Positions 1-64,000 of a DNA stretch of 64,000 nucleotides are shown here, piece by piece. Under the pieces are notes generated by a model. It was given only the letters and a program-made list of their open reading frames with translations, had not been told where the DNA came from and ran no database searches. Location of the stretch: assembly GCA_964016885.1 (NCBI GenBank), contig CAXHJY010000461.1:34831-98830 (forward strand), given 5' to 3'. Numbering within the stretch: position 1 is the stretch's first letter; each line of letters opens with the position of its first letter. The stretch is from Eledone cirrhosa. Its lineage: Eukaryota. The position numbers were made by a program, and so were the translations under genes.

Positions 1-52
1 GGTGCGGACAGGTTCATGCGTGGGCGATCCCTCAAGGTGGGAGACAGAAAGC

Positions 53-157
53 AACACGCAACCTTTTTTCAACATGGCCAACAGGAAACAACACGCAACC
101 TTTTTTCAACATGGCCAACAGGAAACAACACACAACCTTTTTTCAACATGGCCAACA
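53..157. repeat. ~37-bp tandem repeat, about 3 copies
   Basis: Unit AACACGCAACCTTTTTTCAACATGGCCAACAGGAAAC repeated near 53, 90 and 127. Confidence 0.85.
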
Positions 158-409
158 TCAACAACTTTCTCAGCAATCTATAATTACCAAGCTTCTCATC
201 TATATGGTACAATATGATAAAACTTCACTTTTTCAAATTATTCACCAAACTTCCATTCTACGGGATATTTACAGTGACTTCGCTTTTATGTTTCGATTCA
301 TAATCTCCAACAACAACAACAGACAATACTACTAGCTTCCTAGCAAGAAAACGATCACATAAAGAAGAGAAAACTGAACTATTTTGTAAAGAACAATTAT
401 ATAAATATC

Positions 410-565
410 ATTTCATCATTTCATTTCATTTTACGTCCGCTATTCCCTGCTTGCAAGGGTGGGACGGGAACTGATTCTGGCTTGATTTCTACAGCAGGAT
501 GCCTTTCCTAACACCAACATCATTTACAGTGAGTGCTGGGTGCTTTTTTGCCATGGCACCTCCAC
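410..565 (-). mobile_element. RTE-type LINE 3' tail fragment
   Basis: Reverse complement of the ...GCTGTAGAAATCAAGCC...CGGACGTAAAA-(TGA)n tail also seen at 32.3-32.6 kb and 61.3 kb. Confidence 0.7.
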
Positions 566-589
566 GACCACTTTGCAGTGGAATGATAG

Positions 590-747
590 GGACCCCAGTC
601 CCTATCATCTCATTTCTACAGCTGAGTAAACTGGAGCAATGTGAAATAAAGTGTCTTGCTCAAGGAAACAACACATCACCCGGTCTGAGAATTGAACTCA
701 CAACCTTTCGATTGCAAGGCCAATGCTCTAACCACTAAGCTATGCCT
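590..747 (-). mobile_element. tRNA-derived SINE
   Basis: Minus strand has an A-box-like TAGCTTAGTGG, a B-box-like GAGTTCAATTC and the body motif CCTTGAGCAAGACACTTT (also at ~41.56 kb). Confidence 0.75.
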
Positions 748-1285
748 ATATATATATATATTTTTTTTTTTACAGGTTATATATGAACATTCATTTTTAT
801 TTTTTTATTTGTTTTACTGTATTATATGCCTGTATGAACATACACGTTTTGCATCAAACACACATCATTTTCTTTGTCACACACCAATGTTTTTGTCTAT
901 GGTATATTCTGGATTCGGTGGGTCCCTGCGAGATCACTTTTCAACCGGTCGAGGTTTGGCAACAACTATTAAACACATGATAAATGTTCTTTTTATGATA
1001 GAAGGTTTCTATAAAAACATAAGCATTTTAAAATAAACAATTTTATATCACAGAACCAGAGCCACTTTCAGCCAGTTTATCTTTAGGGACAGCATTTGGC
1101 AAATATCACCGATAGATCTCAAATGAAGAAAATTAAAATTACTTGTCCAATTCACTGGATTCATTGCGTGCATACATTGGAATTCCCCCCATCAATTCGT
1201 GTGTGTATATATATATATATATAATTGGTGTTGGATGCTTAAAGCATCCGTATGAGCACTCAATGCCCTCATAGAGCAGTGTATG

Positions 1286-1509
1286 ATATCACAGGAAAAA
1301 GAGAATCAGTGTTGCGACGAAAGGAATTTATTGGACATATTACAATTGTTTCTCGGGCGACCAGCTCGAGGCACGATCGATGTGGTGATCAAACCTGACT
1401 CTGAAATCACCACATCGATCGTGCCTTGAGTTGGTCGCCCGAGAAACAATTGTAATATGTCCAATAAATTCCTTTCGTCGCAACAATGATTCTCTTTTTT
1501 CTGTGATAT
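1286..1509. mobile_element. Foldback/MITE-like near-perfect palindrome
   Basis: Arms 1286-1389 and 1406-1509 are reverse complements with about 4 mismatches around a 16-nt loop. Confidence 0.85.
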
Positions 1510-1522
1510 ATATATATATATA

Positions 1523-1599
1523 CAGGGTGTCCCAAAAATGTATACATACTTCAACAGCGATATAATCAAAGTGAGTATACATTTTTTAGGGACACCCTG
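1523..1599. mobile_element. 77-bp Tc1/mariner-type MITE
   Basis: TIRs CAGGGTGTCCC...GGGACACCCTG, with TA at 1521-1522 and 1600-1601. Confidence 0.85.
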
Positions 1600-1615
1600 T
1601 ATGTGTATATATATA

Positions 1616-2273
1616 TGTAGCGAAATCTGTCCACGCCTTGAACCTAAAAGTCAAATTCTAGGTCACCATCCTTTCCGGCGTGGAAGGGTTCATGTGTGGG
1701 CGATCCCTCAAGGCGGGAGACAGAAAGCGACAGGTATATAAAGCCTGTATCATCCCACGTCTGACACAGAGAGATCAGAGCATTACGCTATAGACAAGAT
1801 ATGCAAAGATTCACCGCCACCTTCAGGCCGCAGAGGTCTACAGGCAACCACAGACCATTACTCTCTCTCTCTCTCTCCTGGTCTCAGACTACACCAGCCT
1901 CATGAATACAACAACAAAATAACATCGCCAACCTTCGCGACTCGTGGTAACTTATTTATTGTTCTTTTTGACTGAAGTGAAGTAAACCGTTTTATATATA
2001 AAGTAAATCAGTTATTCTTGTTATTAAATCTAACAACCACTTCAAACGATAACCATTGTCATTGACACGTGTAAGCCCGCGCATGAGCAGTGCCTGGGGA
2101 ATGAATTTGATAAATCGACGGGATATATATTTTTTTCTTCAAACGATAACCATTGTCACTGACACCTTATGAAGCACGTGTTCGAACCCACGCGAGGATC
2201 CACGGCCACTCGTTATTCTGATTAGTATCAATCTGGAATACCGGGAGGTAATTCTTGTCAAGCACTCTCTACA
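1616..2273 (+). mobile_element. Putative solo LTR
   Basis: TGTAG...CTACA termini, TATATAAA near 1735, an internal 29-bp direct repeat (2040/2137) and a 42-bp motif shared with 11-52. No clean TSD. Confidence 0.4.
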
Positions 2274-3216
2274 ATAGCTTTGTTCTATTGAGTTGTCTCC
2301 CTTAGTTTCATAGAAATTCCTTTTCTTTTTTCGAAGCTCATGACCACCTGAACTTCTTATTTAGATAAATAAATAAGGAATTTATGCGTCTTCGAAAGGA
2401 ACAAATAATTAAAATATAAAGGATTTAAGAACTAAAAATCCTTCAATGATTATAGCAAGAAGAAAAAATAAGCTTTATCACCTGAAAACAACGGTAAAAT
2501 TTATTTTTAAACAAATCTTAAAAGAAATATATAATCATACGTAATATATTATGCATAATTTACATTCAAAATGGGTTTCGCGGAACCCTAGTTTTCTGAA
2601 GAAAAAAAAAATTCTGGGATAAGCTGTCTTTTGATAAAAGATTATTTTACGTTAACTTTTATATGAAGAAATTGGTCAGAAGTGAAAGTAGAAAAATGTG
2701 ACGTCGATCTGACATTCGTCAACCTTCGTTTATTTCCGTTGGTGCAAATGTAAAATATATTTTCAAGTTTTTCAAGTTAAATAAATATATCCGTAATATA
2801 TTTTCAAGTTAAATAAATATATTTGATTGCGTTGTAGTGCCAATTTATCATATTGATACAGAGAGAATTTATCAAATTAGAAAACAAATGAGGTTAAGTT
2901 TATAAATAAATATATGTTCATGTTCCAATAATATGTTCAATAATGTTTCAAAAGCATGGATACAGTAAAGTGAGTACATGTGAAAACAAATCGATTACGC
3001 TAAACATACAGAGAATAAAAAAAAAATGGTAAGAGATATAGAACAAAACACCTAAATACAGACTCACACATTCCCCACCACCACCTCGTATAAATAAATA
3101 ATTCAAGGTTTTTCACTTTGAAATCACCACGTTGATGCAAACCTAGGTTTTTCACAGATATAATACACTGATTTGCAACTTTCCATCGCTACCGCTACTA
3201 CAGCAGATAGCATTAA

Positions 3217-3495
3217 TTGGCTAAAACAACATGGACTTCTGAAAAGGTCTGCCCTTCATGTGGTGAACGCATAATGGAAGTAGTGAAAAGAAATGTGTCA
3301 GATGGAATTATCTGGCCATGTAGAAAAATAGTGTCTATTAGAAAAGGAACATTTCTAGAAAATAGTAAATTGAAGTGTCAACAAATAATTCACATATTGT
3401 ATTATTGGGCAAAAGAAGATTTAGCCAAGGGGATTTCACAGGAATCTCGTATCGCGAATGTAGCCGTAACAGATTGGCGAAATTTTTGCCGTGAA
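3217..3495 (+). pseudogene. Merlin/ISXO2-like DDE transposase, N-terminal fragment
   Basis: CPSCG...DGIIWPC...SIRKGTFLENSKL...YYW...VTDWRNFCRE; truncated before the catalytic core. Confidence 0.7.
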
Positions 3496-4059
3496 AAAAA
3501 TCATATAAGGGTTTTGAGATCAAAAAAGAAAAGTTTGAAAACTATTGATAGAAAAAAATGTTTTGCAATATTTGTTACGGCCCTTTGTCGTTTATTCTGA
3601 GATTTAAAAGTTGGTGTGTATAGATATTTTCTTCGTCTCCCAGTAAATATGTAACGCCACTATTCATTCTTTTAAACCCATTTTGGGGTTCTAAAAAAGA
3701 CTCAATTTTATTTTTGTGACTTAAGACCCTCCTCCCTTCTAGGGGGCCAGTCAAACCTTTTTCATTTCTGCCCTTTAGAGCACAAAAAAGAACATTTATT
3801 TAAACAAAGTCAAACAACAAAAAACATGGCGCCAAAATATCCTCTTTAGCTCTGTCTTTCTTTTTAAAAAGCACGTGCTGACTCCGTCGTTGCCACCAAC
3901 ACTCAGCAAGCATATAACAAAAGCAGCAATAACATCACTAATATACCATGTCACCATCACAAAAAAAAAAACATTCATATAAATAATATCAACACCATAA
4001 ACAATATCAGTCACAGGAACATAAACAACGATAGCACTGACAAAAACAACAACGATACA

Positions 4060-4435
4060 ACCAGCAGCAACAACAAAACGAACTACGACACAACCGGCAC
4101 CAGCGTCAATAGCAACAACACAACCTGCAGCAGAAACAGTAACAAAACGAACAACGACACAACCAACACCAGCGATAGCAACAACAACAAAACGAGCAAC
4201 GACAGAACCTGCACCAGCGACAGCAGCAACAACAAAACGAACAACGACAGAACCTGCACCAGCGATAGCAGCAACAACAACAACAAAACGAACAACGACA
4301 GAACCTGCACCAGCGATAGCAGCAACAACAACAACAAAACGAACAACGACAGAACCTGCACCAGCGATAGCAGCAACAACAACAACAAAACGAACAACGA
4401 CAGAACCTGCACCAGCGATAGCAGCAACAACAACA
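4060..4435. repeat. ~45-51-bp tandem repeat in the LINE ORF1 N-terminal region
   Basis: AACAACGACAGAACCTGCACCAGCGATAGCAGCAACAACAACAACAAAACG, about 7 copies. Confidence 0.9.
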
Positions 4436-5069
4436 TGTTTGCAGCTAAGAAAAGGCTATGTTTTCACATAAACCTTTTGTTTTGGCCCAGTCATGGAAGA
4501 TAACCAAACGCGAAAAATACCGGGTTAACCTAATCGTCCCGGCCAAGGCAATGGAGGCAGTTAAGCGGTGTGGATCCAGATAATGTCCGCAAAGAAAGAG
4601 GCAGGCAATTCGGCTCCCTCTCGGCGCTGTTTAAGTTTGAAGCCCTTACTCTGAAACACTCAGTGACTCCATGTAGATCGGAACAAGTGGCAATATATCT
4701 GTTCCATGGGCAGAAGGACAGTCAGGTCCGCATTCCAGGTATCCCACCAGAACTGGACGTTTGGTGGCTCCTGGGATGTGTGAGCGAGGAGGGTACAGAT
4801 ATGTCTCCCATTGAATTCACAAAAACATCTAGAGAGGATCGGTCTGAAGTGGATTTGGAGATCCTTCTCCAAAGAAAACCAGAAGATATAAAAATATCCT
4901 GGATCACATCTGCCTACAAGATGGGTCTGTCATACAAGCAGCCATTGAGGGCAAAAGGCCACTTTGTTTCATCTGCAATGAAACCAGACACCTGTGAGCC
5001 TTTTGCCCCTAAAATAAAAAGTGCAGAGTGCTGCAAACTTCATTGCTGTCAACACTGGGGTGAAGACAA

Positions 5070-5230
5070 CCAATACCAGTCAAACCATCACCAGCAGCAG
5101 CAATACCAGTTGAACCATCACCAGCACCAGCAGCAATAACAGTCAAACCATCACTATCAGCAGCAATACCAGTCCAATCATCACCAGCAGCAATACCAGT
5201 CCAACCACCACCACCACCAGCAATACCAGT
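5070..5230. repeat. ~27-bp minisatellite, left part
   Basis: CAACCATCACCAGCAGCAATACCAGTC-like units. Confidence 0.9.
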
Positions 5231-7058
5231 TGGCTGGATATCAGGTGGAATGCGAACGCATGGTGCGGTTGGCGTTCATAAATGAATTTCCAGACGACAT
5301 AGTGGTGAAACTGCAGCAAGTCCCGGGTTACAAAGAAATGGAGATGCGTGCACTGGTGAAGCAAGCCCGCATCATAGCAGAAGATGCCAAAAAGAGTGTC
5401 GCGGCGATAGCAACTACAGAGGTCCAAGACAGCTGGCAGCGAAATGGTGAAAGGGAGGCAACCACGCCACGCGGTTGCCCGCGAATGTTTAGAGGTTGCT
5501 GTTTTAGGTGCCAGAGCCCGCACATGGCAAGAGACTGTAGAGAGTCAAGGCTGGAAATAATATGCTACTGGTGTAAGCGACCAGGGGAACTACTGCGCCG
5601 GTAGTTGCCCCTTACGAGTAGAGGCGCTGCCCGTGGTGGAAGTCTTCGTGAGGGGAAAGCCACAGCGAGCCCTCGTGGACACGGGCTGTACGAGGACACT
5701 GGTGACCGCGGGGGTGGCGCAGAGGTGGAGAGGGAAGGGCAGTCGACGGCAGGAAAATTGAATGCCAAGGTCACAGTGAGGTGGAGATGGCCGTACGGGG
5801 AAGGAAATTAAGGCTTTCTGCCATCGTAGTCAACAACGTGGTGGATGGGATCGGCGTGGTTATAGGCATGGATGCAATTGGCTGTCTAGGAGGCGTCACA
5901 GTGAACAACGTCGGTGTGTCGTTTGGTGGCGCTGTGAGTACGCGACAAGGGAACCAGAAGGCCCACGAGGAGAAATACCCCGCTTACACTGTGCAGAACA
6001 AAGACTTCAAGGTCGTGTTCGATGGGTTGTTGAGTGGTATTGGAAGGGAGAACCACCAACACCGAAGACCAAAGTGGCCTGCTATCAACACACATTAAAG
6101 GGAGACATTAGGAGCGAGAGGTAGAGAGATGGATTGAGGAGGGCATACTGTTTCCTTGGAATGAGGAGGTGAAGTGCGGAGTATTGCCGTTAATGGCGGT
6201 GGCGCAATACACGAAGAACACGGTGAGGCCGGTACTGGACTTTCGGGAGCTGAACGAGCACGTGTCATGCCACACGGGTGGCGAGGTCACGGATGTCTGT
6301 GGGGAAACCCTGCGTGAGTGGAGATGCATGACGGGGGGATTCCGCAATCATAGATCTAAAGTCAGCATACTTGGAATTGCATATAGATGAGAAGCTCTGG
6401 CAGTATTAGCTGGTCGGGTATAAGGGCCGGACATAATGCCTGACCAGGCTCGGTTTCGCTGAGTTCCGCACCGAGGTTGAGGAATCGGTGCCACACAGAG
6501 CAGTATTCAGATACAAGTGCTGGCACCCGTGCACGCCACCACAACGGCCAGTGGGGAGAGAGAATGCGTTCGTGCAGGTGAGCGAAGAAGTCTGGGTTAA
6601 GCCCCCAGATGCACGTTGCACATCTCAATGGGAAAGAGGAACGGTGACTGCCGTAAATTCCCAGAACAATGTGTCCGTGGACGGAGTACCACATCATGTC
6701 CTGGATGTCCGTAGAATCACTGTGTCAACGGACTGCGAGGAAGAGGAAACCCAAAGTGCTGCCCCAACACTGGAGATCGCAAAGAAGTCGCAAAGCACCA
6801 ACCTGGACAGCAGACTTTCATATGCAGAAAGACGAGGGGGAAATTGATCCTTGAGATGGGGGGAAGCTGGGGAGTGCTCGACCGGAAAGGGCAGCAAGTC
6901 GGCCTCTCTCTAGCGGTGATCAGGAACGTGGTGGACGCAAGTTTTGCAGCTCCAGGTTTTTAACGAGTTGGATTGTACGCACGCAGAAGAGGAGAAACCA
7001 GCCATGTGATCTAGCGGCGCCTGTGAAAAGTGGTAAGTGAGGTAGCTTTTTCTAACCA
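5231..7058 (+). mobile_element. Ty3/Gypsy-like LTR retrotransposon remnant, internally deleted
   Basis: Gag zinc knuckles CFRCQSPHMARDC and CYWCKRPG; protease ALVDTGC (~5668); RT VRPVLDFRELN, IIDLKSAY and CLTRLGF; jump at ~6477 to post-integrase VWVKPPDARCTSQW; purine tract 6826-6843 followed by a partial LTR. Confidence 0.85.
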
Positions 7059-7059
7059 C

Positions 7060-7710
7060 AAAACCATCACCATCAGCAATACCACAGTCCAACCATCACC
7101 AGCAGCAATACCAGTCAAACCACCACCACCAGCAGCAATACCAGTCCAACAATCACCATCAGCAATACCACAGTCCAACCATCACCAGCAGCAATACCAG
7201 TCCAACCTATCACCAGCAGTAATACCAGTCCAACCTATCACCAACAGCAATACCAGTCCAACCATCATCACCAGCAGCAATACCAGTCAAACCATCACCA
7301 GCAGCAATACCAGTCAAACCATCACCAGCAGCAATACCACAGTCCAACCATCACCAACAGCAATACCAGTCCAACCATCACCAGCAGCAGCCATACCAGT
7401 CCAACCATCACCATCAGCAATACCACAGTCCAATCACCACCAGCAACAATACCAGTCCAACCATCATTACCAGCAGCAATACCAGTCCAACCATCATCAC
7501 CAGCAGCAATACCAGTCCAACCATCACCAGCAGCAATACCACAGTCCAACCATCACCAGCAGTAATACCAGACCAGCCATCACCAGCAGCAGCAATACCA
7601 GTCCAACCATCACCAGCAGTAATACCAGTCCAATCACCACCAGCAGCAATACCAGTCCAGCCATCACCTGCAGCAGCAATACCACAGTCCAACCATCATC
7701 ACCATCAAAA
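7060..7710. repeat. ~27-bp minisatellite, right part
   Basis: Same unit as 5070-5230, more than 20 degenerate copies. Confidence 0.9.
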
Positions 7711-7985
7711 CCAACCAGGGGTAAATGAGGAAAGCTATCCCACTGCCACTCCTGAAACAAATACACACAAACAAAATCACATTCCCACTCCCTTCTGACA
7801 CAGACTCCCCAGACACAAGTCCCACTTCATCCGCAAGTGAGGATGGGGAGAGGGGTAACCCCAGAAACAAAAGTACATCTTCACACACCTCAACCATCAA
7901 CAAAAACAACTACAAAAAATAAACAAATATACACAACCACAGACAAAAATGGAAACACGCCACTACGTGTTGTTAAGAAAGCAAC

Positions 7986-8128
7986 ATAGTTACGTCCCTT
8001 TACAATCTGTGTTCAAATCCCGCCGAAGTTAACTTTGCCTTTCATCCTTACAGTGTCGATAAAATAAAGTACCAGTAATGTACTGGGTAATTGCTGGCCT
8101 TGTGCCTAAAGTAGAGACAATTATTATT
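7986..8128 (+). mobile_element. SINE, 5'-truncated, with (ATT)n tail
   Basis: GTTCAAATCCCGCC..AACTTTGCCTTTCATCC..GTCGATAAAATAAAGTACCAG..GGCCTTGTGCC..ATTATTATT; family recurs many times in the window. Confidence 0.85.
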
Positions 8129-11100
8129 GAAGGTGAAGCCACACTTCTCGGCTCCAGTTTTTTTTTCAACTATATACATCTATTTCGACCGTTTCTAAAC
8201 TTCTGTTCAAGTTTTAAACTTGATAAGAGTTTAGAGGAAGTGACCCGCTTAATACAGGGGTTTCACTTGTTAATAATACGACACCCCATAAAGGGGTGTC
8301 GTATTATGTAAAATTTACTTGAAATAATTTTCATTCAAACATGGATACCAGCAAAAAGAGAGAACGCCATCAGACAACACAGAGAGAGGAAGAAGTCAAC
8401 AAGACGGTGTTCGAGCAAAGATGAATACAAAAGAAATATTACGAAAGAAAAGAGAAACAATATCCTTTTTAATGATGTTTCAGATTTAAAAAAGCCAAAT
8501 AGTACTGACACAAACAACACCATCAATAACGGCGATAAGGTCGAGAAAGACAATAACAACAGTAACCAGCAGCAGTATCAATGAAAACAACAATAACAGT
8601 AAGAACGATCCTAGCACCAACAACAAGGGGCCACTTCTTTTGCAGGTGTGGCCCGAAATATAGAAACAGTGCTAGTCACGGAAGAGGAGATAGCAGTCGC
8701 AAGGGCCATGGTGACAAGAAATGCCAATCAAGTCTCCCTGAAACCTCCACCCGATTTTTTTCAAGGACCAGCAGCTACGGACGGTGATTTACCGCACTGT
8801 AAGCAAAATATCACATCATGTGGAGAGAGCCATGGTGGCTCAAATTCAAAAGGCCTTGGAGTGCGTCTGGGCATGCAAAACCCACATCACCCGAAGCAAA
8901 AAGTATGCCTAAGTAGACGTACTTTTGCCACCCCCGAAAAGACAAAGTCTCACTCTTTGGTAACCCTAAAGAGTGAGGAGATAGTCTTGGTGCCCTCCTA
9001 CTGCGGGCAGAAAATTGTGAGGGTGAAAGTGACCCAGGTCCCGCCCGACGTGCCCATGCCGTGGCTGGCCACATCTGTACTTGCTGGAATCGAGGACAGG
9101 AAGACCGTGCTGCATGTACATATAATGGGGAGGGAGAACTGGTCAGGTATAGGCATGTAAATCTAATACAAACTGACCAGGAGTTTATCGAGGCTATCCC
9201 GGACATCATAGACCTCGAGGAAGGAGTCCAATTCCCTATAAGTGTGGAAGCAAGGCTCCCAAAGTGCTAGCTCTGGGTCTAAGGAGCCTTTTGCCCGCAG
9301 AAGACTGTGAAGAAGAAGACGTCCCTCCTTCCAACACCTGGTCCGCTGCTACCAAGATCAGGGCAGGCAGCAGACCCTTCCATGCGGAGTAGGAGAGCAA
9401 CGTCTGTGACACCCATACCAAGGCCTCGGACAACTAAAACAGTGGCAGCAGTTGAGGCAACACCAATAGCTACATTTGCAATAGCTGCACCAGCAATAAA
9501 ATCGCCAGAGAGGGCTATACTACCACCACCAACAGCCATGAAGCACATACCCCTCCCAGATGCCAAGAAATCCGACATAGAGTGTGAGGCGGGAGTGAAG
9601 TGGCAAGAGGTCTGCCACAAAAAAAAAGGAGCCCTGAGCTTCGCCTCCAAAAGCGAGGACAAACAGAGAGGGGTAAAGGCTGCAAGGCAACTTTCAGCAT
9701 CACCGCAAACACAGCAAAGCACACACACCCAACAGCACCCCACCCCCAAACAAAAAAATTTACACAGCCATAAACATTGCAAATAAAGAACTTATGGAAC
9801 ATATAAAGCAGCACACATTCATTACAGACAAAAATTACCATACCCCACCAACACCAAGAACATTACTAAAAAATATAAACATCATTCAAATCAAACTGAA
9901 ACAATATAAACTTTTGAAACAAAAGAGAATATACACAGACATCCATGACCAGCTGAAGGGATGGTTCTACTGTCCCTTCCCCACACGATCAAGGTAAGTG
10001 ATCCTTTCTCACTTACCCCGTTCCTCACCCGGCATGGCCGTACTCAGAATAGGCAGTGTAAATGTATGTGGCTTGGGATCATCTTGGAAGCAGGGTCACC
10101 TGCTCAACGATCTCAGGTCACTAAACATAAATGTGGTGGCCATCAGCAAGACCAGAATCTCCGAAGCATGAGCCTTTGCACTGTTCTTCGGCAGCTACGA
10201 TGTATACACATCTCCCAGCCGTCGGGGAGAGGAGTTGCTGTGCTTTTTCGGAGAGGCTTGGATCTCGCCATACGGACCATCTTCCTGGATCCAGAAGGTA
10301 AGTCAATGATGCTGGACATGACCGGCAGCGAAGGTAATGCTTTCTGGCTAGAAGCCGTCTAAGCCCCAATAGGGGCAAGGACGGCCAAATTTCTTTAGAT
10401 GTCTAGAGACCTTTCTTGGAATGTTCCGCTCTTTAGTGTTAGTGGGCGACTGGAACGGTATCTTGGATGCATGCTGGGATTATGTGGGGCTAGTAGACAG
10501 AGGAGGAGGGTGTAAAAGACTCAACAACCTGCTCAGACGGTTTCAACTGTCTGACAGGTAGAGACTGGATTATCTAAATGTGGATATGGGCAAACTGCAT
10601 TGGGTCATCCAGAGTAATTAGAGTAGAATCAATAAGGTTTAACAAAGGAGTAGTAATAGAATAGAATAGAGGACGAGCTAGAAGAGGCGTTTAGGACAGG
10701 CATTGCAACCGATGTGCTTGCGGCAAGATTGGCACTCAACCAATTCTTCAATTCAAAGTACGACGGTTGTGTTGTCAGAGCTAGAGCTTGTGCTCTGAGA
10801 CACGGGATGAAAGCCATTCAATGGGCCTGAGTGGTGGAGGCGTGGCGTAGCAACATATCCACAATTCGGTCTTTGCCTGATCAAAATGGGGGCATGTTGC
10901 TTGAAACCCGAGCAGATGTGTGGCTTTTCAACAACACTTTGCTCAATTGTTCGGACTTCAGTGCATACCTCGACAGACTGTCGCGGCTCTTGACGACCAC
11001 AGCGCAGTGCTTCGAAAAGCCGATAACAGCAGGTAAAATACGGGAAGCGATGTCTGACTGCATGAGGGGCAAATTGCCAGGTTTGGATGGTCTGCCCTAC

Positions 11101-11648
11101 GAGCTTTATGTGTACGTGCCAGACTTGTTCGGCGACCTCTAGGCAGACGTCTACTGTCATGTGTAGGACGGATCCGGTTATCCACTGAGTCCATTGTGCA
11201 GATAGCCCTGCCATCCTCTTTTAAGGAGGAGGAAGGGCAGGCAGTTTTCATCTGCCTGGTGGTCATGGTGAAAGAGATTGTATAGTGGACAAGGTTGAAA
11301 GGATTGAATACGGACACTTTCCTCTTCGGCGAATCCCTGATTAACTTTTTCAAGTTTCACTTGAAGAGGAAAATCAGGGTGGAGAGACAAGTGCTATCTT
11401 CTAGTAAGTTTGTTGAACGGTGGGTGAAAGTGGCAAATCTTGTTCGAGTGAACGGGCCTGTTCTGAGTATGCGCCTGTAGACTGAGGGGTGGGAGAACTG
11501 AGAGAGGGTGCTTGCCCTGGTGGTCAGGGTGGCCGTGGTCTTGTGTAAACGCCCACTGTCCCAGTCTTTTGTATTGTCCCGTATATGTCGGCCCTTGTGG
11601 CCAATAAATGAAATCATTATTATTACTATTGTTATTATTATTATAATT
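8129..11648 (+). mobile_element. L1/Tx1-clade LINE B, decayed, most of RT deleted
   Basis: 5'UTR shared with C and E; ORF1 remnants 8648-9997; ORF2 from 10034 (MAVLRIGSVNV, GDWNG, KLPGLDGLPYELY); deletion at ~11160; 3' end GGCCCTTGTGGCCAATAAATGAAATC(ATT)n. Confidence 0.85.
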
Positions 11649-13480
11649 AAAGGTGAATCCATGCTTCATATAGCCTCCAGGTATATTTGGACTGTTTACA
11701 TTTATTCCAAGCGTCTCTAACCCTTCATTTGAGTTTTAAACTTGATAAGAGTTTAGAGCAAGTGACCCACTTACCACAGGTGAGTCACTCGTATTAATAT
11801 GATGCCCCTGTTAAGAGGGTGTCGCCTTAGTTAAATTTCCTCTCAAAAAACTTTTTTGCACCAACATTTTTAACATGGATACAGTTAGAGAGAGCATTGT
11901 AAGACAATACAGAGAGAGGGAGAGAGAGCATTGTATGACAACACAGAGAGAGGGAGACGATGTTGTCAACAGTCAGGCAAGTCAACATTCTATCAAAGGT
12001 AACTTCACCAAAAAGTATTTTAAAAGAAAATAACTCGTTTTCAATGATATTGTTTTACGATCAAAACAGTTAAGTGGTTCCAACAGAAACACCAACACAA
12101 CCAATAACAACAGCAACAATGATAAAAATGTAAACAGCAACGAAAATAACGACAAAATCAAAAAAAGTCAATAACAATGAAAACAACAACAACAACAGCA
12201 GTATCAACAGAAACAACAACAACCGCACCAACTACAGCGACATATACACTTTTACTGCAGTAGCAGCCAAAACGAGGCCATTCCTCAGCATGAATCTCAG
12301 CAAGAAAAAGGGAAAGTTGGCCAGGCCTGGAAGCTCATCAAACAAGAGCAAACCTGGGCCAACTGAACTGTCCCAGCAGAAACCATAAAAGCAGTAGAAA
12401 GAAGAATGGTGCATTTCAGCCCAGACGAAAAAGCGACAATAATTGCCCAAGCCAAAATTGAAGCTGTACTGAGGTGCATCAGGGATGACACCATGTACAT
12501 AGCAAGGGGCAGACAACATGGCACCATTTTGGTGTTGTTTAAGTCAGAAGTTCTCACTATTAAACACGTAATGACCCCTTGCAAAACCAGCAAGTTTATT
12601 ATGTACTCCTCCCACATGGGAAAAAGATCAGTGAAATTCCCCTACGACTAGATATGTGGTGGCTCCTGGGATGCGTGATTGTCGAGGAGATGGATACCAT
12701 CCCGATCGAGGTAATGAGAACTGGTCTGGGGTTGACCTGGAGATACTTCTCCAGATCAGGCCAGAAAAATCCCGGACCATATACGCCTCCAAAAAGGGAC
12801 AGTCCTACACATAATGACTGAAGGCAAAAGGCTGCTTTGTTTCGTTGTGGTAAAGCAACTCACTTGAGAGCATTCTGCTCTCAGCTCAAAAATGTAAGGG
12901 GTCAAAAATCTCCACTGCTGCCAACAGCTAGGACAAAAAACAACAAAGCAAATAGCACCAACAACAACACCAGTAGGGACCATTAAAACTACACAAGGCG
13001 TCACCCAAACAAGCCCTCCTTCTTCCAAACATATACAGAGTAAACACATTCCCACTCCCCTCTGACACAGAGTCCCCAGACTTCAATTCCTCCTTATCCC
13101 CAAGTGAAGATGGGGAGGGGGGTAACCCCAAAACTAAAAACAAAAATACATCACACACCAACAAGTACTCAAAACATACCCACAGCTAACACAAACACAA
13201 CACCTCAACTGTCTACAAAAACCACCAACAACACTGACACAACCACAAAAAATAAACATACACAACCACAGACAAAAATGAAAACCCGCACCTTTGTGTT
13301 GTTAAGAAAGAGCAACAAAGATCTAATGTCTCTTGCAACAGGAAGCCAACACATTGACAAAGAGGGGAGGTTTTTGGCACCTGCACCTTTAAAGTACCCC
13401 AAACACGAAAAAGAATTTGAGAAAGCTTTCCCTATGACATGGGAACCCCTAGTGCACAATCTAATCGACTTTTACCGCCC
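11649..13480 (+). mobile_element. L1/Tx1-clade LINE remnant C (5'UTR plus ORF1)
   Basis: 5'UTR AGTTTTAAACTTGATAAGAGTTTAGAG; ORF1 YIARGRQHGTILVLFKSE..SHMGKR..DMWWLLGCV; ends at a SINE-type tail. Confidence 0.75.
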
Positions 13481-13740
13481 TCCAATATTGTTGGCCTTGT
13501 GCCTAAATCAGAAACCATTATTATTATTATTATCAGTGGATTGGCAGTATCGGTAGAGGGTCGGACGCTATGCTTTGACGTATAGAGTTACGGCCCTTGC
13601 CATTCTGAGTTCAAATCCCGCCGAGGTTAATTTTGCTTTTCATCCTTACGGGGTCGATAAAATGAAGTACCAGTAATGCTCTGGGTAATTTCTGGCCTTG
13701 TGCCAAACGTAGAAACAATTATTATTATTATTATTATTAT
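13481..13740 (+). mobile_element. SINE 3' end followed directly by a full SINE (13534-13740)
   Basis: GGCCTTGTGCCTAAATCAGAAACC(ATT)n, then GTGGATTGGCAGTATCGGTAGAG..GAGTTCAAATCCCGCC..(ATT)n. Confidence 0.85.
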
Positions 13741-13959
13741 ATATATATGTTTTCAACCAATTATGATGTCTTTTTTTTTTGGAGCTCAGCAAAAGTGGTA
13801 AATTTTCAGTTTATTTTTGTTTGTAATAATTGTTGCATTTTGTGAAAAGGGTCGTAAGACTTCCATCTTTGTCCTGTGAAGGGGGACGCTATAATATTTG
13901 AGCCTTTTACCCCAATGGTAAGTCTGCTGTCGTGTGACAGAAGCTTAAACATTGAGAGG

Positions 13960-16900
13960 AGGGATACGGCGAACACAACATGAACAATGACAGCAGCATC
14001 AGTGAGAGCATTAATGTTTCAAAAAGTGACAACAGCAGTAACAGCGACAGCCAAAAGACAAACAACAGAAACAACAAAATTAACACCACAAACAAGAACA
14101 TGAACAGTGACAGTACCAACAGCAACAAAAACAACCACTGTGGCACTGTGGCAAAGATAAAACCAACTGCAACAGCAATAAGAATGACGACAGCACCACC
14201 ACCAACAACAACAACGACAACAAAGAGAAAAACTCTTTCGCTGTCGCAGCAGTCAATAAAAGGCCAAGCTTTAGCATGGACCTGACGAACAAAGAAAAAA
14301 AGTTGGCTCAGACATGGAAGCTCATCAAACAGGAACAAACCTGGGCCAGCTTAACTGTCCCGGCAGTGGCGAGGAGAACTCTAGTCTTTAGATGCATCTC
14401 AACTGAGACAAAAAAAGCCACCAACACTCCCCAAGCAGATGTCGAGTCTGCGCTGAGGTGCATCAGAAACGATACAGAATACATAGCAAGGGGTAGACAA
14501 TACGGCACCATCTTGGTGCTGTTTAAGTCAGAAGCCCTCACTTTGAAGCATGCGATGACCCCTTGCAGAATCAGCAAGGTTATAATGTACCCCTCCCACA
14601 TGGGAAAAAGAACTGTTAGAGTCTGCATTCCCAGGATTCCACCAGGACTAGATATGTGATGTGGTGGCTCTTGGGATGCGTGATTGTGGAGGGGACATGC
14701 CGTCCCAATAGAAGTAACAAGAACAGAGAGCACTGGTCCGGGATTGATCTGGAGATACTTCTCCAGATCAAATCTGAAGAACTAAGGAAAATTCCGGAGA
14801 AGATTCGTCTCCAAAACGGGATGGTTCTACAAGTGATGACTGAGGCCACAACGCCGCACTGTTTCGTTTGCGGTGAAACAACACACTTGCGAGCCTTCTG
14901 TCCTCAGGTATTGAAAAATGCAAGGGGTCAAAAGTCTGTGCTGTTGCCGATGTTGGGGCCTCAAAAACAACAGCATGAACACCAGCGACCACCAGCAAAA
15001 CCAACAACAGCTACAGAACCACCACAACCAATAACAAAGGCAAAGACCACTCAGAGGCCACTCCAAAGAAGCTCTCCTGCCTCCCCTTCTCGAACACACA
15101 CATACACATTGAAACACTTACATCTGACACAAACACAGCAACCTCTTCATCACTGAGCGAGGATGAGGAAGAGCACCAACAACTGAAAAAACAAAAAAGA
15201 AATCTCACTCAGCAAACAAAGAAGACACTTGCACCAAACACAGACACATACCATAATACCCACCCCTGCAACAACACAATACCCACCTCCACCAACAACT
15301 AAAACACACACAGCAACAACTCACAACCACGACACCACCTAACTTCTTTTAAAGAGATTCCCAAAGCCCCCCCAACCAGGCATGGAGGTCAAACCGCCCA
15401 ACCTCCAACAGCACCCTGGGAGTAAGTAACCCTCTTTTTTTTTTACCAACATGGTCATATTAAGAGTAGGAAGTTTAAATGTTTGAGGCCTGGGGTTGCC
15501 TGCTCAATGACCTCAGGTCTCTAGAAATGGATGTAATTGCTGTCAGCGAGACCAGGATTTCTGACGCGCGCACTACCCCCCCCATGTTCGACGACTATCA
15601 GATCTTCGCATCTATTAGTTGGCTGGGAATGGGAGGTGGGGGTGGCAGTGTTGTTTAGGAAAGGCCTGGATCTCAAGGTAAGGTCGATCTTCCGGGACCC
15701 GGGATGGTAAGTTGGTGGTCCTGGACGTGAGCAATAGCGAAGGTGACGCTTTTAGACTGATAGCCGTCTATGCTCCTGGAGGGCCAAATTTCTTTAAATG
15801 CCTGGAAACCTTTCTAGGTAGTCTTGCTCTTTACTGTTAGCAGGGGGACTGGAACGGCATCTTGTGAACCTGGACCAACCACATAGGGTCATCTAGATTG
15901 TATACGGACAGGATTTTCATTAAGGAAATAGATAGAAATAGTATAGACTGTCCACGTTTTAAAACGGTCTCCTATTCAGATCACAAGTTTGTGATCTGTA
16001 TGGTCGACCTATATAAGACGCGTAGTTTAGGACCTGGTTACTGGAAGAGGAACATGTCGTTTCCGGCACGTAAGGCTTATGGGGACCGGATCAACAATTT
16101 AGTTAAGCAAAAGTTGACGGGGATGGGGGGATTGTCAACAATAGGTGGTAGTGGGGCTCTCAATAGAGAGATTAGAGTAATTTCGATAGGGTTTAGCAAA
16201 GAAGTAGTGTTAGAGAAGAATAGAAAGGAGGGGGAGCTGGTAGCTAAGTTAGACAAGGATATTTGTAGTGGCATTGAAACTGACATGCTAGCGGCGAGAA
16301 TGGCATTAGACCATTTCTTCAATGAGAAACATGAAGGTTGCATTGTCAGAGCTAAGGCGTGTGTTCTGAGAAACGAGGGAACCAAAGCTGTTTGATGGGC
16401 TCACGTGGCGGAGGCACAGCATGGTAATAAAACCTCAATTCGGTCTTTGGCGGACCAAGACAGGCACGAGCTGAGCAATTCCAAGCAGATGCGTGAGGCC
16501 CTTCGCCAGCACTTTGCTAGGTTGTTCGGGGAAGTGGCGGGTCAGAGACAATAGCGGACTTCAGTCCCTACCTCGATGGCTTGCCTCGCCTCTTGACAGC
16601 CAATGCTGAACGCTACGAAGGGCCCATTACTTAAGCTGAAATTCCGGGTGCCCTTGTCGGCTGCACGAAGCACAAGCCACCTGGTTTGGATGGTCTGCCC
16701 TACAAGCTTTACGTAAATATGCCAGGCTTGTTCTCCAATCTCCTTGAAGCGCTCTACTGCAACTGGCAGCAGAACAAGAGGGACACATTAGATAACTCCA
16801 GGCACATAACTCTGCTCAACACAGAGTTTAAGATTTTGGCCAAGGTGTTAGCGAAGAGGTTGCCGCTTGTCGTTGAGGATTTGGTTGGGGAGGCGCAAAC

Positions 16901-18770
16901 TGGCGCAATCCTGAGACCAGGTCCATACACGACAACCTTCACCTCATGCAATAAATCATAGAGAGGGTAGGGTGTAAACCTGGCTTCAGTGGGGCTTTGA
17001 TCAATTTAGATCAATCAAAAGCATTCGATATGGTCGAGGATCGGTACCTGGAGGTTGTTTTCAAGGCAGCTGGCTTCGGCCCCGTCTTCAGAAGTTGGAT
17101 CGCTTCAATGCACAGTGGCATCAGCTCAGTGGTCAAAGTTAATGGCCACCTCTTGGAACCGTGTCAGATCTCCCGATCGGTCCGTCAAGGGTGCCCTCTC
17201 TTCTCCCTTCTGTACGTATTGAGTTTCAAGCCTTTACTGCGGAAGCTCGAGCTGTTGCAGGGCATCCTGCTTGAACCAGGACGTGGAAAGGCTGTGTCGG
17301 CTTATGCGAATGACATTACAGTGATGGTGTCGGACACCTCGGAAATCAAGGCGGTCAGCACCTTATTGGAGGAATATGAAAGGTTGAAGGGAGCGAAACT
17401 TAACCCAGAAAGTTGGTGGGCTTCTAGCTCGACACGCGGAGTGTCACGTCCATGCCGTCCAATAGTACCGGGCGCAAGATGGACAGACCAGTCAAGTTGC
17501 TTGAGGTTTGGTTTGGACCAGACCTCCAGGTGGATAATTGGGATGAGGTAGCCAGTCTCACCCAGAAATGGGCTGCAAGGAAGCTATCACTGAAATGTCG
17601 GGCGGAGGTGGAGTTTGCGCGCGTACATCGCGTCTGTCATCTACTGCCACCTGACCATCGTGCCTTGCCCCCATCCACCTCCCGCCAAGTTGGAATGGCT
17701 CCTCTTCAAATTCTTGTGGAGGGGACAGGTTCCGTTGGTCCATCTGCTGCCAGCACCCTCTACATGGGGGGCTGGGAATGCCATGGCTAATGATGTGTTG
17801 AGGCTGTGGCATCTCCAGATATTCTGCCTAAACAGTGAACTGGTGTGGTTGCCGTTTGTCAGATGGGCCTTTCCATAGCTCATCTCTTTGACTGAGCTGC
17901 AGTCCTGGGTCAAGACGAGACCGAGACTGGGTAACTGGCATCTGGAATGTTGCCAGGCACCCACTTCCCTCTGCCAGGTGGTCTTGAGTTCTATAGAGGA
18001 TTAGTGATGAGCAATTGCGACGACGCACTTGGAGAGGCTCTGGGCGTCGACAAAGTTGAACTGACTAGTCTGTTCCAGAGGTCTTTTGAGCTGGGGACGA
18101 TGGATAATTTCCAGAAATCCCTCACCTTGCACCAGGAGGCAATGCCTGTTTAGGATAAACTCTACAGGCACAGAAGTACTGTCAGACAGACCTGTCTGTG
18201 ATGAGTGCAGAGCAACAAAACAATTCTGCATGCACTCGTCCAGTGACCGTGCATTACTGACTTGTGGAGTTATGTCGAACAGCTGTTGTCGTGTGTAGAA
18301 TGGTTCCGGCTATCGGCCAAGTCCATAGTGGAGATCGACTCACCGCCTTCTTTTGGCCAGGAAGGGCAGGCATTTTTCCTCTGTCTGGTGGACCAGGTTG
18401 AAAGGACTAAAGACAGACACTTTTCTCTTCGGCCAATCCCTCATCAACTTCTTCAAGTTTCACCTGGAAAGAATGGTGAGGGTGGAAGGAGAAGTGCTCC
18501 CCCCCCCCCCCCAGTATATTTACTAAAAGATGGGTGAATGTGGTGTGAATGGCCCATGTGAGTAGGCCTACTCTGATTATGCGCTGTAGGCTGGTGGATT
18601 TGAGGGATTGGGGAATTCTCATTGAAATATTTTTCTTATTATCTTGTTATTGTTATTTATATTTTTTTTACACGTTTTATATATTACCCCCACTGTCCCT
18701 GTCTATTCTATTCTTCCCTATATGTTGGGCCTTGTGGCCGATAAATGAAACCATTATTATTATCATTATT
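13960..18770 (+). mobile_element. L1/Tx1-clade LINE D, near full length, pseudogenised
   Basis: ORF1 with CFVCGETTHLRAFC knuckle; ORF2 from 15451 with APE motifs (GDWNG, YSDHK, GPGYWK) and RT motifs (PGLDGLP, ITLLNTEFKILAK, LDQSKAFD, SVRQGCPL, AYANDI); many frameshifts; (ATT)n tail. Confidence 0.9.
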
Positions 18771-20582
18771 GAAATGTTTCATATTGGCTCCAGATTTTTT
18801 TCAACTGTGTACATTTATTGGGACTGCTTCTAACCTTTTATTCAAGTTTTAAACTTGATAAGAGTTTAGAACAATGGTGCCACTGAAAAAAGGGACCATT
18901 TTTTTCGGAATGTAGAGACAGTGATAGTCACAGAGGAGGAGATGGTGGTTGCAAGGGCGATGGTGACTAGAAAAGAAAATCGAGTCTCCCTGAAAACTCC
19001 ACCTGATTTTTTCAAAGACCAACAGCTGTGTACAGTGACATATCGTATGATAAGCAAAAAATCACACTGGGTGGAGGGAGCCACGTAGGCTCAAATTCAA
19101 AAGGCCTTGGTGTGTGTGTGGTCATGCAAAACCCACATCACCCGAAGCAAAAAGTATGCCACCATGGACGAGCTTTTTGCGACCCCCCAAGAGGCGAAGT
19201 CTCACTCCTTGGTGACCCTAAAGAGTGAGGAGATGGTATTAGTGCCCTCCTACTGCGGGCAGAAGATTGTGAGGGTCAAAGAGACTCAGGTCCTGCCCAA
19301 CGTACCCATACTTTGGCTGGCCGCAGTTGTTCTCACCAGAATCGAGGACAGGATGACCATGCTGCAAATGCAGAGAATAGGGAGGGAGAACTGGTCAGGT
19401 ATTGAAATGCAGATGCTAATCCAAACTGACCAGGAGTGTATCGAGGTTATCTCACACGTTATAGACCTCGAAGAAGGAATTCAACTCCACATAAGCGTGG
19501 AAGGAAGCCAGCCAAAGTGCTATCTCTGTGGGTAGAAGGGTCACCTCAGTGCTTTTGCCCACAGAAGTCAGCAAAGGAGAAGGCTCCCTCCTTCTGAAGG
19601 CTGGTCCGCTGCTACCAGGTCCTTCCGCAGTGGGTAGGAGGGCAACATCCATGGTACCCATATCAAGACCACAAACAACTAAAACAGTGGCGGCAACACC
19701 AACAGTTGCATTGTCGCTGGAGCAGGCTCCATTACCACCACCAACAGCCGTGGAGCTCAAACCCCTTCCAGACTCCGCACACTCCAACATGGATTGTGAG
19801 GCTGGAGTGGAAAAAGGTCTGCCACAAAAAGAAAAGGAAAAACCCCTTAGCTTCGCTTTCCAAAAGTGAGGGCAGACAAAGAGGAGTAAAGACTGCAAGG
19901 CAACTTGCAGCAACACAACCAACAACAACCACTGCATCACCACAAACACCAACATCACAAACACAACAAGGCATACACTCCCAACAGCAGCAACAAAACC
20001 AAATCCCTTCCCAAAAACTTACACAGCCATAAACATTGCAAATAAAGAATTTATGGAACATATAAAGCAGCACACAGACATTACAGACAAAAATTACTAC
20101 ACTCCACCAACACCAAGAACATTACCAAAAAATATAAACATCATTCAAATCGAACTGAAACAATATAAACTTTTGAAACAAAAGTCACTCTCCAAGAGAA
20201 TATACATAGACATCATCTTGTAGACATCCATGACCAGCTGAAGGGATGGTTCTACTGTCCCTTCCCCACATGATCAAGGTAAGTGATCCTTTCTCACTTA
20301 CTTCGTTCCTCACCCGGCATGGCCGTACTCAGAATAGGCAGTGTAAATGTACGTGGCTTGGGATCATCTTGGAAGCAGGGTCACCTGCTCAACGACCTCA
20401 GGTCACTAAACATAAATGTGGTGGCCATCAGCAAGACCAGAATTTCCAAAGCACGAGCCTTCGCACCAATCTTCGGCAGCTACGATCTATACACATCTTC
20501 CAGCCGTCCGGGAGAGGAGTTGCTGTGCTTTTTCGGAGAGACTTGGATCTCACCATACGGGCCATCTTCCTGGACCCAGAAG
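18771..20582 (+). mobile_element. L1/Tx1-clade LINE remnant E (same family as B), truncated in the endonuclease
   Basis: 18900-20580 is colinear with 8640-10295; ORF2 starts at 20319 (MAVLRIGSVNVRGLG). Confidence 0.85.
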
Positions 20583-22050
20583 TTCCACATGACAAAGTAA
20601 GACGCGCGAGAAAGTGTGACCTGAAGGTAAATTATGCCATCACACCGACTAAAAATAACTCCTGTTCAGACACTTACACCGCTCCCACCACTATAACCAA
20701 CAACAACAACAAAAGCAGCAGAAAGCAGGCAGGAGCCGCCCAAGTGCAATATCCTTCGCGAAGGCTGCCAAAAACATAGAAAGAAATCCACGTCAGTGAC
20801 AGGGAGGTGAGGGAGGTCAAGCTTTTGGTCAAGAAGAGCGGACACAGGGTCAGCCTCACCCATCCACCCGATGTTTGTGTTTTGTCTCATACCATAGAAC
20901 TGGACTCGGATCACACTGATGTTGAGGAAACAGGGGATAGAGCTGATTATCCAGTTGAACTATGAGAGCATAGAGGCCATCCTTGTGATTGACCTGGACA
21001 AGGGCAGCCATCTACTCATGACTGTTGAAGGTAGAAGGCCGAGGTGTAATGGGTGCAGAGATAAAATGCACCTAAACGCCTTCTGCCCAAAACTAACCAG
21101 GTGGACACATGTCACCCCTTCTCCCTATACTTGGTGTGGCCAAACCATCTGAGGCTGCAGTAGCAGCAAAACTACCAGCACCAGTCACACCAACAATAGA
21201 AACACAGTCTCTACCACCAAGACCACTGGAGCGCATACCCCTTCCTGATAAAGCACAATCGGACAAAGTGTGATGACGCTGTAGGGTGGAAAACTGTCGG
21301 AGCGAGATAAAAAAGAGAGAGCTCCCACCCTTCGCCCTCAAAAAAAAAAAGAGGATGAAAAAACAAAAAGAAGTGAAGACATCAACACCCCCACAACCAC
21401 CTTCATTATCATCAGCCCCATCGCCACTTCCATCAACACCACAGCAAACACAGAAAGCACCAACATCCCAATAGCAGACATAATTCACAGCTATAGACAC
21501 AGACAACAAAAAGCTTTTAAATTACATACAACTCAACACCAACATCTCAGAAACAAACCCTCAAAATTGCACCTCCCATATACATAAAAATAGTCAAAAT
21601 TTCACAGAAGATATATGCAACTTCAAAGAAAATGTTCTTCAAGGCAATTGTAGACTATTGAGGGACCCTCACAAAAAGAATGTACTCTGATATTCCTGTG
21701 GAAAAATCCATCACTGGATCGGAGAGATGGATCACCCACCCGCTTCCTAAAAAGCCAAAGGTTAAGTTTTTATTTTTTTCCCTCTCATTTGTTTTCCTCC
21801 TATCTTATTCAACATGGCTTCTCTCAGGATAAGCAGTAAAAACACGTAGCCTGGGTTCGTCTTGGAAGCAGGGCCACTTGCTCAACCTCAGGTCACTGAA
21901 CATAGATGTGGTGCCATCAGCAAGACCAGAATCTCCGAGGTATGAGCATTCGCACCCATTTTCAGCGGCTACAAGGTGTACACATCTCTAATCCTTCCCA
22001 GATCTGGGAGTGGAGTGGCAGTGTTGTTCCAGAGAAGTCTGGATCTCTAC
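20583..22050 (+). mobile_element. L1/Tx1-clade LINE remnant F (third ORF1 type plus ORF2 start)
   Basis: TVEGRRPRCNGCRDKMHLNAFCP knuckle; ORF2 start at 21814 similar to B and E. Confidence 0.75.
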
Positions 22051-22219
22051 CTGTAACCCTTCCAATCATTGTCACAAACAATGACATTAAAAGAGTTCTT
22101 TCTCATTCCTAGATGGACTTCATATATGCCAGAAGATAAAACCAGGTTTAGAAGCTCTGAAAAAGGAAGAACCCAGACGAATTGCTGACAGCCGGCGTGG
22201 AAGGAGACTTCTTATCACA

Positions 22220-22940
22220 AAGTCCTTGGATGTCTTAATTTGGATGCCTTTACTGTTTCTACTGCAACTTTTTGCATCTGCTTGTATCGTGAGTGCAAGA
22301 AGGACTTATTTCTGAGCCAAGCTTTGTAAGTTCCCTGCTACCTGGCACCACACAAAGCCACATTCTAAATTCAAATTCAACTGGAATTTTTGTGTATCTA
22401 CATAATATCCTTATTTCTAAGAATTTGCTATTAACTACAGAAAATAACAGTAACAAAAGTCAAACACTATAAATAATAGCTAAGAAAATCAGGTAAAATA
22501 TCCCCAATAGACAGAAAAAAGGGGCCAGCAGCCACTACTGAAAAACAATCTTCATAACTCTTTGAATACTATGCAAGTGCATTAACCGTTAGGCTAAAGG
22601 ACAGCTGACCACCCGTTCCGTCTAAATTAAAGTGTTTTACTCAACAGCTTGTGGCTGATGTCAGAAGTAAATCTTATAAATTATTGAAGCACTGGATCAT
22701 TAGAAATTTGAAAATATGGGAAACCTAAATGCAAAAAATACCTGTAACAGACTTCTTTTTTGCCCAATTATTCCTGAGAGGGATATGGGGGCGGAGTCTT
22801 CAAACACGCCTTCCAATGGATCCTGTCAAAAGCAACTGTCTCTAACTGATTTGGCTGGATCCCCAAGCAAGACTAGCCAAGCTCATTGATGTTATCCAGC
22901 CATCTTACTCGGGGTCTACTGCCAGTTGGTTTTGCCCGTA
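22220..22940 (-). mobile_element. RTE-clade (Rex3/Expander-like) LINE fragments
   Basis: Minus 22937-22765 reads AKPTGSRPRVRWLDNINELG*SCLGIQPNQLETVAFDRIHWK; 22340-22220 reads TYKAWLRNK..RYKQ; second 3' copy at ~40555-40675. Confidence 0.55.
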
Positions 22941-23234
22941 AAATAAGTCAAGCATTTCTTTCTTGAGATATTCTAACAACATGCCCTGTAACAGTTAATA
23001 GCTATAAATAATAACTTGAGGAAATCATAAAATACTCCTGTAGATGGAAAATGTAGGCAGTATCTGTGTGTGTGTAAATGAGCCTATATCAACTAGTTTT
23101 GATACCCCTTCCACCTTGGCAGCACATGTGAATCCTATTCATGAAGATTATGAACAGAAGTGAAAATAAAAAGGACCTCTGATGGTGTCCAACACGCACA
23201 TTGAAAGGTTCAATTCAACACCTTTTATCTAGAC

Positions 23235-23480
23235 ATAAATTTGTAGAGTTGTCCATTGCCAATGATATCAAGCAGAGACTCCTCTCCAGCACTCACTGTA
23301 CACAGCACTCATTCACTTCCTTTTGCTCTAACATTTTTACAATATTCCCTGACTCTCCTTTCATTTTGCCAACATTGGTAGTGGCAACTCAGTTTTGGAA
23401 ATCATAGGAAGGGGGATTGTTGTGGAGGGTAGCTGGATTAGTATTGGCTTTCCATTTTGGAAATGAAGAGTCTGCATGGT
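23235..23480 (-). mobile_element. RTE LINE endonuclease start, inverted relative to the adjacent RT
   Basis: LRVATTNVGKMKG..IVKMLEQKEVNECCVQ, homologous to the endonuclease start at ~31.5 kb. Confidence 0.65.
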
Positions 23481-23519
23481 AGCCCAGCCATATTTGAAAA
23501 GATCCCCAAAAATATACCC

Positions 23520-25133
23520 AAAGGAAGGACCAACTATTGTAGTTGATAGGTTTAGGGTCAAAGACGCAATCAAGGACATGAAAAATAGTAAAGCTGCAGG
23601 TCCATCAGAAATAGTTGTTGAGATGCTAAAAGCATCAGGAGAGGTAGGACTCAAAATAGTAACCTGCATAGTAAATCAAGTAATACATGACGGAGTCATA
23701 CCCAATGACTGGTGCAGCAGTAAACACAGGCATAGGTGATGCTCTAGAAAAGAGCAACTATAGAGGAATGAAATTAATGGACTAAGTTATGAAAGTGACT
23801 GAAAGAGTTATAGCACAGCTAATTATGGAAAAAGTCAAAATAGATGAGATGTAGTTTGGTTTCATGCCTGGGAAAAGTACTGCAGATGTTCTCTTCTTAG
23901 TGAGGTAACTACAGGAGAAGTTCCTAGCAAAAAATAAACCACTATATTTAGCTTTTGTTGATCTAGAGAAGGCCTTTGACAGAGTACCTCAATCTATTAT
24001 CTGGTGGTCCTTAAAAAAATTAGGTATAGAAGAATGGCTTGTGAGAGCAGTGCAAGGCATGTATAGAGGAGCTGTCAGTAAAATGAGAGTTGGAAATGAG
24101 TTTAGTGAGGAATTCAAGGTTCAGTTCTTAGCCCACTGCTGTTCATCATAGTTCATCAAGCCATAATAGAAGAGTTTAAAACGGGCTGACCATAGGAACT
24201 TCTCTATGCAATGATTTGGTCCTTAAAGCTGAAACAAATCAAAAGAGAACTAGAAAATAAATTCCAATTATGGAAACTGAATTTGGAATCAAAAGGCCTG
24301 AAAATAAACTAAAGTTCTAGTGAGTGGGAGAGAAGACAGGGCCTAGATTCCCTCAAGGAAGTGGCCATGCTCAATATGCAGAAAAAGAGTGGGCATAAAC
24401 TCCATACAATGTGCTCAATGTAAATCTTGAGTATACAAAAGATGTAGTCGGATATCAAGTAAACTAACAGGAAGGGAAAACATTGCTTGAAGAAGATGCA
24501 CAGGAGAAATCGAGAGGAAGACTGCTCATGATATAAAGCTTTTCCAATCACAGGAAGGATCCATAGATGTGATTGATAGCTTCTGCTATATAGGTGACCT
24601 AATTTGCAGTAGAAGAGGGTGCACTGAGAGTATAATAGCTAGAATAAGGATACGATGGAAGAAGTTTAGAGAACTGCTCCCACTGCTGACAACAAAAGGT
24701 TTCTCCCTATACACAAAAGGAAGGCTGTGTGTAGTGCATAATGCTGCATGAAACATGGGCTGTGACTGTAGAGGACATGCGTAGACGAGAGAAATGAAAC
24801 AACCATGTTCCATTGCATGTGCAATGTAAATGTAAGAGAAAGGCAGAACTTGGGCAAGCTGAGAGAGAAGCTGGGCTTAAAGGGAATCAGATAAGACTTG
24901 CATTGGTATGGACAATGACCGACGGGTGAAGAAATGCCAGGAAATCCTAGTGGAAGGAAGCCGCAGTAGAGGACAACCAAGAAAGATCTGTAAGAGTGGA
25001 TCTTAAATCGCTAAGACTGGCAGAGGAGATGATGAAGGAACATGACAAGTGGAGAGATGCTGTGCTGAGAAGGACCCACCCAACCCATGCAAGCATGGAA
25101 AAGCATACGTAAAAACAATGATGATGATAATGA
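23520..25133 (+). mobile_element. RTE-clade LINE, RT to 3' end, decayed
   Basis: KAAGPSEIVVEMLKA, NYRGMKL, FGFMPGKST, AFVDLEKAFDRVP, FCYIGD; tail CCCATGCAAGCATGG..(TGA)n. Confidence 0.9.
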
Positions 25134-25261
25134 TATATGAGGTCATATTGCATAAGTGATACCATTAAAATGTGTATAACAGCAATGACATCATTAATAT
25201 AATGGTGTAAGATACCACAAGAAAAAAAAAATACAAAGTTCTTGATGGAATCAATTCATTA

Positions 25262-25311
25262 TCTTGTAACTCTGGAGTTTCGCCTGTTTATCACAGGGTC
25301 ATCAGACAAGA
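25262..25311 (-). ncRNA. Type I hammerhead ribozyme motif
   Basis: TCTTGT-CTGATGA-cCCTGtgataaaCAGGc-GAAA-CTCcaGAG-TT-ACAAGA: intact core with three stems. Confidence 0.65.
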
Positions 25312-25361
25312 ATTTGTCTGATGACCCTGTGATAATGAGGCAAAATTGTAGATTAACAAGA
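25312..25361 (+). ncRNA. Degenerate inverted hammerhead copy
   Basis: TTTGT-CTGATGA-CCCTGTGATAATGAGGC-AAAA..ACAAGA; GAAA is changed to AAAA. Confidence 0.4.
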
Positions 25362-25418
25362 CTCACTATTTAGCCTTAATAAAATGAATATATATACACA
25401 TTTACATATATACATATA

Positions 25419-26722
25419 CAGGGTGTAGACGATATTTGTTCGCAATTTTCAACTGATAATTTTATGCAAATTTTTTTTACTTCCGTTGTCACTCTTGTCT
25501 TCATAAAAACAGTGACTATATTTCCATTATTTATTTTCAGAATAATTGATTATGAATAATTTTGAACCTCCAAATTTGTGGAAGAGACACAGAGTTCTTC
25601 CAGGAATCCGCGCTGGGAGGACAAATGAGGAAATTTCAGACTTTCTCAGCGTCAGCAGGAGAATGGTAGAAAAGGTCAGAAAGGAATTGGAAGATTCAGG
25701 ATTCGACTACGAAGCAACATCAGAGAGGAAAACAAATGATCGACGATCTGACGCCTTCAGAACGCCCGAGTTCGTCGCTGAAGTTCAGGATATCATCAAC
25801 AATGAACCTAGCAAGTCGATGCATACCATTGCAAGGGAGAAAGGCGTGGATGAAAAGCTCATTAAGCTGGTGGTACATGAAGACATTCGCTACGTTTCAT
25901 ACAAGATGAGGAAAGGACAATTTCTGTCAAAGGCGATGCAAGAAAAGCGACTGAAGCACGCAAAGAAGCTGATCAACAAGTTGAAACACCCACTGGAGCC
26001 AGACATACTATAGTTTTTCTCCAACGAGAAAAACTTCTGCCAAGACCAGAAGATCAACTCCCAGAACTCGTGGCTCGCTGTCTCATCCAAAGACGTGCCC
26101 AGAGTCATGAAGAAAAAGTTTCCAGCGACAACATTGGTCTTAGGTGTCGTCAACAGTCAAGGTGACGTCATGCCACCTCACTTCTTCCCTGAGGGCCTCA
26201 AGCTGAACACCAATGGCTACATTCGCATTCTGAGCGAGGTAGTAAAGCCCTAGATCGACCAGGTAGCTGCAGGTAGGTCGTACGTGTGGCAGCAAGACTC
26301 AATGCCCTGCCATACCAGCCGAAAGACCCAAGCCTGACTGTCAGAGAATTTCGTTGACCACACTTCACCTGACATCTCGCCTCCCACCTCGCCTGACTGC
26401 AACCCCCTCGACTTCTTTGTGTGGGGCGCAGTGGAGCGAGACACCAACAGATCTAGCTGCAATACAAAAGATGATCTGAAGACCAGGATCACAAGTGCCT
26501 TTAGGGTCCTAAGTTGGAGGACAGTGACGAAGGCCTGTAGCCGGTTCTGAGGCCGCCTTGAGGCCGTCATCAAAGCCAATGGCGGGTTTATCGAGTGAGA
26601 TCGAAAGAACAAGTCATGAAGACAAACTGACCCAAGTTTGATAAATATATCTTAAAAAATAAAACTACTGTGTTATTTTTTCCTAGACAGTAATCTTGCG
26701 AACAAATATCGTCCGCACCCTG
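25419..26722 (+). mobile_element. Full-length Tc1/mariner transposon, DD37D (maT) type
   Basis: ~27-bp TIRs CAGGGTGTAGACGATATTTGTTCGCAA / TTGCGAACAAATATCGTCCGCACCCTG with TA on both sides. Confidence 0.95.
25552..26598 (+). pseudogene. DD37D transposase pseudogene
   Basis: One frame with 4 in-frame stops; FSNEK (first D changed to N), WQQD-x37-D in SPDCNPLD; ends ANGGFIE*. Confidence 0.9.
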
Positions 26723-26740
26723 TATATATATATATATATA

Positions 26741-28267
26741 TCTACTATATAAATGACAATTTCTGTCTGTGTGTAACCAGTTGGCATCTAAACCAGTGAT
26801 CCAATCCTGATGAAACTTTGCACACGTTAAGCTAATATTCAGAAACAAGACTAGCTAATTGGATTTCAATAAAAATCAATAATGGAACTCCTTGGGCCAT
26901 TAAACCCTCCCTCCCACTACTCCCCTTCCTCCTCCAACAACTCATTCCTCGAAAACGAGGTGACAACTTATTTGTTTTTTGTTCTTCATTCTGTAGAGAA
27001 AGAGAGAGGATGATAGTGAGAGAAAGAGAGAGAGAGGGGGCATTAGGGAAGAGAGAGAAAGAAAACAGAAAAATGATAGCATAGTTCGATAACTCACTTT
27101 TATTTATTTTTTAAACACTTCTTAACTAACTCCTTTCTTAACATTACTTCTCTTTCTCTCTCTCTCTTTCACAAAGTCGTAATGAGACTGTGTGTGTATG
27201 TGAGCGTACGAACGCGTGTGTGTCACTGCGTTCTTAAATTAGAGACAAGAGTATGTGTGTGTTTATCACCGTACTTCAGTTAGAGACATATATATCCCAG
27301 TCTACTGTCTCATGTATGTATATATATATGATGCAAAAAGGGAAGGTTGTATGTGACACCTCGATCTACTAGAAATATTAGCAAAATCCATTTCAAATCA
27401 CAGCAAACAGTCTTACACACACAAACACACACACATGCATGTGTGTGTCATGGAAGCCACTATAACTGTTGGTGTACCTAAAAGAAATAGAAAACAAATC
27501 TCCCTCCAACAAGACCCTACTGCCATAGAAGTAAAAGTTGGTGAAAGCTACAGTGTAAACATTTTAATTAACCCAGGCTCTGCCGCACTTTGGGCCAAAG
27601 AGCGTAAACCCGCCAAATATCAGTTGCTTTCAGACAGGTTCGTTGTTGAGCCCATAGCAATGGAGATTTCTGGAGTCCTTGGCTCTAGGGCTACCTCCTA
27701 ACTCACCACCATTGGCACAGAGTTGGCTACTCGCAGGGGTGAGCCTCGTAAGCTGGAATGGATTTTCCAGCGCGTCTCCCTCACCATCCTCTATTCCGAC
27801 TGCTGGGCGGCCAGCGCGTGGGCCCCAATTTGCTCATAATAGTGAGTGACGGGGAGATCGGGAGAGATGGAGGCAGTGACAGTGGGAGGTTGGTTCCTGG
27901 TGTATATGTATATATTTACCACACTTACACACATTTAAATAAACTTTCCTGAATTACAGAAATGAGTTAGTAAAAAAAAAGGATAAAATCTAAATTTATT
28001 TTTTGGTCATGCCCTTTTCACTGACAACATCCCTAATGATTCTTCCAAGTGTCAAGCATTATATATGTTGACTGTAATAGGGAGCAGTATAAAAAAAATC
28101 ACCACTGGACAAAACTAATGTTTTTATCTACATGATTTGCTTTAAACAAACGGCAGTAAATATTCTGCTATAATTCCTACTTTAGTTAAAATTCAGCAAT
28201 CATATTTCAATGGTCAAATATTCTAACTTTAACAAAATACCTGGGAATCACCAGATAGCTCAGCTAG
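26741..28267 (+). mobile_element. Non-autonomous Helitron
   Basis: A|TCTACTATATAAA start; CCTGGGAATCACCAG hairpin remnant then CTAG|T end. Confidence 0.65.
27570..27790 (+). pseudogene. C-terminal fragment of a CRE-like (RLE-endonuclease) non-LTR ORF
   Basis: PGSAALWAKERKPAKYQLL..FVVEPIAMEISGVLG..IG..GEPRKLEWIFQRVSLTI. Confidence 0.6.
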
Positions 28268-28275
28268 TATATATA

Positions 28276-28470
28276 CGAAAGTCGGCTGAAAAGATTATAG
28301 GCTGACTATGAAGGATTGATGCTAGAGCTGTGAAATCGTGCATACATTAATTTCAACTCTTATTAATAACTGCATTATTTCTTTCCAGGAAATATGTTGA
28401 AAAATAAACCTCATTTGGGCATTCCATGAGAGTATCTTGGGCAGCCTATGAACTTTTCAGCCAACCCTTG
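28276..28470. mobile_element. mariner-type MITE
   Basis: CGAAAGTCGGCTGAAAAGATTATAGGCTG / CAGCCTATGAACTTTTCAGCCAACCCTTG with TA flanks. Confidence 0.75.
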
Positions 28471-28500
28471 TATGTATGTATGTATATGTATATATATGTT

Positions 28501-31500
28501 ATCATCATCGTTTCATGTCTATCTTCCATGCTAGCATGGGTTAGATGGGAGTTATCCCACTTGAGGCACGATTGGTTGGGTGTCCATGTCTCGCTCGTAT
28601 AGGACTATCTGGCAGATTTTCTACGGCTGGATGCCCTTCCTGACACCAACCACATTTACAGTGTGGACTGGGAGGTTTTTACCATATTACCTACACAACC
28701 ACATTACAGCGTGGACTGTGTGTTTTTTTGTTGTGACACCTACATGACCTCATTAGTTTGGACTGGATGTTGTGGTACCAACATAACTTTACAGAGAAAG
28801 GGTGGTGTTGGCTGGAGTGGGAGGATGGAGTAGGAGTAGTAGGTTGGGGTGTATGTTTGGTTTGGAGGGGTCTACTGACTGTAGGTTAACTTTGCACGTA
28901 GGGAAGGTGGGTCTTCTGTATTACTGCGTAGCGCCAAAGGTCTTGGTCCAGTGACATTGTCTGAGAGAGGTGCAAGTGTGCAAGGTTGGAATTTATCATG
29001 TCATCCAAGGTTTTTCTGGGTCTACCTACTCCGTAACTTCCATCAATTTTGATCGCCCTGCACTTTTTATACAGCTGTCGTCTTTCATGTGCATCATGTG
29101 ACTATACCAACGTAGTCTTCTCTCAAGTAAACAGCATCTGATTCCCCTTATTCCTAATTAATCTTCCTTACTGTCAAAATCAAGTAATAAGCTTTTAAAT
29201 TTTTTACTGGCTGTGGGGTCCTTCAACTTCCATATTCTTCTCCTCAAGGTAGTCCTCCTCTGTCGTCAAGTACGTCTAGTTGTGAATATGTGGTCACTAA
29301 CTATGAGACTATGTTGGGAGGTGCATTCTTCACGGGGGGAGGGACTTAGTGTTTACAACAGACATTCTGTCACGTCTTCTAGTAAGGATATAATCTATCT
29401 GGTGGCGTGTTCCCCTGATATATAGATGATCAAGTGATTGTCTTATTTTTTGAAGTTTGTGTTACAGATAAATTTCTTTATTAGCCACAAGGGCACAAAA
29501 GAAGGGGACAAATACAAATGGGGAGTTTACATACAGGTATATGAAAATAAAACTATTAATACAATAACAATTTACACAGGGGTTGTACACCCCGAAAAAA
29601 TGTACAACTCTCATCTCCAAGAGCACCAAGAGTGAGTACTCCTTTCCTCTCTTCCTCTTTTTCCTCAACCTACAGGCTTATATAGGGAGAAGGCCCAACC
29701 ACTCGGGCCATCTTTGCCACATTCACCCACCTTTTATAAAATTTGCTGGGGTACAGCACCTCTCTCTCCATCTTGATTCTTCTTTCAAAATGATATTTGA
29801 AAAAACGAATCAGTTGTTGGCCGGAGAGAAAGGTGTCTGACCTCAGCCCTTTTAACCTCGTCCACCATATAACCTCTTTCACCATAGCCATAACGAAAAC
29901 CGCCTCTCCCTCGTTTTTGAATGACGGTGGCAGTTTGATCATAACAATGGACTTGGTGGTCAACTGGATTGGTCCCACCCGCGACAATAGTCGTTCTACA
30001 TAGCCCCACAGGTCAGTGACGCCTGGGCAGTGTACAAATGCATGTGCGACGGTTTCCTCGTCGCGCACGCATCTCAGACAGATCTTTTTCAAAGGGTCCC
30101 TACCCGGGCGCCCGTGTGTGTAGAGCTTGTCTCGAACTGGTAGAGCTCCTCGGTAGCACTGCCAGGGACTTTTGGAAGTTGTCCATCGGTCCCGGGCAGA
30201 AGGTCCTACCGAACAGACTGGCCACGTTCTCTACGCCTAGAGTTTCTCCGAGCGTGTCGTCACACTTGCTGCGGACCAACCCTCTATAGAATGTCGAAGT
30301 GGAGTCTCCACTGATCGCCGGGTCCGCCTGCCAGAGGACTGTGAGCGCCTGAGCACATTCGATGTGCCAGTCGCCCATTTTCCTCGGTCTTTGCTTGACC
30401 CAGGGCTGCAGCTCGGTGAGTGAGACGAGTCGTGGGAAGGTTTGCCTCACGAACGGAGTCCACACCGGTTGTCTGGTGAGGAATATGTGGAGGTGCTGCA
30501 GCCTGAGCGTGTGTTTGCGCATCGTCAGCCATGGCATCCCCAGCCCTCCGTTGGAAGGGTATTGGCAGCAGATGGAACTTCTCACCAAAGGAGCCCGTTT
30601 CTTCCAAAGGAATTGGAAGAGTGCGCGCTCCATTTTGGTGAGCGTTTTGGCTGGACAAGGCACGATGGTCAAGCGGAAGTAGATGATGGACGCTATAAAA
30701 GTGTTTGCCACCTCCGCTTGACTTTTCAAGGATAGTTTGCACTCGGCCCACTTCTGGGTGAGCGCAAACATCTTGGCCGTCACCTCATTCTAATTCTTAT
30801 CCACCTGGAGGTCCGGACCAAACCAGACCCTGAGCAGCTTTACCAGTCCTTCCGTCCAGCGTCTGACGACGTCATCGGAAGGCATCGGTTTGCCTCTCCA
30901 TGTCCCGAGTTGCAAACTGACGGATTTGTCCCGGTTCAGCTTCGCCCCTGTGAACCTTTCGTTACAGATAGTTAGGTTATTAGCGCCACAGAATTCCAGG
31001 ATTCTGAAGCCTTCCTCATTTCTAGAACCAAACCCATAGCCTCCATGGATTCCATCATAGCCATCACAATGTTGTCCAACGTGACCATTAAGGTCACCAG
31101 CAATAATTAAGTTGTCACTGTCGGTTATTTGGGAGGTAGTGTGCATTAGTGACTCATAGAACCTGCCTTTTATAACGTCAGGTAGGCCAGATTGGGGTGT
31201 ATAAGTGGATATTATTGTCACAGTAGTTCTATTTAGAACTAGTTTTATTTTAATTATTCTGCCATTCACTCTATTTACGGCAATTACCTTATCTACCCAT
31301 TTTTCTGTTAACATAATTTCTACTCCACCCAGTCCGTTGTCATTTCCCACCCAGAAAAGTTTATAGCATCGTTTTTTACCCACAATGAATCTAGCAGACC
31401 CCCCTCTCCACCTAGTCTCTTGAACACAACAAACATCAACTTCCTTATGTTCAAGCATCTCTACAACCTCATTTTCAATGTGCCTACATTCATGGTACCA

Positions 31501-31750
31501 ACTCTGAAGTTTGGGATTTCGTTGGATGGGTGGAATGGATGGGTTGGAGGCGCAGGGAGGGGTTTGGGAGATGGAATTATGTTGGTCATCCATGTCTGAA
31601 ATAAAAAGGAGTCCTTGCATTCCTGTCCGGCAGCGGGAGGCGAATTTATCTTTATCTGTGACATTGTCACATTGTGTTCCGCAGTCCATTTAGCAAACCG
31701 AACAGCAACCAGGTCTAAACTTAAGGAGTAATAACCGAGGTGGTAGCTTT
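28501..31750 (-). mobile_element. RTE-clade LINE with RT deleted, split by a Tx1-type insertion
   Basis: Endonuclease VCCVQETRWRG..IIAGDLNGHVG..LTICN (31500-30961) resumes as TNFKK..QIDYIL (29460-29170), then C-terminal RRLRWYSH and a (TGA)n tail at 28501. Confidence 0.85.
29471..30960 (-). mobile_element. 5'-truncated L1/Tx1-clade LINE with 10-bp TSD
   Basis: GAKLNRDKS, GGLGMP, CLRC..ETVAHAFVHCP; homologous to 17390-18750; GTTACAGATA at 29461-29470 and 30961-30970. Confidence 0.92.
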
Positions 31751-32294
31751 GCTATAGAGATTGGTAAGAGAACTTACTATAAACCGCTGAGTTATGATTG
31801 GACCAAATAGCAATGGTTGAAATGGATAACTTTAGGAGAAGGTTAGTTTTTAGAAAGAGTCCAACAGATTGAAGCATATTATTAAAAACACGTGAAATAG
31901 TAAAAATAACAATATAAAGGTTTGAGTATGAATGAAAATCCTTTAGAAAAAAGAGAGTAGATTCTAAACGGACATAAATAACAGTTTAAATATTGCTGGC
32001 CAAATGGACTACAAAAAGTGGATTGCTTACATTCTCAAATTGACAATTCTGCAGCAAAGATTAGATATATATATATATATATAGTACAAGAACACAACGA
32101 ACAGAGATACAAAAAGTCCTATTAGTTTCACGCTTTATATGGAAAAGGGGAAAGAAAGTTTGACGTGTTGGGTTTTAGCCCTTCTTCAGTAGTGCAAAAA
32201 TAGGGACAGGTTCACAAAGGATAGATACAGAAATAAAGCTAGTCCGAGTAAAGAAAAAAAAAACGAAAATAAAGATATATATATATATGTACAT

Positions 32295-32636
32295 ATACAC
32301 CGTGACCTCTGGCGTCACGCAGTAATACAGAGTACCCGACCGCCCATGGGTACAAGCTGAAGCATATAGACAATATTCCCCCACACCCTCCCACTGCAAA
32401 GCACCCAGCCCACACTGTAAAGTGGACGTGTAGGCGCCACGGAATAAAGCACCCAGCACTCACTGTAAATGAGGTTGGTGTTAGGAAGGGCATCCAGCTG
32501 TAGAAATCAAGCCAAATCAGTTCCTGTATGAGCAAGGCATGGTCAGCCAACCAGACACTGCCCACAACAGGACAACCCATCTAACCCATGTTAGCATGGA
32601 AGAACGGATGTAAAACGGTGATGATGATGATGATGA
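32295..32636 (+). mobile_element. RTE LINE 3' end
   Basis: GACCTCTGGCGTCACGCAGTA..CTAACCCATGTTAGCATGG..(TGA)n. Confidence 0.8.
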
Positions 32637-32878
32637 CACATACAAGAGTAGTTCATAGGCTGACGATGCTTATATATACACCCATCATCTCACAGATCAC
32701 TACAAACACTATATTTTTTTTGTTGCATCACCAGTCTGAAGAGATTGATAAGTCAGGTCCATAAATTCTGTGTGTGACTCTCAGCCAATGCTCTGTGAAA
32801 CTTTCGTAAAAGATCGATACACAATAAAAATCTAAATACATGTAAACAAAACTCATTATTGATATATATATATATATA

Positions 32879-33922
32879 TTAGCAGTGGTACCCGGCGTTG
32901 CACAGGATAAGGTATTGGAACGTGGGCCGCCAACAGACCTAATCGTGGAAAAACTGCATGCCTGGACAATAAGTAAAGAAAATAAACTGAATACTCTGAT
33001 GGCTGGATAATCTTTGAGATTTTCCTTGATGAAAAAGACAGGTTTTCACCTAATGCTGGTCCTAGGGGATCAAGAAAATGAATTTTTTTTATGTGCATAA
33101 TATGCCTTGAAATTTAGGGAATATCGGCTAGACGTAACGCCTCAAAAAAGCTGAAAAAATGAAGTTATTTACCTAATGCGGACCCTAGGCCATAAAAAAG
33201 TTGGATTTTCTTTGCTCACGGTATGAAGAAGAGACTGAATAATACATAGTTACAATTTCAAGGAAATCAGTCTGACGTAATGTAACGCCTCAAAAAACCC
33301 CTAAAAAGCTGGAAAAAAACGCAGTTTTTCACCTAAGTTGAATTTTTTTTTATGTGCATTACACTCCCTGAAGTATAAGTAATACACATGTAAAGTTTGA
33401 AAAGGATCTGTTGGGTACTTCTCGGGTTTCACACACACATACATACATACATCCTTCCTCAGTTTTATATATATACATATATAGATTAAAATAACAGATT
33501 AAAGTTTAAGCAAACAATCGTTTCTTTCACCCTTAACGGGATCTTCTGAAACTAAAAACATCAATCTGTGAACGCAGAAGTAAATATTTCGAAAACAGTT
33601 GCAACCGAAGGAAAACAGGAAGACGATACTTTGGTTCGTGAAGACGTTCCCTGGCAATGAACATAATACGTCATCAATGTTCGTCAGAATGTCGTAATGC
33701 ATACAGACAGATATTATAAGAGCGCTACGGAGATGGATAACCAGTGCCTAACACCCCTTTAACAACAGAAAATTGAAAAATAAAAGCTGCAGTTAATATC
33801 TTTAGACTGCAAGGAATGTATAAATGCAAGTTTGAAGTCAATCGGAGTAGAAATGTGGATTTGTATAGACTTTGCAAAAATGAGGACACACACACAGACA
33901 ACATCAGTTTTATATATAGAGA
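32879..33922 (-). mobile_element. Helitron-like non-autonomous element(s)
   Basis: ATTAGCAG..ACCCGGCGTTGC 3' end; two 5'-type ends TTTTATATAT..AGA at 33485 and 33922. Confidence 0.55.
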
Positions 33923-34575
33923 TTATAAGAACAGATTAAAGTTTAAGCAATATATATATATATATATATATGAAAAAGATTTCGTTTTTTTACAAAAACA
34001 ATATAAGAAAATTTGAAGCATAGGTGGGGATGTTAAAACAGCTCAAAAAACAGTAATTTATTATAATAAACAGTACAAAAGGATATGTTTAATGTAAAAA
34101 CGTATTTGGTAATTACTTCAATGTGTATATATATATACGTATATATATCATCATCATACATTCGCTTTTCCCTGCTTGCAAGGGTGATATATATATATAT
34201 ATATCTAGAGAGAGAGAGAGACAAAGACAGGCTTTAGAAGCAATGATGATGATAATACATTGATTGGTTAAATAGGTTAAACAAATGGCAAGAAAGACAA
34301 TGAGGCAATTCAGAAACATTTTAAAATCACGTAATTGTGTAATTAGTGACTTGCGACAAGCAGGTGTTGTTTTGAAATAAAAAGGTCAGTTTGTATTTGT
34401 ACTTACATATCTATATTCTTTTTCTATCTCTCTTATCTGTATCATTATCATGATCATCATCATCATCATCATAAAAATATGTTCAATGGTGATGATGATG
34501 ATGATGATGATACAAGGAGAAAGAGAGATGGTGGAAGAGGAATATATATATAGAAACATGTATATTATATATGTA

Positions 34576-35890
34576 CTAGCAGAGTAGCCCATTGTTGCCA
34601 GGCAATAATCACAAGAGTATGCCTTTATTTCAATTTCTTTTAATTCCATGGCAGATGAAAGGCTGACTGTATACGAACAGCAATGTTACATAGTAGTGAG
34701 ACCTGGATGCTGTGTGCATAAGACTTGAATAGATTGGAAAGAAATGAAGCTTGCATGCTCCAAAGGATGTGTAAGAGTAATATACATGTACGGCAAAGCA
34801 TAAACGAATTGAATGAGAGACCAGGCATAAGAGGAATCAAATGCTGTGTGCAGGAGAGGAGATTACGTTGGTATGGACATGTGATGTGTATGAAGGATGA
34901 CAGCTGTATTGAAAACCCACTAAAAGTCGATGGATGCCTTGGAGTGGGGAGACCCAAGAAGACCTGGGACGAGGTGATAAAAGCTGATCTTGCCTAATTG
35001 CACCTCTCAAAAGCAATGACATAGGATCAAGACCTCTAGCGTTATGCAGTAATACAGAAGACCCCGACTTCCCATGGGCACAGGCTGAAGCTGAAACATA
35101 TATACAGTATGCCCCTTGTCCCTCCCACTGTAAAGTGGTCGTGTAGGTGTCACAACAAAAAGCACACACTCCACACTGTTAAGTGGTTGTGTAGGCACCA
35201 CGATAAAAAGCATCCTGTATTCACTGTAAATGAAGTTGATGTTAGGAATGGCATCCAGCTGTAGAAATCAACCCAAAATCAGTTCTGTATGAGCAAGACA
35301 TGGTCACCTGACCTAACATTGCCCACAACAGGACAACTTGTCTAACCCATGCTAGCGTGGAAAAATGGTCATGAAATAGTGATCATGATAATCATCATCA
35401 TGTCTCCCGCAAAGGATAGTCCCCTTGACAGGGTAATTGACAGCTTCCCACTGTTCCACTAGTGTCAACAAATTGATAGAGTTTCGAAACCTTTGGAATA
35501 TTTTTAACAGTTCATGATTTACCAATTTCACAGTCACAATTTTCCGAGCCAATATAGCCCTTTTACTGAGCTACTTGTGACTTGAGACCTGATATTCAAA
35601 ATTAGGAAACACGTTTTCTATGAGATGGAATAATGATTCCACCATTGTGTCTATGGGACTTATATCAATAGTTCCCTTGCTATCTACAAGAAGGCTTCCG
35701 TCCCTAAACATTAATACATTCTGGGCGAACTGCTCCGATTGTTCGTCTCCATAAAAATATGCCCTTGTGTTTGTAGCAAGCTTCAAAACTTTTATAGAAG
35801 TCCAAAGTGTTGATTTTTTAAAACATTTGATCAATCCTATTGCCTTTTGGAATGACTGAGAGAGTTTGTCTAAAATCTACTACTACTACC
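34576..35890 (-). mobile_element. Helitron remnant with PIF1-like helicase fragment, interrupted by an RTE 3' piece
   Basis: CTAG at 34576; minus 35880-35420 reads DFRQTL..KKSTLW..LKLATN..LIENVFPN..RAILA..AVNYPV. Confidence 0.75.
34645..35400 (+). mobile_element. RTE LINE 3' fragment
   Basis: RLERNEACMLQRMC..RRLRWYGHV..GRPKKTWDEVI, then 3'UTR and tail. Confidence 0.85.
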
Positions 35891-36303
35891 TCCATACAGC
35901 TGTCTCAGCAGCTGTATGAGAACAGCAGATACTAATGTTTCAGGCCCTTCCTCCATCATCAGTGGTATTCACTCACTTACACCGAGACAAGAAGAAGTAT
36001 AACTCTTATACGTTTTGTATTAAAAAAATTCATCAGCTAGTTATGTTCATTTCCATATAGTGCAAGCTTGACTGGTTAGAATTAATTAACAGCAACATTA
36101 ACATAGTATCATTTAAAAACTTTAGGTGTTAAACTTCAAATGTAAAGAACTTCTAAAGGATGGTAATGGTTAAATACAACTGTCCATTAAACAGCGTGGT
36201 TTGATTCTTGCAAGTGTTTCTGTTCACTTTTTTCCCACTCTTCACCCTTACCACCCTGATAAATACCATCGTTGACACCATCTCTATTTCTGCTGATGTT
36301 TAA

Positions 36304-36529
36304 CCCTTTATCATTTACATTACTCTAAATATACTATTGTATTTTCATGGTAAAGGCTTTACCTCACATAATTATCTCATATATCATAATATCGAATCTA
36401 TGAGATTTTCATGTTATTTATTTTGAGAACAATACCTTAATATCAGTATGAGCGGCCAGTTACAGCCGGTTTGAACAGAAAGAGGTGAGAGAATTCTAGC
36501 CGGATACAGCTGGTTTAAATGCTAAAGGG
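36304..36529. mobile_element. TTAA-targeting (piggyBac-like) MITE, family 1
   Basis: TTAA|CCCTTTA..TAAAGGG|TTGA; other copies near 39580-39801, 40680-40816, 43225-43480 and 43859-44080. Confidence 0.8.
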
Positions 36530-36916
36530 TTGAACATAATGATGTAGATGGGGTCGGAGTACAATGAAGTAGATTCTTAACTTCTTTTTGTTACCATATT
36601 TCTAATGAAAGACATTACCTATGATTTTCAAATAATTTTGAAAATAATCAACAATTTGGAGGGTTTTAATAATATAACTAAATTTCTCATTTTTAAGTTG
36701 GTGTTTGGAACATAATTTAACAAAGGTTCTTACAAATAATTACAGAGAGATGTTTTTAGATAAACATAAATAATCTAACTCTTTCGTTTCCATATTTCCA
36801 ATAATATATGCTGCCTATGATTTTCAAATAATTTTGAAAATAACCAACAAATTAGAGTCATTTACTAATATAGCTAATTTTTGCATTATTTATTTGTTGT
36901 TTGGAACATAATTTAA

Positions 36917-37071
36917 CCCTTTAACATTTACATTATTCTATATGAGATTTTGATATTATTTATTTTGAGAACAATACCTTAACATCAGTTTGAGCGGCCA
37001 GTAACAGCTGGTTTAAACAGAAAGAGGTGAGAGAATTCTGGCCGGATATGGGCAGTTTAAATGCTAAAGGT
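36917..37071. mobile_element. TTAA MITE family 1 copy inside a second MITE family
   Basis: TTAA at 36913-36916 and 37072-37075; empty-site paralogue at 36704-36733. Confidence 0.9.
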
Positions 37072-37375
37072 TTAACAAAGGTTCTTACATTAACAAACAG
37101 CTTTGTAATGTAAAACATGAGGTGGTTTCAGGTATTTTGGTATCAAAAGGGTTAAATAACAATATTACTGTCTAATCACTAATTAAACTTGTTTACTGAG
37201 CCACAATGAACTGAAATTTTCCTAATTGATCTTTAAATACTTAATGCCCACTCCTTGAATAACTCTTATTTCCGGATTTTTCTAAATTACATCACTTGTC
37301 ATTTAGGTGAAATCTTCTCTAATTACTAAAACTAACATATTGAGATTTCAAATATATTCCCATGTGAAATAGATT

Positions 37376-37851
37376 TTGCAGTGTTACGCAGTAATACTGA
37401 AGACCCGACTTCTCACGGGCACAGGCCAAAGCTGTAGCATATATACACTATGCCCCCCCCCCCCCCCCATAAAGTGGTCATGTAGGTGTCACAACAAAAA
37501 ACACCCAGTCCACACTGTAAAGTGGTCGTGTAGGTGTCACGATAAAAAGTACCCAGCCCACACTGTAAAGTGGTCATGTAGGTGTCACAATAAAAAGTAC
37601 CCAGCCCACACTGTAAAGTGGTCATGTAGGTGACATGACAAAAAGCACCCAGTACTCACTGTAAAATGTTTGTGTAGGTGTGTCACAACAAAAAGCACCC
37701 AGTCCACACTGTAAATGAATTTGGCACTAGGAAGAGCAGTAGAAACCAAGACAAAATCAGTTCTGTATAAGCAAGACATGGTCATAACAGGACAACTCAT
37801 CTAACCCATCTAGCATAGAAAATGGACGTAAAACGGTGACGATGATGATGA
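37376..37851 (+). mobile_element. RTE LINE 3' end with ~48-bp tandem repeats in the 3'UTR
   Basis: CACACTGTAAAGTGGTCATGTAGGTGTCAC..AAAAAGTACCCAGCC about 5 times; (TGA)n tail. Confidence 0.85.
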
Positions 37852-38238
37852 TTGTTGAAATTCATGGTGTAACTCTCCTTTCTTTTCCTTTCAAATTGAC
37901 CTTCTTTCACTCTTGTTTGTAGTAGTAGCATTGGTAAACCTTAGGTCAGTTTTGAATCAGTAGATATGTGATCAAAGACATTCGATATTCCAGTCATGAC
38001 TATTTGATGTCTTTCTCAGATATAACATATAACTACAGTGTCAGATGTGTTTTTTATTTTATTTTTTAGACAATAGGACATGGTTTGATGGAGGTTTTGA
38101 CTGCTATTTCTAGCAAATCAAGAAACCACTTTGATGCTCTTTTGTATTAGTAGTTCTATATAACAAACTCCTTATATTGACTACTCCATGGTTTTTGTAA
38201 TGTCATTAGCATTATAGTTTATCTGATTCTATCTTTAA

Positions 38239-38460
38239 CCCTTTCATGACCATATTTCTAATGAAACACACTCTATTTTAATTAATTAATGAAGAATTTT
38301 GAGGTATTTACTAAAATTATTAATTATTTTATAATTAAGATAGTAACTTGATGTTTATGTAAAATCATATTGGAAGATTTTAATTTAAATTTGAAACCTT
38401 TAAAATGGATGGTTTTATTTCGTAGAACCAGCTTGTTTTGGTGGGTTGGTAACTAAAGAG
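38239..38460. mobile_element. TTAA MITE, family 2
   Basis: TTAACCCTTTCATGACCATATTTC..GGTAACTAAAGAGTTAA; related pieces at 36577-37156 and 38490-38620. Confidence 0.6.
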
Positions 38461-39050
38461 TTAAAGATTGAGAAGGGGATTTAAAAAAAAACCTTTTGTT
38501 ACCATGTTTCCAATGAAAGACACTGCTTCTGATTTTAAAATAATCTTGAAATTAATCAAGAACAGAGGAATTTAGTCATATAATTAACTTTCTTGTTATT
38601 TATCTGGTGTTTGGAATTTAACTTCTTTTCGTGTCCACAAGAGTGTCAGTTACAAAACCCGGTCAAATATGGCTCCACCACAGCTGAAAACATTGCTACC
38701 CTCTCATCAAACTTTGCCAAGTCCAATGCTGCGCACGGGTGTTCCAGCAGGGGACACATCAGGATGTGCTGCACAGTCCATGGCCTAATGCTGCAATCGC
38801 ACACAGCACTCCCATTCCCCAAATATCCCCATTTTGAAAGATCGACCCCTGCACATCCATCACCAGATCCCAGTCCATCTAGGCATTTTCACACTGCATA
38901 GCCTGTATCTGCCCCATAAAATTATGATGGAAATTTTTTAGATAAATATAAACACTTAAAACAGTTTTGTAATGTTGAACCAAGGGCAGTTTTAGATGGT
39001 TTGGTATTATAAAGGTTAAGGATGATGAAGTGATGAAATCATTATGTATC

Positions 39051-39238
39051 TGGTGGATTGGCAGTATCGGTAGAGAGTCGGACGCCATGCTTTCCAGCAT
39101 AGTTACGTCCCTTTACGATCTGAGTTCAAATCCCGCCAAGGTTGACTTTGCCTTTCATCCTTACAGGGTTGATAAAATAAAGTACCAGTAATCTACTGGG
39201 TATTTGCTGGCCTTGTGCCAAAAGTAGAAACAATTATA
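39051..39238 (+). mobile_element. SINE (ATT-tail family)
   Basis: Near-identical to the copies at 46371-46552 and 53283-53470. Confidence 0.9.
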
Positions 39239-40280
39239 GTTTAAATATTTGAGAGTTGTCAGTGGTAGTGTTGGTAAAATGACAGAAAAATTGTCTTCCT
39301 TGAGCACCTTCCATTCTAACTTCAAATCCTGCTTGTGTTGACTTTGTCTTGGTGTCCCTCCTAACTTAATAAAATGAGTAGCAATATGTATATGTGTGTG
39401 TAAAGGGAGCAATAGCCAGATATAGAGTTGAAATGGGTGAGTAAATGTATAATAAAGAGGATATTTTGAGTAACACTTTTGCTACTAACACACCTGAAAC
39501 TACCTCTGGTCATATGATAGAAAATTGCCTATTTTAAAGTATTCATATTTATACTAAAATATAGCATCATAATGTTATTTAACATTTCAGCATTTAAACC
39601 GGCCACATCCAGACAGAATCTTCTCACCCTTTCTATTCAAACCGGCTGTAACCGACTGCACATACTGACGTTAAGGTATTGTTCTCAAAATAAATAACAT
39701 CAAAATCTCATAGATTCGATATTAAGGGAGATAATTATGTGAGGTAAAGTCTTTACTATGAAAATATAATAGTATATATAGAGTAATGTAAATGCTAAAG
39801 GGTTAAGAAAATTTTGTTAGATAATGTTTCAAACTTCAGATTACTAATGAAAAGGTTATACCTTTTACTAAATTCCTTCAATTTTTTAAATAATATTCAA
39901 AATTAATTGAAACATATGAGCTATGTATTTCATTAGAAAATTGATCTTCCATTCACAAAATCTGTAACCTTGTTCGAAGCTTTGCTAGAAATAATTACTA
40001 TTATTGTTGTTCTGAGTTTTAATCCCACTGAGGTTAACTTTGCCTTTCATCCTTACAGGGTCAATAAAATAAAGTACTTTTATTTCTTTTCTTTTTAATT
40101 ACCTTTCTCATTAGCTCTTTTTGATTACCAACTGTAAGGAGTACTCTATACTTCCCAGAATCTGTCATGGCTTACTAGCTCTATATGGACGTTTCAATTG
40201 AATAAATAAATAAATAATACATTGGGGTTGATTTTATCAACTTTTCCCCTCACCCTAAATCAGAAACAATTATTGTTATA

Positions 40281-40499
40281 TAGGGTGAGTCATAAGTAAC
40301 CAGGAAGTAAATATATTTTTTTATTGCAAGGTTCGCAGATAACTTTTTGAACATCCACTTCAAAATGTATTAAGAAATGGGGTCAGCTTTTCGAACACAC
40401 TTTAATTATATTTTTTAACTACTTTTGTTTGATGTATTTATAATTTCGAAATGTAAGACCAGAATTTTAGTAAATATTATCATTTACTTTTGACTCACC
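40281..40499. mobile_element. Tc1-like MITE, degenerate
   Basis: TAGGGTGAGTCATAAGTAA / TTACTTTTGACTCACCA inverted ends. Confidence 0.5.
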
Positions 40500-41289
40500 A
40501 TTTATTGTAGAGCAGTGAAAAGCAGAAATGGTCAAATACCAGAAAGATCTTTGTCATTGCCCACTTATTCCTGAGAGGGTCATGGGGGAAGAGTTCTCAA
40601 ACACTCCTTCCAGCGGGTCCTGTCTGAAACAACTGTCTCCAAGCACGACCAGCCAAGCTCATGGATGTTATCCATAATTATCTCACATAATATCAAATCT
40701 TGAGATTTTGATATTTATTTTGAGAACAATACCTTAATGTCAGTATGAGCAGCCGGTTTGAACAGAAAGAGGTGAGAGATTTCTGGCCGGATAGAGCCAG
40801 TTTAAATGCTAAAGGGTTAAACAACATCTATTTGGTGATAAAACATAACCTGGGAAGAAAAAGAGGTGGTGGTGGTGGTGGTGGTGGAGGAGGAAGCAGT
40901 TGAATTAAATTTTAAAAGAAACATTCATGGGAGGAGAAGTAGGTGGAGGAGGAGGCAGTTGAATTAAAATTTGAAAGAAACATTCATAGGATCAAAAAAC
41001 TTCATTTAAGGATGTCATCTACTCTCTAAGGTGGCAAATTGTTCTCTGTTCTTTCAAGGCAAAAAAAAAAAAATGATGAAAAATGTGGATAGAACCTGTC
41101 GGACTTCATACATAGAAGGTACATGCAGACATGTATGGTCCCGTAACTCAAGGGGGAGTCATAGGGGCACTGTAATGGCATACAGCATTTCTTAGAGTAT
41201 TTTTTAAACCTGGCAGAGCCCATTCCTCTCCAGGTCTGAATACACCAGACTTTTTCCAGAGAGTGAGGAAGTGAAGAAGAGATGTAGGG

Positions 41290-41585
41290 GAAGAATCGAC
41301 CCTAGTACTATACTAGTACTTTTTTTATCGACCTCAAAAGGATGAAAGGCAAAGTTGACCATGGCGGGATTTGCACTCAGGGAGCAGAAAGTCGAAATGA
41401 ATACTGTAAAGTATTCTATCCGACGTTTTAATGACTCTGCCGATTCACCGACTATTGCCCATATATTAATAGTACTATATAACAAAGCCATTAGAGAATT
41501 GAACTTGCAATCATGAAGTTGTGAGTTCGATTCCCAGACCGAGCAGTGCATTATGTCCTTGAGCAAGACACTTTATTTCATGTTG
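41290..41585. mobile_element. Divergent pair of SINE fragments
   Basis: Minus ATT-family body at 41290-41460; plus tRNA-like head GAGTTCGATTCCC..CCTTGAGCAAGACAC at 41480-41585. Confidence 0.65.
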
Positions 41586-44350
41586 CCCCTTCTGCCTAGA
41601 TTTGTGACTGGTAGATAGTATTAGCAATTGGAAAGACCAATGGAAATATTGTTTCCTCAGTTCAATTAGATGAGCTCCACCCCGCTAATTAAGTGAACGA
41701 GGTCTTGGATCTTGCCAATTGACTGTCAATATATAACAAACTTTTTAGCTTTATATATTGGGTGCTTCCATAGTTTATTATAATGGCACTAGTGTTACTG
41801 ATTTATGTGGTTTCTACTTTTAAAGCTAGAAAAAAGGAGTCACTGCTCCCCAATTATTATAATTATGTCTAACATAGGCACAAGATGACAGATAAGTAGG
41901 CGGCAAATTGGCAAAGTCATTAGAAGATTGGATAGAATGGAATCCTTCATGGCATTTGTTACAGTTTTCTGATCTCTAAGTTTAAATACTGCCAAGATCA
42001 ACTTTACTTTTCATCTTTCTGAAGATGATAAAAAAAGTACCAGTGAAGTACTGGGGGTCAATTCTTCCTCTATATCTCTTTCTCACTTCCTATCTATCAC
42101 GTTGTATCTCCTTCTCAGAAAAAAAATCAGTTGTGTTTAATCATGAAGTGGGGTCAGCTCCCCTTGGATTAAAAATTCCTCAGATATGCTATTTGTCATG
42201 ATGGTATCCCTACGGCTCCTTCCAGCAGGAGTTATGAGTCCAATGGCATGGCCTTAATAAAATTCATTCAATACACTCTGTAAAGTGACTGGCAAAGAAA
42301 CAGATCAGCATATGGTAGAGAGGACTCTTTAGACTTGTTGAGGACTGGAGAACCTCTTTAGTACTGCTGCCACAATAAAATGTACTCAGTCCCCTCTGTA
42401 AAGTGGTTGGTGTTAAGGATAGCATCCAGCCATAGAAACCATGACAAAAATGTGACGTGCAAGCAAAATATGATCCTCCAATCAATGTAGGTGGATGGTT
42501 ACTCTGAACAAGAACTGACATGTCTAACCCATGACAACATGGAGAGTAGACATAAAATGATGAAGCTGATGATGATGGTGACGATGACGATGGTGGTGGT
42601 GGCAGTAGTTTTTATGATGGTAATGACGATGATGGTGATGGCTGCTGCACCATGGCAGAACTGTGGCTAAACGACCCCTATAACTACTGTACCTATGAAA
42701 ACAAAAGAGAAGAAAAATATACAAATAAACAAACAAAAATATATTTGGTTGAATTTGTTTCATAGAAATTATTAAAAATTACATTCAGAGATCTTGTCTA
42801 CTTGGCATGAGACCAAGAAAACATTTTCACCAGCATTTCAATATAGCCCATTTCTATATTTTGGAATAGAGTCGGTGAAGACGGTAAATCTTGGCAATTT
42901 GCCTGAATTAATTAGTGTACATACAGAGAAGAAATGAAAATTACAAATATTGTCTTTGAAATCAGAAGAGGAAAACAGTAGTGAAGGAAGATGATTAAAA
43001 TAGGAAGAAGGATATTTTCTATAATCTATAGAGAACCTTGTTGTTGAGGACTCTAGAGGCAATATCATTAACTGGAAAACCTTTCGATGTTATTTATATA
43101 TTTTCATTTTTGAACACTATAATTTGTATGATTGATAGAAACTTTCAGGAAATCTATCGTTTGAAATACACTTATAATGAAAGCAATCATAGCAACAAAA
43201 AAAAAAAAAAAGAAAGAAGTTTAACCCTTTACTATTTAAACCAGCCATATCTGGCCAGAATTCACTCACCTCTTTTGGTTCAAACTGGCTGTAACTGGCC
43301 ATTCATACTGATATTAAGGTATTGTTCTCAAAATAAATCATATAAAAACCTCATAGATTCGATATTATGTGAAATAAAGCTAAAGGGTTAAACCAGCCAT
43401 ATCTGACCAGAATTCTCTCACCTCTTTCTGTTCAATCACGCCATAACCAGCTGCTCATACTGGTGTTAAGTTATTGTTCTCAAAAAACTGACCTAGGGGT
43501 AACCAATGCTACTACTACCAACAACAGTGAAAGGAAAAGAAAGGAGAGTTACACATCTGTTCCAGAATTTCAACAATAATATATCAAAATCTATTCCACA
43601 TGGGAATATATTTGAAATCATGAGACTATAATAGTTTTAGTAATTAGAAAAGACTTCACCTTAATGAGAAGTGATGTAATTTAGAAGAATCCAGAAATGA
43701 GAGAACTATTCAAGGTTATTCAAGGAGTGGGCATTAAGTATTTAGCTCTTTTCTTATTGTATTTCTAATAAAATACTTTGTATTTTAATTAATTAATGAA
43801 GAATTGGGGAAGGATTTATTAAAATTATAATTTCATTGAGATGGTATTTGTAAATTAACCCTTTAGCATTTAAACCAGCCGTATCTGACCAGAATTCTCT
43901 CCCCTCCTTCTGTTCAAACTGGTCATAACTAACCACTCATATTGATGTTACGGTATTGTTCTCAAAATAAATAATATAAAAACCTCATAGATTTGATATT
44001 ATGTGAGATAATTAAGTGAAATAAAGTCTTTAGTGTGAAAATACAATAGTAAATATAGAGTAATGTAAATTCTAAAGGGATAAACAAATGTTCTTATATA
44101 AAATTATGTTAGAAAGTTTTAATTTAAACAAAACCACCCTCTAAAATGGGTGGTTTTGTTTAATATAAATAGGGGTGATTTTAAGTGAGTTAGTATCAAA
44201 AATTTTAAAGATGAATTTAAAAAAATTTAGTTGACCAGAAAAATGCCTGGAAAAGCTTTTGATGTATAACATTTAGTTATGGTGTATACTGCGCATCTCC
44301 AAAAACAAAACAAGAGAATATAGTAAGTTGTTAAACCCAAATAAGACCTA

Positions 44351-44765
44351 CAGGGTCTTGCAGAGAAATTGAGACAATTTTTACAATGCATAAAACTGGT
44401 TATAAATACTAAAATAATCGTAGTAGACAGATATAATTTTAATGTAACATTCGTTCCAACAAAAACATTTATCCCTCAATATGGCTGCTCTTTTGGGCAA
44501 TTACTGCCTCCACACAAGAACAAAATATTTTTGCAGATGTTGCAACCTCTGTTTTTTTTTGCATGTTGTACGCATGATGCAGGTCTTCGAACTGTTGACA
44601 CTTGAGTGTGTGAAGTATTGGTCCTTGCTAGAATAACGTCCCCATATAAAGTAATTGAGAAGGTTGAGATCTGGGCTATTACTGGGCCAGATGTTGGTCC
44701 GCACAAAAAATGACACCTTCTTACCAAGGAAGGCCTATGTTGCTTTTGACCCATAGCATGGTGCA
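44351..44765 (-). mobile_element. Tc1/mariner 3' fragment
   Basis: WPSNSPDLNLLNYFIWG motif; TA|CAGGGT terminus at 44351. Confidence 0.75.
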
Positions 44766-45094
44766 TTGAAATACCTACTTATACCAAGCAGTACTTCAGC
44801 TACAAATATAGAGACAGTCTACAGAAAGTTCCTGCAGATACACTTACACAGATATCTTAGACTGTTGACACAAGAAGGTCTGTTGATAAAGGAAGAAAGA
44901 AATAAACTTCTGTGGGCTTCAACAATAGTATTCCAATTGTTCAATAAACAGATCAGCCTGCTCATGAAATCAACATGTAAGTGACAGAGTATTCTACAGA
45001 TGATTAGTGTTTCAGTTGTTTGATCCAAGGAATAGTCGGAACATGGAAGTAATGTGCAAGTGGTTGAGCAGTCCACAGACATGTGTACCCTTAA

Positions 45095-45446
45095 ACCTTT
45101 ACCATTTACATTACTCTATATTTACTATTATATTTTCGGGGTAAAGGTTTTATTTCACATAATATCTCACATAATATTGAATCTATGAGATTTTGATATT
45201 ATTTATTTTGAGAACAATACCTTAACCCTTTAGCATTTAACCCGGCTATAACCAGCCACTCATACTGATGTTAAGGTATTGTTCTCGAAATAGAAAATTT
45301 CAATTATGTGAGATAAAGCCTTTACCGTGAAAATATAATAGTAAATATAGAGTAATGTAAATGCTAACGATTTAACATCAGTATGAGTTGAACAGAAAGA
45401 GGTGAGAGAATTCTGCCCAGATATGGCTAGTTGAAATGCTAAAAGG
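45095..45446. mobile_element. TTAA MITE with a second copy nested in it (45226-45371)
   Basis: TTAA at 45091, 45222, 45372 and 45447; the inner copy is inverted. Confidence 0.85.
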
Positions 45447-45618
45447 TTAACATAATTCTCAGAGAGATTCAAAGTGACACAGCATGTAACAAGGCTGTCC
45501 TATTGAAGTAAAGGTACACTCCTTCCAATAGGCTTCCAATCAGTTTCTGTTTAGTTCATTTCACTCACTAAGTAAGAGTTGATTCAAATTTATTGTAAAT
45601 GACACTTATCAAAGATGC

Positions 45619-45783
45619 AAAACCTGTTAACTCTCCCTATCTGACAGGGAAATATCCCACCCACTTTGGGGTGAGTGAGAGATGTCTTCTCTTGTGAAAA
45701 TGAGTATAGCTTTCATTATGAAAAAACTCTCCCTTTTTTTTCATTGTACTCCCTGTTTGGGTTTTTAGAGGTTGGCAGATCAG
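45619..45783. mobile_element. hAT-like MITE, copy 1
   Basis: AAAACCTGTTAAC..GTTGGCAGATCAG; body matches 47062-47258. Confidence 0.75.
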
Positions 45784-45836
45784 ATATATATATATGTACA
45801 CACACACACACACATATATATATACACACACATATA

Positions 45837-46345
45837 CTAGTACCCAGTTTTGCCCAAGTAAACAGATGATAAGAGAAGACAGGTAGAAAAGATGTTTGTC
45901 TGGTTTACAGGTATGTGTGACAAAACAAAAAAACAGTAAAAAATCTTCAAGAAACACCAAGTTCTTGTTTTACTGTTAGTGCATAGTATAAGAAGATCTC
46001 TAGTGGTTCCTACTTGTGAACAGCCTACATATATATAACTGTCCATGGGTAGAAACCGATTCACTCATATTCAATTCTACAACCTTGAGACTATGAGCCT
46101 GATCTTTATTTATGGTCATAGCAAAACTGACACTAACTGTGAACCGACGTCTTGACAATTTGGACGGCAGCTCAGTAGAGGAGGGGATAAGAGGAATCTT
46201 GGAAATAAATGCATTTTCTTCTTGATGATTGCCTCCAAAAATAGTGACCTCTAGGAGATGGATCCTCATCCGCCTGACGGTAAAATGTGTGCCATTGCAT
46301 AGAAATAGCAGGTCCACTTTTCTCAAAAACATGATGGGAGTTTCA
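45837..46345 (-). mobile_element. Helitron 3' end with PIF1 helicase C-terminus
   Basis: LCNGT..KIPLIPS..FAMTINKDQAHSL..THGQLY; CTAG at 45837. Confidence 0.85.
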
Positions 46346-46370
46346 AGCAGGGAAAAGCGGACGTAAAATG

Positions 46371-46552
46371 ATTGGCAGTATCGGTAGAGAGTCAGACGCC
46401 ATGCTTTCCAGCATAGTTATGTCTCTTTACGGTCTGAGTTCAAATTACACCGAGGTTAACTTTGCCTTTCATCCTTACGGGGTCGATAAAATAAAGTACC
46501 AGTAATACACTGGGTATTTGCTGGCCTTGTGCCAAAAGTAGAAACAATTATA
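46371..46552 (+). mobile_element. SINE (ATT-tail family)
   Basis: ATTGGCAGTATCGGTAGAG..GGCCTTGTGCCAAAAGTAGAAACAATTA. Confidence 0.9.
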
Positions 46553-47061
46553 TATTTAGATAGATAGATAATTATATATAAATGTGTATGTGAATGTATG
46601 CGTTTGTGTGTGTATGTGTGCGTGTGTATAAACCAGTGTTTGAATCGGAGACACTGGCTGCGAAACATTTATGTATATGTATGTGTAGATGTGTGTTTAA
46701 TTCTCTTGTCTGTGTATCTGATTAAGTATTTATATGAAGACGTGTGTGTATGTAACTTACTAAGGTGTAACATATGTAATGAACGCGCAGAGACACACAC
46801 ACACTCAGAGACACATACACACTCATATACAAAATGTGACATCATTGTCGTGTTATAAAATATTGGTTTACTTGTAGTTGTCTATAGTAGGTTATTTTAC
46901 ATAACGTGTTATATTGATTTAATCCAAATGAAAATAAAAATTATATGTTGAGAATCCTGGGGTCTAATACCTTGTAAAATTTGATTGGAGTTGGTCGAGC
47001 AGTTTTGGGAAAGCATAAGGAAAAGTCAGACAGAGAGAAATAATTATATTTATATATATAC

Positions 47062-47258
47062 CAGACGTGTCAACTCTCCCCGTCTGATGGGGGAGATCTC
47101 CCACCCACTTTGGGGTGGTTGAGAGATGTCTTCTCTTGTGAAAATAGGTATAGCTCTCATAATGGAAAATCTTCCCATTTTGTCTCATTTCTCACCGCTT
47201 TTGGGGCACTTTTTTTCATGCTACTCCCTGTTTGACTTTTTAGAGGTTGGCAGGTCTG
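47062..47258. mobile_element. hAT-like MITE, copy 2
   Basis: TIRs CAGACGTGTCAAC / GTTGGCAGGTCTG. Confidence 0.8.
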
Positions 47259-47416
47259 CAAGATGCTACTCAGTGGGATTAAAACCAGAACGTAATGGTT
47301 TCGAAGTGAACTCCTTAACTAGATTCAGAGACATGATGCTTTTCTTCTTTGACAGACACATTTACCACTACTACAATGTACTTTGTGCCCCCGAAATGGC
47401 AAAATCATACATCACT

Positions 47417-50400
47417 CAGCAATGTCACTAGGTACCACATACAGCAATGTCACTAGGCACCACATACAGCAATGTCACTAGGTACCACATACAGCAATGT
47501 CACTAGGGACCACATGCAGCAATGTCACTAGGTACCACATACAGCAATGTCACTAGGTACCACATACAGCAATTTCACTAGGTACCACATAGAGAATTGT
47601 CACCAGGTACCACATACAGCAAAGTCACTAGGTACCACATACAGAAATGTAACTAGGCACCACATACAGCAATGTCACTAGGTACCACATACAATAATGT
47701 CACTAGGTACCACATACAGCAATGTCACTAGGTACCACATACAATAATGTCACTAGGTACCACATACAGCAATGTCACTAGGTACCACATACAGCAATGT
47801 CACTAGGTACCACATACAGCAATGTCACTAGGCACCACATACAGCAATGTCACTAGGTACCACATACAATAATGTCACTAGGTACCACATGCAGCAATGT
47901 TACTAGGTACCACATACAGCAATGTCACTAGGTACCACATACAGCAATGTCACTAGGTACCACACACATCAATGTCACTAGATACCACATACAGCAATGT
48001 CACTAGGTACCACATAGAGAATTGTCACCAGGTACCACATACAGCAATGTTGATATATACCACATACAGCAATTTCACTAGGTACCACACAGCAATGTCA
48101 CTAGGTACCACATACAGCAATGTCACTAGGTACCACATACAGCAATGGCACTAGGTACCACATACAGCAATGTTACTAGGTACCACATACAGCAATGTCA
48201 CTAGGTACCACACACAGCAATGTCACTAGGTACCACATACAGCAATGTTACTAGGTACCACATACAGCAATGTCACTAGGTACCACACACAGCAATGTCA
48301 CTAGGTACCACATACAGCAATGTTACTAGGTACCACATACAGCAATGTCACTAGGTACCACACACAGCAATTTCACTAGGCACCACATACAGCAATGGCA
48401 CTAGGTACCACATAAAGCAATGTTACTAGGTACCACATACAGCAATGTCACTAGGTACCACACACAGCAATGTCACTAGGTACCACATACAGCAATGTTA
48501 CTAGGTACCACATACAGCAATGTCACTAGGTACCACATACAGCAATGTCACTAGGTACCACATACAGCAATGTCACTAGGTACCACATACAGCAATGTCA
48601 CTAGGTACCACATACAGCAATGTCACTAGGTACCACACACAGCAATGTCACTAGGTACCACATACAGCAATGTCACTAAGTACCACATACAGCAATGTCA
48701 CTAGGTACCACATACAGCAATGTCACTAGGTACCACATACAGCAATGTCACTAGGTACCACACACAGCAATGTCACTAGGTACCACATACAGCAATGGCA
48801 CTAGGTACCACATGCAGCAATGTTACTAGGTACCACATACAGCAATGTCACTAGGTACCACATACAGCAATGTCACTAGGTACCACATGCAGCAATGTTA
48901 CTAGGTACCACATGCAGCAATGTCACTAGGTACCACATACAGCAATGTCACTAGGTACCACATACAGCAATGTCACTAGGTACCACATGCAGCAATGTTA
49001 CTAGGTACCACATACAGCAATGTCACTAGGTACCACATACAGCAATGTCACTAGGTACCACATACAGCAATGTCACTAGGTACCACATGCAGCAATGTTA
49101 CTAGGTACCACATACAGCAATGTCACTAGGTACCACATACAGCAATGTCACTAGGTACCACATACAGCAATGTCACTAGGTACCACATGCAGCAATGTTA
49201 CTAGGTACCACATACAGCAATGTCACTAGGTACCACATACAGCAATGTCACTAGGTACCACATACAGCAATGTCACTAGGTACCACATGCAGCAATGTTA
49301 CTAGGTACCACATACAGCAATGTCACTAGGCACCACATACAGCAATGTCACTAGGTACCACATACAACAATGTCATTAGGTACCACATAGAGAATTGTCA
49401 CCAGGTACCACATACAGCAAAGTCACTAGGTACCACATACAGAAATGTAACTAGGCACCACATACAGCAATGTCACTAGGTACCACATACAATAATGTCA
49501 CTAGGTACCACATACAGCAATGTCACTAGGTACCACATACAATAATGTCACTAGGTACCACATACAGCAATGTCACTAGGTACCACATACAGCAATGTCA
49601 CTAGGTACCACATACAGCAATGTCACTAGGCACCACATACAGCAATGTCACTAGGTACCACATACAATAATGTCACTAGGTACCACATGCAGCAATGTTA
49701 CTAGGTACCACATACAGCAATGTCACTAGGTACCACATGCAGCAATGTTACTAGGTACCACATACAGCAATGTCACTAGGTACCACATACAGCAATGTCA
49801 CTAGGTACCACACACATCAATGTCACTAGATACCACATACAGCAATGTCACTAGGTACCACATAGAGAATTGTCACCAGGTACCACATACAGCAATGTTG
49901 ATATATACCACATACAGCAATTTCACTAGGTACCACACAGCAATGTCACTAGGTACCACATACAGCAATGTCACTAGGTACCACATACAGCAATGGCACT
50001 AGGTACCACATACAGCAATGTTACTAGGTACCACATACAGCAATGTCACTAGGTACCACACACAGCAATGTCACTAGGTACCACATACAGCAATGTTACT
50101 AGGTACCACATACAGCAATGTCACTAGGTACCACACACAGCAATGTCACTAGGTACCACATACAGCAATGTTACTAGGTACCACATACAGCAATGTCACT
50201 AGGTACCACATACAGCAATGTCACTAGGTACCACATACAGCAATGTCACTAGGTACCACACACAGCAATGTCACTAGGTACCACATACAGCAATGGCACT
50301 AGGTACCACATGCAGCAATGTTACTAGGTACCACATACAGCAATGTCACTAGGTACCACATACAGCAATGTCACTAGGTACCACATGCAGCAATGTTACT

Positions 50401-50939
50401 AGGTACCACATGCAGCAATGTCACTAGGTACCACATACAGCAATGGCACTAGGTACCACATACAGCAATGTCACTAGGTACCACATACAGCAATGTCACT
50501 AGGTACCACATACAGCAATGTCACTAGGTACCACATGCAGCAATGTTACTAGGTACCACATACAGCAATGTCACTAGGTACCACATACAGCAATGTCACT
50601 AGGTACCACATACAGCAATGTCACTAGGTACCACATGCAGCAATGTTACTAGGTACCACATACAGCAATGTCACTAGGCACCACATACAGCAATGTCACT
50701 AGGCACCACATACAGCAATGTCACTAGGTACCACATACAACAATGTCATTAGGTACCACATACAGCAATGTCATTAGGTACCACATACAGCAATGTCACT
50801 AGGTACCACATACAGCAATGTCACTAGGTACCACATACAACAATGTCATTAGGTACCACACACAGCAATGTCACTAGGTACCACATACAGCAATGTCACT
50901 AGGTACCACACACAGAAATGTCACTATGTACCACATACA
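47417..50939. repeat. 25-bp satellite, about 140 copies
   Basis: Unit CAGCAATGTCACTAGGTACCACATA, head to tail with no spacers. Confidence 0.98.
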
Positions 50940-51739
50940 ACAAACAAATCCATTTTATCCAATTCTTCCAGTCAGTGGTTCCCAAACATTGCTGCATGCC
51001 CCATAGGTGCAGTAGAAGAGGATAGAAGGTACAGTGGAATGATTGAAAGACAATCAAAGATTTAGAAACAGTTTTAAAAAAATGATATGCCAAAAATAAA
51101 TATGATATCAAAATTTAAAATACTATTATGGATTACTTGTAATTTTGTATCATAGCAATACTATTATTCATTGTTTTTTTATATATACATACACACACAT
51201 ATATATATGGGCCTTCCAGTTTCATTTCACATTATATACATGTCTGTGTATATTTTAATCATTTAAAAATTATTTTTAAGTGAATGTGATTTTAAAAAAA
51301 CAAATTTTAAGTGAATGTGACCCGTTGGGTCACAGGTGGTCTAGTATACTACTAAAACTCTGTGACTGCTTTCTCGTTTGCTTGTCTCCAATGTAATACA
51401 GCCAGAAGGGCACATAATGAGAAAATACGTTGACAGGAAGTTGACTCTGAAATGGGAATACAAATAGAATAAAACAAGTTTCGCGTAAATCGGAGCACAA
51501 GTTCCGAGAGCATAGAGAGAAAGAGATAGTGGTTGTGAGAGAGTACATTGAAAGAGAGAAAAGGAAAATGGAAGAGAAAGAGAGAGTTGGTGGTGTTGTT
51601 GAATGAAATTATAACCGGTGACTTCAAAGAAACGAATACAGCATTACTGTATCCTACTAAATAGAAAGGGTTTCTAAGTGTACGCGCGTGAATATATATA
51701 TAGATATATATAGAAGTAGTTCCACAACACTTAGTGCAC

Positions 51740-51788
51740 CATACCGAGAACAAATGTTTCACCTTAAGCGGATCTTCAGCTCAGTCTG
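51740..51788 (-). ncRNA. Type I hammerhead ribozyme motif downstream of a Penelope ORF
   Basis: CAGACTGAG-CTGAAGA-tCCgcttaaGGt-GAAA-CAttTG-TT-CTCGGTATG; stem I pairs 8 of 9. Confidence 0.6.
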
Positions 51789-51989
51789 AGTGGAGTTGTA
51801 CAGAAAAGGAAAAACAACTGTATGAATACGCATGCGCAGAAACGGTCACTTCTTCTAGGCAATGTAATCCCATGGTCAAATGGTGTAAGAGAGATAACTG
51901 CAAATGTCCGGAATAAATTATTCGAGTTGATCAGAATATTAGAATGTTGAAGTTATTCATCTGGAGCTTTGTAATTATGCAAGACGTGT

Positions 51990-52300
51990 TTCCAGACTTG
52001 TGGACATGAAAAAGCTCATTTCTTGAATTTAGGCAATCGTTATTGCATAATCTACTTAGGATATTGATCCTTTCTTCAATGCACAGTCCACAGGACGGAT
52101 TACCCCTTGCGTATGGCTTGGACTTAGTGATAGCTTTCCATTGAATAGAGTAGTCTACGCCTGAGTCTTTGAGGGACCAAATGTGGCTTGCGAGTTTTGT
52201 GGACGATCGTTTGTCCGGGTATCTAAAAGTCGACTGATGGTTCAGGAAACATTCCTTAAATCGGCCCCCTGCCTTACCTACCTAGGATTTAATCTCTTGT
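51990..52300 (-). pseudogene. Penelope-like element GIY-YIG endonuclease C-terminal fragment
   Basis: FKECFLNHQSTF..STKLASHIWSLK..IQWKAI..PY..CGLCIEERINI..LNSRNE. Confidence 0.8.
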
Positions 52301-53282
52301 TGTTGATTTGGTCGGTTGGAAGTGATTACAGCAGGTGTATTGCATTGTTGTTGAAGGAGACAAGCTTCAGGATTTTGGCAAGAGCATCATGGTAGGGTGC
52401 TGCTCTTAGGGCTGTTGGTAATGTGGGCCTTCATATTCTAAGCACAGAAGTATCCTACTTTCAATCTTAGGTCACGGGTAGTCTAGTATATTATACCAAC
52501 CACTTTACCATTTTTTTTAGTTTTAATTACTTTTTTGTTTTGTTTTACAAATTGTTTTATTCACAGTTGATCAAATATTGATGGAAATTGTTATCTACAT
52601 TTTGCAAAATGTCTAGGAGACTTGGTTTTACTATTCTTATTCTAGATCTTTCCAAAACAACAATTTCCAATAACTCTCCCTAATGAAAAGTTTGAACAAT
52701 CCTTAGACTTGCCTATAAATTTTTTTCTGGTTCCGAGTGATCCCATGTTAAAAAACATATACTGCTTCCTAGCATGTTTTCAAATCTCCCAATTCTTTTC
52801 TGCTTGTTTATCAACTCTCTAACTTTCATGTGTACATTAACTCTTAACGTATTGAACCACATGAAACCACATTATCAATACATTCTAGAAAAGTAAAAAG
52901 CAAAACAAAACAAAACAAATACCCATGCCCCCCAGCAAATGGACTGCATTACATTAAATATTAAAGTAGTTATCTAATACAGCAAATTTCCACAACGTCC
53001 TGCTAATTAGTAAAGATACTATAAGCATTTGATTTAACAAAATCCATCTATCGATACTTTACTGTTAAATCATTACAGGATATTAAGAATTAAAATACAC
53101 AGAATATTTTTTATGAAATACATTGGTTGTTGCGCTGTGAATGTTTGCTAACTATATTCTGCTATATAACCGTTACTTTATTGACTTGCAGAGTTAAAAT
53201 CAACTCTGGCGAAGTTTGAAGTTACCACCCCCATCATCATCATCATCGTCTATCGACTATAAATTGCACTCATGTCAAAGCA

Positions 53283-53470
53283 CAATAACTGTTTCTACTT
53301 TAGGCACAAGGCCAGCAATTACCCAGTGCATTACTGGTACTTTATTTTATCGACCCCGTAAGGATGAAAGGCAAAGTCAACCTCGGCGGGATTTGAACTC
53401 AGATCGTAAAGGGACGTAACTATGCTGGAAAGCATGGCGTCCGACCCTCTACCGATACTGCCAATCCACT
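53283..53470 (-). mobile_element. SINE (ATT-tail family)
   Basis: Reverse complement of the 39051 copy; partial copies at 53765-53885 and 56600-56870. Confidence 0.9.
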
Positions 53471-54123
53471 CAAAGCACAATAACGGTTGGTTGTGTTCCA
53501 TATCCCGTTACATCCAGAGCGTCACTGAAATGGGAATCGAGAAGGGTGAAATTAAATACTACAATGTAATTAGTTTGATGCACTATTCAGTCATTTTGAT
53601 TAGCTTTGGAATATGAAACTCATTTAAATTTAAAAAATAAATTAAGAAAATAATTTGTTGATACCCTAATAATTGAAAAATAACTTTTTCTTGTTTAACA
53701 TTATCAAAATATATTGTTTCTGTAACTAAATTAACAAACATTGCCTAACTTTTAAAATAATGGCTTGATTTAGGCACAAGGCCAACAATTGTGGGAGGAG
53801 AAAGTCGATTAAATCGACACCAGTGCGTTACTGGTACTTTATTCTATCGACCCCATAAGGATGAATGGCAAAGCTAACCTCGGCTCACCTAATTTTTAAA
53901 ATGATAATAAAGGCTACGAAGATTATTTTCCATATACTTGAATAATTTGGAAAATTAATTTTGTATAACTAAATTGATAATTCTTGAAAAAGTTAAGTTA
54001 AAATTTGTTCATATCACTATTTCCTGTACAAATTTCCTAGACATAATTTAAAGATAACCAAATTTTTTTGGCAAAAAAAACGAAAAAAAAAAAAAAAAAA
54101 CATCAGTCGACTTGACATATCAG

Positions 54124-54324
54124 CGAGCACGTCGCCATGGGGGTGGTGGCACTGGTTAGCACTACCCATTTCCCTGGTGTTTAATGTTGCCCATTTAGAT
54201 TTAAAAGAAAAGTGTTTATGAAATTAAAAGAAAAAAAAAATTCTGAAATATATTCCTTGCGAATTGGAGTTTTAAACCAGAATATTCTGAAGAACCCGAA
54301 CATTAAAACCTGGCTACGGGCCTG
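54124..54324. mobile_element. hAT-like MITE with 8-bp TSD
   Basis: CGAGCACGTCGCC / GGCTACGGGCCTG ends; flanks CATATCAG and CATATCAA. Confidence 0.65.
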
Positions 54325-54840
54325 CATATCAAAGACATTTTAAATTAAAAACATTAAATAAGAAAAATAAAAGATGATATAGAATGGCAAGCATTATACG
54401 ATAAAAAAAAGTGGGTACTGTGGTATCTGCTGTAGATACCGGGTGCACTACATATGATTAACGGATGTTTGCTTAATATTGTACAGCTGGTGTCCTGTAG
54501 AGCTGCCTGGATCATGACTGAAGTTACGATAACACCGCGACTGTATTTTTAATGAAATACACTATATTTCAATTAATTTTAGAAGAATTTTGTGGGATTT
54601 ACTAAAATGATTAATTATTTCATTACTAAGATGTTAACTTAACTTATGGATCTTATATAAAATTATGTTGGAAGGTTTTAATTTAAGTAGGAACACTTTA
54701 AAATGTGTGGTTTTGTTTTAGAACTAGAGCTGGCTTTGGCAGGGTTATATATTTCATATAGTGAGTTGAAAAACTTACTATATTGCACTTGAGACCCTAC
54801 CGTGTCTATATTTTGTATGTTTAAGCACCAGAGTGTAGGT

Positions 54841-55151
54841 CAGAGGTTCTCAAACCTTTTGGGCCACTGTCTCCCTCACGACCATGTAATGCCCTCAACG
54901 CCCCACACCCTTATTTCCAAAAAGACCTGCCTACATGCAAATTGTAAATAATATATAATAAATAAAATCGTTAATTTATATATAACAAATAATATATGTA
55001 TAGGTATAAATATTAAATATTTTTTTATTTCACTATATTTAAATATATGTATCATTTGATATTTAATATACTATTATATCATCTCTCCACCTCCACCCCG
55101 AGCTCCTCTAGTCCCCACGGGGCGGGGTAACACCCACTTTGAAAACCTCTG
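54841..55151. mobile_element. hAT (Charlie-like) MITE
   Basis: CAGAGGTTCTCAAA / TTTGAAAACCTCTG; TSD not evident. Confidence 0.75.
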
Positions 55152-58100
55152 GTAATTGGCATAAAAGGAGGATGGTGGCTTTGGATAGCATATCACCCCC
55201 GCCCCTAAATTTACTTTTCAATAGTGCACCCTCGGGATTTAGAAAATTTTACAGTGATATACTCAATCCGAAACTCTATCTGAGAATTATTGCGAATTGG
55301 AGTGCCCACCCAAAATTTTCGAAAGCCTCCCCCACCTCCACCCAACACCAAAGTCTGGTGTCGGACCTGAGTAAAAGGCATTCTAGAACACGAGCATACC
55401 GAATTTTTAGAGGTTATTTTGGACTACTTGATCTATTGTGCCTTTTAAGTTGTTTTGAGTACATCGTAAATTTTCCTTGTTTAAAAAACTGGAGCCTTTC
55501 TTTCACCACAACACAGAATTATTGCTTGCTAAATCTAGTAGAGATAGTAGCAAAATTTCCCTCAAACCAAACATTATCGTCTTAAAAGAAATATTCCATG
55601 AGGTGGATTCACTATCTCCGAGAAAAAACAAAACAAATAAAAACCAGATGACCAATGCTTGAAATAATAAGCCAGTTTGAACAAGTTTGATATAGGTCTA
55701 AACATAACAACTTGACTTGGTTTAAATGGATAAAACAATTTCTTCCCACCCATCCGCCCGCAGTAAAATGCTATAAGAAGCGATAAAGTAATACTTCTTA
55801 CAATGTTTTCATCACAACAGGGCATAAATAAACATCAAACGAAAATGAGAAGTGTTCAATACCCTAAGAGGCCTCCTAAAGAAAAAAATGAAGATCTGGA
55901 GATGTAAACATAACAACGTGTCAGGTAACATATTTCAGTGGAAGGAGGAAGGTAGAAGATTAGATCAAATTTGAACGTAAAGGGAGGTAACTAACATTTC
56001 TAGCAAAAATAAAATTAAGATTAATCTTTTGAAAAATACAAGTATACAACTATGAAAGTATTAAAAAAATAAACAGGAAGAGAGAAAAGAATTAATGAAA
56101 AAAAGGAAGACGAAGGGAAGGGACAAACACAACATCCCTGTATAGGTTGTATATCTCAGCTGTGCTCCACAGACAAGACTTAGAAAACTTAGACTATTCC
56201 ATCTCACTGGGCTCCTTCATGCGAGACAATGCACCCCTCCCAATTTTGCGAAGGTAAACGATAGCCGGGGGACCAAAGACACCCGAAGTATTGACGGCGA
56301 CCAGCACCAAAAGGAAATGATTGGTTAAGTGCTGGTACTTCGATATCTTCCGTTCCTCGCGTTACGGGTAACAATGCCTGGATTTGAGACCTAAACGACA
56401 AGGTCGGGACCAGAGAACAATTTGCAACGTGCGGCGTCCCAGATTATAAATTTATATCCCCGCATCCCACCCACTTAAATGGGAAAGGGTTATCCCGTCA
56501 CCACTAACATTTTGTTCCAATGGCAAAAGCGAATGGAAATGCCTAATCTTCTTTTGTAGAGATAATAAAAATAGTTTTTAATTCAAGCACAGATCCAGAA
56601 ATTTACATGGAAGTGTTAGTTGATTAAATCAACACGAGTACTTGACTGGAACTTTATTTTATCACTGGAAAGATGAAAGACGATGTTGACTTCTGTGTGG
56701 TTTGAACTTAGAACATTAAAAAATGTATATAGTGCAAAACATAAGGCCACAAATTTAGGAGTTAGTCGATTAAATCGGCTTCGGTTCTTGCTGGGTACTT
56801 TAATTTTCTCGAGTCTGGAAGATGAAATGGTAAGTTGAAATCGGAGGTATTTCAACTCAGTACGTAAAGAACAATAACCAAACCCTACAATGTTTTTTTT
56901 TTTTATTTTTTATTTCTCTAACATAAACGATTGCTTACTTGCGGGTGGTTGAAGTGTTAGTGATTGTTATTAGTGCAGGTGTTGGAGAAAATATACATCT
57001 TTGTAAAGAGCATAATCAACGCTCACACCCCGAAAAAAAAAAAAAAAAATTTACAGCTATTCAGTATCATCTAAACAAGCAGGTCCTTAACGACGGAAAC
57101 CAACATAACAACCTCATATCTCCAATAACACAAGGGAAACTAAATGTGTTCAAGCAAGTTGCTAGAAATAGCAGCCAAATCTACCATACTTTCTTGGAAA
57201 AAAAACGAAAACAAAAAAAAAATAGGGAAATACATATTATATAATGTAGTTCTAGATATCTGAAAGAAGAGGGAAAAAAAAAGACACACAGCCAAAGCAC
57301 GCTTGATCATACATCTGGTCAATGAAACATAACCTGGAGTTAAATATCAACAAAATTAAACAAAGCACTGTCTAATATATACTATTGTACATACATAAGC
57401 ATAAATACAGGAGTAGTGAAACTACAGACTAAAATATTATAAATTGGTGTATGAATATATATATATATACACATAAATGCATACACCGATTCATTTGTAG
57501 CAATAAAGACTGTACACTCATGTATAAATATATTTAGTAATAGTAATTTATAGTATACAGTAGTAAAGGACTTGTCTAGGCTGGTTGGCTCACATGAGTG
57601 TCACGTGCACGTACAAAGAAAGCCCGGATGCATTACGTCATCAACGGAAAGTAAAAACAAAAAATATACATTTCCATACTCATATATATATATATAATAT
57701 ATATATATACATATATTCATACACACAGGCATATATATATATATATATAATTTATTTATATATATATAATATATATATATATTTGTACACACACACACAG
57801 ACAAACCCACATATGTGTGTGTTTGTAAATTTGTAAATATAATATATATATATATATAAATAATATATATATAAAAAATACACATCGGTAAATACATGTA
57901 TATATTTATCTCTCTATATATAAATTAAATAAATAAATAAGTAGATTAAAAAAGGCAAACTATGAAAACGGTGTTAAGAAAGTTCCAACATTGAGGAAGA
58001 AATAAGATCGTTGCTCAACCAACAACAATATCAGCAGCAGCAACAGCATCAGCAGCAGCAGCATCAGCAGCAGCAAAGACCACATAAAAAACAACAAAAA

Positions 58101-58602
58101 CAGACTCCTAAGTGTGATTTGATCTCGTCTTGGTAAAACAGGAATATTATATGAATCTATAACTAAAAACCAAACTAAATTAATTAGACAACAACCAAAG
58201 ACAATACAGAAATTAAGTAAAGCTCCGGATAAGTCCCCCCTCCCCCCAGAAATGGCTACACCGGCGAGGAGAAGATTAATGAGGGATTTTATGAGGTAAA
58301 GACCATAGAAATTTCATCATATTTTTCATACACATTTTTCTCTTTCTGTATTTATATGTCTATATCTCTTGTCTTGTTTTCTCTCGTTGAAATAAACGTT
58401 CAATATGGCTTCTGCCACTATTTATATAATTATGTATATACATACATATATATTAACAAATATGTAAATACATATATATGCACGCACACACATACACAAA
58501 TATATATATATATATAAACATTTTTGTATTTGCTAACTACTTGTTCCTTTTTATTATTATTATACATATAAAGAAACCATTATTATTACTATTATTGTAC
58601 AT

Positions 58603-58633
<31 letters not shown>

Positions 58634-58855
58634 CACACACACACATGTGTGTGTGTTGTGTATGAATTGCTGTCCAGTCTTATACATTTCCTCTTCAGAT
58701 TTACCATATCTTTTACCAAACAAACATTCCTTGTTTGTTCTTTATTATTTCCTTAATTGTAAAACCTTGTTCAGGAACGGAATGGGGATGAGAGACTGGG
58801 GAAGTGGAGAAGAGTCAATATGGACTGTTGTTGATGGTGGCGGCGTTGTGTAATG

Positions 58856-59080
58856 AATGTGGGTAGGTCCCTACTGGACAGGCGTATGATCGTATCGTGT
58901 CTTTCCTTTTATGTATCTATGACTACCTTATCCAATGTGTCCTTTACATAACACATTGTGATTGTAATGTGAGTAGGTCCCCACTGGACAGGCGTATGAT
59001 CATATCGTGTCTTTCCCTTTATATTTCTGACTATATTATTCAGTGTGTCCCTTACATAACACATGATTGTGTGATTGTAA
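58856..59080. repeat. ~110-bp tandem duplication
   Basis: GTAGGTCCC.ACTGGACAGGCGTATGATC.TATCGTGTCTTTCC occurs twice. Confidence 0.85.
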
Positions 59081-60123
59081 TTTACGAGGGATTAAGCTGT
59101 TATTTCTACAATGAGTGATTACCTACATACTCCCTCCTTCGCACATATATGTATATATATTCAGAAAGCATCTGACTAGTTAGATTATTTACGCCTAACG
59201 AAACCACTAGTAATGTACGAATATATATATATATATATATTTGTATGTGTATATATTTGTGTGTGTGTGTGTACATGTATATATGCGTATATATATATGT
59301 GTATATTTGTATATGTGTATATTTGTATATTTGTATATGTTTATATGTATATAATTGTTTATATGTATATGTATATATGTTCATATATAATTGTTTATAT
59401 GTATATGTATATATGTTCATATATATGTGTATATATGTATGTGTATATATATATGTATGTGTGTGTGCGTATCTGTATGTACACACACACATACACACAG
59501 AAAGAAATATCGATTTTGAGTATGTGTGTATATGTGTGTATGCATGCATACATAAGCTAAAGACAATACAGACATTAACCAAGAATATGACTGTGAGAGG
59601 TCATCAAAACGTCTGGTGATTTCTACCCTTACTATTTCGGAAATATAGGCGCAGAGAGGGTTGGGCTCCGCCAGGCATAATTGCCAAAAAGTCGCCGTAT
59701 GTCAGGGCGGCACACTTTACCATACACATTCAACCAATTGAGGGCCCAAGACAAGGGCACTAAAGATAACCTTCTAACTAAAGAAAGACACCGTCTATGG
59801 GTTTCATATGAGTTTGAAGATGATCAAGAATTTGGAGGGATTTACTATTATAACTAACACTCTCATGATTAAGCTAGTATCTGTAATGCAATTTAACGAA
59901 GGTTTTTACATAAAACGATAGAAAGTTCTTTTTTTTTTGGGGGGGGGGGGGGATAACATAAACAGCTTTATATCATATAACCTGGAGCAGTTTCAGGCGG
60001 TTTGATATTAAAAGGGTTTAACTAAGGAAATTCTCCAAGCTGAACTATATAACCCAGCTGTTCCCCAACTGACAAATATCCTTCTATATACACACGCGCA
60101 CGCATATATATACATATTGATTG

Positions 60124-60155
<32 letters not shown>

Positions 60156-60504
60156 TATCATCATCATCATATATATATATATATATATATAGATCATCAT
60201 CATTGAAATGGCAAGAGTTCAGCCGTGGGGGGGGGGGGGGTCCCGACTCTTTCATATATAAATATGTATAAATAATCTGTCTCATCATATATAGTATATA
60301 TACATAATATATTTATATATGATATATATATAGTACATTATATATATATAACACACACATATATATAATATAAATGTATTATATATATAATATATCATAT
60401 ATATAATGTATTATATATGTATATCGTATATTATGTGTATATGTTATATATATAATATATATATATATTATATAATGTAGACATATATATATATATAAAT
60501 ATGT

Positions 60505-60542
<38 letters not shown>

Positions 60543-60899
60543 CGTCTAACCCATGCTAGCGTGGAAAAATGGAGGCCAAACGGTGATGAGGATGATAATG
60601 ATTATATATCATATATATATATTGTTCCAAACTCCATTGTTCTAACCTTTTCTCTCTTTCTCCCTCCAAACATATGTCTGAAATGTTAAAACCATCATTA
60701 ATTTGTCTTGTTCATTCTTGAATTATATATATATATAATCATCATCATCGCTTTTACTTTTTCTTGCTTGCATGGGGTGGACGGGTCTTTTTCAATCTCT
60801 CCACACGTTGCGATCCTTCGTCATCTCCACTCTGAGCTTCAGTGATTTGAGACCAGCTCTCATCACCTCTGCCCAGGATTTCTTTAGATATAAATATAT

Positions 60900-61400
60900 A
60901 AACATCCTGTCCACTCTGTAAAGTGATAATGTTGATGACATAACAAAAAGCACCCAGTCCAACCTGTAAAGTGGTCATATTGGTGACAACAAAAAGCACC
61001 TGGTCCATCCTGTAGGGTTATTGTGCTAGAGACAATGAAAAAGTACCCAATCCAACCTGACAGTTCTGGTGCCAGGATAAAAGGCACCTATTCCACACTC
61101 AAAATGTGGTTGGTGTTAGAAAGGGCATCCGGCCTTAGAATCCAAACCAGAAACAGTTATGGTGTGTGTGTATATATGTATGTATATATATATATATAAT
61201 ATATATATATAATATATATATATAATATATATATATATAATATATATATATATTTAGGGCATCCAGCTGTAGAAATCAAGCCAGATCAGTTCCTGTATGA
61301 GCAAGGCATGGTCAGCCGACCAGACACTGCACACAACAGGACAACCCGTCTAACCCATGCTAGCGTGGAAGAACGGACGTAAAATGGTGATGATGATGAT
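60900..61400 (+). mobile_element. RTE 3'UTR/tail fragments
   Basis: AAAAGCACCCAGTCC repeats and CTAACCCATGCTAGCGTGG..(TGA)n. Confidence 0.75.
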
Positions 61401-61419
61401 ATATAATATATATATATAT

Positions 61420-62155
61420 CTAATGCGGGTAAAATTCCCGAGATCCATGGACGAGTTCTCTCCAGAGGTCTCTGTCCCTCATTATCGCTGCCATGTCCTG
61501 CGTCTCCAACAGACCAGTGTCTGTCCTTAGGGGCATCAACATACGTAACCTTGGTCTTCCTCTTCTAGTGTGTCCATGTAGAGGCTCCCAAAGGAGTACT
61601 GAATGCAATGTCAATTCTGGATGTCGGTGAGCATGTCCAGCTAACCCCAGTCTCCTCTGTGTCACTTTTGAGCTGACTTTTGGGATGCTCCCATACAGCT
61701 CTGCGTTTTTTCATCCTCAGTGTATACTGATTAATGTTCAGAGCCATCCTCAGCATTCTCGTGTAGCACCCATCCACCATCTGATTGAGTCTCTTGGGTC
61801 AGTGTCCCAAGTCTCAGACCCATACAGCAGCACAGACTCCACTACAGCAATGAAGAGGCGGATTTTCAGGTCTCCTACGAAGGTCAGACTTCCACACCGA
61901 TCTGAAGCTGTGGCCCGCTGCCCAGGCCTTGCTCTTCCTCTCAACACATCATCTTCCGTATTCCCAATCTTTGCTCCCAAATACAGGAAGTCCTCAACCA
62001 ATTCCAGCGGCTTCCCGCCTACATTAGTGATCTCCCCTCTGGCTTCTCAACATTCTCCACCACATATTTTGTTTTAGTCTCATTCATTCTCAGCCCCCAC
62101 ACTCATCGACACAGTCTCAACCTCCCCGCATCAAATCCTCTGCCTCCTTCACTGT
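61420..62155 (-). mobile_element. RTE-group LINE 3' fragment, a distinct family
   Basis: VEDFLYLG, ESVLLYGSETW, DGCYTRMLR, RRLGLAGH..LLWEPLHG..RGRP. Confidence 0.85.
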
Positions 62156-62157
62156 AT

Positions 62158-62622
62158 TTGTATTATATATATATATATTATATATATTATATATATATAT
62201 ATATATTATATATTATATATATTATATATATATATATATATATTATATATATTATATATATTATATATATATATATATATATTATATTATATATATATAT
62301 TATTATATATATTATTATATATATATATTATATATATTTATTATATATATATATTATATATATATTTTATATATATATATTTATATTATATGTTATATAT
62401 ATATGTTATATATATATGTTATATATATTATATTATATATATTATTATTATATATATATTATATATATATATATTATATATATATTATATATATTATATA
62501 TTATATATATTATATATTATATATATTATATATTATATATATTATATATATTATATATATATATTATATATATTATATATATTATATATTATATATATTA
62601 TATATATATATTATATATATTA

Positions 62623-62707
<85 letters not shown>

Positions 62708-62785
62708 TATATATATATATTATATATATTATATATTATATATATATATATATTATATATATATATTATATATATATATGTTATA

Positions 62786-62831
<46 letters not shown>

Positions 62832-62853
62832 ATATATATATATATTATATATA

Positions 62854-62919
<66 letters not shown>

Positions 62920-63123
62920 ATATATTTTATATATATATTATATATATATATATATTTTATATATATATTATATATATATATATTTTATATATATATTATA
63001 TATATATATATTATATATATATATTATATATATATATTTTATATATATATTATATATATATATTTTATATATATATTATATATATATATATATTTTATAT
63101 ATATATTATATATATATTATATT

Positions 63124-63155
<32 letters not shown>

Positions 63156-63799
63156 TATATATATATTATATATATATATTTATATATATATTATATATAT
63201 ATATATATATTATATATATATATATTATATATATATTATATATATATATATATTATATATATATATATATTATATATATTATATATATATATTATATATA
63301 TATATTATATATATATATTATATATATAAATTATATATATATTATATATATAATATTATATATATATATTATATATATATATTATATATATATATTATAT
63401 ATATATATATTATATATATATATATTATATATATATATTATATATATATTATATATATATATATATTATATATATATATATTATATATATATATTTATAT
63501 ATATATATTATATATATATTATATTTATATATATATATTATATATATATATTATATATTATATATATATTATATATATATATTATATATATTATATATAT
63601 ATATATTATATATATTATATATATATATATTATATATATATTATATATATTATATATATATATATTATATATATTATATATATATATATTATATATATTA
63701 TATATATATATTATTATATATATTATATTATATATATATTATATATATATATATTATATATATATATATTATATATATGATATATTATATATTATATAT

Positions 63800-63868
<69 letters not shown>

Positions 63869-63870
63869 AT

Positions 63871-63904
<34 letters not shown>

Positions 63905-64000
63905 ATATTATATATATATATTATATATATATATTATATATATATTATATATATATTATATATATATATATTATATATATATTATATTATATATATTATA
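62158..64000. repeat. Compound (TA)n/(TTA)n microsatellite running off the window
   Basis: More than 1.8 kb of almost pure A/T. Confidence 0.98.

What the first reader, a model, noticed from the sequence alone, without database searches (positions are those of the whole stretch)
3780..22050. 18-kb same-strand chain of Tx1/L1-type LINEs stacked on (ATT)n tails
Seen: six LINE pieces with three ORF1 types, the SINEs and the Gypsy remnant are all on +. A shared 5'UTR (..AGTTTTAAACTTGATAAGAGTTTAGA) starts immediately after an (ATT)n tail three times: 8129 after a SINE, 11649 after B and 18771 after D. A SINE starts after another tail at 13534. Established: several Tx1-clade families are target-specific, including for microsatellites. 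Inference: a family that targets the same ATT repeat it leaves as a tail would build self-extending arrays. Counterpoint: the 29.5-kb copy is not in a microsatellite.
Basis: partly seen in the sequence, partly recalled or inferred. Interest (0 to 1): 0.7.

Follow-up and report, generated by a model that had tools for sequence, protein, structure and literature searches.

The report
Retrotransposons stacking in their ATT tails
In this octopus-like genome a group of jumping genes and a small passenger element end in ATT repeats and sit right behind ATT repeats, likely because they cut at the same short motif they leave behind, so they pile up head-to-tail; repeat-seeking elements are known, but I found no paper describing this target for this group.

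Summary
In detail: three LINE heads and one SINE start directly after (ATT)n tails, and every piece is on +. The pattern is genome-wide. 82 of 85 sampled heads of this type have ATTATT within 16 nt upstream (control 1%); for 52 the run is another LINE's or SINE's tail. Of 40 anchored SINE target duplications, 32 begin ATTA, so the target looks like a short ATTAT motif that (ATT)n tails repeat. ATT-tailed LINE ends cluster (42 of 99 gaps under 20 kb, 4.5 expected; 38 of 42 same strand). An unrelated R4/Dong-like element uses the same runs from the other strand. The 29.5-kb copy has a 10-bp duplication at a near-match site. Local duplication is rejected. Limits: the window's chain is old and several of its joints look like deletions; 15 of 33 truncated LINE junctions lack ATTAT; Tx1-clade membership is favoured but unresolved; no cleavage or RNA data. 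The scan already reported this system on other DNA of this genome (e1-9522035, e1-9592150, e1-9561528, e1-9580941). Verdict: new variant of known microsatellite-targeting LINEs.

The parts
3800..5232 (+). LINE piece A, ORF1 part (A/C/D type); 5' end not defined, no ATT run in front
   Evidence: 68% to D over 4590-5008; ORF1 tblastn 4597-5006; junction print
5233..7061 (+). Broken LTR-retroelement (Gypsy-like) remnant lying inside A's 27-30-bp repeat region
   Evidence: aspartyl protease Pfam E 1e-4, below cut-off; zinc-knuckle and RT-like motifs read in frames with stops; repeats on both sides. Gypsy label rests on recalled motifs
7062..7981 (+). Rest of A's ORF1 region, cut at 7981
   Evidence: 27-bp repeat 7062-7713; 7775-7989 is 81-84% like C
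7982..8128 (+). 3' part of SINE with (ATT)3 tail at 8120-8128
   Evidence: 87% to a full SINE copy
8129..11649 (+). LINE B: head, ORF1, internally deleted ORF2, 3' end, (ATT)n tail 11616-11649
11650..13440 (+). LINE C: same head type as B, D-like ORF1, no ORF2
13450..13533 (+). SINE-type 3' end piece with (ATT)n tail 13517-13533
   Evidence: matches another SINE end at 53756-53814
13534..13740 (+). Full SINE with (ATT)n tail 13718-13740
   Evidence: 91% to a full SINE copy; A- and B-box-like motifs by eye
13741..18770 (+). LINE D: damaged head of another family, ORF1, broken APE+RT ORF2, tail 18753-18770
   Evidence: RVT_1 E 1.7e-10; tblastn; family head search
18771..20582 (+). LINE E: B-type head (shortened), ORF1, start of ORF2, cut at 20582
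   Evidence: 78% to B over 1735 nt
20750..22050 (+). LINE F: third ORF1 type and start of ORF2, no tail
29471..30960 (-). 5'-truncated copy outside the chain, flanked by a 10-bp duplication (30961-30970 and 29461-29470) inside another element's endonuclease gene

Best explanation
The chain is an old, partly deleted array of two-ORF APE-RT LINEs and a SINE that end in (ATT)n and start behind ATT runs, likely built by repeated independent insertions into those runs. Proposed mechanism: the LINE endonuclease would nick the strand opposite ATTAT, freeing a 3' end that reads ...ATAAT and can pair with the (AUU)n end of the RNA to prime reverse transcription (inferred; same logic as L1 poly(A) with its T-rich nick site, recalled). 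The second cut falls about 10-20 nt downstream (shown for SINE copies). Every insertion leaves ATT on both sides, so it supplies new targets, and because ATTAT occurs on only one strand of the run, newcomers keep the same orientation (orientation shown, cause inferred). The SINE shares the LINE's last ~25 nt and likely borrows its enzymes. An unrelated single-ORF R4/Dong-like element sits in the same runs on the opposite strand (shown elsewhere in the genome, absent from this window). Later deletions and an LTR-element insertion trimmed the window's chain (inferred).
For: Heads: 29 of 30 (by eye), 82 of 85 after removing duplicates against 201 of 20,000 random 16-mers; 115 of 131 genome-wide on the minus strand; D-family heads 18 of 19. 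The upstream run is a LINE tail in 29, a SINE tail in 23 and an antisense Dong-like end in 17 of 85 (12 by script; 5 by eye). Tails: 65 of 69 have ATTATT; 32 are followed by a same-strand LINE or SINE, 17 by an antisense Dong-like element, 2 by an antisense LINE or SINE, 18 by other sequence (two rows corrected by eye). SINE duplications: 44 of 80 complete copies against 14 of 236 shuffled pairs; of 40 anchored, 32 begin ATTA, 5 ATCA. Truncated LINE junctions: 18 of 33 with ATTAT against 4.7%. Clustering: 42 of 99 gaps under 20 kb (4.5 expected), 38 of 42 same strand; 25 of 46 beyond 100 kb. Three further arrays show the same polarity with mixed families.
Against: 15 of 33 truncated LINE junctions lack ATTAT. 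Full-length copies show almost no unique target duplication (1 of 43; only about 8 are informative), and heads start in one phase after ATT, so part of the ATT in front of a head may come from the RNA, not the target. Most SINE heads do not follow an ATT run directly (27 of 133), so the preference is for a short motif, not strict for microsatellites. Some sampled loci are not independent (L062-L064 look like copies of one array). Samples are mostly the first hits on contig C1. In the window, three inner joints and both ends are not tail-to-head. No cleavage assay and no empty-site comparison were possible.
Confidence: 0.84

Rival explanations
1. The ATT in front of heads is simply part of the element's 5' end, and the elements have no real target preference.
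For: Heads of five families start in one phase after ATT, nearly always with G; degenerate GTT units before the head recur at unlinked loci; full-length copies lack unique duplications.
Against: Does not explain why 52 of 85 upstream runs are tails of other elements, SINE duplications that begin ATTA, or truncated copies after ATT. It may still hold as an addition to targeting.
Confidence: 0.06
2. Neighbours were copied together by read-through transcription or template jumping, so tandems arise in one step.
For: Some pairings recur often; one neighbour pair is 99% identical over 800 nt; L062-L064 share the same upstream tail.
Against: One head type follows many different neighbours with different run lengths; antisense Dong-like elements are interleaved; tandem SINEs are separated by repeated target duplications.
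Confidence: 0.05
3. Random insertion with biased retention, such as a one-strand piRNA-cluster-like trap or a gene-poor dump.
For: All pieces in 18 kb, including the LTR remnant, share a strand.
Against: Base-exact junctions at ATT genome-wide; strand concordance vanishes beyond 100 kb; copies elsewhere in the window lie on both strands; Dong-like elements take the opposite strand.
Confidence: 0.03
4. Local segmental duplication of one unit.
For: B and E are 78% alike; A's tail region is closest to C (81% over 122 nt).
Against: The three heads have three different upstream neighbours; B ORF1 is 85% to another locus against 75% to E, D ORF1 81% against 71%.
Confidence: 0.02

Closest known systems
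Kibi (TC)n, Koshi (TTC)n and crocodilian Tx1 families on (TTCC)n/(TTTC)n (PMC4494074, passages and section 15; PMC3812793, passages)
   Same: APE-type LINEs of the L1/Tx1 group that prefer a microsatellite
   Different: Target here is ATTAT/(ATT)n; the octopod lineage forms its own clade apart from vertebrate TX1-named proteins; tail equals target; abundant partner SINE
Dong (Bombyx, Anopheles, Biomphalaria), R4 lineage (PMC3812793, PMC3774820, passages); Dong-R4 listed in Octopus (PMC13282606, PMC9115989, passages)
   Same: Same repeat, (TAA)n, read on the other strand; a Dong-like element shares the runs here
   Different: The window's elements have two ORFs and an APE and lie in the opposite orientation
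SINEU-3 with Tx1-Mar in crocodilians (PMC4494074, passages)
   Same: Tx1-linked SINE; sequential insertions give tandems that sandwich a target duplication
   Different: Target is a Mariner element that the insertion does not create; snRNA-derived head
SART1 and TRAS1 of Bombyx telomeres (PMC7265360, passages)
   Same: Two families enter one repeat in opposite directions; RNA-target pairing aids priming
   Different: Telomeric TTAGG; both APE-type (R1 clade, recalled); SART1 ends in poly(A); here the runs are interstitial and the two enzymes are of different classes
Mammalian L1/Alu inserting into A-rich tails (recalled; one search gave no paper that shows it)
   Same: Tail resembles the nick site, so earlier insertions make later targets
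   Different: Mononucleotide tail, relaxed RNA recognition; here a trinucleotide tail and a shared 3' end

Membership tests
L1 group / Tx1 clade LINE | Two ORFs; ORF2 with APE, RT and C-terminal zinc domain; ORF1 with zinc knuckle | tested here: met
   Young relatives: Exo_endo_phos E 1e-16, RVT_1 E 7e-27, ORF1 zf-CCHC E 0.0055 below cut-off; zf-RVT; best PDB hit L1 ORF2p
Tx1 clade | RT groups with Tx1 references | tested here: inconclusive
   Scores 232-294 bits to five source-named TX1/YTX2 proteins against 190 to L1 ORF2p, but the tree leaves the octopod clade in an open fork with them; no L1-proper or curated Tx1 reference was in the tree
Tx1 clade | Target-sequence preference (over 20% of flanks in PMC4494074's rule) | tested here: met
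   82 of 85 heads; 115 of 131
Tx1 clade | Endonuclease itself cleaves the target | not testable with these tools
   Needs an in vitro assay
Mammalian-type L1 | Poly(A) tail | tested here: not met
   65 of 69 tails have ATTATT
R4/Dong (window elements) | Single ORF with C-terminal restriction-like endonuclease | tested here: not met
   Two ORFs with APE; no Dong-type end motif in the window
R4/Dong (antisense co-occupant elsewhere) | Single ORF, RT nearest R2-group, CCHC plus PD..D motif, (TAA)n flanks | tested here: met
   1141-aa open frame, best PDB hits R2, motifs read by eye, ATT runs at 51 of 57 ends; no named Dong reference compared
tRNA-derived SINE with LINE-derived tail | 3' end shared with partner LINE; target duplications | tested here: met
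   Shared last ~25 nt; 44 of 80 duplications. The small 3' hairpin is not more stable than shuffles
tRNA-derived SINE with LINE-derived tail | tRNA-derived head | tested here: inconclusive
   A- and B-box-like motifs by eye; ARAGORN and Rfam give no match
Unistrand piRNA cluster | One-strand small RNAs across the array | not testable with these tools
   No RNA holder listed

The most novel reading that the evidence does not exclude
Two unrelated retrotransposon machineries and a very abundant SINE manufacture each other's landing sites on opposite strands of one trinucleotide, building thousands of polarised arrays across the genome, and full-length copies of the APE-type LINE seal their 5' end by pairing an ATT leader on their RNA with the target, as R2 does with 28S sequence.
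Probability: 0.4. Interest if true: 0.7.

Novelty: new variant of a known kind. Interest (0 to 1): 0.5.

Why it matters
It would add ATT/TAA, so far a Dong target in the papers I could read, to the targets of APE-type L1/Tx1 elements, and give a case where tail and target are the same sequence. With at least 10,165 ATT-tailed LINE ends and at least 34,432 SINE head matches (inflated by a SINE-derived satellite), self-seeding would shape where much of this genome's repeat load lands. It offers a natural test of whether target choice comes from the endonuclease, from tail-target pairing, or both, and a short-motif endonuclease to compare with L1 and Kibi/Koshi.

Tried and rejected
Rfam found no snRNA, tRNA or ribozyme match in window 3000-33000 or in nine loci with heads and SINEs, so an snRNA target or a known ribozyme head has no support. 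The 26-mer overlaps a near-perfect palindrome; the head folds at z -2.2 in B but -0.7 in C, so no structure is claimed. A first count of heads held duplicates because loci overlap; it was redone. The automatic search for duplications around truncated LINEs was noisy (7 calls in 69, most made of ATT); 36 of 69 junctions had LINE body upstream and were set aside as deletions or inversions, which also removed a few true SINE-tail cases. One of 70 tail loci (L192) was dropped because the fetched stretch held little upstream sequence. The plus-strand count is inflated by several starts per locus and was not used. Sequencing runs: no RNA holder listed. The protein atlas gave no result. The supplement of PMC4494074, which lists Tx1 targets, could not be read. 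No structure or complex was predicted.

Full report
1. The observation. The shared 26-mer is exact at 8210, 11732 and 18845, with no match in 100 shuffles. LINE heads follow ATT tails at 8129, about 11650 and 18771, and a SINE follows one at 13534. BLAST against natural copies from other loci and tblastn with a young ORF1 and ORF2 place six LINE pieces and three SINE pieces on +. The chain is old: pieces are 70-91% like their best relatives among the fetched loci and the frames are broken. Five joints are tail-to-element (8128, 11649, 13533, 13740, 18770), D's being imprecise. Three are not (7981, about 13450, 20582) and look like deletions; A has no ATT in front and F no tail. The LTR-element remnant lies inside A's 27-bp repeats.

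2. Host. The genome is 3.0 Gb. A named ORF2 homologue at 55% identity comes from Argonauta hians and groups with the genome's own ORF2, so an octopod is inferred.

3. Heads follow ATT genome-wide. The head pattern has 446 matches at two mismatches. By eye 29 of the first 30 follow ATT. After removing duplicates, 82 of 85 B-type heads have ATTATT within 16 nt; the control is 201 of 20,000. On the minus strand, where each locus is counted once, 115 of 131 exact heads have ATTATT within 0-6 nt; eight of the misses that I had fetched still have ATT runs slightly further up. D-family heads do the same in 18 of 19 loci. Three further head types gave 16 of 16, 15 of 15 and 7 of 8, but I first met them behind tails, so these are biased. 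For the 85 B-type heads the run is a LINE tail in 29, a SINE tail in 23, the end of an antisense Dong-like element in 17 (12 by script, 5 by eye), other sequence in 15, absent in 1.

4. Tails collect further elements. Of 69 loci picked on the LINE 3' end alone (70 fetched, one dropped), 65 have ATTATT. The next thing is a same-strand LINE or SINE in 32, an antisense Dong-like element in 17, an antisense LINE or SINE in 2, other sequence in 18 (L149 and L150 corrected by eye; L145, L158 and L200 are doubtful). The genome holds at least 10,165 exact ATT-tailed LINE ends. Among the first 100 on contig C1, 42 of 99 gaps are under 20 kb (4.5 expected, at most 14 in 20,000 simulations), many near the 6-kb element length, and 38 of the 42 pairs share a strand; beyond 100 kb it is 25 of 46. 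Three arrays read in full mix families with that polarity; neighbours are 79-95% alike where they align, except one pair at 99%.

5. The target is a short motif. An ATT run before a head could be part of the element, so target duplications are the better test. Of 80 complete SINE copies, 44 have a duplication with some non-ATT sequence (14 of 236 shuffled pairs). Of 40 that start within 4 nt of the SINE end, the upstream copy begins ATTA in 32 and ATCA in 5; the ATCA cases are LINE tails. Lengths are 10-27 nt, mostly 13-20. Tandem SINEs often repeat one duplication between units, and some duplications include the first bases of the next element (L030, L202), so arrays also grow in front of a head. 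Truncated LINEs are weaker: 18 of 33 true-flank junctions have ATTAT against 4.7% by chance, 15 do not. The 29.5-kb copy is 5'-truncated, has a 10-bp duplication TATCTGTAAC and sits at ACTAT, one change from ATTAT, inside another element's endonuclease gene. It reads as a near-match insertion, not a counterexample.

6. An open point. Full-length copies almost never show a unique duplication (1 of 43; most are followed by another element, about 8 are informative), and heads start in one phase after ATT. Either they need long runs, or the RNA carries an ATT leader that pairs with the target. R2 RNAs can include upstream target sequence (PMC3774820, passages). This is inference.

7. What the elements are. 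A young ORF2 has APE and RT domains and hits L1 ORF2p best in the PDB. It scores higher to five source-named TX1/YTX2 proteins (232-294 bits) than to L1 ORF2p (190), but in a 29-row RT tree the octopod sequences form their own supported clade in an open fork with the TX1-named clade. No curated Tx1 or L1 reference was in the tree. The SINE shares the LINE's last ~25 nt, the pattern of stringent SINE-LINE pairs (PMC3747384, passages). The antisense co-occupant has one 1141-aa frame, RT nearest R2, and CCHC and PD..D motifs, which fits R4/Dong; it is absent from this window.

8. Rivals. Local duplication fails: three heads have three different upstream neighbours and closer or equal relatives elsewhere, apart from a 122-nt stretch shared by A and C. 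One-step co-mobilisation may explain single cases but not the variety of neighbours. Biased retention does not give base-exact junctions.

9. What is known. Microsatellite-targeting Tx1 families are described for (TC)n, (TTC)n, (TTCC)n and (TTTC)n, and sequential tandem insertion for SINEU-3 (PMC4494074, passages and section 15). TAA is a Dong target (PMC3812793, passages). Target-specific families fall in early-branched, Tx1 and R1 groups (PMC4640811, passages). SART1 and TRAS1 enter one telomeric repeat in opposite directions (PMC7265360, passages). L1-Tx1 and Dong-R4 are both listed as recently active in Octopus vulgaris without target analysis in the passages seen (PMC13282606; PMC9115989 for Dong). 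Searches showed no paper on an ATT-targeting Tx1/L1-type family or its pairing with Dong; I saw listings and passages only. Kojima and Fujiwara 2004, Repbase and the supplement of PMC4494074 were out of reach and may hold such a family.

10. Earlier notes. I saw the Dong-like partner before any look-up. The scan's notes describe the same system on other pieces of this genome and mention related families on TATC/GATA repeats; these are unchecked and are not counted as support.

Verdict: real, genome-wide, likely self-seeding insertion at ATTAT; a new variant of a known kind. Interest 0.5.

Noticed in passing
G000:C1 about 10.533-10.540 Mb; L120-L123; L136-L138: The first 45 nt of the SINE form a tandem satellite with a 45-bp period, which inflates SINE head counts.
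   Followed up: partly
L194:2740-6162 + and L178:1444-4866 -: Two Dong-like copies with an open 1141-aa frame, so this element may be young.
   Followed up: partly
window 8207-8223, 11729-11745, 18842-18858: The conserved 26-mer overlaps a 17-bp palindrome with a one-base spacer (perfect in B and E, one change in C), kept while the rest of the head is 70-86% alike; possible promoter site or hairpin.
   Followed up: partly
L005 and L016, upstream of the heads: Heads sit in ATT runs a few bases after what look like exon ends of a dynein heavy chain gene and a histone deacetylase gene (recalled motifs).
   Followed up: no
L139-L208: About half of the mapped LINE junctions are internal deletions (34 of 69 with same-strand LINE body upstream).
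   Followed up: partly
window 11650-13440 and L070, L105, L170, L205: At least five different 5' heads and several ORF1 types sit on ORF2s of one lineage (81-89% protein identity where measured), which suggests 5' swapping; C has B's head but a D-like ORF1.
   Followed up: partly
L207: One LINE tail runs into (CTT)n instead of (ATT)n.
   Followed up: no
window 47417-50943 and 62161-64000: A 25-bp tandem array of about 141 copies and a long TA-rich run.
   Followed up: no
window 25420-26730: A DNA-transposon-like element with inverted ends, probably Tc1/mariner (inverted match; label recalled).
   Followed up: no
L062-L064 (G000:C28): Three loci share the same LINE tail and head junction and a D-family head about 5 kb away; they look like duplicates of one array.
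   Followed up: no
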